Source of the DNA: Myxococcota bacterium
GTDB lineage: Bacteria > Myxococcota_A > UBA9042 > DTJE01
NCBI GenBank assembly: GCA_017994695.1
Contig: JAGOKF010000002.1
Coordinates: 21,643 to 85,642, forward strand
Reading direction: 5' to 3'
Length of the DNA stretch: 64,000 nucleotides
Below are positions 1 through 64,000 of the stretch, piece after piece (position 1 is the stretch's first letter; each line of letters opens with the position of its first letter). The position numbers and the translations under genes were made by a program. The notes beneath the pieces were generated by a model. The model did no database searches, was not told where the DNA came from, and saw nothing but the letters and a program-made list of their open reading frames with translations.

Positions 1-910
1 GCCACAGCGTGATGCCCCCGTCGGGGATCACCAGGTCCGCGTTGCCCTCGTTGGCCACCATCAGCAGCAGGTCCTTCCGCTGGTCCAGGGGCACCCACTG
101 GAAGTCCAGTTGCCCCGGCGTGGCCACCAGGTGGGGCCCCTGCTCCTCTCCCAGGACGTCGAAGGACCAGTAGGACACCGTTCCCTGGGTCTCCCCCGCG
201 ACGACCAGCGCCGAGAAGTCGGCCCCGCCGCCCCGGGGCTCGTAGCGCATCACCAGGCCCAGGGACTCCCCGGGGGCCAGCGTGACCGGCAGGCTCTGCC
301 CCTCGGACAGCGCGATGGCCTCGATGGAGAAGTCCACGCTGCCGTCCAGCCGCAGGTAGATCTCCCGGATGGACACGGCGTCGGAACCGTAGTTCTTCAG
401 CAGCACTTCCAGGTCCCGGAACTTCCCGACCTCCACCATGCCGAAGTCGATGGGGTTCGGGTCGGTGTTCAGGTCGCCCACCTGCCCGTTGGCCGTCAGG
501 CTGATCCGGGTCACGTTGCCCTGCTGGGCCACGTTGTGGGTGATCGTCAGGTAGCCGAAGTCCGCCAGGGAGTCCTTCGGGGTGTAGGTCACGCGGATCT
601 CGGTGGCCTCCCCGACGGCCAGCGTCTTCACCGCGGGCCCCTCGACCTGGAACTCCTGCTCGTTGACGCCCTCGAGATAGATCCGGTCCATCTCGACGAC
701 GCCGCTGGTGCCCACGTGGGTCAGGGTCACCGTCAGGGTCCTGGACTGCCCCAGGGCCACCGTGCCGTAGTTCAGCACGGTCGGGTTCGCCAGCAGGTTC
801 AGGTCCTCTGCGACCGACCCCCCGCTGTCCTTGCAGGAGCAGCCGCTGCCGCCCGGGCCCATCGCCAGCAGGACGACGGCCCCCAACCAGGTCCAACGCG
901 CCTTGTTCAT
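1..910 (-). CDS. Secreted lipoprotein with repeated Ig-like (choice-of-anchor-D/ASH-like) segments; partial, 3' end lies outside the window
   Basis: The reverse complement of 908-910 is ATG. The hand translation reads MNKARWTWLGAVVLLAMGPGGSGCSCKDSGGSVAEDLNLLANPTVLNYGTVALGQSRTLTVTL..., i.e. a signal peptide plus a Cys lipobox. It has repeated 'DFG.V.VG...L.N.G' beta-sandwich-like blocks and is not Pro/Arg-rich frame junk. It is absent from the ORF track because it has no stop inside the window. Confidence 0.5.
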   Translation of the reverse strand, partial: MNKARWTWLGAVVLLAMGPGGSGCSCKDSGGSVAEDLNLLANPTVLNYGTVALGQSRTLTVTLTHVGTSGVVEMDRIYLEGVNEQEFQVEGPAVKTLAVGEATEIRVTYTPKDSLADFGYLTITHNVAQQGNVTRISLTANGQVGDLNTDPNPIDFGMVEVGKFRDLEVLLKNYGSDAVSIREIYLRLDGSVDFSIEAIALSEGQSLPVTLAPGESLGLVMRYEPRGGGADFSALVVAGETQGTVSYWSFDVLGEEQGPHLVATPGQLDFQWVPLDQRKDLLLMVANEGNADLVIPDGGITLW

Positions 911-1047
911 CTGGACACCCTCCGAGGAGATTCCGGCCCGGACGCCGGGTTCGGAATGATTCTACGGATTCCGATCCGGGATCAAGGGGTCTTGTATCAA
1001 AAAATCGGCCGCGGGGTTCCGGGGGGCACCCGTCGCGGCCGCCACTC

Positions 1048-2418
1048 GTGCTAGACTTCGCCGGGCCGCGGACGGGGAGAGGGACCGTGGAACTCGCCAG
1101 GGCAGCCCGGGAGGCCGGGGTCGTCGGGGCCGGGGGGGCCGGGTTCCCCGCCGAGGTGAAGGTGCGGGCCCGGGCCGACACCGTGATCGCCAACGGCGCC
1201 GAGTGCGAGCCCCTGCTGGTCACGGACCAGCGGGTCCTGATCCACCATGCCGGGGAGGTGCTGGCGGGACTCCGGGCCGTGGGGGAATCGGTGGGTGCCC
1301 GGCGGATCGTCCTGGCCCTGAAGGACCACTACCACGAGGCCATCGAGGCCGCCCGGCCCTTCCTTGCGGGGAATCCGCCGGTGGAACTGGCCCGGGTGGG
1401 GGACTTCTACCCCGCCGGCGACGAGCAGCTGCTGGTCCGGGAGGTGACCGGGCGGGTGGTCCCCGAGGGGGGCATCCCCCCGGAGGTCGGCGTCGTGGTC
1501 CAGAACGTCACGACCCTCCGGAACCTCCACCGGGCCCTCCAGGGCCTGCCGGTGACCCGCCGGACCCTGACCGTGACCGGCGCGGTGGCCCGCCCGGGGG
1601 TCTACGACGTGCCCCTGGGGACCCTGGCCTCGGACGTGCTGGCGATGGCCGGAGGAGCCACCCGGTCCGACATCGCGGTGATCGACGGCGGCCCGATGAT
1701 GGGCTACCTGGTCCCCGACCTGGACCACCCGGTCACCAAGACGACCTCGGCCCTGCTGGTCCTTCCCGAGGATTTCCCCTGGATCCAGGCCCGGCAGCGT
1801 CCCCTGGCCATGGACATGCGCCGGGCGGCGGCCATCTGCTGCCAGTGCCGGATGTGCACCGATCTCTGCCCCCGGTGGCTGCTGGGCCATCGCCTCCAGC
1901 CCCACCTGGCCATGCGGGCGGCCCTGGCCGGGGGCCCGGTGCCGGACGAGGTGGAGGCGATGGGCTTCCTGTGCAGCCAGTGCGGCGTCTGCGAGGTCCA
2001 CGCGTGTCCTCTGTGGCTTTCCCCCCGGAGGGTCCTCGGGGAGTTCCGGGGACGCCAGGCGGCCCGGGGGCGCCGGAACCCCTTCCGGGCACGACCCGAG
2101 GCGCCTCGGGAGGCCCAGGCCTGGGCCCGGGTGCCCAAGCCCCGCCTGGTGGAGCGCCTCGGCCTCCATGACTGGAAACTCCCGGCCCGGGGCCCGATCA
2201 CCGAGGCCGCCGATCCCTGGGAGGTCCGCATCCCCCTCCGGCAGCACGCCGGTTCCCCGGCCGTCCCCGTGGTCCGCCGCGGGCAGCGCGTCGGCCGGGG
2301 CGACCTGATCGCCGAGGCCCCCGCCGAGGGTCTGGGGGCGCGGATCCACGCGTCCATCCCGGGAATCGTGACCGACGTCGATGCTCGGACGGTCCGGATC
2401 GAACAGGAGGCCCCATGA
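1048..2418 (+). CDS. pduS: PduS-like RnfC-family Fe-S flavoprotein (cobalamin reductase-like)
   Basis: It carries the 'GVVGAGGAGFP' SLBB/NADH-FMN motif and 'ANGAECEPLL', and the N-terminal third aligns with Salmonella PduS. There are two ferredoxin-like Cys clusters (CCQCRMCTDLCP and CSQCGVCEVHACP). It starts with GTG at 1048. Confidence 0.72.
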   Translation: MLDFAGPRTGRGTVELARAAREAGVVGAGGAGFPAEVKVRARADTVIANGAECEPLLVTDQRVLIHHAGEVLAGLRAVGESVGARRIVLALKDHYHEAIEAARPFLAGNPPVELARVGDFYPAGDEQLLVREVTGRVVPEGGIPPEVGVVVQNVTTLRNLHRALQGLPVTRRTLTVTGAVARPGVYDVPLGTLASDVLAMAGGATRSDIAVIDGGPMMGYLVPDLDHPVTKTTSALLVLPEDFPWIQARQRPLAMDMRRAAAICCQCRMCTDLCPRWLLGHRLQPHLAMRAALAGGPVPDEVEAMGFLCSQCGVCEVHACPLWLSPRRVLGEFRGRQAARGRRNPFRARPEAPREAQAWARVPKPRLVERLGLHDWKLPARGPITEAADPWEVRIPLRQHAGSPAVPVVRRGQRVGRGDLIAEAPAEGLGARIHASIPGIVTDVDARTVRIEQEAP

Positions 2419-2966
2419 GCGAAGGACCCGCGATCGGCCTGCTGGAACTGACCTCCATCGCCCGGGGGATCGTCGCCGCCGACGCGATGGCGAAGCGGGC
2501 CTCGGTGCAGGTGGTCCAGAGCCGGACGGTCTGCCCGGGGAAGTTCTACACCCTGGTCGCCGGCGACGAGGAGTCGGTCCGCCTGGCCCTCGAGACCGGC
2601 GTCCACTACGCCGGGGACTACCTCGTGGACCGCCTGGTGATCCCCCGGGTCCACGAACAGGTGCTGCCGGCGGTTCTGGCGGTCCAGCCGCTCCCCGGCC
2701 TCCTGTCCGTCGGCATCATCGAGACCTTCTCCCTGGCCGGGACGATCCTCGCGGCCGACGCGGCGTGCAAGACCGCCCCGGTCACCCTGATCGAGGTGCG
2801 CCTGGGCATGGGCCTGGGGGGCAAGGCCTATGTGACGATGACCGGGGACCAGCATGACGTCGAGGCCTCCCTGGCCGCCGGAGTCGCGGCGATCGACCCG
2901 GCCCTCCGCCTCCGGAGCGAGATCATCCCGGCCCCCCACCCGTCCCTGGGCCCGACGCTCCTGTGA
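2415..2966 (+). CDS. pduT: Tandem-BMC-domain microcompartment shell protein (BMC-T), PduT-like
   Basis: It has two BMC domains ('AIGLLELTSIARGIVAADAMAKRA...' and 'VGIIETFSLAGTILAADAACKTA...'). The first domain aligns closely with PduT, including 'SRTVCPGKFYTLVAGD', which holds the conserved pore Cys. Its ATG overlaps the pduS stop (ATGA). Confidence 0.8.
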   Translation: MSEGPAIGLLELTSIARGIVAADAMAKRASVQVVQSRTVCPGKFYTLVAGDEESVRLALETGVHYAGDYLVDRLVIPRVHEQVLPAVLAVQPLPGLLSVGIIETFSLAGTILAADAACKTAPVTLIEVRLGMGLGGKAYVTMTGDQHDVEASLAAGVAAIDPALRLRSEIIPAPHPSLGPTLL

Positions 2967-2985
2967 CCCGCCGACAAAAAGGTGC

Positions 2986-3013
2986 TTGACTTCCCAAGGT
3001 CCAGGCATACAAT
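2986..3013 (+). promoter_or_regulatory. Sigma70-type promoter for the rpsL/str-S10-spc-alpha super-operon (TTGACT-N16-TACAAT)
   Basis: The sequence is cTTGACTtcccaaggtccaggcaTACAATc, 66 bp upstream of the rpsL ATG. A GGAGG RBS sits at 3066-3070. Confidence 0.6.
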
Positions 3014-3079
3014 CTCGCCCTCGCCCCCGGACCATGTCCGCCGGGCGGTAGGTTCCAGGGCGCCAAGGGAGGCGACGGA

Positions 3080-3460
3080 ATGCCGACGATCAACCAGCTG
3101 GTCCGGAAGGGGCGTCAGCCCCCGAAATACAAGTCCAAGTCCCCGGCGATGACCGGGTGCCCCTGCCGCCGAGGCGTCTGCACCCGCGTCTACACGACGA
3201 CGCCGAAGAAGCCGAACTCGGCCATGCGGAAGGTCGCGAAGGTCCGCCTGACCAACGGGTTCGAGGTGATCGCCTACATCCCCGGCGAGGGGCACAACCT
3301 CTCCGAGCACTCCCAGGTGCTGGTCCGGGGCGGGCGCGTGAAGGACCTCCCGGGCGTCCGCTACCACATCATCCGGGGAACGATGGACACGAAGGGGGTC
3401 GATGCCCGGCGGCGCAGCCGGTCCCGCTACGGCGCGAAGCAGCCCAAGGGCGTGAAGTAG
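3080..3460 (+). CDS. rpsL: 30S ribosomal protein S12
   Basis: [12 protein letters not shown]...[18 protein letters not shown]...[21 protein letters not shown]. Confidence 0.97.
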
Positions 3461-3478
3461 CACCGAAGGAGGCACGAG

Positions 3479-3949
3479 ATGCCCAGGCGCAGGGTGGTCG
3501 AGCACCGGGAGATCGAGCCGGATCCCAAGTTCGGGGACTGGCTGGTGGCCAAGTTCATCAACTGCATGATGCACGACGGCAAGAAGGCCGTGGCGGAAAA
3601 GGTCTTCTACGAGGCGATGGACCTGATCGCCCGGAAGACCCGCGAGGATCCGCTGAAGATCTTCAAGCGGGCGGTGGAGAACGTGAAGCCCCAGGTCGAG
3701 GTGAAGTCCCGCCGGGTCGGCGGCGCCACCTACCAGGTCCCGGTGGAGATCCGGCCCGAGCGGAAGACCGCGCTGGCCATCCGCTGGATCACCTCCTACG
3801 CCCGCGGGCGATCCGAGAAGGGCATGGTGCAGAAGCTCTCGGCGGAACTGATCGACGCGTTCAACGGACGCGGCAACGCGATCAAGAAGCGGGACGACAC
3901 CCACAAGATGGCCGAGGCCAACAAGGCGTTCGCCCACTATCGCTGGTGA
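3479..3949 (+). CDS. rpsG: 30S ribosomal protein S7
   Basis: Typical S7 sequence ([20 protein letters not shown]...). It lies downstream of rpsL. Confidence 0.95.
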
Positions 3950-3966
3950 CGTCGAAGGGGATTTCC

Positions 3967-6060
3967 GTGGCCAGGGCGACCGACATCGCGGTGGTTCGCA
4001 ACATCGGCATCATGGCCCACATCGATGCCGGCAAGACCACCACGACCGAGCGGGTGCTCTACTACACGGGGGTCTCCCACCGCCTCGGCGACGTGGACGC
4101 GGGCAACACCCAGATGGACTGGATGGAGCAGGAACAGGAGCGCGGCATCACGATCACCTCCGCCGCGACCACCTGCTTCTGGCGGGACCACCAGGTCAAC
4201 ATCATCGACACTCCCGGACACGTGGACTTCACCGTCGAGGTGGAGCGCAGCCTCCGGGTGCTCGACGGGGCCATCGTGGTCTTCTGCGCGGTGGGCGGCG
4301 TCCAGCCCCAGACCGAAACGGTCTGGCGCCAGGCGAACCGCTACCGGGTGCCGCGACTGGCCTTCGTCAACAAGATGGACCGGACCGGGGCCGACTTCTG
4401 GCGATGCGTCGGGCAGATGCGCGGGCGCCTCAAGGCGCACGCCATCCCGGTGCAGATCCCCCTCGGTCGGGAGTCTGGGTTCCGAGGCGTCGTGGACCTC
4501 GTGAACCGGAGGGCCCTCGTCTGGGACAGGGACACCCTCGGCGCGGACTACTCCGTCCGCGACATCCCCACCGACTTCCTCGAGGCCGCCCAGAAGGCCC
4601 GGACCGAGTTGCTGGACACCGTGGTGGAGCAGGACGACGCGGTCCTCGAGGCCTACCTGGCCGGCCAGGAGCCCGACGCCGCGACCCTGAACCGCCTGAT
4701 CCGCCAGGGGACGCTGAAGGGCGACATCGTTCCGGTGCTCTGCGGGACCGCCTTCAAGAACAAGGGCGTGCAGCCGCTGCTGGACGCCGTGGTGGACTGG
4801 CTCCCCTCCCCGGCGGACCTGCCGCCGGTGACCGGCGTCGAGCCCTACCGGTCCAACGGCCACGTCGTCGAGGTCCGGCGGTCGGCGTCGGACGACGAGC
4901 CCTTTTGCGGGCTGGCCTTCAAACTGATGAACGACCCCTTCGTGGGCCAGCTGACCTTCGTCCGGGTTTACTCGGGGGTCCTGCGGTCCGGCGAGGCCCT
5001 GCTGAACACCAACCAGGACCGCAGGGAGCGGGCGGGGCGCCTGGTGCGCATCCACGCGAACAAACGCGAGGAGGTCCAGGAGATCCGGGCCGGCGACATC
5101 GGGGGCGTGGTGGGGCTGAAGGTCACCGTGACGGGCGACACTCTCTGCGACGCGAACCATCCCATCCGTCTCGAGTCGGTCCGGTTCCCGGAACCCGTCG
5201 TGGAGGCGGCCCTGGAGTCCGACACGAAGGGCGACGACGAGCGGCTCTTCCAGGCACTCAAGCGCCTGGCCCTGGAGGACCCCTCCTTCAAGTTCAAGGT
5301 CCACGAGGAGACCGGCCAGACCCTGATCGCCGGCATGGGGGAACTGCACCTCGAGATCCTGGTGGACCGCCTCCGGCGGGAATTCAAGGTGGAGAGCCGC
5401 ATGGGGCGCCCCCAGGTCTCCTACCGGGAGACGGTGACCCGGAGCGCCGAGGCCGATTCCCGCTATGTGAAGCAGACCGGCGGCCACGGCCAGTACGGCC
5501 ATGTGGTGATGCGCATCGACCCCCTGCCCCGGAACTCGGGCCTCCTCTTCGAGGACCGCACCGTGGGCGGCGTGATCCCGAAAGAGTACATCCCCGCCGT
5601 CGAGAAAGGGGTCCGGGAGGCCGCCCAGCTGGGCGTGCTGGCGGGCTACCCGGTGGTGGACTGCAAGGTGACCTTGCTGGACGGGTCCTACCACGAGGTG
5701 GACTCGTCGGACCTCGCGTTCCGGATCGCCGCCTCGATGGGCCTGAAGGACCTGGTGGCCCGGGCGAACCCGGTGCTGCTGGAGCCGGTGATGCTCCTCG
5801 AGGTCGAACTCCCCTCGGAGTACCTGGGGGAGGTTCTGGGGAACCTCTCGACCCGCCGGGGCCGAATCGTCCGCCTGGAGACCCAGGAGACGGGGCACCA
5901 GGTGGTGGCCGAGGTCCCCCTGGGAGAGATGTTCGGCTACGTGACCCAGCTGCGGTCCCTGACCCAGGGTCGGGGGACGCAGACGATGGAGTTTCTGCAC
6001 TACGCGCCCACCCCTCCGGCCATCCAGGCGAAGGTGGTGAGCGCGGGGAGGAGCGTCTGA
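3967..6060 (+). CDS. fusA: Elongation factor G
   Basis: It has the GTPase G1 motif '[20 protein letters not shown]'. GTG starts are possible at 3967 (preferred) or 3946 (overlapping the rpsG stop). Full-length EF-G of ~697 aa. The track ORF 3157..6060 only gets its 967 aa from out-of-context upstream sequence in the same frame. Confidence 0.93.
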
Positions 6061-6062
6061 AG

Positions 6063-6371
6063 ATGGGCATCCAGAGGATTCGCATTCGGCTGAAGGCGTA
6101 CGACCACAAGATCCTGGACCAGTCGGTGGCGGAGATCATCGCGACCGTCCGCAAGACCGACGCCACCGTCGCGGGCCCGATCCCCCTGCCGACGAAGATC
6201 AGCCGGTACACGGTGCTCCGGTCGCCGCACACCGACAAGAAGAGCCGCGAGCAGTTCGAGATCCGGACCCACAAGCGGCTGATCGACCTGCTGGACCCGT
6301 CCCAGCAGACCCTGGAGGCCCTGACGAAACTGGACCTGAGTCCGGGCGTGGACGTGGAGATCAAGGCCTGA
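6063..6371 (+). CDS. rpsJ: 30S ribosomal protein S10
   Basis: [21 protein letters not shown]...[11 protein letters not shown]... The start lies 2 nt after the fusA stop. Confidence 0.95.
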
Positions 6372-6388
6372 AGCGAGGCGAGGACACC

Positions 6389-7005
<617 letters not shown>

Positions 7006-7009
<4 letters not shown>

Positions 7010-7296
7010 AGAGCCCCTACGACGTGATTCGTCGCCCTCTCATCACCGAGAAGGCGAACATCGACAAGGAGCGGCGGAACACCTACCACTTCGAGGTCCC
7101 CCTGACGGTGGACCGGCAGGAGATCCGCCAGGCAGTCGAGGCCGTCTTCCACGTCCACGTCGAGGACGTGAGGACGATGGTGGTGCAGGGCAAGGAGCGC
7201 CGCCTGGGGCGGTTCCTGGGCCGGAAGCCGTCCTGGAAGAAGGCGATCGTCACCCTCCGGGAGGGGGAATCGATCGACATCTTCGAGGCCCGCTAG
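7006..7296 (+). CDS. rplW: 50S ribosomal protein L23
   Basis: [17 protein letters not shown]... The ATG overlaps the rplD stop. Confidence 0.93.
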
Positions 7297-7315
7297 GACA
7301 GAGAAGGAGCGCGAG

Positions 7316-8140
7316 ATGGCCATCATCAAGTTCAAACCGACCTCCCCGGGACGACGGGGCATGGAGGTGGCGGACTTCTCGGACATCACCCGGGACCGCC
7401 CCGAGAAGTCGCTCCTGGCCCCGAAGCACGAGCGGGCCGGACGGAACGTGTACGGGCGCGTGACCTCCCGCCACCGGGGCGGCGGCCACGCCCAGAAGTA
7501 CCGGGTGATCGACTTCAAGCGGGACAAGACCGGCGTGCCGGCCCGGGTCGCCCACATCGAATACGACCCGAACCGCAGCGCCCGGATCGCCCTGCTGCAT
7601 TACCGGGACGGCGAGAAGCGCTACATCCTCGCCCCCCGGGAGCTGCGGGTCGGTGACGAGGTGGTCTCGGCGGCCCACGCCGAGATCCGGCCGGGGAACT
7701 CCCTGCCCCTGAAGAACATCCCCCAGGGGACCCTGGTGCACAACATCGAGCTGAAGCCCGGTGCCGGCGGCCAGATGGTGCGGTCCGCGGGGACCTCGGC
7801 CCAGGTGATGGCCCTGGAGGGCGGCTACGCGCTGCTCCGGATGCCCTCCGGGGAACTGCGGAAGGTCCGGGAGGAATGCCGGGCGACGATCGGCGACGTC
7901 AGCAACCCGGACCACGAGAACGTCTCGATCGGCAAGGCCGGGCGGAACCGGTGGCGCGGCGTGCGGCCCCAGAGCCGCGGCGTCGTGATGAACCCCATCG
8001 ACCACCCGATGGGAGGCGGCGAGGGGAAGACCTCCGGCGGCCGCCATCCCTGCACCCCCTGGGGAAAGCCCACCAAGGGGTACAAGACGCGGCAGAACAA
8101 GCGGACCGATCACCTGATCGTGAAGCGGCGCTCGAAGTAG
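7316..8140 (+). CDS. rplB: 50S ribosomal protein L2
   Basis: [15 protein letters not shown]...GGGHAQKYR...HPMGGGEGK. Confidence 0.96.
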
Positions 8141-8153
8141 CACGGAGGACGGT

Positions 8154-8444
8154 ATGCCTCGCTCGGTGAAAAAGGGTCCTTTCGTGGACAGGCACCTGGT
8201 GGAGAAGATCGAGGCGGCCCTGCGCTCGGGCCAGAAGAAGTCCATCAAGACGTGGTCCCGGCGGAGCGTGATCCTGCCGGAGATGGTGGGCTTCAACTTC
8301 GCCGTGCACAACGGCAAGAAGTTCATCCCGGTCTTCGTCACCGAGAACATGGTGGGTCACAAGTTGGGCGAGTTCGCGCCGACCCGGACCTTCCACCAGC
8401 ACTCCGGCGACCGGAAGGGCAAGGTGGAAGGGAAGAAGAAGTGA
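8154..8444 (+). CDS. rpsS: 30S ribosomal protein S19
   Basis: [12 protein letters not shown]...[24 protein letters not shown]. Confidence 0.96.
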
Positions 8445-8454
8445 GGGGAGTGAG

Positions 8455-8799
8455 ATGGACGATCACGTCGTGAGGGCCAAGGCCCGGTACATCCGAATGG
8501 CTCCCCGCAAGGTCCGGGTGGTGGCCAACGCCATCCGGGGCAAGCGCGTGGACGAGGCGACGGCGGTGCTGGCGTTCATTCCCCGGAGGGCCGTGAGGCC
8601 CGTCACGAAGGTGCTGAACGCGGCCATCGATGCCGCCCGGCAGAAGGGTTCCTTCGACATGGACAACCTCTATGTGAAGGAGATCTTCGTGGACCAGGGA
8701 CCCTGCCTGAAGCGGCGCCTGTCCCGGGCCAGGGGCATGGCGACGCCGATCCACAAGTTCCTGAGCCATGTGACCGTCGTGCTGGGCGAGTTGGAGTAG
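8455..8799 (+). CDS. rplV: 50S ribosomal protein L22
   Basis: Typical L22 order and sequence ([19 protein letters not shown]). Confidence 0.93.
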
Positions 8800-8809
8800 G
8801 AGGGACCCC

Positions 8810-9439
8810 GTGGGCCAGAAGACGCATCCGATCGGTTTTCGGATCCCCTACGTGAAGGGGTGGAGTTCCCGTTGGTACGCGGGCCGTCACTACGGCCGGT
8901 GGGCCTACGAGGACGTGCAGATTCGGAAGACGGTCCGTGAGAAGATGGGCGCGGCGGGCATCTCCGCGGTGCACATCGAGCGCACCGCCAACAAGGTGAA
9001 GGTCTTCATCCTGGCGGCCCGCCCCGGGGTGGCCATCGGGCGAAAGAGCGAGAACATCGAGGAACTGAAGCGGACCCTGACCCGGCTGACCTCGATGGAG
9101 GTCGTGCCCTACATCCAGGAGGTCCGGAAGATCGAACTGGACGCCCAGCTGGTCGCCGAGTCGGTCGCCCAGCAGCTGGAGCGGCGGGTGTCCTTCCGCC
9201 GGGCCACCAAGCGGGCCGTGCAGCAGGCGATGAAACTGGGGGCCAAGGGGATCCGCATCCGCTGCTCCGGACGCCTGGGCGGCGCCGAGATGAGCCGGGT
9301 GCTCCAGTACCGCGAGGGCCGCGTCCCCCTCCAGACGCTCCGGGCCGACCTGGACTACGGCCTGGCCGAGGCGCGGACGACCTACGGCGTGATCGGGGTG
9401 AAGACCTGGATCTACAAGGGTGACATTCTGAAGAAGTGA
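8810..9439 (+). CDS. rpsC: 30S ribosomal protein S3
   Basis: [12 protein letters not shown]... KH domain. Confidence 0.95.
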
Positions 9440-9491
9440 TCCCGGGCCGGCGGCCGAAAGGGGCCGCGCCCCCGGGAGGGAGGAGGCGACG

Positions 9492-9908
9492 ATGCTGTCT
9501 CCGGCGAGAACGAAGTGGCGCAAGCAGCAGAAGGGCCGGATGCGGGGGACCGCCTGGCGGGGAAGCGAGGTCTCCTTCGGGGAGTTCGCGCTGCAGGCGA
9601 CGGAGTGCGGATGGATCACGGCCCGGCAGATCGAGGCGGCCCGTATCGCCATCAACCGCCACGTGAAGCGCGGTGCCCAGCTGTGGATCCGGGTCTTCCC
9701 CGACAAGCCCATTTCCAAGAAGCCCCTGGAGACCCGCATGGGTCGCGGCAAGGGCGCTCCCGAGGAGTGGGTCGCCGTGATCCGGCCGGGGCGGGTGCTC
9801 TACGAGATCGAGGGCGTGGACGAGGCGACCGCCCGGGAGTGCTTCCGGCTGGCGGCGATGAAACTGCCGATCCACACCCAGGTGCTGAAGCGGGGGGAAA
9901 TCCGATGA
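9492..9908 (+). CDS. rplP: 50S ribosomal protein L16
   Basis: [19 protein letters not shown]...[11 protein letters not shown]. Confidence 0.95.
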
Positions 9909-10114
9909 AGTCCCTGAAGGCCGAGGAATTGCGGGCCCTGTCGGACGAGGATCTGGTCCGTCGGGAGAACGAGCACCGGGAGAGCCTGTTCAAGTTCCGG
10001 ATGCGGCTGGCCACGGGCCAGATGAGCAAGATGGCCGACATCCAGGCCACTCGCCGGAACCTGGCCAGGATCCTGACCGAACAGAACCGCCGGCGAAAGG
10101 CCGCGCAGCAGTGA
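9905..10114 (+). CDS. rpmC: 50S ribosomal protein L29
   Basis: [39 protein letters not shown]. The ATG overlaps the rplP stop. Confidence 0.9.
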
Positions 10115-10407
10115 GGGCAGCGATGGAAGAGCAGCAGAAGGCCCCGAAGGTCCGTCATCAGCGCAACCTGATCGGGCGGGTGACCAGCGTGTCCGGTGCG
10201 AAGACGGTGGTGGTCGCCGTTTCCCGGAGGTACCAGCACCCGACCTTCAAGAAGTACGTCACGAGGGTCCGGCACTACACCGCCCACGACGAGAAGAGCG
10301 CCTGCGGCGTGGGGGACCAGGTCCGGATCGTCGAAAGCCGGCCGCTGTCGGCGACCAAGCGCTGGCGGGTGGCCGAACTGGTCCAGAAGTCGCGGCTGGC
10401 CGAGTGA
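10111..10407 (+). CDS. rpsQ: 30S ribosomal protein S17
   Basis: ...NLIGRVTSVSGAKTVVVAVSRRYQHPTFKKYV... A GTG at 10111 overlaps the rpmC stop; alternatively an ATG at 10123. Confidence 0.93.
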   Translation: MRAAMEEQQKAPKVRHQRNLIGRVTSVSGAKTVVVAVSRRYQHPTFKKYVTRVRHYTAHDEKSACGVGDQVRIVESRPLSATKRWRVAELVQKSRLAE

Positions 10408-10442
10408 GGCGTGGCGGCGTGGCCATCGGGGAGAGGTGACGC

Positions 10443-10811
10443 ATGGTACAGCAAGAGAGCTACCTGGTTTCGGCCGACAACTCCGGGGCGAAACTCCTGC
10501 AGGTGATCCGCGTGATCGGGGGATCGACCCGCCGCTACGCCTCCGTGGGGGACATGGTCGTCGCGACGGTGAAGGAGGCCCTGCCCCGGTCGAAGGTCAA
10601 GAAGGGCGAGGTCGTGAAGGCCGTGATCGTCCGGACCGCCAAGGAGGTGGGCCGGTCCGACGGCACCTTCATCCGCTTCGATGAGAACGCCGCGGTGCTG
10701 ATCAACCAGGCGATGGAGCCCATCGGGACCCGCATCTTCGGGCCGGTGGCCCGGGAACTCCGGGCCGCGCGCTTCCTGAAGATCGTCTCGCTGGCACCGG
10801 AGGTGCTGTGA
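10443..10811 (+). CDS. rplN: 50S ribosomal protein L14
   Basis: [17 protein letters not shown]... Confidence 0.96.
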
Positions 10812-11137
10812 TGAACAAGATCCGCAAGAACGACGAGGTCGTGGTCCTCCGGGGCAGGAATGCCGGGTCCAAGGGGAAGGTCCTGGAGGTGGACGGCAAG
10901 TCCGGCCGCGCGGTGGTCGAGGGGGTGAACCTGGTGAAGAAGCACGCGAAGCGCAAGACCAAGCGCCTCGAGGCGGGAATCCAGCAGAAGCCCGCGCCCC
11001 TGCCCCTGTCGGCCCTGAGCCTGGTGAGCCGGAAGGACGGCAAGGCGGTCCGGGTCCACTTCGAACTGCGGGAGGGCGCCGGCGGAAAGACCCGGAAGGT
11101 GCGCGTCGCCTCGAGGACCGGCGAGGTGTTCGACTAG
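10808..11137 (+). CDS. rplX: 50S ribosomal protein L24
   Basis: [31 protein letters not shown] motif. Confidence 0.93.
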
Positions 11138-11169
11138 GAGTCCAGGCGGTTTCGCCAGGGGAGACGGAG

Positions 11170-11709
11170 ATGACCAGACTGCAGAAGAAATACGAGGAGG
11201 AAGTGGTTCCGGCCCTGATGAGGCAGTTCGCCTACCGGAACCGCTTCCAGGTGCCCCGCCTGGTCAAGGTGACCTTGAACATGGGCCTGGGCGAGGCGAC
11301 GCAGAACCCGAAGATCATCGAGAACTCGGTGGAGGAACTGGGCCGGATCACGGGGCAGCGTCCCGTGGTGACGCGGTGCCGGAAGTCCATCGCCGCGTTC
11401 AAGGTCCGCAAGGGCAACACCGTCGGCGTCTCGGTCACCCTGCGGGGGGACCGGATGTGGGAGTTCCTGGACCGGCTGGTCAACGTGGCGCTCCCCCGCG
11501 TCCGGGACTTCCGGGGCGTGTCCACGAAGGCCTTCGACGGCCACGGGGACTACACGCTGGGCCTCCGGGAGCAGATCATCTTCCCCGAGGTGGACTACGA
11601 CAAGGTCGAGAAGCTGAAGGGGATGAACATCACGGTAGGAACCAGCGCCCGGAACGACGAGGAGGCTCTGGCGCTGCTGAAGGGCCTGGGGATGCCCTTC
11701 CGGAAGTGA
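11170..11709 (+). CDS. rplE: 50S ribosomal protein L5
   Basis: [20 protein letters not shown]... Confidence 0.95.
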
Positions 11710-11728
11710 AGCATCAGGAGGTGCAGAC

Positions 11729-11914
11729 GTGGCGAAGACGTCTCTGAGAATCAAGGCCAAGCGGAAGCCGAAGTTCCAGGTGCGGACATACAACCGTTGT
11801 CCGCTCTGCGGTCGTCCGAGGGCCTTTCTCCGGAAGTTCAACATGTGCCGTATCTGCTTCCGGAATCTGGCGTTGCGGGGAGACCTGCCCGGCGTCGTCA
11901 AGGCCAGCTGGTAA
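11729..11914 (+). CDS. rpsZ: 30S ribosomal protein S14, zinc-binding type Z
   Basis: 61 aa with CPLCGRP...CRIC (C-x2-C...C-x2-C). Confidence 0.92.
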
Positions 11915-11932
11915 GGCGAGGAGGGTCGGGAG

Positions 11933-12328
11933 ATGACGACTGATCCCATCGGGGACATGCTGACGCGGATTCGGAACGCCCTCCAGGCGGGACACGCGGA
12001 TCTGGAGATCCCGTCGTCCAACCTGAAGAAGCGGATTGCCGAGATCCTGAAGGAACAGGGCTTCATCGAGGACTTCTCGGTCCTCGAGGATCGCACCCAG
12101 GGCATCCTGAAGATCTACCTGAAGTACGTCGCGCCGAAGCGGGGAGCCATCGCCGGGATCCGGCGGGAGAGCAAGCCCGGGCGGCGGATCTACGTCGGGA
12201 AGAAGGACATCCCCCGGGTCCGGCGAGGCATGGGCCTGGCGATCCTCTCCACTCCCCAGGGAGTGATGGCCGACCAGGAGGCCCGCAAGAGAGGGATCGG
12301 CGGCGAATTGCTGTTGACCGTCTGGTGA
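11933..12328 (+). CDS. rpsH: 30S ribosomal protein S8
   Basis: MTTDPIGDMLTRIRNA... Confidence 0.95.
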   Translation: MTTDPIGDMLTRIRNALQAGHADLEIPSSNLKKRIAEILKEQGFIEDFSVLEDRTQGILKIYLKYVAPKRGAIAGIRRESKPGRRIYVGKKDIPRVRRGMGLAILSTPQGVMADQEARKRGIGGELLLTVW

Positions 12329-12410
12329 GGCACCCGGGGCGCCGGTGATTCCGGCTCCCGGTGGACGCCGGCCCCCGGGTCGGCGCGAGCGGTGAACCGA
12401 GGAGGCGAAC

Positions 12411-12950
12411 GTGTCGCGAATCGGAAAGAAACCCATCCCGGTACCGGCCGGCGTGGAGGTTCGTCTGGAACCCCCGACCGTGACGGTGAAAGGCCCCCTG
12501 GGAACCCTGTCCCGGAGTCTCCGGGGCGTCACGGTGGCCCGCGAGGGCAGCGTGCTGGTGGTGCAGCCGGACCCGGCGGCCCCGGACCGGGCGAAGATGC
12601 ACGGGCTGATGCGGACCCTGGTGGCCAACATGGTCGAGGGAGTCAGCACCGGGTTCACCCGGGTCCTGACCATCGCCGGAACCGGCTACAAGGCCGAGGG
12701 CGGCGGCCAGGAGCTGACCCTCTACCTGGGCTACTCGAAGCCCGTGGTCTTCCCGCTCCCGGACGGCGTCACCGGCACCGTGGAAGACAAGGGGCTCAAG
12801 ATCACGCTGAAGAGCCGGGACAAGGAACTGCTCGGGGACACGGCCGCCCGGCTCCGGGCCGTCCGGCCGGTGGAGCCCTACAAGGGCAAGGGGGTCGCCT
12901 ACCTGGGCGAGAAGGTGCGCAGGAAGGCTGGCAAGTCCGGCACGAAGTAG
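12411..12950 (+). CDS. rplF: 50S ribosomal protein L6
   Basis: [17 protein letters not shown]... Confidence 0.95.
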
Positions 12951-12966
12951 CGTCGGGGAGGGTCAA

Positions 12967-13341
12967 GTGGAGATTCGGAACGCCCAGATTCGGAGACAGG
13001 CCCGGTTGAACCGGAAGGCCCGCATCCGGAAGAGGATCGTCGGCACCCCGGAACGGCCCCGGCTGGTGATCTTCCGGAGCGCGCGCCACATCTCCTGCCA
13101 GGTCATCGACGACCAGGCGGGTCGCACGCTGTGCGCGGCGTCCAGCGAGGGCAAGGCCTTCGCCGAGGCGGCCGGCAAGGTCGCCAAGACCGAGGCGGCG
13201 AAGAAGGTGGGGGCCCTGATCGCGGAGCGTTGCAAGGCCGCCGGGATCGAGGCGGTGGTCTTCGACCGGAACGGGTTCCTGTATCACGGCCGGGTGGCGG
13301 CCCTGGCGGACGCGGCCCGGGAGGCCGGCCTCAAGTTCTAG
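12967..13341 (+). CDS. rplR: 50S ribosomal protein L18
   Basis: GTG start. ...[18 protein letters not shown]... Confidence 0.92.
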
Positions 13342-13351
13342 GAGGAACGCG

Positions 13352-13852
13352 GTGGCATACGAAGAAGTCGAAGAGAAACTGGAGTTCACCGAGCACATCG
13401 TCCACCTGAGCCGCGTGGCCAAGGTGGTGAAGGGAGGACGCCGGTTCTCCTTCGCCGCGCTGGTGGTCATCGGCAACGGGGAGGGCCTGGTGGGGTTCGG
13501 ACTGGGCAAGGCCCAGGAGGTCCCGGAGGCGATCCGGAAAGGCGGCGAGCAGGCGAAGAAGAACATGATCCGCGTGCCGCTGTTCGGGACCACGATCCCC
13601 CACGAGGTCGAGGGACGCTTCGGCGCGGGACGGGTGCTGCTGAAGCCCGCCGTGCCCGGCACCGGGGTGATCGCCGGCGGCGCCGCCCGGGCCGTGCTGG
13701 AGGCCGCGGGGGTGAGGGACGTCCTGTCCAAGAGCCTGGGCACCCGGAATCCCCACAACGTCGTTCGGGCGACCGTCGTCGCCTTGAGGGGCCTGACGTC
13801 GAAGGACATGGCCCTCGAAAAGCGCGGCATCCGCCAGGAGGTAGTGGAATGA
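13352..13852 (+). CDS. rpsE: 30S ribosomal protein S5
   Basis: ...[37 protein letters not shown]... Confidence 0.95.
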
Positions 13853-14319
13853 AGGAGCTTTCTCGCCTCTCGCCGCAGCCCGGTTCGGTGACCGCCCGGA
13901 AGCGGGTGGGTCGCGGCCGCGGCTCCGGGCTGGGCAAGACCTCCGGCAGGGGCCACAAGGGAACCGGCGCCCGGACCGGGAAGGGCCGACCCCCGTGGTT
14001 CGAGGGCGGCCAGATGCCGCTGCAGCGGCGCCTCCCCAAGAAGGGGTTCACGCCCCTGGTGCGCAAGGAGTTCGCCATCGTGAACACCGGGGCCCTCGAG
14101 ATCTTCCCCGAGGGGACCCGGGTGGACCCGGCGACCCTGCGGGCGGCCGGCCTGGTGCGCCAGGTCCGGGACGGCGTCAAGATCCTGGGAAGCGGGGACC
14201 TGACGCGCCGGCTGGACGTGGTGGCCCACGCCTTCAGCGACACGGCCCGGAAAAAGATCGAGGCGGCCGGCGGCACCGTGACGGCCATCCTGGAAACGAA
14301 GGAAGAGACCGGGGCGTAG
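13849..14319 (+). CDS. rplO: 50S ribosomal protein L15
   Basis: ...[20 protein letters not shown]... The ATG overlaps the rpsE stop, so there is no L30 gene in between. Confidence 0.94.
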
Positions 14320-14340
14320 CGCCCCGCGGGGAGGTTCGAC

Positions 14341-15675
14341 GTGGCCAACAGCCTCGAAGGACTGGGCAAGGTCCCCGAGTTGCGGAAACGGCTGCTCTAC
14401 ACCCTGGGCATGCTCGCGGTGTACCGCCTCGGGATCTTCGTCACGGTCCCCGGTGTGGACCGCGACATCATCTCGAACTACGTCCGGTTCGGACAGACGG
14501 GACTGCTGGGACTGTTCGACATGTTCTCTGGGGGCGCGATGGGCCAGATGTCCATCTTCGCCCTGGGGGTCATGCCCTACATCAGCGCCTCGATCATCTT
14601 CCAGCTGCTGGCGGTGGTCGTCCCCGCCCTGGAGCGTCTCCAGAAGGAGGGCGACGCGGGCCGGCGCAAGATCAACCAGTACACCCGGTACGCCACGGTG
14701 GCCCTCTCGGCCATCCAGGGCGTCGCCATCGCCGTGTGGCTCCAGTCGCTGAACAGCCAGGCCGGGACCGAGAACGTGGTCCGGATCAGTTCCTTCCTGT
14801 TCAAGTTCCTGACGGTCCTCTCGCTGACCACCGGGACGATGTTCCTGATGTGGCTCGGGGAGTCCATCACCGACCGGGGGATCGGCAACGGCATCTCTCT
14901 GATCATCTTCGCGGGCATCGTGGCCCGGCTGCCCGACGCGGTGGTCCAGACCTTCAGCCTCTCCACCCTCCAGGGCGGGAAGCTGGAGCCCCTGACCCTG
15001 CTGGTCATCGGGGCGCTGATCGTCGCCACCATCGGGTTCATCGTGTTCTTCGAACGGGCCCAGCGGCGCATCCCGGTGCAGTACGCGAAGAAGGTCGTGG
15101 GGCGGAAGCTCTACGGCGGCCAGACCACCTATCTGCCCCTGAAGGTCAACACCGCCGGCGTCATTCCCCCGATCTTCGCCTCCTCGATCCTGATGTTCCC
15201 GGCCACCCTCTCGGGGCTGTTCCCCGGGGCCACCTGGGTCACCTGGATGCAGAACGCCCTGGGACCCGGCGGCACGCTGTACAACACGCTCTACGTGGTG
15301 ATGATCATCTTCTTCGCCTTCTTCTACACCGCGGTCACCTTCAACCCGGTGGACGTCGCGGACAACCTGAAGAAGAACGGGGGATTCGTGCCGGGGATCC
15401 GGGCCGGCAAGGCGACCGCCGACTACATCGACCGGGTGCTCTCCCGGGTGACCGTCGGGGGCGCCATCTACATCGCGGCCATCTGCGTCCTCCCGACCAT
15501 TCTGCAGCAGAAGTTCCAGGTGCCCTTCTACTTCGGCGGCACCTCGCTGCTGATCGTGGTCGGCGTCGCGCTGGACACGGCGGGGCAGATCGAGGCGCAT
15601 CTGATCAGCCGGTCCTACGAAGGCTTCGCGGGGGCTCACGGACCCCGGGTCCGTGGACGGAGGGACTACCAGTGA
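14341..15675 (+). CDS. secY: Preprotein translocase subunit SecY
   Basis: 444 aa with 10 transmembrane segments, in the canonical position after rplO. Confidence 0.95.
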
Positions 15676-16340
15676 CCGACGGTCCCCGCTACCGCCTGAT
15701 CCTGTTCGGTCCCCCCGGCGTGGGAAAGGGGACCCAGGCCCGGATGCTCCAGGAGCGCCTGGGGATCTGCGCCATCGCCACCGGGGACCTGCTGCGGGAG
15801 GAGGTGGCCCGGAAGTCGCCCCTGGGACAGGAGGCGGCCCGCTACATGGAGAGCGGATTGCTGGTCCCCGACCAGGTCGTCATCGGCATGGTGAAGGGGC
15901 GGATCCAGGCCCAGGGCGGCTGCGGGGCCGGCTTCATCCTCGACGGCTTCCCCCGCACCGTGGACCAGGCGGAGGCCCTCCGGGCCGCCGATATCGGCAT
16001 CGACCTGGTGGTCCACCTCCGGGTGCCGGAGGAGGCCATCATCCGCCGGCTCGCGGGGCGGAAAATCTGCCCTTCCTGTGGTCGGGTCTTTCATGTAGAA
16101 TACGCCCCCCCGGTGGATGGCGCGCACTGCGACTCCTGCGGCGCCGCGCTGATCACCCGGGAGGACGACCAGGAGGCGACGGTCCGCGCGCGCCTCCGGG
16201 TCTACGAGGAGAAGACGATGCCGCTGCTCCGGTACTACCGGGAGCAGGGCCTGCTGGCCACCGTGGACGGGATGCAGGATCCCGGGCACGTGCAGGAGGA
16301 CATCCTGACCCTGTTGCGCCAGACGAGGACGGAGTCATGA
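15672..16340 (+). CDS. adk: Adenylate kinase
   Basis: P-loop '[13 protein letters not shown]' and a Zn-lid 'CPSCG...CDSCG'. The GTG overlaps the secY stop. Confidence 0.93.
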
Positions 16341-16558
16341 CGCCGAAGGAAGAGGCCATCGAGGTCGAAGGGACGGTCGTGGAGGCGCTGCCGAACGCGA
16401 CGTTCCGGGTGGAACTGGCCAACGGCCATCGGGTGCTGGCTCACGTGTGCGGCAAGATGCGGATGCACTTCATCCGCATCCTCCCGGGGGACAAGGTGAA
16501 GGTGGAACTTTCCCCGTACGACGTGACCCGGGGACGGATCACCTTCCGGGTGCGGTGA
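16337..16558 (+). CDS. infA: Translation initiation factor IF-1
   Basis: [54 protein letters not shown]. Confidence 0.95.
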
Positions 16559-16568
16559 GGAGGGGACC

Positions 16569-16682
16569 ATGAAGGTAAAGGCCTCGGTGAAGAAGATCTG
16601 TGAGAAGTGCAAGGTCATCAAGCGTCGCGGGGTCGTGCGGGTGATCTGCGAGAATCCCCGGCACAAGCAGCGCCAGGGCTGA
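16569..16682 (+). CDS. rpmJ: 50S ribosomal protein L36
   Basis: Hand-translated as [37 protein letters not shown]. It is too short to appear in the ORF track. Confidence 0.9.
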
Positions 16683-16696
16683 GGACGGGAGGAACC

Positions 16697-17065
16697 ATGG
16701 CTCGTATTGCAGGCGTCGATCTCCCCAGGAAGAAGCCGGTGGGCATCGCCCTCCGGTACATCTACGGCATCGGGCCCACCAACGCCCTCCGCGTCCTGGC
16801 CCAGGCCGGTGTGTCCCCCAGGACGCGGACCGACGACCTCACCGAGGGCGAGGTCGCCCGCATCCGGGAGGTGCTCGATGCGGGGTTCAAGGTGGAGGGA
16901 GACCTCCGCCGGGAAGTTGCCGCGAACATCAAGGTGCTGATGGACATGGGGTGCTACCGGGGGCTCCGCCACCGGAAGGGCCTTCCGGTCCGGGGCCAGC
17001 GGACGCACACCAATGCCAGGACCCGCAAGGGGCGCCGGGGCGCCACGATCAAGAAGAAGAAGTAG
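16697..17065 (+). CDS. rpsM: 30S ribosomal protein S13
   Basis: [26 protein letters not shown]... Confidence 0.95.
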
Positions 17066-17077
17066 TCGCAGCAGGAG

Positions 17078-17473
17078 GTGGCCGATATGGCCAAGGCGAA
17101 GACGGGAAAGAAGAAGATCCGCAAGGACGTGCCGCTGGGGGTCGTGCACATCAACTCGACCTTCAACAACACGATCGTGACCATCACGGACCCCACGGGG
17201 GCGGTGGTCGCTTGGTCCTCCGCCGGTCGGCGGGGATTCAAGGGTTCCCGGAAGTCCACGCCCTTCGCGGCCCAGCTGGCGGCGGAGGACGCGGCGAAGC
17301 GGGCCCAGGAAGTGGGCATGAAGTCGGTGCAGGTCCTCGTGAAGGGCCCCGGAGCCGGGCGAGAGTCGGCGGTCAGGGCCCTGGCCGCCGCCGGCCTGCG
17401 GGTCACCTACATCCGGGACGTGACGCCGGTTCCGCACAACGGTTGTCGGCCGCCGAAGCGTCGGCGCGTCTGA
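17078..17473 (+). CDS. rpsK: 30S ribosomal protein S11
   Basis: ...[21 protein letters not shown]... Confidence 0.95.
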
Positions 17474-17486
17474 TCAGGAGGGAGTC

Positions 17487-18146
17487 GTGGCCAGGTACAC
17501 GGACGGACTTTGCCGGATCTGTCGGCGGGAAGGGATGAAGCTCTTCCTCAAGGGAGAGCGGTGCCATTCGGACAAGTGCGCGTTCCAGCACCGGGCCTAT
17601 GCCCCCGGCCAGCACGGACAGGCCAGGCGCAAGCCCACGCCCTACGCCACCCAGCTGCGGGAGAAGCAGAAGGTGCGCCGCCTCTACGGGATGCTGGAAG
17701 GGCAGTTCCGGCGCTTCTTCGAGCACGCCAACGCGATGCGGGGCAACACCGGGGACAACCTCCTGCGCCTGTTGGAGTCCCGCCTGGACTCGGTGGTCTA
17801 CCGCTGCGGCTTCGGGGCCAGCCGGGGGGACGCCCGCCAGCTGGTGAGCCACGGCCACATCCTGGTGAACGGCCGCCGGGTCACGATCCCCTCCTTCGTC
17901 GTGAAGGCCGGGGACGTCGTGGAGGTGCGGTCCCGTTCCGCCAGCCTGAAGCGGGTCCAGGAGGCGCTGGCCATGGCGTCGAGGACCCGTTCCCCCCGGT
18001 GGTTGGAGGTCGATCCCGCGAAGGCCCGGGCGGTGGTCAAGTCGCTGCCCGAAGCCGAGGACCTGAGGGACCTGATTCCGGAGGCAGAGACCGAAGGGAA
18101 GCCGGCCATCCGCCAGGAGTTGATCGTCGAGATCTACTCGAAGTGA
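17487..18146 (+). CDS. rpsD: 30S ribosomal protein S4
   Basis: MARYTDGLCRICRREGMKLFLKGERC... Confidence 0.94.
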   Translation: MARYTDGLCRICRREGMKLFLKGERCHSDKCAFQHRAYAPGQHGQARRKPTPYATQLREKQKVRRLYGMLEGQFRRFFEHANAMRGNTGDNLLRLLESRLDSVVYRCGFGASRGDARQLVSHGHILVNGRRVTIPSFVVKAGDVVEVRSRSASLKRVQEALAMASRTRSPRWLEVDPAKARAVVKSLPEAEDLRDLIPEAETEGKPAIRQELIVEIYSK

Positions 18147-18190
18147 CCGGCTGTCGGTGACGCAGAGAGGGTTCCCACAGGAGGCACCAG

Positions 18191-19231
18191 ATGCAGAAGG
18201 TCTCGGAAAAGAACTGGCGGGAGTTGATCCGTCCCCGGTCGGTCCTGGTCGAGAAGGAGTCCCTGACCAACCGCTACGGGAAGTTCATTGCCGAGCCCCT
18301 GGAGCGGGGCTTCGGAATCACCCTGGGCAACAGCCTGCGGCGCATCCTCCTGTCCACCATCCGCGGCGCCGCGGTGACCTCGGTTCGCATCGACGGCGTG
18401 ATGCACGAGTTCTCGACGATTCCCGAGGTCTACGAGGACGTGACCGAGATCGTCCTGAACCTGAAGTCCCTGGACCTGGCGCTGGAAACGGAGGAGCAGA
18501 AACAGGTCCACGTGCACCTGGAGGGCGAGCGGACCGTGACCGGAGCCGACCTGTTCCAGGGGCCCGAGGTCACCTGCCTGAACCCCCACCACGTGATCTG
18601 CACGATGGGACCCGGCGCGGTGCTGGACATGGACCTCACGGTCCGGGCCGGCTACGGGTACCACCCGGCCGAGCGGAACAAGGACCCCAACGCCCCCCTG
18701 GGCACCATTCCCATCGACTCGATCTTCAGCCCGATCCGGAAGGTGAACTACCGGGTCACCAACGCCCGGGTCGGGCAGCAGACGGACTATGACCGCCTGA
18801 CCATCGAGGTCTGGACCAACGGCGCCGTGGAGCCCCCGGACGCGTTGGCCATCGCGGCGAAGATCCTGAAGGAGCAGGCCCAGGTCTTCATCCACTTCGA
18901 CGAGGGGGCCGAGGATCAGATCCCCCAGGTCACCCTGCCCTCCCAGGAGGCCGACGGGTCCGTGGCCACCGTCACCGACGCCGCCACCTCCGATGTCCTG
19001 TTCCGTCCCGTCGAGGAACTGGAACTGTCGGTCCGGGCCCAGAACTGCCTCCAGACCGCCGGGATCCGCCTGGTGGGGGACCTGGTGCAGAAGACCGAGG
19101 GCGAACTGCTGAAGACCCGGAGATTCGGACGGAAGTCCCTGAAGGAGATCCAGGACGCCCTCCAGGACCTGGGGCTGTCGCTGGGCATGCGCCTGGAGAA
19201 CTTCGACCCGAGCCTGCGCTCGGAGTCATGA
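18191..19231 (+). CDS. rpoA: DNA-directed RNA polymerase subunit alpha
   Basis: 346 aa with N-terminal and C-terminal alpha domains, in the canonical position. Confidence 0.95.
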
Positions 19232-19243
19232 CGGGAGAGGATC

Positions 19244-19648
19244 ATGCGACACAACCGAAAGCAGGTGAAACTGAACCGGACCGCGTCCCATCGCCGGGCA
19301 CTGTTCCGCAATCTCCTGTCCTCCCTGTTCCTCCACGGACGCATCGTCACCACCGAGGCGAAGGCCAAGGAGGTCAAGCGGCGGGCGGACATCCTGATCG
19401 GGTCGGCCCGGAAGGGCGGCCTGCACCAGCGGCGCCTGGCGGCGGCCCAGCTGTTCGGAGCCGAGGCGGTCCAGGCCCTCTTCGACCGGTGGGCCCCCAG
19501 CTTCCCGGACCGGGTCAGCGGCTTCACCCGCGCGGTGAAACTGGGATTCCGGCAGGGGGACGCCTCCCAGATGGTGCTGGTGGAAATCCTTGGGGCCGCC
19601 CCCGCCGCGGGGGAGGCGCCGGAGGCGCCGCAGGCGGAGAAGGACTGA
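19244..19648 (+). CDS. rplQ: 50S ribosomal protein L17
   Basis: MRHNRKQVKLNRTASHRRALFRNL... Confidence 0.95.
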   Translation: MRHNRKQVKLNRTASHRRALFRNLLSSLFLHGRIVTTEAKAKEVKRRADILIGSARKGGLHQRRLAAAQLFGAEAVQALFDRWAPSFPDRVSGFTRAVKLGFRQGDASQMVLVEILGAAPAAGEAPEAPQAEKD

Positions 19649-19651
19649 TCG

Positions 19652-19686
19652 CCCCGCCCGGAGCGGGGATCGGCCGGTAGGCCGGC
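19652..19686 (+). terminator. Possible weak intrinsic terminator or attenuator: two GC-rich hairpins after rplQ
   Basis: ccccgc-ccgga-gcgggg, then gccgg-tagg-ccggc. There is no real U-tract, as is usual in a high-GC genome. Confidence 0.2.
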
Positions 19687-19818
19687 AGCCCCCGGACCCT
19701 TGCCGGCCCGGGGAGAACGCACGCTCCCAACATCCACCGTGGCCGGGAGTTCCGGCCGGTTGGGGAGCGGAGGTTGGAGGCCCCGAAGGGCTCTCCATGG
19801 AAACGGAGGATCGACCCC

Positions 19819-20634
19819 ATGCCCGACATCAAGCTGCGTGATCTCCTGGAAGCCGGATGCCACTTCGGCCACCGGACACAGCGTTGGAACCCGAAGATGA
19901 AGCCGTACATCTTCGGCGCCCGGAACGGCATCCACATCGTGGACCTGCAGAAGACCCAGCGCCTGCTGAAGGACGCCCTGAACTTCCTCAGCCGCAAGGT
20001 GGCCGAAGGGGAGACGGTGCTGTTCGTGGGCACCAAGCCCCAGGCGCAGCTGGTGGTCGAGGAGGAGGCCCGGAGGGCCCGGATGCCCTTCGTGACGAAC
20101 CGCTGGCTCGGCGGCACGCTGACGAACTTCGTCACCCTGCGGAAGTCCCTGGAGCGCCTGAACGAGATCGACGCGCTGCTGGCCGAGGGCAGCGTCGAGC
20201 GCCTCCAGAAGAAGGAGGTCGTCCGGCTCGAGAAGGAGCAGGCCCGGATGCTGAAGAACCTCCGGGGTCTCCGGGGGCTCTCGGGGCTGCCGGGGGCGAT
20301 GGTCGTGGTGGACTCCACCCGGGAGCGGATCGCCATCCGCGAGGCCAACCGGGCGGGCATCCCCGTCGTCGCCGTGGTGGACACCAACGGGGACCCGGAC
20401 AACATCCAGTACGTCGTGCCGGCCAACGACGACGCCATCCGGTCGATCCGGCTGACCGTCGGCGCCTTTGCCGATGCCTGCCTGGAGGCGGCCGCCCTGC
20501 GTCACCGGGGCGGAGAGGACGGCACCTGGGAGGCGCCTGCCGTCCAGGAAGGCCCGCGTCCCGACGTCGTCTTCCGCGGGCGGGGAGTCCCGGCCGCGCC
20601 GGCCCCCGAGGACGTGTCGAACACCGACCAGTAG
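19819..20634 (+). CDS. rpsB: 30S ribosomal protein S2
   Basis: MPDIKLRDLLEAGCHFGHRTQRWNPKM... The internal ATG at 19819 is preferred over the ORF-track start at 19774. Confidence 0.93.
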   Translation: MPDIKLRDLLEAGCHFGHRTQRWNPKMKPYIFGARNGIHIVDLQKTQRLLKDALNFLSRKVAEGETVLFVGTKPQAQLVVEEEARRARMPFVTNRWLGGTLTNFVTLRKSLERLNEIDALLAEGSVERLQKKEVVRLEKEQARMLKNLRGLRGLSGLPGAMVVVDSTRERIAIREANRAGIPVVAVVDTNGDPDNIQYVVPANDDAIRSIRLTVGAFADACLEAAALRHRGGEDGTWEAPAVQEGPRPDVVFRGRGVPAAPAPEDVSNTDQ

Positions 20635-20689
20635 GCACTGGTCGTTCCCCGAACGCAATCCGTTCCCAGGTGGACAAGGAGGATCGAAG

Positions 20690-21289
20690 ATGGGTTACAC
20701 GGCGCAACAGGTGAAGGAACTGCGGGAAATGACCGGCGCGGGAATCCTGGACTGCAAGAACGCCCTGGCCGAGACCGACGGCGACATGGCGAAGGCGGTC
20801 GAGGTCCTCCGGAAGCGCAACGCCGCCGTCGCGGTGAAGAAGCTCTCCCGGGAGGCGAAGGACGGGCTGGTCCAGACCTACGTCCACGGCGAGGGCCGCA
20901 TCGGCGTGCTGGTCGAGGTCAACAGCGAGACGGACTTCGTCGCCCGGTCCGAGGACTTCCGGAACTACGTGAAGGAGATCTGCCTGCAGATCGCCGCGAT
21001 GGCGCCCCAGTACGTCACCCGGGAGGAGATCCCGGCGGCCGAGGTGGAAAAGCAGAAGGAGATCTTCCTGGCCCAGATGGGGGAGACCCGGAAGCCCCCG
21101 GAGGTCCTCGCCAAGATCATCGAGGGAAAACTGGGCAAGTGGTACTCGGAGGTCTGCCTGATGGACCAGGCGTACATCCGGGACGACAGCAAGACGATCC
21201 GCGATCTGCAGAACGAGATCGTGGCCCGCTGCGGCGAGAACATCCGCGTGCGGCGATTCGCCCGCTATGCCCTCGGCGAAGGTCTCTGA
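20690..21289 (+). CDS. tsf: Elongation factor Ts (short ~200-aa form)
   Basis: MGYTAQQVKELREMTGAGILDCKNALAETDGDMAKAVEVLRK. Confidence 0.92.
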   Translation: MGYTAQQVKELREMTGAGILDCKNALAETDGDMAKAVEVLRKRNAAVAVKKLSREAKDGLVQTYVHGEGRIGVLVEVNSETDFVARSEDFRNYVKEICLQIAAMAPQYVTREEIPAAEVEKQKEIFLAQMGETRKPPEVLAKIIEGKLGKWYSEVCLMDQAYIRDDSKTIRDLQNEIVARCGENIRVRRFARYALGEGL

Positions 21290-21311
21290 TATCCTCCCCG
21301 GGTCCCTGACG

Positions 21312-22073
21312 ATGAGGGAGGCCCCGATGCCCCCGGATTCCGCTTCCCAGGGCCCCCGTTTCCGTCGCGTATTGCTGAAGCTTTCCGGCGAGGCCCTCCA
21401 GGGGCATCGTTCGGCCGGCGTGGACCCCGAGGTGGTGACCGCCTTCGCCCAGGAGGTGAAGGGGGCCCGGGAGATGGGGGCGCAGATGGCGCTGGTCATC
21501 GGCGGAGGCAACTACTTCCGGGGCATCTCGGAGGTCGGCCGCCAGTTCGACCGGGCCACCGCCGACACCGTGGGGATGCTGGCCACGGTGATGAACGCGC
21601 TGGTCTTCTGCGACGTGCTGGAGCGCCTGGGCCAGCCGACCCGGGTGATGACGGCCCTCCAGATGCCCCAGGTGGCCGAGCCGTTCATCCGGCGGCGGGC
21701 CATCCGGCACATGGAGAAGGGCCGGGTGGTGCTGCTGGCGGCGGGCACCGGCCACCCGTTCTTCAGCACCGACACCGCCGCCGTGCTCCGGGCCCTGGAG
21801 ATCCAGGCCGACGCGGTCCTCAAGGGCACCAAGGTGGATGGCGTCTACACCGCGGACCCCGCCCGCCATGCCGACGCGGTGCGCTACGACCGGGTCTCCT
21901 TCTCCCGGGTGCTGGAGGAGGGGCTGGGGGTGATGGACGCGACCGCCATCGCTCTCTGCCGGGAGCATCGGCTGCCGCTGGTCGTCTTCGACATCCGCCG
22001 GCCAGGCAACCTGGTGCGCCTGCTCTCCGGGGAATCCATCGGGACGGAAGTCATTCAGGAGGAAGAGCCATGA
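21312..22073 (+). CDS. pyrH: UMP kinase
   Basis: ...RVLLKLSGEAL...IGGGNYFRG... Aspartokinase-fold nucleotide kinase. Confidence 0.9.
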   Translation: MREAPMPPDSASQGPRFRRVLLKLSGEALQGHRSAGVDPEVVTAFAQEVKGAREMGAQMALVIGGGNYFRGISEVGRQFDRATADTVGMLATVMNALVFCDVLERLGQPTRVMTALQMPQVAEPFIRRRAIRHMEKGRVVLLAAGTGHPFFSTDTAAVLRALEIQADAVLKGTKVDGVYTADPARHADAVRYDRVSFSRVLEEGLGVMDATAIALCREHRLPLVVFDIRRPGNLVRLLSGESIGTEVIQEEEP

Positions 22074-22618
22074 TCGAGACCACCCTGAAGGAACTGGAGA
22101 CCGCGTTCCACAAGGCCATCGAGAACTTCGAGAAGGAACTCTCGAGGGTCCGGACCGGACGGGCCAACCTGGCCCTGCTGGACGGGATTCGGGTCGAGTA
22201 CTACGGGGTCCCGACCCCCCTCTCCCAGGTGGCGGCCCTGACGGTTCCCGATCCGCGGCTGATCCTGATCCGGCCCTGGGACAAGAAGCTGATCGCGTCC
22301 ATCGAGAAGGCCATCGCCGCCGCGGACCTGGGTCTCAATCCCCAGAACGACGGCGACGTCATCCGGCTGGCCATCCCCGCCCTGACGACCGAGCGGCGGC
22401 GGGAACTGGTGAAGCAGGTGAAGCGGCTGACCGAGGAGGCGAAGGTGTCGGTGCGGAACCTTCGCCGGGATGCCCGCTCCCGGCTGGAGAAGGCCGACGG
22501 CCTGCCCGAGGACGACGTCAAGAAGGCCCTGGAGCGCATCGACCGGGAGACCGACAAGACGGTCAAGCAGGCCGAGGACATCTCCGCCAGGAAAGAAAAA
22601 GAGATCATGGAGTTCTAG
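22070..22618 (+). CDS. frr: Ribosome recycling factor
   Basis: MIETTLKELETAFHKAIENFEKELSRVRTGRANLALLDGIRVEYYG. Confidence 0.94.
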   Translation: MIETTLKELETAFHKAIENFEKELSRVRTGRANLALLDGIRVEYYGVPTPLSQVAALTVPDPRLILIRPWDKKLIASIEKAIAAADLGLNPQNDGDVIRLAIPALTTERRRELVKQVKRLTEEAKVSVRNLRRDARSRLEKADGLPEDDVKKALERIDRETDKTVKQAEDISARKEKEIMEF

Positions 22619-22627
22619 TCCGTCGCC

Positions 22628-22647
22628 CCCTGCCTGCCCGCAGGGGT
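22628..22647 (+). terminator. Possible intrinsic terminator after frr (7-bp GC stem cccctgc/gcagggg with a 6-nt loop, followed by tt)
   Basis: The hairpin was paired by hand. Its U-tract is weak. Confidence 0.25.
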
Positions 22648-22724
22648 TCCCGGCAGCCGGCGCGATGGACCGGAGTCGGGCTTCCGGACTATACTGCCTC
22701 CGTCTTGCCATCCGGGGAGGGGCC

Positions 22725-24740
22725 ATGGGCCGGTATCCGGTTCGGCATCTGGTCCTCGCGTCGGTGCTCTCGGCAGCGTGGTGCGCCTGCTCCCAGAAGC
22801 CTCCGCCGGAGGCCCGGGACGACTTCACGCTCGACGCGGCTCTCCCGGCCCTGGTCCCATTGCAACTGGACGAGTTCTTCCTGGGCAACCTCGCCGCGCT
22901 GGCGGACCGGGTGCCCCGGCGGCCCGAACTGGCCGAGGCCTACGGGCGGTTCGCCCTGGGAGGACTCGCCGCGGCGATGATCGACCAGCATACCGCGCTG
23001 CCCCGCCTGCTGGGGGCCGATCCCCGGGAGCCGTCGGCCGTTCCCCGCTTCCTTCGCCAGGTCGCCCAGAAGGTCGCCGGGGCCACCCCGGACCTCGCCG
23101 GGGCGACGGAGGCCCTCGCCGCGGCCTGGGGCACCGAGGGGGACGTCTCCCCGGCCCTGGCCTTCGCGAAGGGGTCCCACCCGGCCGCGCCGGCCTTCCG
23201 GGCCCTCCTGGCGGCCCGGCTGCTGGCGGCCCTGGGAGGCGTGGCGGACTCCCCGGAAGGGGAGCGGGGCCTGGCCTTCCAGCAGGCCTTCCCGACCCTC
23301 CCCACCGCCCCCACGAACGACATCACCCGGACGGCCTTCCCCGCAGGGCTGGCCCTGCTGTCGGACCTGCTGAAGGCCGGGGCCGGGCCGGAACAGGGCC
23401 TGGGCCGGATCTTCGCGACCCTGCGGCAGCAGGCGGACGATCGCCTGGGGAACCGGGTGTTCCCCCTTCCGCTGCCCTCTGGACAGGCTGCCCGGCCCGG
23501 GGCGGTCCAGGCCGGACTCCCGGGACCCTATACCCCGCTGCTGCTGTGGGTCGTCTCCCCCGACGGGGCTTCCGCGGGGTTCCGGCCGGCCATTCGGTGG
23601 AGTCCCGAAGGGCCGTCACAGGCCTTGCCGCCGGAGGACGCGGCGTCCCGGGCCCGGTTCCCGGCCGAGGCCCTGGGCGCCCGGTCCCTCCAGGTCTCCC
23701 CGGAGGCTCGGGAGGCCTTCCAGGCCCTGGCCCGGGCCTCCGCCGAACTGGAACCCATGGCCTGGCCGAACCAGGCCGGCATCGGCATCCTCTCTGGCGA
23801 GCGGGGGGACCGGGGACTCCCGGTCCTGGTGGACCTGCGAGGGGATCCCCCGGCGAGGATCCTCCAGGGGGCCCTGGCGGTGCTGTCCCAGGCGGGCTTC
23901 ACGGACCTGCGGTTCGCGGCGCCTGGCACCGTCGGACGCAGCCTGGCCTTCTTCCACCGGAAGCCCCCTTCCCTGCCGGGCATCGCCGCCCTGGCGGGAC
24001 CCCGGGTGCTGGTGCTGGTGGGGTCCTCCTCGGCGAAGGTCTTCGGCCCGCCGGGGGCCCAGAAGGTCTCCCGGGAGGGTTGGCCCGAGGGAGTCCAGGC
24101 GGGTTCCGCGGGCCAGGGTCCCCTGCGGGTCGAGGTGCCCTGGAGCCGCGAGGAGGGATTCCGGGGACGGCTGGCCCAGGTCGTGGGCCTGTGGAGGGAA
24201 CGGACCCGGGCCGGGGTCCCCGTGGACGTCCTGGCGGCCTCGATGGATCTCCCCGCCCTGGCGATGCTGGACGCCGCCCAGGAGGTCTTCGCCTCCCCGG
24301 GTCCGCCCTTCGGGGACCTGGGAACCTGGTTCCCGGGCCTGTCCTGCGCCCAGGGTGGCGCCTGCCCGGCGGCCATCCCGGTGATCTTCAGCGATGCGAA
24401 GCCCCCGAAGGAGAAGGTCCAGGTCACGGTCACCGAAACCCGTCCCGCGGGGTTCTGCGATCCCCAGGCGGTCCAGCGGACGATCCTGGGCCGGTCCGGC
24501 GCCTACCGGGCCTGCTACGAACAGGAACTGCAGCGCTACGGCCGGCTGGAGGGACGGCTGGAACTGCGCTTCACCATCGAGCCCGACGGGAGCGTGTCGG
24601 GCATCACGGTGGTCCAGAACGAACTGAACCGCACCGTCGAGGCCTGCGTGATCCGCCAGGTCAGCCAGTTGAAGTTTCCGAAACCGGACGGGGGGGTCTG
24701 CGTGATCCGGTGGCCCTTCCGCTTCCAGCCCGGAGGGTGA
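22725..24740 (+). CDS. Lipoprotein with an AgmX/PglI-type (TonB-C-like) C-terminal domain
   Basis: It has a signal peptide plus Cys (MGRYPVRHLVLASVLSAAWCAC). The C-terminus 'YRACYEQELQRYGRLEGRLELRFTIEPDGSVSGITVV...VEACVIRQVSQLKFPKPDGGVCVIRWPFRFQ' matches the myxobacterial AgmX/PglI C-terminal domain pattern. Confidence 0.6.
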   Translation: MGRYPVRHLVLASVLSAAWCACSQKPPPEARDDFTLDAALPALVPLQLDEFFLGNLAALADRVPRRPELAEAYGRFALGGLAAAMIDQHTALPRLLGADPREPSAVPRFLRQVAQKVAGATPDLAGATEALAAAWGTEGDVSPALAFAKGSHPAAPAFRALLAARLLAALGGVADSPEGERGLAFQQAFPTLPTAPTNDITRTAFPAGLALLSDLLKAGAGPEQGLGRIFATLRQQADDRLGNRVFPLPLPSGQAARPGAVQAGLPGPYTPLLLWVVSPDGASAGFRPAIRWSPEGPSQALPPEDAASRARFPAEALGARSLQVSPEAREAFQALARASAELEPMAWPNQAGIGILSGERGDRGLPVLVDLRGDPPARILQGALAVLSQAGFTDLRFAAPGTVGRSLAFFHRKPPSLPGIAALAGPRVLVLVGSSSAKVFGPPGAQKVSREGWPEGVQAGSAGQGPLRVEVPWSREEGFRGRLAQVVGLWRERTRAGVPVDVLAASMDLPALAMLDAAQEVFASPGPPFGDLGTWFPGLSCAQGGACPAAIPVIFSDAKPPKEKVQVTVTETRPAGFCDPQAVQRTILGRSGAYRACYEQELQRYGRLEGRLELRFTIEPDGSVSGITVVQNELNRTVEACVIRQVSQLKFPKPDGGVCVIRWPFRFQPGG

Positions 24741-24743
24741 GCG

Positions 24744-25877
24744 ATGTCGATTCCCTGGAACTACGACCTGCTGATCTTCGACATGGAGGATGCCCTGGTG
24801 GACCAGTCGGTCAGCCTGTGCACCGCCCTGTCCCGGGCCGTGGACACCTACCTGACCGTGCTGATCGGCGTGGGACCCGACGAGGCGCCGCTGTTCACCC
24901 CCGACGAGGTCCGGTCCTTCCAGGAGGCGATGGACTTCGAGTCCGACGAGGCCGTGCTCGAGGCCCTGCTGGTCCACGCCCTGGACCTGCTCCCCGAGGA
25001 CCTGGACGAGGGGTCCTTCGAGGGCGCCGACGGCCGGGAGATGCTGGATGCGGTCCGGACGGGCCATCATGTCCGGGCCACCCTGGCCGAGATCCGGGCC
25101 CGGAAGAACCTCCCGGGCTTCCAGAAGTCCCTGCGACACCTGGGGGGAGGGAAGCGCGGCCTGCCGCGCCTGCGGACCCGGAACCGGTGGATGGTGATGG
25201 CCGAGGGCCACATCATGATGGACAACCTGGTCCGGCGGGTGCTGGCGGAGGTCTTTCTCGGGGAGGACCTGTTCCAGAAGGAATTCGGCCGGGGAAGGCA
25301 GTTCTACCTGGGCGACGGCACGCTGGACCTGGAGACCGGCTGGCTCACGGTCCAGGACCTCACCTTCCTCCGGCAACGGTGCCCCCTGGCGACCCTCACC
25401 TCCCGGAGCCAGGCGGAGGCCCAAGCGGCCCTGGAGGTCCTGGGCATCGCCTCCCTGATCGAGGTCGTGGTGGGACGGGACTCGCAGGGCATGGGCGTCG
25501 CCGACGCCGAGGAAGTGGACTTCGTCCGGTCCCTGGGCATCGGCGCGACCCTGATGGCGGACTACGCGGTGCGGGTGACCGAGGCCATCGAGCGGGTCCG
25601 GGCCCAGGAGGGCATCGAGAACCTGACCCGGGTCGGGTGGATCGGCAACTGCGCCCGGGAGGGACGCAACTTCCAGACCCTGAAGGAACGGTATCGCCTG
25701 ACCTGCATCGGGGTGGCCTTCGGATCCGACCGAAAGACCCTTTCCCTCCAGCGGGAGCGGGGAGCGGATCTGGTGGTCACCGAACCTTCCCAGTTGCTTC
25801 GGGTGCTGCCCGAGCGCCCGAAGCCCCGGGGACCGGAATCGTCCAGGCACCCGGAACCGGGTCGCCGCCGCTACTGA
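24744..25877 (+). CDS. HAD-superfamily-like hydrolase (motif I variant 'FDMEDALVD')
   Basis: The N-terminal 'LLIFDMEDALVD' resembles HAD motif I, but with Glu in place of the second Asp. Downstream S/T and Asp-rich motifs are weak. Confidence 0.3.
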   Translation: MSIPWNYDLLIFDMEDALVDQSVSLCTALSRAVDTYLTVLIGVGPDEAPLFTPDEVRSFQEAMDFESDEAVLEALLVHALDLLPEDLDEGSFEGADGREMLDAVRTGHHVRATLAEIRARKNLPGFQKSLRHLGGGKRGLPRLRTRNRWMVMAEGHIMMDNLVRRVLAEVFLGEDLFQKEFGRGRQFYLGDGTLDLETGWLTVQDLTFLRQRCPLATLTSRSQAEAQAALEVLGIASLIEVVVGRDSQGMGVADAEEVDFVRSLGIGATLMADYAVRVTEAIERVRAQEGIENLTRVGWIGNCAREGRNFQTLKERYRLTCIGVAFGSDRKTLSLQRERGADLVVTEPSQLLRVLPERPKPRGPESSRHPEPGRRRY

Positions 25878-27280
25878 GGACCGCCGTAGGGGGCCACCTC
25901 GGCCACCGTCATCGTCTCCCGGCGCATCACCAGGCGGACCGTCCCCGTGGGCCCGTTGCGCTGCTTCGCGACGATCACCTCGAGGATGCCCCTGTCCTCG
26001 TCCTTGGTGTTCTCCTTCTCGTAGTACTCGGGGCGGTACAGGAACATCACGACGTCGGCGTCCTGCTCGATGGCCCCGGACTCCCGGAGGTCGCTCAGCA
26101 TCGGTCTCTTGTCCTTCCCCGGCCGCTGCTCCGGCGCCCGGGACAACTGGGACAGGGCCACCACGGGGATTCCCAGTTCCTTCGCCATCGCCTTCAGGGA
26201 CCGGGAGATTTCGCTGATCTGCTGCTCCCGGCTCACCCGCTTGTCCGCCGGTTCCATCAACTGCAGGTAGTCCACCATGACCAGGTCCAACCCCTCCCTC
26301 CACTGGAGTCGCCGGGCCTTCGCCCGCAGTTCCAGCACGGAGATCCTCGGGGAGTCGTCCAGGAAGATCGGGAAGGTCTTCATCTGGGCCCGGGTGGCCT
26401 CCAGCACCCGCATCTCCGCCTCGGCGAGCTGCCCGGTCCGCAATCGCCCCGCGTCCACCCCGCTCCGGATCGCCAGCAGGCGGTCGGTGATCTGGGTCTC
26501 GTTCATCTCGAGGCTGCAGAAGAGCACTGTCGCCGGCTCCCCGTCCCCCCGGGCCCCGACCGCGGCATTGATGGCCAGGTTCAGCGCGAAGGCGGTCTTG
26601 CCCATCGACGGGCGGGCGGCGACGATCACCAGGTCGGACTTCTGGAACCCCCCGAGCATGCGGTTCAGGTCGGCATAGCCCGTGGTGACCCCGGTGATGG
26701 GGCTCCTCTGCTCGTACTGCTGGCGGACCTTCTCCATCGACCGGTCGACCGCCTCGGCCAGCGTCACGACCGACCGCCGGACCTGGTCCTCCCGGATGGC
26801 CAGGACCCGTTTCTCGGCTCGATCCAGGTACTCCTGGGGCTCGATCTCGGCCCCGTATCCTTCGGACACGATGGTGCCGGCCGCCTGGATCATCCGGCGC
26901 ACCAGGGCCCGCTCCCGGATGATCCGGGCCTGGGCGTCGATCCCGCTGGGGGAGGAGGCCTCCCGCACCAGGTGCGACAGGAAGGCCGGCCCGCCCACGA
27001 AGTCCAGATCCCCCTGGTTCCGCAGGGCGTCCGACACGGTGACGACGTCGATCCCGTGCTGGTTCTCGAAGAGGCGGATCATGGCCTGGAAGATCCGCTG
27101 GTGCCGCTCCAGGAAGAAGTCCTCGACGGACAGGTGTTCCAGGGCGGCGGCCATCGACGCGGCGTCCAGCAGGATCGTCCCCAGCAGGGCCTCCTCGGCC
27201 TCGGGGCTGTGGGGAAGGGGGAGTTCCCCGGGACCGACGTGCCGGACGGGTCGGGATTTCCTGGGAGGACGGGTCTCCAT
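25871..27280 (-). CDS. dnaB: Replicative DNA helicase DnaB
   Basis: N-terminal 'PHSPEAEEALLGTILLD'; Walker A 'ARPSMGKTAFALNLA'; RecA-like core; 'VVALSQLSR'. Confidence 0.92.
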   Translation of the reverse strand: METRPPRKSRPVRHVGPGELPLPHSPEAEEALLGTILLDAASMAAALEHLSVEDFFLERHQRIFQAMIRLFENQHGIDVVTVSDALRNQGDLDFVGGPAFLSHLVREASSPSGIDAQARIIRERALVRRMIQAAGTIVSEGYGAEIEPQEYLDRAEKRVLAIREDQVRRSVVTLAEAVDRSMEKVRQQYEQRSPITGVTTGYADLNRMLGGFQKSDLVIVAARPSMGKTAFALNLAINAAVGARGDGEPATVLFCSLEMNETQITDRLLAIRSGVDAGRLRTGQLAEAEMRVLEATRAQMKTFPIFLDDSPRISVLELRAKARRLQWREGLDLVMVDYLQLMEPADKRVSREQQISEISRSLKAMAKELGIPVVALSQLSRAPEQRPGKDKRPMLSDLRESGAIEQDADVVMFLYRPEYYEKENTKDEDRGILEVIVAKQRNGPTGTVRLVMRRETMTVAEVAPYGGPQ

Positions 27281-27369
27281 CGCCGTGCAGCATAGAACCC
27301 GCCTCCCCGGGGATCAAGGGGGCCCCCGGCCGATTGACGCCGCCGGGAGGGCACCGTAAGTTGTGCGCG

Positions 27370-29145
27370 ATGGAGACGCCCCGCATCCAGGTCCTCCCGG
27401 AAGAGACGATCAACCAGATCGCCGCCGGCGAGGTGGTGGAAAACCCGGCATCGGTGGTCAAGGAACTGCTGGAGAACGCCCTGGATGCGGGAGCGACGCG
27501 GATCGGGGTGCTGCTGGAAGAGGGCGGGATCGGCCGGGTCGAGGTCTGGGACGACGGGTGGGGCATGTCGCCCGAGGAGGCCCGCCTGGCCCTGCAGCGC
27601 CACGCCACCAGCAAGATCCGCCGGGCGGAGGACCTGGACCGCCTGGCGACCCTGGGGTTCCGGGGAGAGGCCCTGCCCTCCATCGCCTCGGTCTCCCGCT
27701 TCACGCTGGTCAGTCGCCGGGCGCAGGACGATGCGGGGATCCGCATCGAGGTCCTGCCCGAAGGCCTCCGGGAACGGCCCGAGGCCTGCCCCGCGGGCAC
27801 CCGGGTGATCGTCGAGGACCTCTTCCACAACGTCCCGGCCCGGCGGAAGTTCCAGCGGGGGGAACGGGCCCAGGTCTCCTCGGTGACGGAGGTCGTGATC
27901 CGGGCGGCCCTGGCCCGCCCCGACGTGCACTTCACCCTGTCGTCCCAGGGACGCGGCCTGCTGGACCTGCCTCCCTGTCCCGATCTGGCCAGCCGGGCCC
28001 CGGCCTGCCTCGGCCGGGAGGCCCTGGGTCGCCCGGTCTCCGTGGTGGCGAACCGTCCCGACGGAATCGCCGTGGAGGGGGTCCTGGGGGAGCCCTCCCG
28101 GGCCCGGGCCGATTCCTCCCGACTGGTGTTGCTGGTCAACGGGAGGCCGGTCCAGGACCTGGGTCTTCGCCGATCGGTGCTGCTGGCCTACGGCGTGCTG
28201 GTCCCTCCGGGAAGGTTCCCGGCGGCGGTGCTGCACCTTCGCCTTCGTCCGGAGGAGGTGGACGTCAACGTCCATCCCCGGAAGATCGAGGTGCGGTTCC
28301 GGTCCGCCCGGGAGGTCCAGGGCGCCGTCTTCGAGGCCTGCCGGGAGGCCCTCGCGTCCACATCCTGGGTCGGGGACCCGGCATCCTTCTCCGGGAACCC
28401 GGTCCCCGTGTCCGGCTCCCAGGAAATCCCTTCCCGGGGGCCCGGGGTCCCGGCGGAATGGGATTCGATGCGAATCGCCGGGGAACCGGGAATCCGGGAG
28501 GCCGTCGCCTCCTCAAGTCCCCTCCCGTCCCTGGGGGACCTCCTCCATCCCCCGGCCCCCCGGGGTCGATGGTCGTCGCTGCGCTACGTCGGGCAGGTGG
28601 GGGACAGCGTGCTGGTCCTCCAGGGGCCGGGGACGATGGTGCTGGTGGACCAGCACGCGGCCCACGAGCGGGTCCATTACGACGCCCTCTGGCGGGGGAT
28701 CCGTTCGGGAACCGTGGCCCGGGAAGCCCTGCTGTTTCCCGAGGTGGTCCGCCTGGAGGACCGGGAGGCCTCCCGGCTGGCGGAGGCGGTGAAGGTCCTG
28801 TCGGACCTGGGATTCGACGCCGAGGCGTACGGGGGGACCTCCGTCGTCGTCCGGGCCCTCCCGGCGGTGCTCCGGGGGAAGGCCGTCGGCCCGGCGGTCC
28901 GGGAGGTGGCGGCCGCCCTGGCCGACGACTCCGTCCGGAGCGGGGTGGAGCCTCTGGAGAAGGCCGTGGCCACGGTGGCCTGCCATGCCTCGGTCCGGGC
29001 CGGGGACCCCCTGGGGGAGCCGGAGGTCCGGGCCCTCCTCCAGGCGATGGACCACGTGGAGGACCTCGCGGCCTACTGCCCCCACGGCCGCCAGGCGGTG
29101 GTGGTCTTCCCGCTGGAGACGGTGCTCCGATGGTTCGGCCGATGA
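27370..29145 (+). CDS. mutL: DNA mismatch repair protein MutL
   Basis: GHKL ATPase motifs 'INQIAAGEVVENPASVVKELLENALDAGA' and 'GFRGEAL'. Confidence 0.92.
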   Translation: METPRIQVLPEETINQIAAGEVVENPASVVKELLENALDAGATRIGVLLEEGGIGRVEVWDDGWGMSPEEARLALQRHATSKIRRAEDLDRLATLGFRGEALPSIASVSRFTLVSRRAQDDAGIRIEVLPEGLRERPEACPAGTRVIVEDLFHNVPARRKFQRGERAQVSSVTEVVIRAALARPDVHFTLSSQGRGLLDLPPCPDLASRAPACLGREALGRPVSVVANRPDGIAVEGVLGEPSRARADSSRLVLLVNGRPVQDLGLRRSVLLAYGVLVPPGRFPAAVLHLRLRPEEVDVNVHPRKIEVRFRSAREVQGAVFEACREALASTSWVGDPASFSGNPVPVSGSQEIPSRGPGVPAEWDSMRIAGEPGIREAVASSSPLPSLGDLLHPPAPRGRWSSLRYVGQVGDSVLVLQGPGTMVLVDQHAAHERVHYDALWRGIRSGTVAREALLFPEVVRLEDREASRLAEAVKVLSDLGFDAEAYGGTSVVVRALPAVLRGKAVGPAVREVAAALADDSVRSGVEPLEKAVATVACHASVRAGDPLGEPEVRALLQAMDHVEDLAAYCPHGRQAVVVFPLETVLRWFGR

Positions 29146-30104
29146 CCCCCGACGACCCGGCGGCCGTGGCGCTCCTCTGCGTGATGGGACCCACGGCCTC
29201 CGGGAAGACCGCCCTGTCGATCCGCCTGGCCGCGGACCTGGACGGCGAGGTGGTCAACGGCGACTCGATGCAGGTCTTCCGGGGCCTGGAGATCGGCACG
29301 GCCAGCCCGACCCCGGAGGAGCGCGGCGCGATCCCCCACCACCTCTTCGGCATCTGGGATCCGACCGAGGAGGCCGACGCCGCCCGCTGGGCCCGCCTGG
29401 CCGCCGATCGCTGCCGGGAGATCGCCGGGCGGGGCCGGGTGCCCATCCTGGTCGGCGGCACCTTCTTCTGGATCCGCGTGCTGCTGGAAGGCCTGTCGAA
29501 CATCCCGCCGATCCCCCGGGAGGTGCGCCTCCAGGTCCTGGCGGACCGGGAACGGGAGGGGCCCGAGGCGATCCACCGGCGCCTGGCCCGGGTGGACCCC
29601 GACGGGGCGGCGCGCCTGGCCCCCGGGGATTCCCAGCGGGTGGCCCGGGCCCTGGAGGTCTTCCTGGCGACGGGGACTCCCCTGTCCGTCCTCCAGCGGC
29701 AGCCCCGGGTCCCCTTCCTCCAGGCCCGGGTGATGCGCCTCGTCCCCGCGCTGTCGGTGGAGGAGACGGATCGGCGGATCGCCCTCCGGGCCCGGCGGAT
29801 GTTCGATCAGGGACTCGTGGACGAGGTGCGCCGGCTGCTGGATTCCGGCTGCCCCGCCGACGCCCGGCCACTGCGGACCCCCTCCTACGCCCCGGTGCTG
29901 GACCTCCTCCAGGGACGCTGCACCGCGGAGGAGGCCCTGGCCCGGGTCATCCTGGGCCACCGCCAGTACGCCAAGCGGCAGCGGACCTGGCTCCGGAGCG
30001 AGCCCGGACTGGTGATGGTCCCGGGGGACGCCCCCTGGGCAGAGGCCCTGGCGATCGCGACGGCCTTCCTGGGGGATGTCCGGGGTCAGCGAGGACCGGA
30101 GTAG
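29142..30104 (+). CDS. miaA: tRNA dimethylallyltransferase
   Basis: P-loop 'MGPTASGKTALS' and 'LVGGTFFWIRVLLEG'. The ATG overlaps the mutL stop. Confidence 0.88.
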   Translation: MTPDDPAAVALLCVMGPTASGKTALSIRLAADLDGEVVNGDSMQVFRGLEIGTASPTPEERGAIPHHLFGIWDPTEEADAARWARLAADRCREIAGRGRVPILVGGTFFWIRVLLEGLSNIPPIPREVRLQVLADREREGPEAIHRRLARVDPDGAARLAPGDSQRVARALEVFLATGTPLSVLQRQPRVPFLQARVMRLVPALSVEETDRRIALRARRMFDQGLVDEVRRLLDSGCPADARPLRTPSYAPVLDLLQGRCTAEEALARVILGHRQYAKRQRTWLRSEPGLVMVPGDAPWAEALAIATAFLGDVRGQRGPE

Positions 30105-30117
30105 CCGGACCGGGGGT

Positions 30118-30879
30118 TCAGAAGTCCAGCGTGGCCCGGATCTGGCGCCGCTTCTGGAACATCTTCTCCTGGCGCTCCTGCTCCTCCTTGCAGACGATGC
30201 AGAAGGTGGTCTCGGGGCGGGCCAGGAGGCGCTTGCGCCCGATGGGATTCCCGCAGGACTCGCAGATGTCGTACTCCCCTTCCTCGATGCGGACCAGGGC
30301 CTTCTCGATCTTCCGCAGCAGGAACTTCTCCCGGTCCCTCATCCGGTACTCGAAGGACTGGTCGTACTCCGTCGAGGCCTGATCCACCTCGTCGGGGGCC
30401 CGGGACTCCAGGTTCTCCTGGGCCTCCATCGTCTCCCGGGCGGACTCGATCAGGGCCTGGCGCCGCTCGCTCAGCAGTTGCCGGAACTCCTCCACCTCCT
30501 CGGGGGTGAGGCGCTTCTGGAGGTCGTCCTCCCGGACTCCACCGGCCTTCGGGGCCACGCGGGCCGTGGGCCGGGTCTCCTCCTCGGGAGGCGGTTCCAC
30601 CACCCTGGCGGGTGCCTTTGCGGGAGCCTTGGCCGGGGCCTTCGCAGGCGCTTTCGCAGGCGGGGCCGCCTTGGCCGGGGCCTTCGCCGGTGCCTTGGGG
30701 GCAGGGGCCGCCTTGGCCGGGGCCTTCGCAGGCGCTTTCGCAGGCGGAACCGCCTTGGCCGGGGCCTTCGCGGGAGCCTTGGCCGGGGCCTTCGCCGGTG
30801 CCTTGGGGGCAGGGGCCGCCTTGGCCGGGGCCTTCTTCGCCGTCACCCGTTCCTCCGATGCAGCACTCTTCTTCGCCAC
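30118..30879 (-). CDS. DksA/TraR-family C4 zinc-finger protein with an N-terminal histone-H1-like (PAKA)n low-complexity tail
   Basis: The C-terminus is 'CESCGNPIGRKRLLARPETTFCIVC' with a DksA-like coiled-coil region. The N-terminal ~90 aa are (P/A)AKA repeats. Confidence 0.8.
   Translation of the reverse strand: MAKKSAASEERVTAKKAPAKAAPAPKAPAKAPAKAPAKAPAKAVPPAKAPAKAPAKAAPAPKAPAKAPAKAAPPAKAPAKAPAKAPAKAPARVVEPPPEEETRPTARVAPKAGGVREDDLQKRLTPEEVEEFRQLLSERRQALIESARETMEAQENLESRAPDEVDQASTEYDQSFEYRMRDREKFLLRKIEKALVRIEEGEYDICESCGNPIGRKRLLARPETTFCIVCKEEQERQEKMFQKRRQIRATLDF
30611..30850. repeat. Degenerate 12-nt tandem repeat (gccttggccggg / gccttcgcaggc) with a ~108-nt higher-order duplication; it encodes the (PAKA)n tail of the DksA-like protein
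   Basis: The repeat is directly visible in the DNA. A ~55-nt block 'gccttggccggggccttcgccggtgccttgggggcaggggccgccttggccggggcc' occurs twice. Confidence 0.85.
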
Positions 30880-31081
30880 GGAAACCTCCTTCCCTACCTG
30901 GGCGTCCCCGGAAACGGCCCTGTCAGCCGGAGCCTCATTATTCGGGAGGCCTCCCGAATCGTCAAGCCACCCCCGGGCGGCGCCAGCCCTGGCCGGCCGA
31001 GCGTCCCGCGGCGGGCCTCGTTGAGGGGGGTGGCGAAACGTGGTAGGTTGCCGTGGCCCGGAACAGACCGGAGGAGTCGCG

Positions 31082-31933
31082 ATGGCCGAAACCGACCTGC
31101 GCTTCGTCGAGGATGCCCCCTACTGCCCCACCCGCTGCGAGTATCCCGTCCGCCAGGTCCTCTACCGGGGCCGGAGCGAGTTCCAGGAGTTCGCGGTGCT
31201 GGAGAGCCCCTGGTTCGGCCGGATCCTGGTCCTGGACGGCGTCGTGCAGTTCACCGAGCGGGACGAGTTCTTCTACCACGAGATGCTGGCCCACGTGCCG
31301 CTGCATTCCATGGGGGATCCCCGGCGGGTGATCGTGATCGGAGGCGGCGACGGAGGCGTGGTCCGGGAGGTCCTGAAGCACCCGACCATCGAGGAGGTCT
31401 TCCTGGTCGACCTCGACCCGGAGGTGGGCCGGGTGTCCCGGGAATTCTTCCCCACGGTCAGTTGCGGGCTGTCGGACCCCCGGGTGGTCGAGCGTCCGAT
31501 GGACGGGGCCCGGTTCCTCCGGGAATACCGGGGTCGGGCCGATGCGATCCTGGTGGACTCCACCGACATCATGGGGTTCGCCGAGAGCCTCTTCACCCCG
31601 GAGTTCTTCGCCGACGCGAACCGGATCCTCGAGGACCACGGCGTCTTCGTGACCCTCTCGGAGTCGATCCACTACCACCTTCCCATCGTCCGGCAGGTCC
31701 AGAACCTGTTGCGGGGGGCCTTCCCGCTGGCGGACCTCTACACGGCCCCCATCGCCACCTACCCCGGGTACTGGTGGTGCTTCGCCATCGGGTCGAAGGG
31801 GACCTCCTGCCGGGAACCGGTCCGGGACCCGGTCACGCCGACGCGCTACTACGGGCCGGAAGTACACCGATGGTGCTTCGTCCCGAAGGTCCTCTACGAT
31901 CGGATCCTCGAGGACGGACGGGATTCCCTCTAG
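31082..31933 (+). CDS. speE: Spermidine synthase / polyamine aminopropyltransferase
   Basis: 'RVIVIGGGDGGVVREVLKH' and 'DLDPEV'. Confidence 0.88.
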   Translation: MAETDLRFVEDAPYCPTRCEYPVRQVLYRGRSEFQEFAVLESPWFGRILVLDGVVQFTERDEFFYHEMLAHVPLHSMGDPRRVIVIGGGDGGVVREVLKHPTIEEVFLVDLDPEVGRVSREFFPTVSCGLSDPRVVERPMDGARFLREYRGRADAILVDSTDIMGFAESLFTPEFFADANRILEDHGVFVTLSESIHYHLPIVRQVQNLLRGAFPLADLYTAPIATYPGYWWCFAIGSKGTSCREPVRDPVTPTRYYGPEVHRWCFVPKVLYDRILEDGRDSL

Positions 31934-32008
31934 GAGCCGGGCCGCCGCCCGGCGCTCCGGGACTTGCCCGGGGACCGTCGCCGGCGTATGCTCTGGCCGC
32001 CTTGGACC

Positions 32009-32082
32009 CGGGGAGTAGCGCAGTCTGGCAGCGCGCCTGCTTTGGGTGCAGGATGTCGGCAGTTCAAATCTGCCCTCCCCGA
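32009..32082 (+). tRNA. tRNA-Pro (anticodon TGG)
   Basis: Hand-folded 74-nt cloverleaf: acceptor cggggag/ctccccg, U8, D-arm gcgc-agtctggca-gcgc, anticodon stem cctgc/gcagg with loop ttTGGgt, T-arm ggcag-ttcaaat-ctgcc, discriminator A. Confidence 0.85.
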
Positions 32083-32128
32083 CCCCCCGACGCGATGCCG
32101 CTCCCCGGCTTCACCAGAGAGGACGCCG

Positions 32129-33028
32129 ATGGCCGCCGATCATCCGCCCCGGGGCGTTCCCGGCCGCCGCCTCGAGTGGGCCCTGGCACTGCTCGGGTCC
32201 TTCATGGTCGTCGAGGTGGTCGGGGGCTGGTGGACCGGATCCCTGGCCCTCCTGTCCGACGCCGGGCACATGGCCTCGGACGTCGCCGCCCTGGTCCTGG
32301 CCCTGCTGGCCGCCCGGATCGCCCGCCGTTCCCCGACCCCCCGCCAGACCTACGGATTCCACCGGGCCGAGGTGCTGGCGGCCCTGATCAACGCATCGGC
32401 CCTGATGGCCGTCGCCGCCTCGGTGTGCTCGGAAGCGGTCCACCGCCTCCGGTCGCCCCCGGAGGTCCTCGGGGGGCCGATGCTGGTCATCGCCGCCGGG
32501 GGACTCGCGGTCAACGCCGGGGCCCTGGCGCTGCTGGGGGGACACCACCGGCACGGCCTGAACGTCCGCGCCGCCTTCCTGCACCTGGTCGGGGACACCC
32601 TCGGAAGTTTGGGCGCGGTGGCCTCGGGAATCGCCGTGACGGCGTGGGACGCCCGCTGGGCGGACCCGGCCGTCTCGATCTTCATCGCGCTGCTGCTGGT
32701 GGTGTCGGGCCTCCGCCTGCTCCGGGAGGTGCTGGACATCCTGATGGAGGGGATGCCCCGCCACCTGGACCCCGACGGACTCCGGGATCGGATCCTGGCG
32801 ACCCCGGGAGTCCGGTCCTTCCACGACCTCCATGTCTGGACCCTCTCGTCGGGACGGGAGGTCCTGTCGTGCCACCTCGTGACGGACGGCACCCGGCCCC
32901 CGGAGGCGGTGCGCCGGGCGATCCGGGAGGCGCTGGAACCCCTGGGCCTCCGGCACCTCACCGTTCAGATCGAAGAGGCGGACTGCGGGGAGGATTGCGC
33001 CTCCGGTCCCGTCTCCCCGGGCGGCTGA
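32129..33028 (+). CDS. Cation diffusion facilitator (CDF) family metal efflux transporter
   Basis: Six transmembrane segments with 'HMASDVAA' and 'HLVGDTLGS', plus a C-terminal cytoplasmic domain ending in a His/Cys tail. Confidence 0.85.
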   Translation: MAADHPPRGVPGRRLEWALALLGSFMVVEVVGGWWTGSLALLSDAGHMASDVAALVLALLAARIARRSPTPRQTYGFHRAEVLAALINASALMAVAASVCSEAVHRLRSPPEVLGGPMLVIAAGGLAVNAGALALLGGHHRHGLNVRAAFLHLVGDTLGSLGAVASGIAVTAWDARWADPAVSIFIALLLVVSGLRLLREVLDILMEGMPRHLDPDGLRDRILATPGVRSFHDLHVWTLSSGREVLSCHLVTDGTRPPEAVRRAIREALEPLGLRHLTVQIEEADCGEDCASGPVSPGG

Positions 33029-33029
33029 C

Positions 33030-33593
33030 TCAGCGGTCTTCCTGCCCGGACGGGGCGTCGGGGTCGTAGAGGAACAACGGTCCCCGGACGGACTCCTTCA
33101 GTTCCCGCCCGAAGCGCCGTCGCCAGTCCTCCTGGAACAGCCACCGGCGCAGGATCCCGCGAAGCCACAGCACCTCGTCCAGGTTCATCCGGTCCAGCAG
33201 GCGGGGCGGACGGTAGCGCAGGTGCCGGAGTTCCCGGATCGTCTCCTCCGCCCGGGAATCCCTCACCTCGAGGACCTCCAGGGGCACCCCCTCCTCCTCG
33301 GGCCGCTCCACCCGCCCGATGTTCCGGAGGAAGTACTGGGGGCAGAGGTTCTCCAGGTGCCCGTCGATCCCCTCGGGGCGTTCCAGGGCCCTCTGCTGCA
33401 CCGGCCGGACCCGGATCCGCCCTGCGCGCCGGATCAGCCCCCGGATCCGCCGATAGTTCGGGCGGTCCTCGATGGAGGGACGCTCCGGGGTCCTCTCGAC
33501 GGGCAGGGGACGCTCCAGGCGCCCCGCCAGGCGCCGGGCGAAGGCCTCGGGTCGCAGGGTCAGGGGCCCCGGTGTCCGTCCGTCGTGCTCCAC
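33030..33593 (-). CDS. Arg-rich hypothetical protein (last gene of the Ycf46-like operon)
   Basis: No motif was recognised. It sits 15 nt downstream of the DUF2997 gene on the same strand. Confidence 0.4.
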   Translation of the reverse strand: MEHDGRTPGPLTLRPEAFARRLAGRLERPLPVERTPERPSIEDRPNYRRIRGLIRRAGRIRVRPVQQRALERPEGIDGHLENLCPQYFLRNIGRVERPEEEGVPLEVLEVRDSRAEETIRELRHLRYRPPRLLDRMNLDEVLWLRGILRRWLFQEDWRRRFGRELKESVRGPLFLYDPDAPSGQEDR

Positions 33594-33608
33594 CCGGCCC
33601 CCTCGCGA

Positions 33609-33818
33609 CTACTTCTGGCCGACCCGGACGTGTTCCCGTTCGGCCTCGGTCTCCCGGACCTCTTCCTGGTAGTACTCCCCGGTGTGCTCCTGGGCGACCA
33701 GGGCCCCCAGTTCCTCCAGGAACTTCGTGACCTCCTTGCAGGACCGCCCCTTCACGCCCTTCACGCCGAAGGAAAAGGTCCCGTCGGGCCGGATCTCGAT
33801 GTCGATCTGGTGTCCCAT
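33609..33818 (-). CDS. DUF2997-family small protein
   Basis: 'IEIRPDGTFSFGVKGVKGRSCKEVTKFLEELG' matches the DUF2997 pattern. Confidence 0.65.
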   Translation of the reverse strand: MGHQIDIEIRPDGTFSFGVKGVKGRSCKEVTKFLEELGALVAQEHTGEYYQEEVRETEAEREHVRVGQK

Positions 33819-33854
33819 CGATCCCTCCTGGCACGCCCCGGGCCCGGACCCCGG

Positions 33855-34253
33855 TCAGAACTTCTTCACCTGGATGTGGATGGTCTGGTCCGCCGTGGTC
33901 TCCTCCAGGGCCAGCGTGTATCCCCGCTTCTCCAGTTCCTGCTTCACCTTCCGGTGGGTGTACTTCTGGGTCACGAGGCGCACGAAGGCCTGCTCGTCGA
34001 GCCCCCGGGTGGTCTCGACCCCCCACCAGTCGGCGATGAACTGGACCCCCTGGGGACCCACTCGAACGCCCACGTCGTAGGTCTTGCTGACGTGGATCAC
34101 CAGGTCCGCCTCGGTGGTCTGTTTCTGGTACCCCCGGACCTTCAGCCGCTGGCCCTCGGTGGCCTCGGTGAACGCGAATCCCAGGTCGTGGAGGGCCTGC
34201 TTCAGCGTCACGAGGTCGTGGATCTTCGTCTGGACAGTGGTGAAATGGGACAT
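33855..34253 (-). CDS. DUF1257 (Ycf35-like) family protein
   Basis: The DUF1257-like N-terminus is MSHFTTVQTKIHDLVTLKQALHDLGF... Confidence 0.65.
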   Translation of the reverse strand: MSHFTTVQTKIHDLVTLKQALHDLGFAFTEATEGQRLKVRGYQKQTTEADLVIHVSKTYDVGVRVGPQGVQFIADWWGVETTRGLDEQAFVRLVTQKYTHRKVKQELEKRGYTLALEETTADQTIHIQVKKF

Positions 34254-34262
34254 GATCTTCCC

Positions 34263-35824
<1,562 letters not shown>

Positions 35825-35828
<4 letters not shown>

Positions 35829-37711
35829 CCGCCCTCCCGTCCCGCTCCGCCCTCCGCGAGGTCCGCGTCATCGAGGGACTGGCGCAGCACCTGCACGTCC
35901 TTGGCCAGCATGCGCTGCAGGTTCCGCAGCGAGGCGTGGAGTTCCCCGGCGTCCTGGCCCCCGAGGGCCCGCCGGAGGCGATCCGGCCACTCCGCCGGAT
36001 CGGCCCCCAGGGCCTCGATCACCGGCAGGACTTCCCGGATCGTCCCCTGGAGCACCAGCAGGTCCTCCTCCAGGGACTCCACCTGGGCCACGAGCCCCCG
36101 AAGGGCCGGCGAGGCCCCGGCACCGCCCGCCTCCGATCCGCCCTCCGCGGCCTTCCGCTGATCCAGTTCCCGCTGGAGTTCCTCCACCCGCAACGTCAGG
36201 GTCCGCACCTTCTCCGCCGCGGCGGCTCCCTCGGCGGCCACCTGGGCCTGGGTCTCGGTCCCCGCCGCCAGGTCCCGGCGCACCGCGTCCAGGGCCTGGC
36301 TCATGCCCGACACCTTCTCCCGCAGCGCCTCCAGTTCCCGCATCGCCGCCCGGTAGTCCGGGTGGTCCGAGATGTCCTCCTTCTCCAGCCGCCGGACCCG
36401 GGCGGCCTCCTCCAGTTCCCGGAGCCGCGCTTCCAGGTCGTCCCGCTCGGCCCGGATCGCCGCCAGTTCCGCGGCCCCTTCGGCCTGCATGGCCCGCAAC
36501 TCGTCCACCTCGCGGCTCTTCCGGTGGTAGTCGTCCAGCAGCCGCTGCTTCTCCTGCTCCAGATCCGCGATGCCGACGCCCAGGCGGACCTCCCGGATCT
36601 CCCGCTCCTTCCGCTCCAGGTCCCGGCGCATCGACGCCATCAGGTTGCGGTTCTCCTCGATCACCGCCTCCAGGTTCCGCAGTTTCCGCTCCAGGTCCCT
36701 CTGGCGCCCGGCGTCCCCCTTCACGTACTCTTCCAGCCGCTGGGACTCCTCCCGGAGCACCCGGAGGTCGTATTCCCTGCCGTCCAGTTCGCGGCGCAGC
36801 CGCTCGATCTCCCGGTCCTTCTCCGTCAGTCGGACCTTCAGGGACGACATCTCCTCGGAGTTCTGGGTCGTCCGACCCCGGACCGCCTCCAGCTGGGCGC
36901 CCAGGGCCGCCACCTTCTCCCGGAGGTCCGCGGCTTCGGCCTCCCGGTTGGAGAGGTCCGCCCGGGCACCGTCCAGGAGCCCCTGGAGGTGGATGTTCTG
37001 GTCCCGGACGTCCTGGCTCTTCCGGAGAATGCCGTCCATCGCCGCCGCGGCGCTGGCCGCTCGGGACTCGGCGTTCTCGACCCGGCGCTCCGCATCGCCC
37101 AGGAGGCCCTTCAGGTGCCGGACCTCCTCCTCCAGTTCCCGGATCCGGTCCGCCCCCGGTTTCGCGGGGGCCTTCCTCTCGGCCCGGAGGGCCTCGTTCT
37201 CGGCCCGGAGCCGCTGCAACTCCGCCAGCAGCGCCGGGTCCACCCGCAGGCCCGGGTCCAGAATCGGTCGCGGACCGGTCGGCCTCCGGGGGGACTCGTC
37301 CAGCCGCACGGAGGGAACCGGGGACTCCACCCTCTGCGCGACGTCCCGGTCCTCGATGGTGCCGTCCTCGGGAACCCGGATCTCGCGGCTTCCCCGGCCC
37401 GTCCCCCCAGCAGGAGACCTCTCCCGGAAGACCGCCTCGACCTCGCCGAACCGGATCCGGTCCCCGTCCCGGAGCAGCCGCGGCCCGGCCACCGGCTGGT
37501 CGTTGATGCGGCACGGGTTGGTGGAACTCCGGTGGAGGTACTCCCACCCCTCGGGAGTCTTCCGGATACGGCCGTGATCCCGGCTCACCGAGGGGTCTGC
37601 CACCACGATGTGGCAGGTGGGACTCCGACCGACGATGGCCCCTCCCGGAACCTCGGGAATCTCCCTCCGCTGGGGCTTTCCGGAGGCGTCCCTGAATTCG
37701 ATGCTCGCCAT
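35825..37711 (-). CDS. FHA-domain protein with a ~500-aa coiled-coil (SMC-like) region
   Basis: Start at MASIEFRDASGK (cat at 37709-37711). FHA core 'IVGRSPTCHIVVADPSVSRDHGRI'. The remainder is heptad-rich (LRAENEALRAER...). Its stop overlaps the AAA+ gene start by 4 nt. Confidence 0.75.
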
Positions 37712-37813
37712 GGCAGGGAAGGATAGCAGAAGGACCGGGTGTCGAACAGCCGCCAGGGGTATCATCGAGCGGAAGGATCGGGACCCGGCGGAGGGGCGGA
37801 CGTGAACCGGGAG

Positions 37814-38653
37814 ATGGCCATCGCGATCGCGCTGAGCCTGGGACTCCACGGCCTGCTGATCGGTTTTCCGGCAGGGACCGCCGACCGGGCGGAGCCCCCG
37901 GGGCGCCACGGGGGCCCCGTTCCCCTGAAGGTGCTGGGGCCACGGACGGGCCCCGCCGGTCCGGGCAGCCCACGGACGCCGGGCGGATCGCCGGGGCCGG
38001 AAGCGACGGCCCGGGTGCGGGAACCACCACCGGTCGCGACCCAAGACGCGACGGCGCGGCCGCCGACGCTACCAGGCGCGGCCCCCCGCAAGGGTGCCGA
38101 CCGCGGCGGAGGGTCGAGGCCGTCGCGCCTCCTTCCCCCGGCATCCTCGGACCCGGACGAACCGGCCCCCGGTGACCCGCGAGGACCCCCGGGGGCCATC
38201 GCTGCCTCCCAGGATTCGCCCGGCGGAACCGGGGAGGGAAGCGAACGCCTGGAGGGCCTCCCCGTGGCCGGTCCAGGCGGGTCTGGGACGGCGGGAACCT
38301 CCAGGCCGGAGGGTTCGGAGGGGACCGGATCGGAGGCCGGACTCCTCCAGGAGGCCCGGATCCGGTACGCCCTGCACGTCCGCCAGGTCCTGTCCCGATC
38401 CCTGGCATCTCCGGTGGCGCTCCGCAGGCACGGTCCCCCGCCCGAACTGGCCATCCGGCTGCGAATCCGGGAAGACGGGCGCGTCCTGGACGCGGTGCCC
38501 GACGCCCCCTGCGAGGACGAGACGCTCTGTCGCCGTCTCCGGGAGGCCGCCCTGGACCTGGGGGACCTGCCCAGCCCTCCGGGCGGGGCGATGGAGATCC
38601 GCGTCCCGGTGCGGGTGCAGTCCCCCCGTTCCCGCGGACCCGCCGACCGGTGA
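37814..38653 (+). CDS. TonB-family protein (transmembrane anchor, Pro-rich linker, TonB-C-like C-terminal domain)
   Basis: 'MAIAIALSLGLHGLLIGF' TM helix; a P/G-rich spacer; C-terminal 'ARIRYALHVRQVLSRSL...LRIREDGRVLDAV'. Confidence 0.55.
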   Translation: MAIAIALSLGLHGLLIGFPAGTADRAEPPGRHGGPVPLKVLGPRTGPAGPGSPRTPGGSPGPEATARVREPPPVATQDATARPPTLPGAAPRKGADRGGGSRPSRLLPPASSDPDEPAPGDPRGPPGAIAASQDSPGGTGEGSERLEGLPVAGPGGSGTAGTSRPEGSEGTGSEAGLLQEARIRYALHVRQVLSRSLASPVALRRHGPPPELAIRLRIREDGRVLDAVPDAPCEDETLCRRLREAALDLGDLPSPPGGAMEIRVPVRVQSPRSRGPADR

Positions 38654-38692
38654 CGAGCCGCAGGGCCTTTGGGGCTCCCCGGCCGTCCTGCC

Positions 38693-39904
38693 CTAGACCC
38701 GTCGCACGGCCGTCCGGGTGCCCGCTCCCGTCTCCCAGGTCCCTTCCGGTCCGGGTTCCGCCAGGGCGGGGCCGTTCCAGGAGGGCCATTCCTTGTCCTG
38801 GCCGGGGCCGAGGGTGCCCCGGCGGCGCCGGTAGTACCAGGTGGACCGGGGCAGCCCGCTGGCCAGGATCTGGCGCCGGCGTTCCCCCCGGGCCGGCGGC
38901 GGCTGGAAATCGATGGGCCCCCCGCCCATCGCCAGGGCATCCCCCAGCGCCCGTGCGGTGAGGGCCCCGGGTCCGCAGATCCACTCGGCCCTCCGGACCA
39001 CGTTCCGCAGTTCCCGGACGTTTCCGGGCCACGGCCAGCGCCTCAACAGGTCCAGGGCCTCCGGATCCGGCAGTCCCGGGTCCACGGGTCCCCGGCAGAG
39101 GTGGCGGGCCAGGACCGGCAGGTCCTCGGGCCGTTCCCGGAGCGGAGGCACGCGGATCACCAGGCAGGCCAGGCGCTGGATCAGGTCCAACCGCAGCCGA
39201 CCCTCGGACACGGCCCGAGAGAGGTCCCGGTTCGTCGCCGCCAGCACCCGCGTCTCGACCGGGTGACCCTGGTTGCTCCCCAGCCGGGTGACCCGCCCCT
39301 CCTCCAGGCAGCGAAGCACCTTGGCCTGCACCGCTCCGCTGGCCTCGGCCACCTCGTCCAGCAGCAGGGTGCCCCCCGAGGCCGCCTCGAAGGCCCCGGC
39401 CCTCCGGGACACCGCCCCGGTAAAGGCCCCGGGAATCCATCCGAAGAGTTCCCCTTCGGCCAGTTCCCCGGGGATGGCCGCCAGGTTCACCGCGACCCAG
39501 GGCCGCCCGGCCCCGCCCAGGTCGTGGATGGCCCGGGCCAGCAGTTCCTTCCCGGTGCCGGACTCCCCGAGCAGGATCACCGGGTCCCGGGACCCGGCCG
39601 CCAGGACCGCCAGGTGGAACGCCCGGACCAGGCCATCGGACACGCCGACCAGGTTCGGCCCCAGGCGGACCTCGACCCCGAAGGGTCCCGGGGTGGCCGC
39701 CAGGCAGGAGGTGCGGATGCTCCCGAGGATCCGCGCCTCCCCGGGCCCGAAGCGGGTGCCTTCCCCGGACCCCTCCACCAGGACCCCTTCCCGATCCAGG
39801 CGCACCCGCAGCCCGGGCGCCCAGGGCACCTCGGCGAACCGCGGTCCCACCGTCATCCTTCGCAGCCGGCCGTTCACCAGGCCTGCCAGCAGGCACGATT
39901 CCAT
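38693..39904 (-). CDS. Sigma-54-dependent Fis-family transcriptional activator
   Basis: 'LLGESGTGKELLA', 'GELFGW', 'GAFTGA', 'RVLAATN', and a C-terminal Fis-type HTH 'RSTWYYRRRRGTL'. Confidence 0.88.
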   Translation of the reverse strand: MESCLLAGLVNGRLRRMTVGPRFAEVPWAPGLRVRLDREGVLVEGSGEGTRFGPGEARILGSIRTSCLAATPGPFGVEVRLGPNLVGVSDGLVRAFHLAVLAAGSRDPVILLGESGTGKELLARAIHDLGGAGRPWVAVNLAAIPGELAEGELFGWIPGAFTGAVSRRAGAFEAASGGTLLLDEVAEASGAVQAKVLRCLEEGRVTRLGSNQGHPVETRVLAATNRDLSRAVSEGRLRLDLIQRLACLVIRVPPLRERPEDLPVLARHLCRGPVDPGLPDPEALDLLRRWPWPGNVRELRNVVRRAEWICGPGALTARALGDALAMGGGPIDFQPPPARGERRRQILASGLPRSTWYYRRRRGTLGPGQDKEWPSWNGPALAEPGPEGTWETGAGTRTAVRRV

Positions 39905-40061
39905 CGAGCCCTCCCGTCGGTCGCCACGCCTCCCCTATCGTCGGCAGGCCCCCGTCCGTTCCCGGGCCTGACCCGGCGCCGTGACATCCCTGCGACCCGG
40001 AGGGCCCGGTTGCCCCCCGGGACCGCTTCTGGTAGCGTTTTCCCGGTCGGGAGGCCCTGGG

Positions 40062-40379
40062 ATGTTCGGCATCGGCTGGACCGAGATCCTGGTGATCCTG
40101 GTGGTGGCATTGCTGGTCCTGGGACCCGATCGGCTGCCGGGGATCGCCCGGAGCCTGGGCCGGGGACTCCGGGATTTCCGGAAGGCGATGCACGCCCTGG
40201 ACGAGGACGAGGATTCCCCCCGGCCGGCCGGCTGGACGGGCCCCGTCCCGCCCGGGGAGCCGGGAGCCGCCTCGCCGACCCGGACTTCCGCCGCCCCCGA
40301 GGCCTCTTCGGGACCACCCTCCCTCCCCGAATCCCTCCCGGATCCCGGGAAGCGGTCCGACGGCGGGGATCCCCAGTGA
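40062..40379 (+). CDS. tatA: Twin-arginine translocase TatA/TatB-family protein
   Basis: MFGIGWTEILVILVVALLVLGPDRLPGIARSLGRGLRDFRKA. Confidence 0.85.
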   Translation: MFGIGWTEILVILVVALLVLGPDRLPGIARSLGRGLRDFRKAMHALDEDEDSPRPAGWTGPVPPGEPGAASPTRTSAAPEASSGPPSLPESLPDPGKRSDGGDPQ

Positions 40380-40396
40380 CGCAGGGAAAGGCGGGG

Positions 40397-41875
40397 ATGA
40401 TGCGCGACCGGCCGATGACCTTCGGCGATCACCTGGCGGAGTTGCGCAGCCGCCTGCTGAAGTCCGTCGGGGCCCTGGGGCTGGCGTTCCTGGTCGCCTG
40501 GAACTTCCACGAGGCGATCTTCCAATGGATCGCCCGCCCGGTGCTGGCCGGGCTGCGGAACCAGGGGATCCGGCAGCTGCAGGCCCTCCAGGTCACCGAG
40601 ACGGTGATCGCCCACCTCCAGGCGAGCCTGCTCGGAGCGCTGGTGCTGGCGGCGCCGGTGATCTTCTACCAGGCCTGGGCCTTCGTCGCTCCGGGCCTTC
40701 TCCGGCGGGAGAGGCGGATCGTCCTGCCGGTGATCGGCCTCCTGTCGGCCTTCTTCCTGCTGGGCGTGCTCTTCTGCTACTTCGTCTTCCTGCCTCTGGT
40801 CGTGGACTTCCTGGTGGCATTCACCCAGGCCTCCGGGGACGTGACCCTGCAGCCCACGGTCCAGCAGACCTTCCGGCTGGCGGTGGCGTTCCTGGCGGTC
40901 TTCGGCCTGGTCTTCGAACTCCCGCTGCTGATGTTCTTCCTGTCCATGCTGGGGGTGGTCCGGGCGGCCGCGTTCCGCAGGTACGCCCGCTATTTCGTCG
41001 TGTTCTCCTTCGTGATCGGGGCGATCCTGACCCCGCCGGACCCCCTCTCCCAGGTGCTGATGGCCGTTCCGCTGTGCGCGCTGTACCTGGTCGGGGTGGT
41101 CTTCGCGAAGGCCGGGGAGGCCTTCCGGGGGTCGGAACGCACCGCCGGAGCCTCCGTGCTGGCCGTGGGGGTCTTCCTGGCCTTCGCCGGGGCGGTGGGG
41201 GTGGCCGCCTGGTACTGGAACCGCCCCGCGGCACCCGATCTGCTCCCCGGCCTGCCCGGCGGCTGCCTCCGCCTCGACTGCCGGCTCGACTCGCCCCTGG
41301 GCCGGGCCTGCCTCGCCGGACCGGACCACCCGGAGTCCGCGGATTCCGGGCGCCTGGCGTTGGTGGGCACCTCGAAGGACCGCCTGGTGGTGCGGACCGC
41401 GGCGGACCACGAAGAAGACTGCCCCGGCCCGATCGTGGACGGCTTCTGCCTGGTTCAGGGGACGCCGGAGGGGTTCCGGAAGGACGTTCCCGCCCCGGAA
41501 GAACCCGTGCGCATGCACCTCGCGTCCCCCTGCATGGGTCTCCTGTTCCCCGGCCGGACCGGCCCGGAGGGATCGCTGACGCTGTCGCTGGTGGAGGAAC
41601 CGATCCCCCTGGTGACCGCGCGGATCCGGGTCGAGGGGCCCGGGGCAGAGGCCTGGCGATCCCTGGTGGATGGTCTCTCCTCCTCTTCCGATTCCCCTTC
41701 GATCACCCGGTTCCGCGAGTGGGGGGACTGGGAACTGGTCGAGGGCGATCCGGCCCGGCTGGAGGCGGTGGCCGTGATGCTCCCGGGACGCGCCCGGCAG
41801 CGGGTCCGGGACCTGGGGCGCCTCCTCTCGGCGCAGCCCGAGGATCCCCTGCCCTCCCCGGAGGATTCCCGATGA
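40397..41875 (+). CDS. tatC: Twin-arginine translocase TatC with a ~240-aa Cys-containing C-terminal extension
   Basis: The first ~250 aa is a six-TM TatC core ('FGDHLAELRSRLLKS', 'LTPPDPLSQ'). The ORF then continues without a stop for ~240 aa of non-membrane sequence containing CLRLDCRLD...C...DC...C. Confidence 0.8.
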   Translation: MMRDRPMTFGDHLAELRSRLLKSVGALGLAFLVAWNFHEAIFQWIARPVLAGLRNQGIRQLQALQVTETVIAHLQASLLGALVLAAPVIFYQAWAFVAPGLLRRERRIVLPVIGLLSAFFLLGVLFCYFVFLPLVVDFLVAFTQASGDVTLQPTVQQTFRLAVAFLAVFGLVFELPLLMFFLSMLGVVRAAAFRRYARYFVVFSFVIGAILTPPDPLSQVLMAVPLCALYLVGVVFAKAGEAFRGSERTAGASVLAVGVFLAFAGAVGVAAWYWNRPAAPDLLPGLPGGCLRLDCRLDSPLGRACLAGPDHPESADSGRLALVGTSKDRLVVRTAADHEEDCPGPIVDGFCLVQGTPEGFRKDVPAPEEPVRMHLASPCMGLLFPGRTGPEGSLTLSLVEEPIPLVTARIRVEGPGAEAWRSLVDGLSSSSDSPSITRFREWGDWELVEGDPARLEAVAVMLPGRARQRVRDLGRLLSAQPEDPLPSPEDSR

Positions 41876-42570
41876 TCGAGGAACGAAGCCCCCGGGTCCA
41901 TCGCCCCTGGACCCTCCCGGAAGTCCGGGAGCGGCTGCGGTCATCCCGGGGCCCCCTGCACTGGTGGCCCGGGGAGACCCCCTTCGAGGTCGCGGTGGGG
42001 GCCGTGCTGACGCAAAACACCACCTGGACCGGCGTCGAGCGGGTGATCGGCGCCCTGAAGGCCGCGTCCCTGCTGACCCCCGAGGCCCTCGCCGCCCTCC
42101 CCGAGCCGGAACTGGCGGAAATGCTTCGCCCCGTGGGCTACTTCCGGGTCAAGGCCCGTCGCCTGAAGTCCCTGGTGGACTTCCTGGTGCGATGCTGCGA
42201 CGGGGACCCGGCCCGGCTGTCCCGCTGGCCGGTCCTGGAGGCCCGGCGGCGCCTGCTGGAGGTCCACGGCGTCGGCCGGGAGACCGCCGACTCGATTCTC
42301 CTGTACGGCGCCGGGCTCCCGATCTTCGTCATCGATGCCTACACCCGGCGGATCTTCGGGCGGCTCGGCCTGCTGGATCCCGGCCTGGACTACGACCTCC
42401 TGCGGAAGGCCTTTGAGGAGGCCCTCCCCCGGGACGTCGCCCTGTGGAACGACTACCACGCCCAGATCGTGATCCACGGCAAGGAGGTCTGTCGTCCCCG
42501 GCCCCGGTGCGGGGCGTGCGTGCTGGCATCCGGGTGCCCCTCCTGCCTGGAACCGGGAGTCGGGGGATGA
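41872..42570 (+). CDS. Endonuclease III-like HhH-GPD base-excision repair protein
   Basis: 'VLTQNTTWTGVERVI', 'VHGVGRETAD', and a C-terminal C-x5-C-x2-C-x5-C Fe-S loop. The ATG overlaps the tatC stop. Confidence 0.7.
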   Translation: MIEERSPRVHRPWTLPEVRERLRSSRGPLHWWPGETPFEVAVGAVLTQNTTWTGVERVIGALKAASLLTPEALAALPEPELAEMLRPVGYFRVKARRLKSLVDFLVRCCDGDPARLSRWPVLEARRRLLEVHGVGRETADSILLYGAGLPIFVIDAYTRRIFGRLGLLDPGLDYDLLRKAFEEALPRDVALWNDYHAQIVIHGKEVCRPRPRCGACVLASGCPSCLEPGVGG

Positions 42571-43451
42571 AGATCGCCTCCCTGGTGGCCACGGGGCTGG
42601 ACCTGCTGATGCCTGGAGCCGGGCAGGTGGCCCGGGGGCGGACCCGGTCGGGGTGGAACACCCTGGGGGCCTTCCTGGGCGTCGGTTCCCTGCTGGCCTT
42701 CAGCGTGGCATGGATGGGCCTGGACCCCCGGCGGGCCCTGGCGACCCTGGTCATCGCCTGGCTGACCTTCCAGGGGCTGCTGGTGCTGGAAGGCGGGGTA
42801 CGGGCCTCGGCCCCACCCTCCCTCCGACGCGGCCTCGCAGCGTGGCTGGGAGGGATTCTCTTCTGGGCGCTCGTCGGAGCCGTGATCTCCCTCCGGACCG
42901 GCGTGGCGCCCATCCGGGATCATGGCCTCTGGCCCGCCTTCCTCCCCGGGGAATGGGTGCTGGTGCACCGGGTGAACCCGGAAGGCGCCTCGGACCTCGA
43001 GGGGCGGCTGGTCGTCGCCCGCACGCCTTCGCGCCTCGCGATCGCCCGGATCGTGGCCGTGGGCCCGGCGACGGTCGAATGGAACGGTCCGGGACTCGTG
43101 GTGGACGGCAAGGCCCTTCCCCTGGCAGATCTGGGCGATGTGGTCGTCGACGCCCCCTTCCAGGCGTCCGAGGAGGGTGAGGGGCTCCGGGCCTGGATGG
43201 AGACCCTGGCGGACCAGGCCCATCCGGTCTTCTTCTCCCGCCTGGTGACGACCTCCTCCCGGGAGTTCCTGCTGCCCGAGGGGACCGTGCTGCTGCTGGC
43301 GGACAATCGATCGACCCTGGACGCGCTGGACGGAAGGACGCTCGGCCCCCTGCCGATGGGGGACGTCGTCGGCGCCGTGGGTCCCGTGGTCTGGTCGCCG
43401 GGGCCCTGGGGAATGCCCCGATGGCGGCGCATCGGGATGCAGTGGCCCTGA
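42567..43451 (+). CDS. Signal-peptidase-I-like (S26-like) membrane protein; catalytic Ser motif not evident
   Basis: It has N-terminal TM helices, and 'RIVAVGPATVEWNGPGLVVDGK' and 'LLADNRSTLDALDGRTLGPLP' resemble SPase I boxes. It was chosen over the antisense ORF 42453..43223. Confidence 0.4.
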   Translation: MKIASLVATGLDLLMPGAGQVARGRTRSGWNTLGAFLGVGSLLAFSVAWMGLDPRRALATLVIAWLTFQGLLVLEGGVRASAPPSLRRGLAAWLGGILFWALVGAVISLRTGVAPIRDHGLWPAFLPGEWVLVHRVNPEGASDLEGRLVVARTPSRLAIARIVAVGPATVEWNGPGLVVDGKALPLADLGDVVVDAPFQASEEGEGLRAWMETLADQAHPVFFSRLVTTSSREFLLPEGTVLLLADNRSTLDALDGRTLGPLPMGDVVGAVGPVVWSPGPWGMPRWRRIGMQWP

Positions 43452-43492
43452 TCCCGACTATACTTGCAGCGTCCCTAGTGGAGGCCCCTTCG

Positions 43493-44242
43493 ATGAAGTC
43501 GCGCATCTCCGGAGGCTGGATCGTGGCGGTCCTGTTGGGTCTCGGCTGCTCCGGCTCCTCGTCCAACCCCTCGGACACGTCCCTTCCCCCCGAGGACCTC
43601 CCCGCCGACGCGGCCGTCGACGTGCCGGCCGGGGATCTCCCCTCGGAAGACGTCCCGGAACCGGTGGACATGGGACCGGACATGCCTCCCTGCTTCCAGA
43701 CGACCAGCGAGTGGGGCTTCCGAAACCTCTGCGACGGCACCGTGCTGGACACCCGCACGCGGCTGGTCTGGGAAAGGGTCCACTCCTTCGCCTCCGGCCT
43801 GATCGAGGCCCGGAACCTCTGCGAGGCGTCCCAGACCGGGGGCCTGGAGGACTGGAGACTCCCATCCATCGACGAGTTGCGGTCGCTGATCCTGGGGTGC
43901 GACAAGACCGGGCCCGAAGGCACCTGCCCGGTCCACGTTGCCAACGGCCTCTGCGAGGACAAGACCAACGCGACCTGCTGGACGGAGGACTGCTGGGGAT
44001 GCGGGACCGGCGGCGGGCCGGTCCCCTCCCCGAAGGATCCCGCCCGGAAGTGCTACCTGGACGCCACCTTCGAGTGGCAGTGCTCGGTGCCGTACTGGTC
44101 CGGAACCCAGGTCCGGGCCAAGTCCTCCGCGGACCGGCGATCCTGGTTCGTGACGTTCTACGACGCGGGGATTGACGTGCCTCCCAGCATGAACGAGGTG
44201 GGCAACTGGGCGGTGCGGTGCGTCCGCGGGCCGATCCCCTGA
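43493..44242 (+). CDS. DUF1566 (Lcl C-terminal domain) lipoprotein
   Basis: Lipobox 'LLGLGCSG' and the 'DWRLPSIDELRSLI' DUF1566 signature. Confidence 0.65.
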   Translation: MKSRISGGWIVAVLLGLGCSGSSSNPSDTSLPPEDLPADAAVDVPAGDLPSEDVPEPVDMGPDMPPCFQTTSEWGFRNLCDGTVLDTRTRLVWERVHSFASGLIEARNLCEASQTGGLEDWRLPSIDELRSLILGCDKTGPEGTCPVHVANGLCEDKTNATCWTEDCWGCGTGGGPVPSPKDPARKCYLDATFEWQCSVPYWSGTQVRAKSSADRRSWFVTFYDAGIDVPPSMNEVGNWAVRCVRGPIP

Positions 44243-44263
44243 CCCCCCGCCCCTTCCCCCCGT

Positions 44264-46291
44264 TCAGGTCCGGCCCCGGAGGAACGCCTCGACCATCAAC
44301 AGCAGCAACGCCCCCAGCAGCACCGGTGTCACCAGGGACTTCCGGCTCTTCCGGGGCACCGGGGCACCCGTCCCGGGTCGGATCGTCCCCCGGGATGCAT
44401 CGGCGGACAGCCCCGGCCCGAACAGGCTCTCCCGGGGATCGGGCTGCACAACGAAGATATCCCGGAGGCGGGGCGCGCTCCGCCCGTCCCCCCTCGCATG
44501 GACGGCATAGACTCCCGGCTGGTCCGTGCCGGCAAAGACCCCCGGAGGCCCGACCGCCACGACGGTCCCGGAGGGCACCGTGACCCGCAGATCCGGCTCG
44601 CCCTCGGGCCAGCGAAGGGGCCTGGCCTCCCCGGGCCTCGTCGGTTCGGCCTCCGATCCCCCGGACGAGCGGGCAGCCCATTCCAGCGTCTCCCGGAGGA
44701 AGGACACGAAGGCGGGGGACAGGGGCAGATCGTTCCAGGAGGGGTCCAGGCTCGAAAGCCACAGGATGACCCGCCCCTCCCCCAGGGACCCCGCCAGCCA
44801 GAGGGGAAGGCCGGGGCCCACCGAGGCCAGCCGCCGCCATCCCTCGGGCCATCCGGCCTCGGGCAGCGCCACCTGGCGGACCCGGACCTCCCGGATTCGG
44901 GCGGCCACCGACTCGTCCAGGAAATCCGTCCCGGCCTCGATCACCGGCTGCCCCTCCCCCGAGGCCGCATCCAGCAACCGGATGCGCCGCAGGGTTCCCG
45001 GCACCAGGCCCTTCCAGGCGTCGTTCCAGGCCTCCAGGGGGGTCCCGGGACCGGGAGCCAGCCAGAGGGTGCCCCCGGCCCGGACGTAATCCTGAATCGC
45101 CTGGACCCTTTCGGGGGACAGGGGCCCCGGATCGGCGGCCACCACGGCCGCCACCCCGGCCAGTTGCAGCGGGGAGAATGCCCCGACCGGCACACGCCTG
45201 ACCTCCCGAGACCATCCCCCGACGTTCAACCCGAGGGCCCGGCCGACGAAAAAGGCCGGACCCTGCCCCGATGCCGGGCCCTCCAGGACCAGCACCGAGG
45301 CCCGGCTGCCCGCCCCGGCGACGAACCATGCCACGTCGTCGTCCGGCAGGGCATCCGGCGGCAGCCGGACCTCCCCGAACCGGACGTCCTCCGGCAGGTG
45401 GATCCCCACCGACACCGGGCACCGCTGCATCGGCGGGCACTCGACGCGTTCCGCGGTCACCTGGCCGCCGGCCCGGATCGACAGCACCTCGTCCAGGGAC
45501 CGGGAGGTCCCGTTCCACACCTCGGCCTGGACCCGGAAGGCCCCCGATCCCGCCTCGGGGTCCGGCAGCGCCCGGACCTCCAGGATGGCGCGGTTCTCGC
45601 CCGGTTCCCCCCCGGTCACGTCGTCCCGGAGCAGGTGGATCCCGTCCTGGACCTCCTCGGCGCCCCCCCGGGCATCGGCGTTCCGGAAGTCCGACAGGGC
45701 CAGGATCCGCCGGTCCGGGAGGGGATTCTCCCGGAGCCTCCGCCGGGCCGTCGCCAAGGCGGCCGCCAGGTCTCCCGCCTTCCAGGTGGCGGCCATCCGC
45801 TCGACCCGGAACACCGCCTGCACCGGCTCCAGTCCCGGTCCCCGCCGGGGCTCGACCTCCCGGGGTCTGCTGGTGCGGACCAGGAAGACCCTGGATCCCT
45901 CGGGAAGTTCCCCCAGAGCCTGGAGGGCCCGCTGCCGCGCTTCCTCGAAGTCCGACCGTTCCCGGGACTTCCACCGCATCGAGAGGCTGTCGTCGATCAC
46001 CAGGGCCAGCGCCAGGGGCCGCTCCCCGGCCAGGCCGGACGACGGCACCTCCCGGTAGGGGCGGGCGAAGGCCACCGCCACCAGGATCAGCAGCAGCACC
46101 CGGCTTGCCAGCAGCGCATGGTGCATCCACCGCACCCGGAGGGCCGTGCCCGACACCCCCAGGACCAGGCGCATCAGGGCTTCCAGGGGGACGACCGGGG
46201 CCTGCCGCCGGAGCCACAGGTGCAGCCACAGCGGCAGCAGCGCCGCCAGCACCCCCGCGAGCATCCAGGGAGAGGCGAAGCCGATGGTCAC
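44264..46291 (-). CDS. BatA-like membrane protein with a VWA domain (aerotolerance-operon type)
   Basis: The GTG at 46291 overlaps the DUF58 stop. It has N-terminal TM helices, a MIDAS motif 'LALVIDDSLSM', and a C-terminal TM anchor. Confidence 0.7.
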   Translation of the reverse strand: MTIGFASPWMLAGVLAALLPLWLHLWLRRQAPVVPLEALMRLVLGVSGTALRVRWMHHALLASRVLLLILVAVAFARPYREVPSSGLAGERPLALALVIDDSLSMRWKSRERSDFEEARQRALQALGELPEGSRVFLVRTSRPREVEPRRGPGLEPVQAVFRVERMAATWKAGDLAAALATARRRLRENPLPDRRILALSDFRNADARGGAEEVQDGIHLLRDDVTGGEPGENRAILEVRALPDPEAGSGAFRVQAEVWNGTSRSLDEVLSIRAGGQVTAERVECPPMQRCPVSVGIHLPEDVRFGEVRLPPDALPDDDVAWFVAGAGSRASVLVLEGPASGQGPAFFVGRALGLNVGGWSREVRRVPVGAFSPLQLAGVAAVVAADPGPLSPERVQAIQDYVRAGGTLWLAPGPGTPLEAWNDAWKGLVPGTLRRIRLLDAASGEGQPVIEAGTDFLDESVAARIREVRVRQVALPEAGWPEGWRRLASVGPGLPLWLAGSLGEGRVILWLSSLDPSWNDLPLSPAFVSFLRETLEWAARSSGGSEAEPTRPGEARPLRWPEGEPDLRVTVPSGTVVAVGPPGVFAGTDQPGVYAVHARGDGRSAPRLRDIFVVQPDPRESLFGPGLSADASRGTIRPGTGAPVPRKSRKSLVTPVLLGALLLLMVEAFLRGRT

Positions 46292-47247
46292 GGGACCCTC
46301 CTGGAGGAGGGATCCCGGGACCTGCCGACCGGTTCGCGGTCCGCGCCGTCGCCGGTTCCCGGCACCCGGGACTGGATCACCTCCAGGGCCTCCTTCCAGG
46401 CAGCGCGGGCCATCGGGACCGGGAGGTACCGGATGCGCGCCTCGTGGCAGTCCCGCTGCCAGCCGGCCAGGAAGGCCTGCATCGCCTGCAGGTAGGCCCG
46501 CCGCAGGGACCGTGCGTCCATCAGGGCCGTTCCCCGGGTCTCGGGGCTCTGGAAGACCGCCGTCCCCTGCCACGGGAAGGTCCGCTCCTCGGGGGTCAGG
46601 ACGTGGAGCAGGTGCACCGCATGTCCCCGGGAGGCCAGGGTCCGCAGGGAATCCATCACGGGTTCCCGGGGGGTCAGCAGGTCGCTGGCAACCGCCACGA
46701 TCCCCCTCCGCCGGGCCCGGACGACCACCTCCCGGAGGGCCGGGACCAGGTCGGTCCCTCCGCCGGGCCGGGTCCCGATCCACAGGGAGTTCAGGTCCCT
46801 CCAATGGGAAGGCACGGACCGCGGGGGCAGGTGGGCCAGCCGTCCCTCGGAGCAGACCGTCGCCGCCACCTCGTCCCCCTGCTGGAGCAGCACCCAGGCC
46901 AGGGCCGCCAGGAGACCCGCCCCGTGGCGGTATTTCGAAACGCCCCCGGGGGCCTCCCCCATGCTCCCGGAGGCATCGAGGACCAGCCAGGCCGAGAGGT
47001 TCGTCTCGTCGAGGTAGCGCCGGACGTAGGCCCGGTCGGTCCGGGCCAGCACCTTCCAGTCCAGGTGCCGCAGGTCGTCCCCGAAAGCGTAGGGTTTCAG
47101 GTCGCTGAACTCACGGCTCTGGCCCAGGTGGGACGCCAGGTGGACCCCGCTCCGGATCCCCCCGGCGACCATCCTCGGGCGGAAGACGACCCCGGCCAGG
47201 GCCTGGCGGGCCTCCTCCCCCAGCAGGACCTCCGGCAACCGGGGCAT
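46288..47247 (-). CDS. DUF58-domain protein
   Basis: 'SREFSDLKPYAFGDDLRHLDWKVLARTDRAYVRRY' is the canonical DUF58 core. Confidence 0.8.
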   Translation of the reverse strand: MPRLPEVLLGEEARQALAGVVFRPRMVAGGIRSGVHLASHLGQSREFSDLKPYAFGDDLRHLDWKVLARTDRAYVRRYLDETNLSAWLVLDASGSMGEAPGGVSKYRHGAGLLAALAWVLLQQGDEVAATVCSEGRLAHLPPRSVPSHWRDLNSLWIGTRPGGGTDLVPALREVVVRARRRGIVAVASDLLTPREPVMDSLRTLASRGHAVHLLHVLTPEERTFPWQGTAVFQSPETRGTALMDARSLRRAYLQAMQAFLAGWQRDCHEARIRYLPVPMARAAWKEALEVIQSRVPGTGDGADREPVGRSRDPSSRRVP

Positions 47248-47251
47248 CGTC

Positions 47252-48169
47252 CTACTCCCGGAGCACCAGCGACTGCACGACGTCCAGCCCCGATACGCGA
47301 TCCGCCTCGCCGTGGAAGTTCACCACGACCCGGTGGGCCAGGACCGGCACCGCCAGGTCCCGGACGTGGTCCGGGGTCACCGTGAACTCCCCCTGCAGGA
47401 TGGCCCATGCCTTGGCCGCCAGGACCAGGTGCTGGGCGGCCCGGGGGCCGGCCCCCCAGGCCACGTAGTCCCGCACCTCCCGGGTCGCCGTCGGGTCCTG
47501 GGGGCGGGTCTTGCGGACCAGCGCCACCGCCTCCCGCAGGACGTAGTCCGGCGTCGGCATCCGCCGGACCAGGTCCTGGAGCGACAGGACCTCCCGGGGT
47601 CCCATCACCTTCTCCAGCGTCCCCTCCGACAGGCCGGTGGTCTCCTGGACCACCCGCACCTCCTCCTCCGGACTCGGATATTCCACCCGCACGACCAGCA
47701 GGAAGCGGTCCAGCTGGGCCTCGGGCAGCGGGTAGGTCCCCTCCTGCTCGATGGGGTTCTGGGTCGCGAAGACCACGAAGGGCTCCGGGAGGGGATGGAC
47801 CTCCCCCGCCACGGTCACCTGGTGCTCCTGCATGGCCTCCAGCAGCGCCGACTGGGTCTTCGGGGGGGTCCGGTTCACCTCGTCGGCCAGCAGCAGGTTG
47901 GCGAAGACCGGTCCCCGGGCGAACCGGAAGGCCCGCTGGCCGGTCCCCCGGTCCTCCTCCAGGACCTCGGTTCCGGTGATGTCCGAGGGCATCAGGTCCG
48001 GCGTGAACTGCACCCGGCGGAACGACAGGTCCAGGCAGTGGGCCATCACCTTCACCATCGTCGTCTTGGCCAGCCCGGGCACCCCGATCAGCAGGCCGTG
48101 TCCGCCGGCCATCAGGGCCGTCATCAGCAGTTCCAGCGCCCGCTGCTGCCCCACGATCCGGCGGCTCAT
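47252..48169 (-). CDS. MoxR-family AAA+ ATPase
   Basis: Start [15 protein letters not shown] (cat at 48167-48169); '[15 protein letters not shown]'; '[23 protein letters not shown]'. The rest of track ORF 47252..48673 is an upstream wrong-frame extension. Confidence 0.88.
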
Positions 48170-48257
48170 CTGCCCCGCCAGTCGTTCCCAGGCCTCCCGG
48201 GCCTGCCGCACCCGTTCCTCGTCCCGAAGCCACTCCTCCCGCGGGTCCGCCAAGATG

Positions 48258-49784
48258 CTACCTCCCCCTCTCCAGAAGACGCTCCTCCCGCTCGGCCAGG
48301 TCCCTGCGCCCGGCGGACCGGAAGGCCGCCGCCAGCGCCCGGTGCGACTCCGGGTCCCAGGGATCGGTCCGGACGAAGGCCAGCAGCGGATCCACCGCAT
48401 CCAGCCACCGCCCGGCGGCTGCCAGGGCGAGCCCCCGCTCCCGGGACAGCCAGGGAAGTTGCTCCTCGTCCAGGGCCGCCCGGTCCAGCACCTCGAGAGC
48501 CTCCCCGGGCCGCCCCCCCTGTCGAAGCGCTCGGGCCAGCCGCCCGACCACCTCGGGATGGGGATCGGACATCTCCGCCAGGATCTCCCGCAGCAGCGTC
48601 GCCGCATGGAGGGACCGGCCGTTCCCGGCCAGGCGGTCCGCCAGGCGGACCCGGGATTCCACCTCGGGAGCAAGGTCCGGCATCGCCTCCCCGACCCCCT
48701 CCCGCATCACCACGACGGGCCTGGGGCCCCCCTCCTGCGGGACCTCGGTCGTCCGTTCCTGGAGGAAGGCCTGAAACCACTCCCCGGGGCGGACGCCGAC
48801 GACGCGCAGGAACGCGACCTCCGCGTCGCCGCCACGCATCTCGGCCACCAGCCGGGCCACCGCGTCGTCGCCCTTCTGGTGGGTCGTCCAGGCGATGAAG
48901 GCCGCCAGTTCGGCGAAGGCCAGTTGCACCGCCTCGGAACCTCCCAGCGACAGCAGCCCCTCCTCGATGCGGTCCAAGGGGATCCACCGGCGCTGGAGGG
49001 TGGCGGTGTCCAGCAGGCGGCCGGCCGTGCGGCCCACCTCCCCGACCGGGCGTCCCCTCCAGGATCGCTCCCAGGCCTTGGCCACCCCTTCCTGGAACCA
49101 GACCGGGATCCTCCCTCCCCCCCGGACGGTCAGCAGGAAGTGGACGATCTCGTGGGCCAGGGTGTCCGCGTAGGGATAGCCCCAGGGCAGCGCGTCGGGC
49201 GTCACCATCACGATCCGCCGAAGGTCGCAGACGGCCACGGCGCCCGCCGCGTCGAGCCTCGACCGTTCCAGGCCCGTCACCCGGGCCATCTCCTCGAAGG
49301 ACGGAACCAGCCAGACCGGGATCGCCTCCTGGAAGTCCCCCGGGCCTCCCAGCCGGTCCAGGAACAGGTCCAGGGCCTCATCCCCCGCCTCGAACAGGTA
49401 CGGCAGCATCGCCTCCGCGGTCCCCGGGGGATGGAGCACCCGGATCCGCTGCTTCGGCGAGGACGCCTCCACCAGGCCCGCCGCCACCTCCCGACTGCCC
49501 CGGACCACCGGGAGCAGCGACCGGGCCAGGGGATCCCGGCTCCGGGACAGGAAATGGTCCGCCGACTCCAGGTCCCCTTCCAGCAGTTTCAGGGTCCCCC
49601 ACCAGAGCAGGGACTCCCGCCCCGACGGCCCGGTCATCAGCACCCGTCGCATCGCCGGGAGGTCCCAGGCCTGGAAGGCGGCCTGCAGGACCGTCTCCCG
49701 GACCGGGTGGGGAGCCCCGAGGCCCGCCGGCGTCCCCAGCAGGACCCCCAGCATCGGCAGGATTGTCCGGTGCACTCTCCCCAT
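48258..49784 (-). CDS. Secreted HExxH (zincin-like) protein with a TPR-like C-terminus
   Basis: Start [25 protein letters not shown] (signal peptide). '[14 protein letters not shown]' HExxH motif. It is the first gene of the MoxR operon. Confidence 0.6.
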
Positions 49785-49874
49785 GGTCGGCACTCTGCCG
49801 AATCCCCGCCGGGAACGCAAGACCGGTTCCGGTCGAGTATAATGACTGCGTCGCCTCTCGAGGGAGGACCAAGG

Positions 49875-50516
49875 ATGCAGCCATCGGGACGGGGAGGGAA
49901 GCGCCCCCGGTCCCGGCGCAAGGCCGGGGCCAGCCTCGAGGATCGCCTGGTCGATCGCTACCTGGAGGCAGGCACCCTGGCCCTGCAGGACGACCGGCCG
50001 GAGAGGCTCGACCCGACGATCCGCCGGGAGATGGAAACCCTGACGGGTGCCGACCTGTCGGACGTCCGGGTCCACACGGGCAGCGGAGCCCGGCGCATGG
50101 CCCAGGTCCTCGGTGCCAGGGCCTTCGCGCTGGAGGGCGGGGACGTGTTTTTGCCCCGGGAGCACTTCGACCCGGCTTCCTCGGAGGGGAAGGCCCTGCT
50201 CGCCCACGAACTGACCCACGTCGCCGAGGGCCAGAGCGGCCTCTCCCGGGTCCCCCGGCGGCCCGTCCGGGAGGAGATGGAGCAGCGGGCCCGGCGAGCC
50301 GAGGAGTTTGTCCTCGCCCAGGAGGATGCCCAACGGACGCCCCCGGCGACCGAGGAGGCCGTCGATCCCGAGCGGGTGCGCCTCCCCGGCCAGGGGGAGG
50401 AGGCCGGGTCCGCCGAGGGACGGGTCGTCCTGGTGGACAAGGACGCCCTGGAACAGAAGGTCTGGGATCGCCTGGAACGGGAGACGCGCCGCCACCGGGA
50501 TCGGCTGGGATCCTAG
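49875..50516 (+). CDS. Stand-alone DUF4157 (zincin-like HExxH) domain protein
   Basis: 'TGADLSDVRVHTGSGARRMAQVLGARAFALEGGDVFLPREHFDPASSEGKALLAHELTHVAEGQ' matches the DUF4157 core, including HExxH. Confidence 0.65.
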   Translation: MQPSGRGGKRPRSRRKAGASLEDRLVDRYLEAGTLALQDDRPERLDPTIRREMETLTGADLSDVRVHTGSGARRMAQVLGARAFALEGGDVFLPREHFDPASSEGKALLAHELTHVAEGQSGLSRVPRRPVREEMEQRARRAEEFVLAQEDAQRTPPATEEAVDPERVRLPGQGEEAGSAEGRVVLVDKDALEQKVWDRLERETRRHRDRLGS

Positions 50517-50670
50517 ATCCGGGCGCAGCACCGATCCGCCACACCGACGCCGGGCTGGAATCGGGCACGGACGGGCCCGAGGGGACGGCCCCTCCCCGGT
50601 GCGGCGCATTGCTTCCGCCGGGTGCCGTTGCTATCTTGTGCCCGGTTTCTTCCGGGAGGCGGGACCTCGA

Positions 50671-52284
50671 ATGTGGAAATTCCTGGTTTTCCTGGGGGTC
50701 CTGATCACCTTCCACGAGATGGGACACTTCCTGGTCGCCCGGCTGCTGGGCGTCACGGTGCTCCGCTTCTCCGTCGGTTTCGGTCCGAAACTGCTGGGAT
50801 TCCGGCGGGGGATCACGGAGTACTGGATCTCGGCCATCCCCCTGGGGGGCTACGTGAAGTTCCTCGGGGACGACCCGGACCATCCCCCCGAGGGGGTGGA
50901 CCCGAAGACGACCTTCCTGTTCACCGACCTCTGGCGAAGGGTCCTGATCGTGCTGGCGGGGCCGTTCTTCAACCTGGCGCTGCCCTTCCTGCTGCTGTTC
51001 CCCCCGAACGCCCTGGAGCGGGAGGTCGTGCCGGCCGTGCTCGGGAGCCTGGCGGTCGGGGAGCCCGCCTGGGAGGCGGGACTGCGCCCCGGCGACCGGA
51101 TCCTGGAGGTGGACGGGCGCCCCGTGGAGGCCTGGTGGGAACTGGTGGCCGAGGTCTCCCGGTCCCCGGGCAGGCCCCTGCGCTTCCGCATCGAGCGAGA
51201 GGGTCGGACGATGGAACTCCCGGTGACTCCGAAGGCGGTGCAACTGGGGGGACTGCGGGAAATCGGCTGGGTCCCCAGCGTCGGGCGCATCGAGGCGTCC
51301 CCGAACCGGACGCCGCCCGTCGTCACGGTCGCCCCTGGGGGACCCGCCGCCCGGGCCGGCATCGGGGATTTCGACGCCCTGCTGGCCGCCGACGGGAAGC
51401 CCCTCTGGGGTCCCGCCGACCTGGAACGGGCCCTGGACGAGGCCCGGCACCGACCGGTGACCTTCGAGGCGGCCCCGACCCGGGAGGACCAGGCGGCGCC
51501 GGGCCCCTCCCGGCAGGTCCTCCTGGGCCCCTTGGGCGACGAGGATCCGGGAATCGCCGACGCGTCCCTGGTGGCCACCCGGGTGGACCCGGACAGCCCG
51601 GCCAGCCAGGCGGGCCTGGAGGCAGGGGACCGGATCCTGGCCCTGGACGGCAGGCCGGTATCGGACTGGGCCTTCCTGGTCCAGGGAATCGCCCGGGATC
51701 CCGGCGTGCCCCACGCGATCGAGGTCCTCCGCGGCACCGAGAGACGGACCCTCACGCTGGATCTCCGGAACCCCGACTGGAAACCGGGATCGGCGAATCC
51801 CCGGTGGCGGGCCCCGGGCATCCAGGTGCGCCGGGCGGTGCTGGAGGCTCCCCTGATCCCGAACCAGGCGCCGTTCCGGTACGCCTGGTACCAGACGACG
51901 ACCCGGACCCGGGAGATCCTGGCGGTGACCGCCGCGGGCCTCTTCGGGCTCTTCACCGGCAAGGTCTCCCTGAAGGAGATGGGCGGCCCCCTGATGATCT
52001 ACGACATCGCCGCCACCGCCCGGGCCGTGGAGGACTTCCTGGACCGGATGGCGTGGCTGTCCATGAGCCTCGCCCTGCTGAACCTGCTGCCGATCCCCGT
52101 GCTGGACGGAGGACACCTGCTGATGTTCACGATCGAGGCGGTGCGCCGGCGACCGGTGGGACCCCGGGGGCGGCAGGTGGCGAACTGGATCGGCCTGGCG
52201 TTCCTGCTGGGTCTGATGGTGCTGGTGTTCGTGAACGACATCGAGCGGAAATGGGGCCTCTTCTCCCGCCTGGCGGGCGGATAG
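50671..52284 (+). CDS. rseP: RIP metalloprotease RseP (site-2 protease, M50 family, with PDZ domains)
   Basis: 'ITFHEMGHFLVAR' and a 'LDGGH'-type motif near the C-terminus. Confidence 0.9.
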   Translation: MWKFLVFLGVLITFHEMGHFLVARLLGVTVLRFSVGFGPKLLGFRRGITEYWISAIPLGGYVKFLGDDPDHPPEGVDPKTTFLFTDLWRRVLIVLAGPFFNLALPFLLLFPPNALEREVVPAVLGSLAVGEPAWEAGLRPGDRILEVDGRPVEAWWELVAEVSRSPGRPLRFRIEREGRTMELPVTPKAVQLGGLREIGWVPSVGRIEASPNRTPPVVTVAPGGPAARAGIGDFDALLAADGKPLWGPADLERALDEARHRPVTFEAAPTREDQAAPGPSRQVLLGPLGDEDPGIADASLVATRVDPDSPASQAGLEAGDRILALDGRPVSDWAFLVQGIARDPGVPHAIEVLRGTERRTLTLDLRNPDWKPGSANPRWRAPGIQVRRAVLEAPLIPNQAPFRYAWYQTTTRTREILAVTAAGLFGLFTGKVSLKEMGGPLMIYDIAATARAVEDFLDRMAWLSMSLALLNLLPIPVLDGGHLLMFTIEAVRRRPVGPRGRQVANWIGLAFLLGLMVLVFVNDIERKWGLFSRLAGG

Positions 52285-52342
52285 AGGCGGGCGGCGCCGG
52301 GGCGGGGCGGACGATCGTCCCCAACACCCGGCAGGAGGCGCC

Positions 52343-53032
52343 ATGCACCCGGGACCCGTCGGCCTGGCCTGCGACACCTCGACCGAGCAGCAGGCCATCG
52401 CCCTGTGGGAGAAGGACCGGATCACCGTCGAGTGGTCCCTGGGAACCCGGGGGGGCACCAGCCGGGGCCTCGCGGGGGACATCGCCATGGTGCTGGCCCG
52501 CCGGGGACTCGATCCCCGGGACCTGGACTTCCTGGTGACCTCCCTGGGACCCGGCTCCTTCACGGGGGTCCGGGTGGTGATGTCCACCCTGAAGGGCATG
52601 GCGATGGCCCTGGGGAAGCCCCTGTTCGGCGTGGACGTGCTGGGGACCCTGGCCTGGCCCCACCGGGGACGGGCGGTGCTGGCGGCCCTGGACGCCCGCC
52701 GGGGCGAGGTGTACGGCGCGGCCTGGGCTCCCGACGGATCGCCCCTGGTTCCCCCCGGGGCCCTCCGGGCGGAAGCACTGGCCTCCCGCGTCGCGAAACG
52801 CCTCCCGGCGGGTGCCCGGGTGCTGGCGGTCGGCGACGGGGTGCTGGCCTGGCGGGAGGCCCTGGAACGGGAGATGGGGGACCGCCTGGACGTGGGGGCG
52901 CCCCGGGACCACCTGGTCCGGGCGTCCGCGATGATCGAGCAGGTGCTGGACGGCACCCTGGCGCCCCTGGACCCGGCCTCGGTCGAGCCGATCTACCTCC
53001 GGCGACCGGATGCCGAGGTTCCCCGGACCTAG
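52343..53032 (+). CDS. tsaB: tRNA threonylcarbamoyladenosine biosynthesis protein TsaB
   Basis: 'LDFLVTSLGPGSFTGVRVVMSTLKGMAMALGKPLFGV'. Confidence 0.82.
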   Translation: MHPGPVGLACDTSTEQQAIALWEKDRITVEWSLGTRGGTSRGLAGDIAMVLARRGLDPRDLDFLVTSLGPGSFTGVRVVMSTLKGMAMALGKPLFGVDVLGTLAWPHRGRAVLAALDARRGEVYGAAWAPDGSPLVPPGALRAEALASRVAKRLPAGARVLAVGDGVLAWREALEREMGDRLDVGAPRDHLVRASAMIEQVLDGTLAPLDPASVEPIYLRRPDAEVPRT

Positions 53033-54663
53033 GTCCCGGGCCGGTTCCGGGGGACCTCGGGCTGCGAGGCGATGTGCACGGTGCGGGTGGGGAAGGCGAA
53101 GGAGCACCCCGCCTGTTCGACGATCTCCAGGATGGCCAGCAGCACCTCGTGGCGGATGTCCCAGAACTCCTGGGCCTCCTTCACCAGGAACCAAGCCATG
53201 ATCTCGATGTCCAGGGACGACTGGCCGAACTGCTGGAACCGGACCGACACCCTGTCGGGCCATACCTTTGGATGCCCCCGGAGAAAGGCCTCGATCCGGC
53301 CCGTCACCTCCCGGATCCGGGCCGCGCCGGTGCCGTATTCCAGCCCGATCACGGCGTGGAGGCGGAAGCGGTCCCGGGCCGTTAGGTTCTCCAGGCGCAT
53401 GTCGGCCAGTTTCCCGTTGGGAATCGACACCAGCACCCGGTCCATGGTCCGGATCCGGGTGGACCGGAGCCCGATGGACTCCACGGTGCCCGAGACCCCG
53501 TCCACCTGGATGAAGTCCCCCACCTGGATCGGGCGGTCCACCCCGATGGAGAAGGCGCCGAAGAGGTTTTCCACGGTCTTCTGGGCCGCCAGGGCCAGGG
53601 CCAGGCCGCCGACGCCCAGTCCCGCCAGCAGGCTCGCCACCGGATAGCCCAGGGAGGAGAGGGCCGCCACGATGCCCAGCCCGCCGATCATCAACTTGCC
53701 GATCCGCGTCCCGAAGGACAGCAGGAAGCGCCCCGAGGGGCTGTCCTTCGCCCAGGGGCTCTCCTCGAGACCCCGGTGCATGACGTCCATCGCCCGGAAG
53801 AGGACCCAGAAGAAGTCCACCCAGGCCAGGGCGATCAGGACCCGGTAGAGATGCTCCAGGGCCGCCGGCGCGAAGATCAGCCAGGGAAGGGCGACCCGCA
53901 GCAGGACCAGCAGCCATGCCAGCCGCAGGGGCCCGCGCATCGACACCGCCAGGGCGTCGTCCCAGGTGGTCCGGGTCCTCCGGGCCGCGACCGACAGACC
54001 CTTCCGGGTCAGGGAGGCCAGGGGGATCGCCAGCAGGAAGGCCAGCACGGCCAGGGGCGCCAGGGCCAGCCATTGCCAGCGGAGGAGGCCCCAGGGGGAC
54101 GGCAGCAGCAGCGCTTCCGGCAGGGCCTCGTACATCCACTGGCCCGGAAGCGCCTCGAACCAGTCGTCGATCCGGTCCACCGACTTCCGGGAGATCCGCC
54201 AGGGAGGGCCCTCCTGGGAGAGGTTTCGAACCAGCCGCAGCGGCTCCCGGCGCCCGGTGCCCAGGGGAAGGCGGGTCACCTCCTCGACCCCCGCCGGGAG
54301 GCCGTCGTCGATGGCCCCCTCGGTGACGGGCGACAGCCGCCCGGGATCCGGCCAGCCGTGGTGGTCCAGCACCGCCGCCAGCCGGCGGACCAGCCGCTCC
54401 CCGTCGCCCGCCCGGCTGTCCGGGAGGTCCAGGAAGGGGACCGCCCCGGCCCACTCCCGGGCCCCGAACAGTTTCCGCAGGTCCTCCATCGCCGCCCGGG
54501 GGGAATCGGGCCGCACCAGGGGCTCCGCCGAACCATCCGGAACCGAGGCAGGTGCCTCGGCCGAATCCCCCGGGGCCGGCTGGGCCCGGAGGCCCGCCGC
54601 CCATCCGATCACCAGGATCCAGGCCAGGACGTGGCCCCGGAAGAAGCATCCTCTCCGGTTCAC
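53029..54663 (-). CDS. MscS-family mechanosensitive channel with a signal peptide and an N-terminal periplasmic domain
   Basis: The C-terminal 280 aa form an MscS core ('QKTVENLFGAFSIGVDRPIQVGDFIQVDGVSGTVESIGLRSTRIRT'). The N-terminus 'VNRRGCFFRGHVLAWILVIGWAAGLRAQP' is signal-like, and the start is uncertain (GTG at 54663 or 54669). The upstream part of track ORF 53029..56727 is antisense to the GH84 gene. Confidence 0.7.
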   Translation of the reverse strand: MNRRGCFFRGHVLAWILVIGWAAGLRAQPAPGDSAEAPASVPDGSAEPLVRPDSPRAAMEDLRKLFGAREWAGAVPFLDLPDSRAGDGERLVRRLAAVLDHHGWPDPGRLSPVTEGAIDDGLPAGVEEVTRLPLGTGRREPLRLVRNLSQEGPPWRISRKSVDRIDDWFEALPGQWMYEALPEALLLPSPWGLLRWQWLALAPLAVLAFLLAIPLASLTRKGLSVAARRTRTTWDDALAVSMRGPLRLAWLLVLLRVALPWLIFAPAALEHLYRVLIALAWVDFFWVLFRAMDVMHRGLEESPWAKDSPSGRFLLSFGTRIGKLMIGGLGIVAALSSLGYPVASLLAGLGVGGLALALAAQKTVENLFGAFSIGVDRPIQVGDFIQVDGVSGTVESIGLRSTRIRTMDRVLVSIPNGKLADMRLENLTARDRFRLHAVIGLEYGTGAARIREVTGRIEAFLRGHPKVWPDRVSVRFQQFGQSSLDIEIMAWFLVKEAQEFWDIRHEVLLAILEIVEQAGCSFAFPTRTVHIASQPEVPRNRPGT

Positions 54664-54792
54664 CGACACGGCATCCTCCTGTCCCGGGCGATGATAGCAA
54701 CAATCCTCCAGGCTGACGGGACTGTTCCGGCAACCGCCATCCGGGCTATGCTCCGACCCGCGATCCGTCGGCCACCGGGACCAGGAGGACCC

Positions 54793-56799
54793 ATGCGACC
54801 TTCCGCCCCCGTTCTCCTTGCCTGGATCCTGACCTGGGAACTGCTGGCATGCGCTTCCGGAACATCCCCGGGAACCGACGGGTTTCCCGGGATCGACGCC
54901 CGGGGGACCGACGTCCCCGATCTCCCCGAGGCCAGTCCCGAGGTCGCGGCCGACCCCCCGCGGGAAGAGGCCGACGGGGACCAGAACCCGGAAGCCGCGG
55001 AAACCCCGTGGTTCTGCCCCCCGGAGGACGCCACGCCCCGGGATCCGAAACTGCTGCCTCGTCCCTTCCGGGTCCTGGGACGGGGTTCGGGCCCTTGCTG
55101 GTCCCGGAGGCCCTCCACCGCCTCCGCGACGGGCCTCGACTCGGGCGAGGCGGCCCTCTGGTCCGCCTTCGCCGACCGGCTCGGCCTCCGGGAATCCCCC
55201 GGCTCCCCCGACCTGGAGGTCCGTTTCGGAGGTCCGGAGGAACTGGCCCAGGAGGCTTCCCGATGCCCCCCGGCGGCGCCGGCCTCTGACGAGTCCTACC
55301 GCCTGGCCCTCTCCTGTTCCGGGGGAGGTCCCGTCCTGGTGCGGGTCCTGGCGTCTTCGTCCCGGGGCCGGCGCTGGGCCCTGGAGACCCTGGCCCAGAT
55401 CCTGACGGCAGGGGTCCCCGACGCCCGGGAACTCTTCGTGGACGATGGCCCCTCGATCCCCCTGCGGGGTGTCCTGGAGACCTTCTACGGCCCCCCCTGG
55501 GACGCCGGGGACCGCCTGGAGATGCTGGACCGCATCGCCCGCATGAAGATGAACGTCTTCGTGTACGGGTCGAAACTCGATCCCTACATCGACTGGGCCG
55601 ACTCCTACTGGCGGGACGAGTGGCCCGAGGAGTACCTCGGGTTCCTCGGGGAGATGGCGGCCCGGGCCCGGGACCTGGGACTGGAACCGGGAATCATCGT
55701 GAAGCCCCTGGACCAGGCCGTCTTCCACAGCGAGGAGGACCGGGCCCTGGCCGCCGGGCGGCTGGTGCGGCTGGCGGACGCGGGATTCGCGATGGTGGCC
55801 CTGGGATTCGACGACACCCCCAAGGAACTGTCCCCGGCCGATCGCCCCTTCTACCCGGACTACGACACCGGCGTGCTGGACTTCACCCGGGCCGTGCTGG
55901 AACGGGTCCGGGGCGAGCGGCCCGGGGTCCTGCTGGGGTGGGTCCCGAACGACTACTGGAGCGACGCCCCCGAGGCCTCCCGGTCCCTGACCCTGGCCGG
56001 CACCACGCTGGCCCCGGATGTGCTGATCGGGTGGACCGGCAACGGGATCGTGTCCCGGACCATCACGGCGAACGACGCCCTCCGGGCGGTCGGGTGGATG
56101 GGCCGGAAGCCCCTCCTCGGGGACAACTACCCGGTGATCGACCACGCGTCGGCGCGCCTGAACCTCGGTCCCCTGGAGGGTCGGGACCCGGGGCTCTCTC
56201 CCCTGCTGTCCGGGGCCCTGTTCAACCCCATGCCGGGGCCCTGGGTGTCCCTGCCGGCCCTGGCCACCTGCGCCGACTGGGCCTGGAACGCCCCAGGATA
56301 CGACCCGGACTGGTCCCTCGGGGCGATGGCCCGGTGGCTCGCCGGGGAACGGGGTCGGCACGCCCTGGAGGTGCTGGCCCGCCATGACCGGTCCCCGGAG
56401 ATCGCCGGGTCCCCTTCCCCGGCCCTGGCAGCGGCCCTGGATGCCTTCTGGACCGCCTGGGAGACCGGGGGGAACGTCGGGGAGGCCGCCGGGACCCTGC
56501 GCCGGGACTTCCTGCTGCCCTTCCGGGACGTGCCGGAGGCCTGGGACCTGGGGGATGCCGAGCCGCGGCTGAAGGAGGCGATCCGCCCATGGGCGGACCA
56601 GGCCGGCCGCTACGGGGAGGCGGGGCTGGCGGCCCTGGACCTGCTGGTTCGCCAGGCCTCCGGAACGCCGCCGGACCCCGGGGAACGGGCAGCCATCCGG
56701 GAGCAGATCCGGGACGCGGCCGCCCACGTCCCCCGCCCCTCGGGAGACCTGATGCAGTCCTTCCTGGACCGGGCCCTGGAGATCCTGGACCCGCGATAG
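54793..56799 (+). CDS. GH84-family beta-N-acetylglucosaminidase (O-GlcNAcase-like) lipoprotein
   Basis: Lipobox 'ELLACASG'. GH84 signatures 'RGVLETFYGPPW' and 'KMNVFVYGSKLD'. Confidence 0.75.
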   Translation: MRPSAPVLLAWILTWELLACASGTSPGTDGFPGIDARGTDVPDLPEASPEVAADPPREEADGDQNPEAAETPWFCPPEDATPRDPKLLPRPFRVLGRGSGPCWSRRPSTASATGLDSGEAALWSAFADRLGLRESPGSPDLEVRFGGPEELAQEASRCPPAAPASDESYRLALSCSGGGPVLVRVLASSSRGRRWALETLAQILTAGVPDARELFVDDGPSIPLRGVLETFYGPPWDAGDRLEMLDRIARMKMNVFVYGSKLDPYIDWADSYWRDEWPEEYLGFLGEMAARARDLGLEPGIIVKPLDQAVFHSEEDRALAAGRLVRLADAGFAMVALGFDDTPKELSPADRPFYPDYDTGVLDFTRAVLERVRGERPGVLLGWVPNDYWSDAPEASRSLTLAGTTLAPDVLIGWTGNGIVSRTITANDALRAVGWMGRKPLLGDNYPVIDHASARLNLGPLEGRDPGLSPLLSGALFNPMPGPWVSLPALATCADWAWNAPGYDPDWSLGAMARWLAGERGRHALEVLARHDRSPEIAGSPSPALAAALDAFWTAWETGGNVGEAAGTLRRDFLLPFRDVPEAWDLGDAEPRLKEAIRPWADQAGRYGEAGLAALDLLVRQASGTPPDPGERAAIREQIRDAAAHVPRPSGDLMQSFLDRALEILDPR

Positions 56800-56875
56800 A
56801 CGATCGGCCGGCGGTCGCCGGCTCCCGGTTGCCCGACGACCTGCGCTATGCTCCGCGGCCGAAGGGAGGTGCCTC

Positions 56876-58636
56876 GTGGAAGAACAGGTCCAGGGTTCGC
56901 GCTTCGGGGACCGGGAGTTCTACGCCGCGCTGGGGCTCCGGTGCGGGATCGAGATGCACCGGCAACTGCACACGGACCACAAGCTCTTCTGCCGCTGTCC
57001 CGTGCGCCCCTACTCCCAGGAGTTCCACGCCGAGATCCTGCGGCACATGCGCCCGACCCTCTCGGAACTCGGGGAGTACGACCCGACGGCCCTGATGGAG
57101 TTCAAGACCCGCAAGGAGATCGTCTATCGCCTGAACCGGGAGACGGTCTGCACCTACGAGATGGACGACGCGCCCCCCTTCGGCCTCAACCGGGACGCCC
57201 TCCATCGCGGGCTGGTGATCGCCCGGATGCTGAACCTGAACCTGGTGGACGAGGTCCACATCGCCCGGAAGCAGTACCTGGACGGGTCGATCCCCACGGG
57301 CTTCCAGCGCACCTGCATCCTCGGGGTCAACGGGTGGATCCGGGTCGAGGGACGCCGGATCGGCATCCGGCAACTGGGACTGGAGGAGGACGCCTGCCGG
57401 GAGGTGTCGGACCACGGGCACCGACGCACCTACCTGACGGACCGCCTCAGCATCCCCCTGATCGAGATCGTCACGGAAGCCGAGATGCACACCCCCGAGG
57501 AGGCCTTCCAGGTGGGGTCGGCGATCCGCCGCATCTGCCACCTGTCGGGCCAGGTCCGCACGGGCCACGGCCGGGCCCGCCAGGACGTCAACGTCAGCAT
57601 CCGGGGCGGGGACCGGGTGGAGATCAAGGGGGTCTCGACGCTGCGGCTGATCCCGGCGCTCGTGCACTACGAGGCCCTGCGCCAGAAGGCCCTGCTGGAC
57701 CTCCGGGACGCCCTGGTGGCCCGGGGGGTCGTCCCGGCGGACTTCGGCGAGGACCGCGACGTCACGGCCCTGGCCCGGCGCTTCACCCATCCGGCCCTGC
57801 GGGGGCCCTGGACCGGGGGCGTCGTCGCCCGGGCGATCCTGCTCCGGAAGTGCAGCGGCTTCCTGTCGCGTCCCCTGGCCCCGGGGCGCACCTTCGCCAG
57901 CGAGATCTCGGACCGGGTCCGGGTGATCGCCTGCCTGGACCGGATGCCCAACATCGCCCACTCCGACGACCCGGAGGCCTTCTCCCTGAGCCCCCTCTTC
58001 GACCAGGTGCGCCAGGCCTTCGAGGGCGGCGCCCCCGACGCCGTGGTGATCGTCGCCGGGCCGTCCCAGGACGTCCAGACCGCCATCGGGGAGGTCCGCC
58101 TCCGGATGGCCGAGGCCTTGGTCGGCGTGCCCCGGGAGACCCGGAAGTCCCTGCCCGACGGCACGACCTGCTTCGAGCGGATGCTCCCGGGCCCCGACCG
58201 GATGTACCCCGACACCGACCTGCCCCCCATCGTGCTCCACGACGAGGACCACCAGCGGGCCCGGGAGGCGACCCCCGAACCCCTGTGGGACAAGGAGGAC
58301 CGGTGGATCGGGATGGGGGTCTCCCGGGAGCAGGCCTACCGGCTGCTGACCGAGGACGCTTGGCCGGTCTTCGAGGCACTGGCGGGCCGGGTGCCCGTGC
58401 GCCCGTCGGTGCTGGCTTGGCTGCTGCTGGACTGGATCCCCGGCCTGCGGCGCCGGGGCGCCTCGACCGACCTCCTGACCCCCGACCGCATCCGGGAGGT
58501 CCTGTCGGCCTCCGGGGGCGAAGCCCCGATGGACCAGAAGGACGCGGCGGCCCTGGTGGGCATCGCCGCGGGCCGGCCGCCCTTCTTCCTGCAGAAGCCC
58601 AATCCCCGCAAGGGCCAACGGGAGCCAACGCGATGA
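56876..58636 (+). CDS. gatE: Glu-tRNA(Gln) amidotransferase subunit E (archaeal GatDE type)
   Basis: The GatB/E-family N-terminus is 'LGLRCGIEMHRQLHTDHKLFCRCP'. 'RQDVNVSIRGGDRVEIKGVSTLRLIP' is present. At 586 aa it exceeds GatB length, and it is followed by a gatD-like gene. Confidence 0.75.
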   Translation: MEEQVQGSRFGDREFYAALGLRCGIEMHRQLHTDHKLFCRCPVRPYSQEFHAEILRHMRPTLSELGEYDPTALMEFKTRKEIVYRLNRETVCTYEMDDAPPFGLNRDALHRGLVIARMLNLNLVDEVHIARKQYLDGSIPTGFQRTCILGVNGWIRVEGRRIGIRQLGLEEDACREVSDHGHRRTYLTDRLSIPLIEIVTEAEMHTPEEAFQVGSAIRRICHLSGQVRTGHGRARQDVNVSIRGGDRVEIKGVSTLRLIPALVHYEALRQKALLDLRDALVARGVVPADFGEDRDVTALARRFTHPALRGPWTGGVVARAILLRKCSGFLSRPLAPGRTFASEISDRVRVIACLDRMPNIAHSDDPEAFSLSPLFDQVRQAFEGGAPDAVVIVAGPSQDVQTAIGEVRLRMAEALVGVPRETRKSLPDGTTCFERMLPGPDRMYPDTDLPPIVLHDEDHQRAREATPEPLWDKEDRWIGMGVSREQAYRLLTEDAWPVFEALAGRVPVRPSVLAWLLLDWIPGLRRRGASTDLLTPDRIREVLSASGGEAPMDQKDAAALVGIAAGRPPFFLQKPNPRKGQREPTR

Positions 58637-60027
58637 GTCAGCCCGCCACCGATCGGTTCAAGGGATACCGGGGCGTCGGACGCGAGGTGCTCGAGCGCCT
58701 GGGCATCCAGGTCTGGGAGGACGTGGAGATCCGCACCGTCCGGGGCATCTACCGGGGGATCCTGCTGCCCCGGAGCGAGACCGCCGACGACCGGCACCTG
58801 GTGCTGAAACTGGAGACCGGCTACAACATCGGGGTGGCCGCCGGGGACGTCGTCGGGGCCACCTCCCACGGACGCCGGGAGGCCCACTACCAGATCCCGG
58901 AAAAGGAGTTCCCCTTCGACCCCGGCAAGCCCCGGGTGAAACTGCTGGGAACCGGGGGCACGATCGCCTCCCGGCTGGACTACCGCACCGGCGCCGTGAT
59001 CCCCGCCTTCAGTCCCGGGGAACTCTACGGCTCCGTCCCCGAACTGGCGGAAATCTGCAACATCGAAACGGAGAAACTCTACGCCGTCTTTTCGGAAAAC
59101 ATGGGCCCCGAGCAGTACATCGGCCTGGCCCGGGCGGTGGCGCGGGAGATCGAGCGGGGCGTGGACGGCATCGTGATCGGCCACGGCACCGACACGATGC
59201 ACCACACCGCGGCGATCCTGTCCTTCATGGTCCAGAACCCGCCCATCCCCATCGTGATGGTGGGCAGCCAGCGCAGCAGCGATCGCCCCTCCTCCGACGC
59301 CGCCCTGAACCTGATGCACGCGGCCCGCACCGCCGGGCACAGCGACATCGCCGAGGTGATGGTCTGCATGTTCGGACCCACCTCGGACCAGTACGGCCTG
59401 CTGCACCGGGGCACCCGGGTCCGCAAGATGCATTCGTCCTTCCGGTCCACCTTCCGGACGATCGGGGACATCCCGGTGGCGATGGTGTCCCGGGACCAGG
59501 TGACGCCCCTGCGGTCCGACTACCGGCGCCGGGACCCGAACCGCAAGTGCGTGCTGGACGCGGTGTACGACAACCGGGCGACCATCCTCTACTACTACCC
59601 CGGCATGAAGCCGGACCTGATCGAGGCGCTGGTGGACAAGGGCTATCGGGGCATCGTGATCGCCGGCACGGGCCTCGGCCACGTCAACAAGCCCCTCTAT
59701 CCCGCCATCCGGAAGGCCGTGGACCAGGGCGTCCACTTCTTCATGACCGTCCAGACCCTCTGGGGCTACACCCAGATGTACGTCTACGACACGGGGCGGG
59801 ACCTGATGGAACTGGGGATCGTGCCCTGCGCGAACATGCTCCCGGAGGTCGCCTTCATGAAGTTGTGCTGGGCCCTGGCCCACAGCGACGACCGGGAGGA
59901 GGTGAAGCGGATCATGCTGACGCCGGTGGCGAACGAGATCACCGAGCGGGAGCCCCCGGACGCCTACCTGATCTACCAGGGAGGCCTCCCGGAGGTGGAG
60001 GCCTTCGTGAAGTCCCACCGGATGTGA
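58633..60027 (+). CDS. gatD: Glu-tRNA(Gln) amidotransferase subunit D (asparaginase-like, archaeal GatDE type)
   Basis: A GatD-specific N-terminal domain ('HLVLKLETGYNIGV') precedes the type-I asparaginase core ('LLGTGGTIAS', 'GIVIGHGTDTM'). The ATG overlaps the gatE stop. Confidence 0.75.
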   Translation: MSQPATDRFKGYRGVGREVLERLGIQVWEDVEIRTVRGIYRGILLPRSETADDRHLVLKLETGYNIGVAAGDVVGATSHGRREAHYQIPEKEFPFDPGKPRVKLLGTGGTIASRLDYRTGAVIPAFSPGELYGSVPELAEICNIETEKLYAVFSENMGPEQYIGLARAVAREIERGVDGIVIGHGTDTMHHTAAILSFMVQNPPIPIVMVGSQRSSDRPSSDAALNLMHAARTAGHSDIAEVMVCMFGPTSDQYGLLHRGTRVRKMHSSFRSTFRTIGDIPVAMVSRDQVTPLRSDYRRRDPNRKCVLDAVYDNRATILYYYPGMKPDLIEALVDKGYRGIVIAGTGLGHVNKPLYPAIRKAVDQGVHFFMTVQTLWGYTQMYVYDTGRDLMELGIVPCANMLPEVAFMKLCWALAHSDDREEVKRIMLTPVANEITEREPPDAYLIYQGGLPEVEAFVKSHRM

Positions 60028-60030
60028 TCG

Positions 60031-60906
60031 TCACCGCAGGCCGGCGGTGGCCAGGGCGGCCTCCAGGGCCTCCCGGGTGGACCGGGACGCGGGGACCAGC
60101 GGCAGGCGCACCTCGTCCCGGCACAGTCCCAGGATCGAGGCCGCCGCCTTCGCCGGGGCGGGGCTCGACTCCAGGAACAGGGCCCGGTAGAGGGGCGCCA
60201 GGGACAGGTCCGTTTCCCGGGCCTGGGCGATCCGGCCGGCCTTCCAGTGGTCCCACAACTCCACCATCTGGGCCGGCGCGACGTTGGAGGCCACGCTGAC
60301 CACGCCCTCGGCCCCCAGGGCCCAGGCGGCCAGCGCCAGCCCGTCGTCCCCCGAGAGCACCCGGAATTCCGGCGCCGCGCACTGCCGGACCTCCCGGACG
60401 GTCGTGGGGCTGCCGCTGGCGTCCTTCAGCGCGACGATCCCCGGCACCCGGGAGAGGATCCCGACGCTCGACGGCGCCAGGTGCACGCCGGTCCGGCCCG
60501 GGACGTCGTAGAGCATCACCGGGAGCCCCCCTTCCCGGGCGACCGTCCGGAAGTGCTCGACCAGCCCTTCCTGCTGGGGCCGGACGTAGTAGGGGGTCAC
60601 CACCAGGGCCCCGTCGGCCCCCAGTTCCCGGGCCCGGCGGGTGCGTTCCACCGTGGTGCGGGTCCCGTGGGTCCCGGTCCCGGCCAGCACCGGCACGCGG
60701 CCCCCGGCGGTCTCGATCACCGTCGCCACCACCCGGTCCCACTCCTGGGCGGTCAGCGAGGCCGGCTCCCCGGTGGTGCCGCAAGCCACCAGGCCATGGA
60801 TCCCCGCGGCGATCTGGCGCCGGACCAGTTCCCGGAGGGAGGGGAAGTCCACCTCGCCGCCGTCGAAGGGGGTGATCAGGGCCGTGAAGACGCCTTGCCA
60901 GTTCAT
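60031..60906 (-). CDS. dapA: 4-hydroxy-tetrahydrodipicolinate synthase
   Basis: Start MNWQGVFTALITPF; 'GTTGE'; 'VMLYDVPGRTG'; 'ALKDASG'. Confidence 0.88.
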   Translation of the reverse strand: MNWQGVFTALITPFDGGEVDFPSLRELVRRQIAAGIHGLVACGTTGEPASLTAQEWDRVVATVIETAGGRVPVLAGTGTHGTRTTVERTRRARELGADGALVVTPYYVRPQQEGLVEHFRTVAREGGLPVMLYDVPGRTGVHLAPSSVGILSRVPGIVALKDASGSPTTVREVRQCAAPEFRVLSGDDGLALAAWALGAEGVVSVASNVAPAQMVELWDHWKAGRIAQARETDLSLAPLYRALFLESSPAPAKAAASILGLCRDEVRLPLVPASRSTREALEAALATAGLR

Positions 60907-61478
60907 GGACGCCGCTCCCTGCGACAGAGGGCCAGTCCCTGCTCCACCGCCACACGCACCTCCAGCACCTCCTCGGTCCCCAGCAGGTCCTCGAGGGTCT
61001 GGCAGGCCGCCGGGTCCCCGGTCCGGCCGATGGCCCGGCTGGCCGAGGCGCGCAGTTCCGGGTGGGGGTCCCGCAGCCAGGGAAGGAGGTCCTGGGCGAC
61101 CCGGGGCCCCTGGTGATCCGCCAGGGACTCCATCGCCTGTCCCCGGAGTTCCAGGGGTTCGTCGGGATTGGGGATCAGGCTCGACAGCACCCGCCGGGCC
61201 CGCTCCCCCGGGAAGCGGGCCAGGGCCCGGCACGCCTTCATCCGGACCTCCAGATCCACCTTGCGGGCCACCAGCAGGTTCACCAGCACCCGGTCGGCCC
61301 CCTCCCCCACCTGCCGGGCGAAGTCCTCGGGGCCCGGGTCCGCCAGGCCCCGGAGCACCTTCACGGCGTCCTCGGTCTTCCGCTCCTCGGGGGACACCGC
61401 CCGGGCGGGCCAGGACAGACCCCACAGCGCCGCCGCCAGGGCCAGCCCGACCGCCGGTCGCAGGATCCGGGTCCTCAT
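60903..61478 (-). CDS. Secreted HEAT-repeat protein
   Basis: A signal peptide MRTRILRPAVGLALAAALWGLSWPARA is followed by HEAT-like helices ('DPHPELRASASRAIGRTGD'). Confidence 0.55.
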   Translation of the reverse strand: MRTRILRPAVGLALAAALWGLSWPARAVSPEERKTEDAVKVLRGLADPGPEDFARQVGEGADRVLVNLLVARKVDLEVRMKACRALARFPGERARRVLSSLIPNPDEPLELRGQAMESLADHQGPRVAQDLLPWLRDPHPELRASASRAIGRTGDPAACQTLEDLLGTEEVLEVRVAVEQGLALCRRERRP

Positions 61479-63006
61479 CGCTTCTTCCTGGCCTTCTGGC
61501 GCTGCTTGCGGGCCTGCTTCTCCTTCTTCCGGCGGCGCTCCTTCTCCGCCGGCGAGAGGCGCGGCGCCCCGTACCCGGCCCCCCATCCCCGGGAGGGTTC
61601 CGGGGGCAGGAAGTCCGACACGTCCTCGCCCCGGGACTTCGCGAGGTCCAGGGCCTCCTTGACCCCGGGCAGCCGGGCCAGCAACTGGGGCTGCTTGCCG
61701 ACCTGCTTCATCACCTTGCGCATCATCTCGAACCGGGCCAGCAGGTCCTTCACCTCCGCGACCTTCCGGCCGGACCCCCGGGCGATGCGCCGCATCCGGC
61801 TGTCGTTGATGATCTCGGGCTTCTGGCGCTCCTCGGGGGTCATCGAGTGGATCATCGCCTCGATGCGCTGGAGGACCTTCTCATCCACCGCCGCCCCGTC
61901 GGGGACCATCTCGTGGAAGAAGGGCAGCTTCTCCAGCGTGTCCCGGAGGGGGCCCATCTTCTGGATGGCCCGGATCTGCTCCAGGAACTGGATCAGGTTG
62001 AAGCGTCCCTTCAGCAGTTCGAGGGCGTCCGCCTCGGCCTGCTCCTGGTCCACGACCTTCTCGAACTCCTGGACCAGGCCCACCACGTCGCCGAACCCCA
62101 GGATCCGGCTGGCGATCCCCTCGGGCCGGAAGGGCTCGATCCGCTGGAGGTCCTCGCCCATGCCGACGAAGAGGATCGGCTTGCCGGTGACGGCCCGGAC
62201 CGACAGGGCCGCGCCGCCCCGGGCGTCGCCGTCCAGTTTCGTCATCACCACGCCGGTCAGCGACAGGCGCCGGTCGAACTCCGAGGCCATCCGCACCGAG
62301 TCCTGGCCCATCATCGCGTCCACGACCAGCAGGATGTTCTTCGGACGGGTCCGGGCCTGGACCTGGGTCAGTTCCTGCATCAGCGGCTCGTCGATGGTCA
62401 GGCGGCCCGCGGTGTCGAAGATCACCACGTCCCGCTTCTCGGCGATGGCCTGGCGCATCGCCTCGGCGCACAGGTCCGGGGGGCTCATGTCCGGCCGGTG
62501 GAAGACCGGCACCCCGATGCGCTCGCCCAGGACCTTCAACTGGTCCACGGCCGCCGGGCGGTAGATGTCGGCGGCGACCAGCATCGGCTTCTTCTTCTCG
62601 CCCTTCAGGAAGTTGGCCAGCTTGGCCGCGGTGGTGGTCTTCCCGGTGCCGTGCAGGCCGACCATCATCACCGCGGTGACGCGCCCCGGCGGCTCCCAGA
62701 GGAGGTCGCCCCGGGCGTCCCCCATCAGGGAGATCAGCTCGTCGTGGCACAGTTTCACGAAGTGCTCGGCGGGGGTCACCTCCAGGCGGCGGCCCTCGGT
62801 CTTCGCGACGACCTGGACCACCTCCCCGACCGCCTTCTGGCGGACGCGGTCCAGGAAGGCCTGGACGACCGGCAGCGAGACGTCGGCCTCCAGCAGGGAG
62901 ACCCGGATGTCCCTCAGGACCTCCTCGAGGTCCGAGTCGGTGATGGTCGCCTTGCCCGTCAGCCGTGCCCGGGCGGAACGGAAACCCTTCGTCAATACGT
63001 CGAACA
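61475..63006 (-). CDS. ffh: Signal recognition particle protein Ffh
   Basis: Start MFDVLTKGF (cat at 63004-63006); 'MMVGLHGTGKTTTAAKLA'; M-domain and a basic C-terminal tail. Confidence 0.93.
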
Positions 63007-63173
63007 TCGGCGCTCTGGTCCCCGCGCAGCAAGCCTTGGGCGTTATACGAGACCCCCGCCCGCCCGTCAAGGTGCGGCGGCCCGACCCGCCGCGTCGCGG
63101 CTTTGTGCAGCACCGCGGTCGGGTCCTCCCAGTCCCCGACCGGTTCCCCCCAGGGAAAGCCCGTCCCAGGACG

Positions 63174-64000
63174 TCACTGGCAGGTGACCCGGACGCTGAC
63201 CCGGGCGCCCCAGACCACCTCGTCGTAGACCAGGTAGTAGGGACGGCCGGCCTCGGCGGTGAAGGTCACCTCCGCCCACCAGCCCCAGTCCCGGCCGATG
63301 CAGGTCACCGGATTGCAGGCGCCCGACAGGACGTAGGCCTCCACGTCGTCCTCCAGGTACGGATCCTCGACCCGGAAGGTCACCTGCCGCGTGGTGTCGC
63401 TGACGAAGCGCCAGACGGTGTCGTCGCCCGACATCGAGGACCCGCAGGCCCTGCCCGTCGCCTCGTTGCCGACGGCCATGTGGGACGTCAGCCGGAACCC
63501 GCAGGTCACCGTCGCGTCCACCTTCGCGCAGGTGTCCGGGGTGCAGGGAGGCAGCCAGGAGCAGTCGGAGTCCCCACAGTCGGTCGTGCCATCCAGGTCG
63601 TCGTCCCACCCGTCCCCGCAGAGGGTCTCCCGGTCCGGGCAGACCCCGCAGTCGGCGACGCAGGTGGCGCAGGTCTCCCGGGGGCGGGCGCAGTCGGCGT
63701 CCCCGCACCGGGGCCCGGGCTGGCACGATCCTCCGGCGCAGACGTCCCCCAGGGTCGCCGGGTCCCCGTCCTCGCAGGGAAGCGTATTGGGGACATGGCG
63801 GCAGGAGAATTCCACGCAGGAATCGTCGGTGCAGGGATTCCCGTCATCGCACATCGAGGCGTCCACACACTCGCACACGAGGGCCCCCGGAATGCACAGG
63901 CCCTCCCGGCAGAGATCGGGGTCGGTGCAGGGATCCCCGTCGGAACAGGGCGCCCCGTCGTCCAGGGGCATCCACCGGAGGGGGTCCACGTCCGGCCGGC
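63174..64000 (-). CDS. Secreted protein built from 'Myxococcus cysteine-rich repeat' units (CxDGNPCTDDxC); partial, 5' end lies outside the window
   Basis: Repeats such as 'CDDGNPCTDDSC', 'CSDGDPCTDPDLC' and 'CEDGDPATLGDVC'. The frame stays open up to the window edge. Confidence 0.6.
   Translation of the reverse strand, partial: RPDVDPLRWMPLDDGAPCSDGDPCTDPDLCREGLCIPGALVCECVDASMCDDGNPCTDDSCVEFSCRHVPNTLPCEDGDPATLGDVCAGGSCQPGPRCGDADCARPRETCATCVADCGVCPDRETLCGDGWDDDLDGTTDCGDSDCSWLPPCTPDTCAKVDATVTCGFRLTSHMAVGNEATGRACGSSMSGDDTVWRFVSDTTRQVTFRVEDPYLEDDVEAYVLSGACNPVTCIGRDWGWWAEVTFTAEAGRPYYLVYDEVVWGARVSVRVTCQ

Follow-up and report, generated by a model that had tools for sequence, protein, structure and literature searches.

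Where is uL3 encoded in a genome whose ribosomal-protein cluster runs straight from rpsJ (uS10) to rplD (uL4)? The question is raised by a 64,000-nt stretch of a contig from a Myxococcota bacterium (hereafter, the window), for which an earlier note had pointed out that no rplC lies between the end of the S10 gene at position 6371 and the start of the uL4 gene at position 6389, and had attributed this either to a relocation of the gene or to an assembly problem.

The coordinates of the junction proved to be exact. The rpsJ gene (6063-6371, + strand) is full length, encoding a protein of 102 aa which matches Pfam Ribosomal_S10 over residues 7-101 (E=1e-36), and ends with a TGA stop codon at 6369-6371. 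The rplD gene follows on the same strand at 6389-7009, and its 206-aa product is indeed uL4 and not uL3, as shown by the Pfam Ribosomal_L4 match over residues 17-201 (E=7.2e-58). The two genes are thus separated by a spacer of 17 nt (6372-6388, + strand; agcgaggcgaggacacc) at the position that constitutes the rplC slot of other bacteria, and 17 nt leave no room for an rplC gene of about 630 nt. The spacer includes a Shine-Dalgarno-like GAGG located 5 nt 5' of the rplD ATG, and its core, cgaggcgagg, is kept in the nearest relatives (loci L007 and L014).

No uL3 was detected in the 64-kb window, either by tblastn with the E. coli uL3 as query (best E=0.67) or by a profile HMM of 71 uL3 sequences, run with the --max option on six-frame ORFs of at least 40 aa (best E=1.4). 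This negative result is meaningful, because the same E. coli query detects uL3, at 42-57% identity, in every one of the 73 outgroup loci for which DNA upstream of rplD was present. These loci derive from a scan of one genome per GTDB species with the uL4 alignment of the clade, which returned 80 loci that were then searched for uL3 by tblastn. The six closest to the window, named Myxococcota, Deltaproteobacteria, Myxococcales or 'Anaeromyxobacteraceae' bacterium, showed no uL3 at the junction or in the flanking sequence fetched with it, which extended up to 10 kb in either direction. The 73 other loci with upstream DNA, belonging to Desulfobacterota, Acidobacteriota, Nitrospirota, Firmicutes, Bacteroidota, Chloroflexota, Actinobacteria, Alphaproteobacteria and others, all showed the order rpsJ-rplC-rplD. 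The same canonical order was observed in three additional controls, namely Geothermobacter ehrlichii, Candidatus Tharpella aukensis and a MAG (locus L103) carrying the uL4 protein P0066. These data bear out the claim that rplC normally occupies the slot between rpsJ and rplD. In addition, with all 73 outgroup loci and all three controls canonical, versus 12 out of 12 related lineages, that of the window among them, without rplC at this position, the absence of the gene from its slot is far beyond chance.

The search was extended beyond the window on both sides. In the 3.6 kb upstream of it, available on an identical contig (L001), rplC was not found, and the gene table of about 9 kb past its end (L098, reached via Ffh), which includes nuo genes and DsbA among others, has no Ribosomal_L3 entry. 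Moreover, tblastn and the 71-sequence HMM found no uL3 in 19 loci of the clade, each taken with 10 kb on either side, the best match being one of E=0.006 in the EF-G region of a single relative. The N-terminal uL3 stretches of the sister lineages yield the near-universal peptides KK[VL]GMTQ and GH[CF]KKAG.

An assembly artefact, in which a segment of about 650 bp with rplC was collapsed or deleted when the contig was put together, would account for the junction in a trivial way, and mis-joined contigs are in principle a possible fault of any short-read metagenome assembly; nothing specific to this locus was found in its favour. On the contrary, the exact uL4 protein of the window is encoded on contigs of at least six independent assemblies (ENA ERZ27257506, ERZ925092 and ERZ795061; JGI 3300028760 and 3300006387; Logan SRR31392928), obtained from different samples with different assemblers, all of which show S10 followed by L4, and the DNA from 6250 to 6500 is 100% identical in all six. 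The same junction is present in 11 divergent lineages, including one represented by a pilon-polished contig of 4.63 Mb, as well as in the finished genome of Myxococcus xanthus DK1622. Finally, rplC occurs in a single copy and is not repetitive, so that nothing would make it collapse. We regard such an artefact as vanishingly improbable, and the assembly-problem reading of the earlier note as effectively refuted.

The relatives of the window make it clear that the junction is shared over a considerable evolutionary depth. In lineages whose uL4 is 71, 58, 55, 51 and 50% identical to that of the window, rpsJ lies directly 5' of rplD, and the order rpsJ then rplD likewise holds in relatives at 80, 78, 72, 65, 62, 59 and 58% identity over concatenated ribosomal proteins. 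The rpsJ-rplD spacers in 11 related lineages measure 12-84 nt and contain no remnant of rplC. The source names of the genomes of this clade are Myxococcota, Myxococcales, Bradymonadia or Deltaproteobacteria bacterium, and one of them, Deltaproteobacteria bacterium ADurb.Bin058, comes from an anaerobic digester. The closest uL4 and EF-Tu matches listed included no cultured organism, and a profile search with the deep-branch uL4 gave, among the matches listed, only MAG names.

The most extensive of these relatives is the 4.63-Mb contig mentioned above (ENA ERZ28548085), presumably assembled from long reads, given that it was pilon-polished. It carries the gene order tufB-secE-nusG-rplK-rplA-rplJ-rplL-rpoB-rpoC-rpsL-rpsG-fusA-tufA-rpsJ-rplD, continuing to rpsE-rpmD-rplO-secY, in which only rplC is missing. 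Two further observations were made on this contig. Its rplD is split into two overlapping ORFs (L095, 11603-12221) and is intact in a near-identical short-read contig (L097), so that the split is probably a residual long-read frameshift. Furthermore, its RpoC (1439 aa) shows a precomputed Pfam RRM_1 match between Rpb1_3 segments (L094 19436-21194 / L095 2241-6560), an unusual insertion for a bacterial beta-prime subunit.

The distribution of the trait was then placed on trees. When eight ribosomal proteins were concatenated for a neighbour-joining tree (71 taxa, 1318 columns), the loci without rplC formed one group. A second tree, built from seven proteins with Kimura distances (36 taxa, 1185 columns) and including the 4.63-Mb relative and the three canonical controls, supported the monophyly of the rplC-less set with 173 of 200 bootstraps, and placed Geothermobacter plus the pair formed by L103 and Tharpella as its sister; both trees are distance-based, and uL4 similarity guided the choice of their loci. 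Over the tree proteins, identity to the window falls to about 58% in the deepest rplC-less branches, which are as far from it as the canonical outgroups. Taken together, a single clade and such distant deepest branches indicate that the change is old and happened once in this sample. A threshold of uL4 identity was considered as a predictor of the trait and rejected: the uL4 P0066 of L103 is 52% identical to that of the window, above some rplC-less lineages, and yet its locus is canonical. The trait therefore tracks phylogeny and not a similarity cut-off.

In conclusion, the loss of rplC from its slot has a single origin within the sampled loci, and the rplC-less junction is real and ordinary for its lineage. 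The absence was rightly called unusual as far as bacteria in general are concerned, among which it is rare; within this lineage it is the ordinary inherited state.

A finished genome of a cultured bacterium offers a direct view of the same arrangement. According to the gene tables in the supplement to Muñoz-Dorado et al. 2019 (PMC6791715), the S10 gene of M. xanthus DK1622 (MXAN_3299, 3854626-3854934) is followed by those for L4 (MXAN_3300, 3854988-3855611), L23 (MXAN_3301, 3855608-3855901), L2 (MXAN_3302, 3855936-3856781) and S19 (MXAN_3303, 3856791-3857078), with a gap of 53 nt between S10 and L4 and no rplC in it. In the same tables, L3 is encoded on the forward strand by MXAN_3370 (3913660-3914304), a separate gene 58.7 kb downstream of rpsJ, which lies between the hypothetical gene MXAN_3368, 177 nt away, and nfsA (MXAN_3371), 324 nt away, and is expressed, with RPKM values of about 700-2700 (PMC6791715). 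The locus tags tell the same story: MXAN_3298 is EF-Tu (PMC12004946) and MXAN_3303 is rpsS (PMC10313047), so that the numbering is one tag short of what the canonical order would need. Having both the same junction and a separate L3 gene, M. xanthus documents in a finished cultured genome the relocation that had been suspected for the window, so that this part of the earlier proposal holds, if by an indirect route. The M. xanthus arrangement may well stem from the same event as that of the window, judging from the source taxonomy labels and from the shared rare character.

On these grounds we consider it highly probable that the junction reflects a real, inherited gene order, in which rplC left the rpsJ-rplD slot in the ancestor of the clade and is now encoded elsewhere. 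Specifically, the gene would have been removed from the slot in the common ancestor of a deep clade labelled Myxococcota, leaving the remaining cluster intact, and uL3 would be supplied in trans from an rplC copy elsewhere on the chromosome, as it is in M. xanthus. That the window's own genome carries such a copy is suggested by the M. xanthus precedent together with the universality of uL3, a protein that, to our knowledge, no bacterium lacks. If uL3 comes from a transcription unit of its own, its amount relative to the other ribosomal proteins would have to be set independently.

A candidate location, beside tuf or within the rplKAJL-rpoBC region, was examined in the 4.63-Mb relative and rejected. 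Both of its tuf loci, reached with the EF-Tu of a clade member as query, are without rplC, and the gene was not found in the 38 kb from tufB to secY.

The lack of an rplC gene in these 38 kb, and in about 77 kb around the cluster of the window's species, would also be expected if uL3 had truly been lost from the lineage of the window, or from the surrounding clade of uncultured anaerobic-digester bacteria, leaving either no gene for it or a non-homologous protein in its place. The stretch inspected, however, amounts to only about 2% of a genome of 3-4 Mb. Moreover, uL3 is universal and adjoins the peptidyl-transferase centre, and M. xanthus, with the same rpsJ-rplD junction, both encodes and expresses its L3 (MXAN_3370). 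We hold a genuine loss, with or without a substitute, to be extremely improbable.

A different question is by which route rplC left its slot. For ribosomal-protein genes, a known route is a duplication after which one copy is lost, and a second rplC may have been gained elsewhere, by duplication or by horizontal transfer, before the operon copy was deleted. The excision is clean, with spacers of 12-84 nt and no rplC remnant, and the rplC of M. xanthus stands apart from both its neighbours (by 177 and 324 nt), in unrelated surroundings beside the nfs sporulation operon. Both features are consistent with such a displacement, and both fit a cut-and-paste transfer of the original gene equally well. 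The displacement departs from the inherited relocation favoured here in its mechanism only and not in the present-day state; we rate it as unlikely.

The rest of the cluster is in textbook order, as had been stated, and 10 of the 11 S10-operon genes keep both their order and their common strand. The genes of this array all lie on the + strand. Upstream of rpsJ are rpsL (uS12; 3080-3460; Pfam Ribosom_S12_S23, E=4.7e-40), rpsG (uS7; 3479-3949; Ribosomal_S7, E=5.9e-67) and fusA (3946-6060), the last assigned from the EF-G Pfam domains on the gene call of the identical contig L001. Downstream of rplD come rplW (uL23; 7006-7296; Ribosomal_L23, E=9.2e-32) and rplB (uL2; 7316-8140; Ribosomal_L2_N and Ribosomal_L2_C), followed at 8154-10407 by rpsS, rplV, rpsC, rplP, rpmC and rpsQ in canonical order, as assigned from the ORFs and from the Pfam families of L001. 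The genes of the spc and alpha operons (10443-19650) are contiguous with those of the S10 operon. They comprise rplN, rplX, rplE, rpsN, rpsH, rplF, rplR, rpsE, rplO, secY, adk, infA, rpmJ and rpsM, based on the ORFs and on the L001 gene table, which ends inside rpsM, and then, within the same interval, rpsK, rpsD, rpoA and rplQ, named from ORF position and canonical order only.

The stop codon of fusA lies 2 nt before the rpsJ ATG (6058-6065), and no tuf gene is found between the two, since tblastn with the E. coli EF-Tu matched only the GTPase domain of EF-G. This shows that the str and S10 operons are fused in the window; in the deep-branch relatives L013 and L095, tuf is kept between fusA and rpsJ. 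A candidate promoter was identified 5' of rpsL at 2986-3013 (+ strand; TTGACT-16 nt-TACAAT, 10 of 12 consensus positions matched), a consensus match that is the sole sigma-70-like one in the region 2900-8200, where 0.2 would be expected from shuffled sequences. No terminator-like site was detected on the + strand of this same region. A search with Rfam at the gathering threshold found no ribosomal leader in the window, where only a tRNA was matched. As far as can be read from the sequence, the window cluster, from rpsL-rpsG-fusA-rpsJ-rplD-rplW-rplB through the spc and alpha genes, probably forms one long transcription unit, and the candidate promoter would drive a fused str-S10-spc(-alpha) transcript. 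Within it, translation of rplD would start from its own Shine-Dalgarno sequence, the GAGG of the spacer.

Several other features of this region deserve mention in their own right. No rpmD gene (uL30) separates rpsE from rplO, the two overlapping by 4 nt (13352-14319), and tblastn with the E. coli L30 returned nothing in the window. The core clade and L017 also lack rpmD; it occurs in L019 and L095, which are deep branches, and in those outgroup loci that reach that far. Directly after the alpha-operon region, at 19681-22073, are rpsB, tsf and a pyrH-type amino-acid-kinase gene, indicating that another translation operon has joined the ribosomal super-cluster. Directly 5' of rpsL, at 1087-2966, a PduS/RnfC-like flavoprotein (Complex1_51K, SLBB, Fer4 and RnfC_N) is encoded together with a shell protein with tandem BMC domains. 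This pair occupies the same place in L007, a relative with only 78% ribosomal-protein identity, and no further microcompartment genes were seen near it. Farther away, on the - strand at 33858-35867, genes for a DUF1257 protein and an AAA+ ATPase lie beside two small ORFs without family matches.

Given the match to M. xanthus DK1622, the window represents a further member of an arrangement already contained in public annotation. Our literature searches found no explicit description of the missing rplC, though the M. xanthus annotation has shown it for years. The biological weight of the finding is small, as the ribosome would still receive uL3 from a gene elsewhere. Its practical value lies in the fact that an rplC-less rpsJ-rplD junction, with a single origin in the sample, could serve as a rare-genomic-change marker for deep uncultured 'Deltaproteobacteria' or Myxococcota genomes. 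Where phylogenies and quality checks expect one scaffold to carry the 16 syntenic ribosomal proteins, L3 will always be missing from the set in this group, and this does not mean that the genomes are incomplete; annotators and assembly curators should accordingly not flag the junction as an error.

Among known systems, the closest counterpart is the S10 region of M. xanthus (MXAN_3296-3303). In both genomes, a short non-coding stretch (17 nt in the window, 53 nt in M. xanthus) leads from rpsJ directly to rplD-rplW-rplB-rpsS, rplC lies outside a cluster of otherwise canonical order, and the phylum label is the same. The two differ in that M. xanthus retains tuf between fusA and rpsJ, which the window does not. 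Moreover, whereas the M. xanthus rplC is found 58.7 kb downstream on the same strand, the window has no rplC over the 57.6 kb that follow rpsJ, and the gene table for about 9 kb past its end lists none, so that the site of the gene here must differ from that of M. xanthus, at least in distance. The genomes are also of different size, that of M. xanthus being 9.1 Mb and the one considered here much smaller, to judge from the contigs of its relatives (3.2-4.6 Mb).

When compared with the canonical S10 operon of the E. coli type (rpsJ-rplC-rplD-rplW-rplB-rpsS-rplV-rpsC-rplP-rpmC-rpsQ), the window likewise has rpsJ at the head of the block, contiguity with the spc and alpha operons, and ten of the eleven genes with order and strand unchanged; it differs in the absence of the second gene, rplC. 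It also differs in the absence of a leader region 5' of rpsJ. An S10 leader that responds to L4 is known from Gammaproteobacteria, and in the window, where fusA ends 2 nt before rpsJ, there is no place for one.

Finally, in cyanobacteria, plastids and archaea, S10 lies apart, together with the str/EF-Tu genes, and L3-L4-L23 open the large cluster. The boundary between rpsJ and rplC is thus a known evolutionary breakpoint, and in this respect the pattern resembles that of the window. There, however, it is rpsJ that leaves, while rplC stays with rplD; here rpsJ stays and only rplC is gone, an outcome which requires two breakpoints flanking a single gene.

Follow-up and report, generated by a model that had tools for sequence, protein, structure and literature searches.

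The stretch of DNA analysed (64,000 nt, hereafter the window) carries two overlapping genes. Their products probably form a GatDE of the bacterial type, a tRNA-dependent amidotransferase heterodimer, with the mechanism, history and tail loss set out below. Judged from the sequence, this enzyme would most likely serve to amidate Glu-tRNA(Gln), recognising the tRNA in an altered way. The YqeY-like tail, which reads the tRNA D-loop, is lost from GatE of this Myxococcota subclade. This loss is the most unusual feature and the new element of the window's GatDE and was missed by an earlier note on this DNA. The pair is not an isolated oddity; it is a member of a large bacterial branch of the GatDE family.

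Gene pair and family assignment

The following features were located in the window:

56864-56869, forward strand: Shine-Dalgarno-like GGGAGG, 7 nt upstream of the gatE GTG (read from the sequence)
56876-58636, forward strand: gatE, 586 aa, GTG start; GatE subunit (putative tRNA-dependent kinase/transamidase), tail-less variant
57728-58120, forward strand: AspRS-like insertion domain of GatE (aa ~285-415); approximate, boundaries from the AF2 secondary structure
58229-58510, forward strand: helical domain of GatE (aa ~452-545), retained; from the archaeal GatE alignment and AF2
58511-58633, forward strand: short C-terminal stub of GatE (aa 546-586), standing where the YqeY-like tail domain of ~90-100 residues would be
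58620-58624, forward strand: GGGAG ribosome-binding motif of gatD, inside the gatE 3' end (read from the sequence)
58633-58636, forward strand: ATGA start/stop overlap of gatE and gatD, indicating translational coupling (read from the sequence)
58633-60027, forward strand: gatD, 464 aa, ATG start; GatD subunit (putative asparaginase-family glutaminase)
58711-58842, forward strand: GatD N-terminal domain (aa 27-70); Pfam PF18195 (GatD_N), 46.6 bits, cut-off 25.7
58933-59916, forward strand: asparaginase N- and C-terminal domains of GatD (aa 101-428); PF00710 with 190.2 bits, PF17763 with 109.6 bits

Both subunits of a GatDE system are encoded together, the gatD ATG at 58633 overlapping the gatE TGA at 58634-58636. 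The two coupled ORFs had been described before, and they were recovered with all peptide motifs quoted at that time (including GTGGTIAS and GHGTDT).

The GatE ORF passed the curated equivalog cut-offs of NF003107 (474.9 bits, cut-off 456) and TIGR00134 (408.4 bits, cut-off 319.6). All six GatB models stayed below their cut-offs (≥ 314.8), the best one reaching 136.9 bits with its own cut-off at 338, and they matched residues ~99-280 only. Thus, GatB of GatCAB was ruled out as the identity of the 586-aa ORF. GatB, a GatE paralogue, shares its cradle fold and kinase/transamidase chemistry, but comprises ~475 aa, has no AspRS-like insertion, and is partnered by GatA (an amidase-family glutaminase) and GatC, whereas the partner of GatE is the asparaginase-family GatD. 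The best PDB matches of GatE are the archaeal GatDE crystals (1zq1_C, E = 1e-96; 2d6f_C, E = 2e-86), and the AF2 model (pLDDT 84) has 2d6f_D as its top Foldseek match (E = 2.7e-42).

Within GatE, the cradle motifs are intact: 82 positions are shared by both archaeal structures and ≥ 95% of the bacterial-type sequences, among them E26, H28, E126, E170, E171, R235, D237, N239, S241 and K251. The insertion domain is present according to a gap-poor alignment to 1zq1_C and 2d6f_C over residues ~280-415. Just 274 profile positions of Pfam GatB_N are spread over residues 22-457, and Foldseek gave weak secondary matches to AspRS. The archaeal GatE alignment of the helical domain runs to chain residues 521-531, and helices at 456-543 were predicted by AF2 with a pLDDT > 90.

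For the GatD ORF, NF003217 (496.7 bits, cut-off 310) and TIGR02153 (495.7 bits, cut-off 324) were matched, and the best PDB matches are again archaeal GatDE crystals (E = 1e-120 for 2d6f_A, and 1e-117). T110, T186, D187 and K265 align with T101, T177, D178 and K254 of Methanothermobacter thermautotrophicus GatD, the catalytic residues of that enzyme, in agreement with the alignment; this T/T-D/K set does not vary among the 61 sequences aligned. The asparaginase subfamily model TIGR00519 was matched as well (377.8 bits), with higher scores for the GatD equivalogs. A stand-alone type I L-asparaginase was ruled out by the GatD N-domain, these higher equivalog scores and the coupled gatE. The proposed fusion of a GatD-type N-terminal domain to a type I asparaginase core accordingly holds (PF18195, PF00710 and PF17763 were all found), and the combination of a GatB with an ordinary L-asparaginase, which would have spoken against a GatDE pair, does not apply given the HMM scores and PF18195.

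The window pair resembles the archaeal GatDE of M. thermautotrophicus (PDB 2D6F) and Pyrococcus abyssi (PDB 1ZQ1) in its two subunits, in the GatD N-domain and asparaginase core, in the cradle, AspRS-like insertion and helical domains of GatE, and in the catalytic residues. A short basic loop, i.e., one without a 3-10 turn insertion, precedes the RQD-N-S motif in both. Identity to the archaeal proteins is 36-38% for GatE and 47% for GatD. The window pair differs in its bacterial host, in the arrangement of gatE before gatD with overlapping stop and start, and in the missing YqeY-like tail; furthermore, 35 positions are fixed differently throughout the bacterial clade. In the proposed mechanism, GatD would hydrolyse glutamine at its asparaginase-type Thr/Thr-Asp/Lys site and the ammonia would reach GatE, which would phosphorylate and then amidate the glutamate on tRNA(Gln) to yield Gln-tRNA(Gln) for translation.

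Bacterial host and bacterial GatDE clade

Reviews and primary papers describe GatDE as archaea-exclusive (PMC2811023, PMC9499178). The archaeal host, which is a distribution in the literature and not a structural property of the system, is not found here. The contig is unambiguously bacterial, as already claimed from the surrounding genes, and looks like Myxococcota (RpoA, L17, SecY, DnaB, Ffh, RseP). Further bacterial markers on it are DapA, MutL, DksA and TatC, and a myxobacterial AgmX/PglI-type domain is also encoded.

The pair lies within an uninterrupted 64-kb run of bacterial housekeeping genes, its GC content and GC3 match those of host and neighbours, and its ribosome-binding sites are bacterial in style. 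At least five independent assemblies contain the identical locus, and the MAG GCA_029562035.1 holds exactly this GatD. The synteny RseP-TsaB-[gatE gatD]-DapA-HEAT-Ffh is kept in relatives with a GatE 72% and 64% identical. Conserved synteny was also seen on contigs of 352-355 kb (Ga0116252_10000023, Ga0116186_1000005), and relatives sit on complete bacterial chromosomes; large records with GatDE include CP070718.1, OY820579.1, OY762428.1 and CAWIIQ010000001.1. All this stands against an assembly or binning artefact that placed a piece of archaeal DNA in a bacterial contig. We assign this artefact virtually no probability even though the literature restricts GatDE to archaea and two of the 80 best related genome loci are labelled Thermoplasmatota (the neighbours of one of them, L040, are not diagnostic of the domain). 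Archaeal contamination or a chimera, named in the earlier note as a possible refutation, is excluded by the bacterial markers, the matching composition, the independent assemblies and the conserved synteny.

Compared with a 92%-identical relative, dN/dS is 0.16 for gatE and 0.05 for gatD. Because synteny is conserved, composition is host-like and dN/dS is low, the pair is a vertically inherited, ameliorated and syntenic resident under purifying selection within this lineage. The horizontal acquisition suggested earlier would thus apply in deep time only, as discussed below for the GatD tree.

More than 600 species-representative genomes matched the signature peptides of bacterial-type GatE in one scan, and the best 80 of these matches are nearly all bacterial MAGs from many phyla. 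The restriction of GatDE to archaea, given as established knowledge in the earlier note, is correctly quoted from the literature but does not describe the genomes. Public annotation already names proteins of the bacterial clade GatE and GatD; a full-text search, with most subscription-journal papers outside its coverage, found no literature on bacterial GatDE. Full-length bacterial-type GatDE occurs, according to automatic annotation, in uncultured Krumholzibacteriota, Aminicenantes, Phycisphaerae, Bacteroidota/Ignavibacteria and other Myxococcota. It forms one clade with the window pair, sharing the signature peptides RHMRPTLSE and LDGSIPTGF and the E-then-D operon, at an identity of 65-84% for GatD and 47-72% for GatE. 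In the bacterial clade gatE normally precedes gatD (62 of the 80 best related loci), and at these 62 loci the two genes typically overlap or have almost no spacing between them.

Neighbour-joining placed bacterial-type GatD in a single clade (97/100), itself nested next to a group from archaea (82/100), a topology which fits an old transfer from archaea to bacteria. The pair would accordingly belong to a large bacterial clade descended from archaeal GatDE and would have been inherited vertically at its present chromosomal site within one Myxococcota lineage. Plasmids and phages yielded no bacterial-type GatDE; what turned up there were GatB genes and a single GatE from an archaeal megaplasmid (36% identity).

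All-against-all ORF clustering of the 80 loci revealed no conserved neighbours hinting at function: only gatE and gatD recur, and the other clusters are antisense shadow ORFs or present in ≤ 8 loci. No gatB paralogue was found in the flanks of the 80 related loci. Neither the window nor the related loci contain a tRNA(Gln), a gltX or other translation genes linked to gatE-gatD; the sole tRNA near the pair in the related loci is a tRNA-Glu(CTC) upstream of gatE in locus L031.

Tail loss and tRNA recognition

The length of 586 aa had been considered too great for a bacterial GatB. It is indeed long for GatB but short for GatE: the curated GatE profile was matched only at positions 6-531 of 630, leaving 532-630 unmatched, and a Pfam search gave no match of PF02637 on GatE. 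Full-length bacterial-type GatE proteins have ~635-680 aa and keep the tail with a ..LMGxVMxxxRGRxxG.. region, whereas the tail-less GatE sequences, of 546-617 aa, form one clade. An HMM of the tail, derived from 72 full-length GatE proteins of bacteria, detected no tail sequence in any of the six frames of the window and of the related loci L011-L013, while its positive controls scored 6.5e-25 and 1.5e-15; thus, a tail split off, frameshifted or encoded nearby was ruled out. The stub left in its place has a dN/dS of 0.30, compared with 0.14 for the remainder of gatE.

In the paralogue GatB, the tail is reportedly needed for tRNA binding, and in GatE it is implicated in D-loop discrimination (PMC2811023, PMC2330236, PMC4810234). 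An enzyme lacking it might therefore be a poor tRNA binder or show altered specificity. Since GatE lacks the tail, tRNA selection would have to rest on the cradle (reading the first base pair), the insertion domain and the helical domain, or else on a partner protein.

An unlikely reading is that of an amidotransferase of relaxed specificity, standing in for GatCAB, the usual bacterial route to both Gln-tRNA(Gln) and Asn-tRNA(Asn). It would agree with the absent tail, with the conservation of the tail-less clade under purifying selection, and with the additional Arg or Lys that tail-less sequences more often have in their basic loop beside the first-base-pair site. The characterised GatDE enzymes, however, are specific for Glu-tRNA(Gln) (PMC2330236).

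The kinase/transamidase and glutaminase residues are all intact, both genes have a low dN/dS, subunit coupling is kept, and GatE still has the helical domain, with which its archaeal counterpart binds the T-stem-loop (PMC4810234). These observations make it very unlikely that the enzyme was repurposed or partly decayed and has no role in translation, acting for example on another acyl-carrier or aminoacyl substrate, or as a glutaminase/asparaginase only with a vestigial partner. Such a fate would fit the loss of a domain that GatB reportedly requires to bind tRNA (PMC2811023), the lack of linked translation genes, and a more extreme relative in which GatE (cradle plus insertion) and GatD are a single fusion with altered catalytic motifs.

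The first base pair read by archaeal GatDE is A1-U72; the one reported for tRNA(Gln) of bacteria is U1-A72 (PMC2330236). This contrast, together with the lack of a linked tRNA(Gln), gltX or other translation gene, was counted against a Glu-tRNA(Gln) function. We regard it as doubtful, though conceivable, that the Myxococcota lineage, and perhaps other GatDE bacteria, run indirect aminoacylation without reading the tRNA elbow and recognise bacterial U1-A72 tRNAs via the cradle alone.

Meaning for the GatDE family

The archaea-only rule for GatDE is outdated in view of a coherent bacterial-type clade in > 600 species-level genomes, the best 80 of which are spread across many bacterial phyla. Evolutionary arguments built on this rule are concerned, namely the use of GatDE as an archaeal signature, its co-evolution with the A1-U72 of archaeal tRNA(Gln), and inferences on the amidotransferases of LUCA. 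The bacterial clade raises the questions of how an enzyme tuned to archaeal tRNA(Gln) handles bacterial tRNA, and whether GatCAB is replaced or coexists. The lineage of the window has managed without the GatE tail under purifying selection. If elbow-blind recognition were true, such a GatDE would give bacteria a third, as yet undescribed way of making amide-aminoacyl-tRNAs. For metabolic reconstruction, pipelines which consider only gatCAB and glnS may wrongly score such bacteria as unable to make Gln-tRNA(Gln).

Identity and genomic setting of the gatE-gatD pair

Both ORFs described in the earlier note are present, with the reported overlap:

56876-58636, same strand as gatD: gatE, 586 aa, GTG start, GGGAGG upstream
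58633-60027, same strand as gatE: gatD, 464 aa, ATG start

In the overlap, ATGA, the gatD start overlaps the gatE stop, and sequence inspection placed GGGAG 9 nt upstream of gatD. With the NCBIfam models, the first ORF exceeded the cut-offs for GatE (NF003107, 474.9 bits, cut-off 456; TIGR00134, 408.4 bits, cut-off 319.6) and remained below that of the best GatB model (136.9 bits, cut-off 338), while the second exceeded those for GatD (NF003217, 496.7 bits, cut-off 310; TIGR02153, 495.7 bits, cut-off 324). In the second protein, Pfam matched GatD_N, Asparaginase and Asparaginase_C, confirming the proposed fusion of a GatD N-terminal domain to an asparaginase core. GatB_N was stretched across residues 22-457 of the first protein, which implies a large insertion in GatE. 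The top two solved structures were, for both proteins, the archaeal GatDE crystals 1ZQ1 and 2D6F (GatE: E = 1e-96 and 2e-86; GatD: E = 1e-117 and 1e-120, respectively). An AlphaFold2 model of GatE (pLDDT 84, pTM 0.84) also superposed best on 2D6F and 1ZQ1 (E = 2.7e-42; TM 0.76, target-normalised). By all sequence and fold criteria except the C-terminal tail of GatE, the proteins are GatE and GatD; a GatB next to a plain asparaginase was ruled out on the same criteria.

Within the same contiguous 64 kb, the bacterial proteins RpoA, L17, SecY, DnaB, Ffh, RseP and DapA scored above equivalog cut-offs, and there are also genes for MutL, DksA, TatC, signal peptidase and TsaB. Placement of the contig in the Myxococcota is supported by a protein of a type typical of myxobacterial gliding motility:

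22431-24737, plus strand: large protein with AgmX/PglI (GltG-like) C-terminal domain

GC content is flat across gatE-gatD (~0.70-0.73), the GC3 of gatE (0.94) is like that of neighbouring genes, and identical GatE and GatD with the same neighbours occur in at least five independent assemblies (ENA, Logan, JGI, NCBI MAG). Given the bacterial markers, the host-like composition and the independent assemblies, contamination or chimerism was rejected, and the bacterial setting claimed in the earlier note, archaeal contamination included among its caveats, holds.

Relatives with 72% and 64% GatE identity share the order RseP-TsaB-[gatE gatD]-DapA-HEAT-Ffh, and a 92%-identical relative has the same gene arrangement on contigs of 352-355 kb. 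Against the latter, dN/dS (Nei-Gojobori) was 0.16 for gatE and 0.05 for gatD. The pair is a long-standing resident of this lineage. On the 355-kb contig of this relative (L095:6227-7794), the upstream MscS-channel gene is split into two ORFs (92 and 404 aa) by a frameshift or sequencing error; the sister contig L096 carries an intact copy (522 aa).

Other loci in the window were:

46288-50516: DUF58, MoxR-type AAA ATPase and TPR/BTAD protein cluster, minus strand
33855-35867, minus strand: CDC48/FtsH-like AAA ATPase with a DUF1257 protein directly downstream

A small eCIS_core (PF13699) protein on the plus strand adjoins the DUF58 cluster, an arrangement kept in the 92%-identical relative. The CDC48/FtsH-like ATPase scored under every curated cut-off.

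Distribution and origin of bacterial-type GatDE

GatDE has been described as exclusive to archaea (PMC2811023, 2009; PMC9499178, 2022). The earlier note followed this view, which is the published one, but the genomes do not bear it out. All existing labels among the best 120 GatE homologues (52-92% identity) are bacterial (Myxococcota, Deltaproteobacteria, Krumholzibacteriota, Elusimicrobiota). Species-representative genomes were scanned with two GatE peptides, RHMRPTLSE and LDGSIP[TA]GF, which differ from the equivalent stretches in both archaeal reference sequences. This gave at least 600 matches, and the best 80 loci were nearly all from bacterial MAGs, covering Myxococcota, Krumholzibacteriota, Fermentibacteria/Aegiribacteria, Aminicenantes, Phycisphaerae/Planctomycetota, Bacteroidota/Ignavibacteria/Kapabacteria, Cloacimonetes, Marinimicrobia, Calditrichota and Fibrobacteraceae; among them are multi-megabase contigs and records with chromosome titles. 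In 62 of these best 80 loci, gatE is followed by gatD on the same strand, mostly overlapping or a few bases apart, and no other neighbour is conserved among the 80. The window proteins are 65-84% (GatD) and 47-72% (GatE) identical to these relatives, versus 47% and 36-38% to the two archaeal reference enzymes. The pair belongs to a widespread, apparently undescribed bacterial GatDE clade.

The sole credible tRNA gene adjoining gatE in the best 80 loci is a tRNA-Glu(CTC) gene ~200 nt upstream in one uncultured bacterium (L031:9723-9799). Two MAG contigs labelled Thermoplasmatota (L040:8382-13318 and L049) carry a full-length bacterial-type GatE nested in the bacterial clade, with gatD divergent and upstream of gatE. 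In L040, gatE is directly followed by a glutamine synthetase gene; the remaining neighbours on this contig are diagnostic of neither an archaeal nor a bacterial contig, Thermoplasmatota being the record label.

For the origin of the pair, GatD was searched against 50%-identity cluster representatives, among which the bacterial type collapses into few clusters. Archaeal GatDs from this search were at most 47% identical (named: Sigynarchaeota, Nitrososphaerota, Thermococcus), and one representative, P0127, is surrounded by archaeal ribosomal-protein, Alba and eIF2 genes. Neighbour-joining of asparaginase-core sequences, a coarse method, here rooted on one stand-alone asparaginase, placed bacterial-type GatD and four divergent relatives in one clade (97/100 bootstraps); at least one of the four, P0121, has a bacterial context and E-then-D order. 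This clade joined an archaeal set to which the Sigynarchaeota sequence belongs (82/100 bootstraps) and was nested among other archaeal GatDs. Such nesting favours an old archaea-to-bacteria transfer and later dispersal among bacteria. Sequenced plasmids and phages yielded no bacterial-type GatE. The horizontal acquisition suggested earlier is retained as a probable old event, but in this lineage synteny and dN/dS mark the pair as a long-standing resident.

Tail and basic loop of GatE

The GatE profile has 630 positions, of which window GatE covers 6-531, and alignments of the protein to both crystal sequences end at chain residues 521-531 of 619-633. The last aligned position is followed by 42 unrelated residues, without a Pfam match to PF02637. 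The helical domain is kept, according to structure-sequence alignment and AlphaFold2. Among the best 120 homologues, P0001-P0047 (546-617 aa) have the same short C-terminus; more distant ones (~630-680 aa) keep the tail, with a ..LMGxVMxxxRGRxxG.. region. Tail-less sequences form one clade nested within the bacterial type and, among the best 80 species genomes, occur only in three Myxococcales/Anaeromyxobacteraceae MAGs. A tail HMM was built from 72 full-length bacterial proteins (positive controls E = 6.5e-25 and 1.5e-15). Searched across all reading frames of the window and the tail-less loci, it gave no match; hence, a tail frameshifted or split off locally was ruled out.

In the archaeal complex, the loop before the RQDVNVS motif adjoins the first tRNA base pair. 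By sequence comparison, the equivalent element of window GatE is:

57545-57570: basic loop, GatE aa ~224-232

Bacterial GatB has a 3-10 turn here, whereas window GatE has a loop of GatE length. An extra Arg/Lys is more frequent in tail-less GatE (G-R-A/V-R); most full-length bacterial GatE have G-A-A-R.

Remodelling is also seen in P0122 (L094:9301-12132), a singleton of 943 aa in which a reduced GatE is fused directly to GatD. Its GatE part consists of cradle and insertion domain (aa 14-459) without helical or tail domain, and motifs are altered (RQDVNVS to RHELSVC, GIEMH to GLDVH); genes called beside it on the contig encode, among others, a Ser/Thr protein kinase-TPR protein, a PIN/TRAM protein and MFS transporters. 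This predicted fusion points to further remodelling within the GatDE family. P0123 (L093:502-3829) is a divergent GatD-like protein (51% identity) without a Pfam GatD_N match, whose gene adjoins asnA (ammonia-dependent asparagine synthetase).

Predicted function and significance

GatD residues T110, T186, D187 and K265, invariant in 61 of 61 aligned sequences, align with the catalytic T101, T177, D178 and K254 of M. thermautotrophicus GatD. In GatE, 82 positions spanning the known cradle motifs are common to bacterial-type sequences and the two archaeal enzymes. Together with low dN/dS and kept synteny, these residues indicate that the window enzyme is almost certainly active. Its chemistry is very likely conventional, and a repurposed enzyme, the other option of the earlier note, appears unlikely.

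The YqeY-like tail of GatB/GatE touches the tRNA D-loop and helps to tell tRNA(Gln) from tRNA(Glu), GatB without tail loses tRNA binding, and a GatE tail motif is implicated in rejection of Asp-tRNA(Asn) (PMC2811023, PMC2330236, PMC4810234). The helical domain binds the T-stem-loop (PMC4810234). A GatDE of relaxed specificity, which would also amidate Asp-tRNA(Asn), is considered improbable. The best-supported reading, drawn from sequence comparison, is a working bacterial GatDE that would make Gln-tRNA(Gln), with tRNA recognition shifted off the elbow.

Public annotation pipelines already name these bacterial proteins GatE and GatD, and no description of a bacterial GatDE was found in the full-text papers searched, among which subscription journals are thinly covered. 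As far as could be seen, the family is visible in databases, yet seemingly without discussion in the literature. The novelty of the window pair is that of a tail-less, bacterial form of a known enzyme. Although interest is tempered by the very likely conventional chemistry and the existing database annotation, the finding is of moderate to high interest for specialists in aminoacyl-tRNA synthesis.
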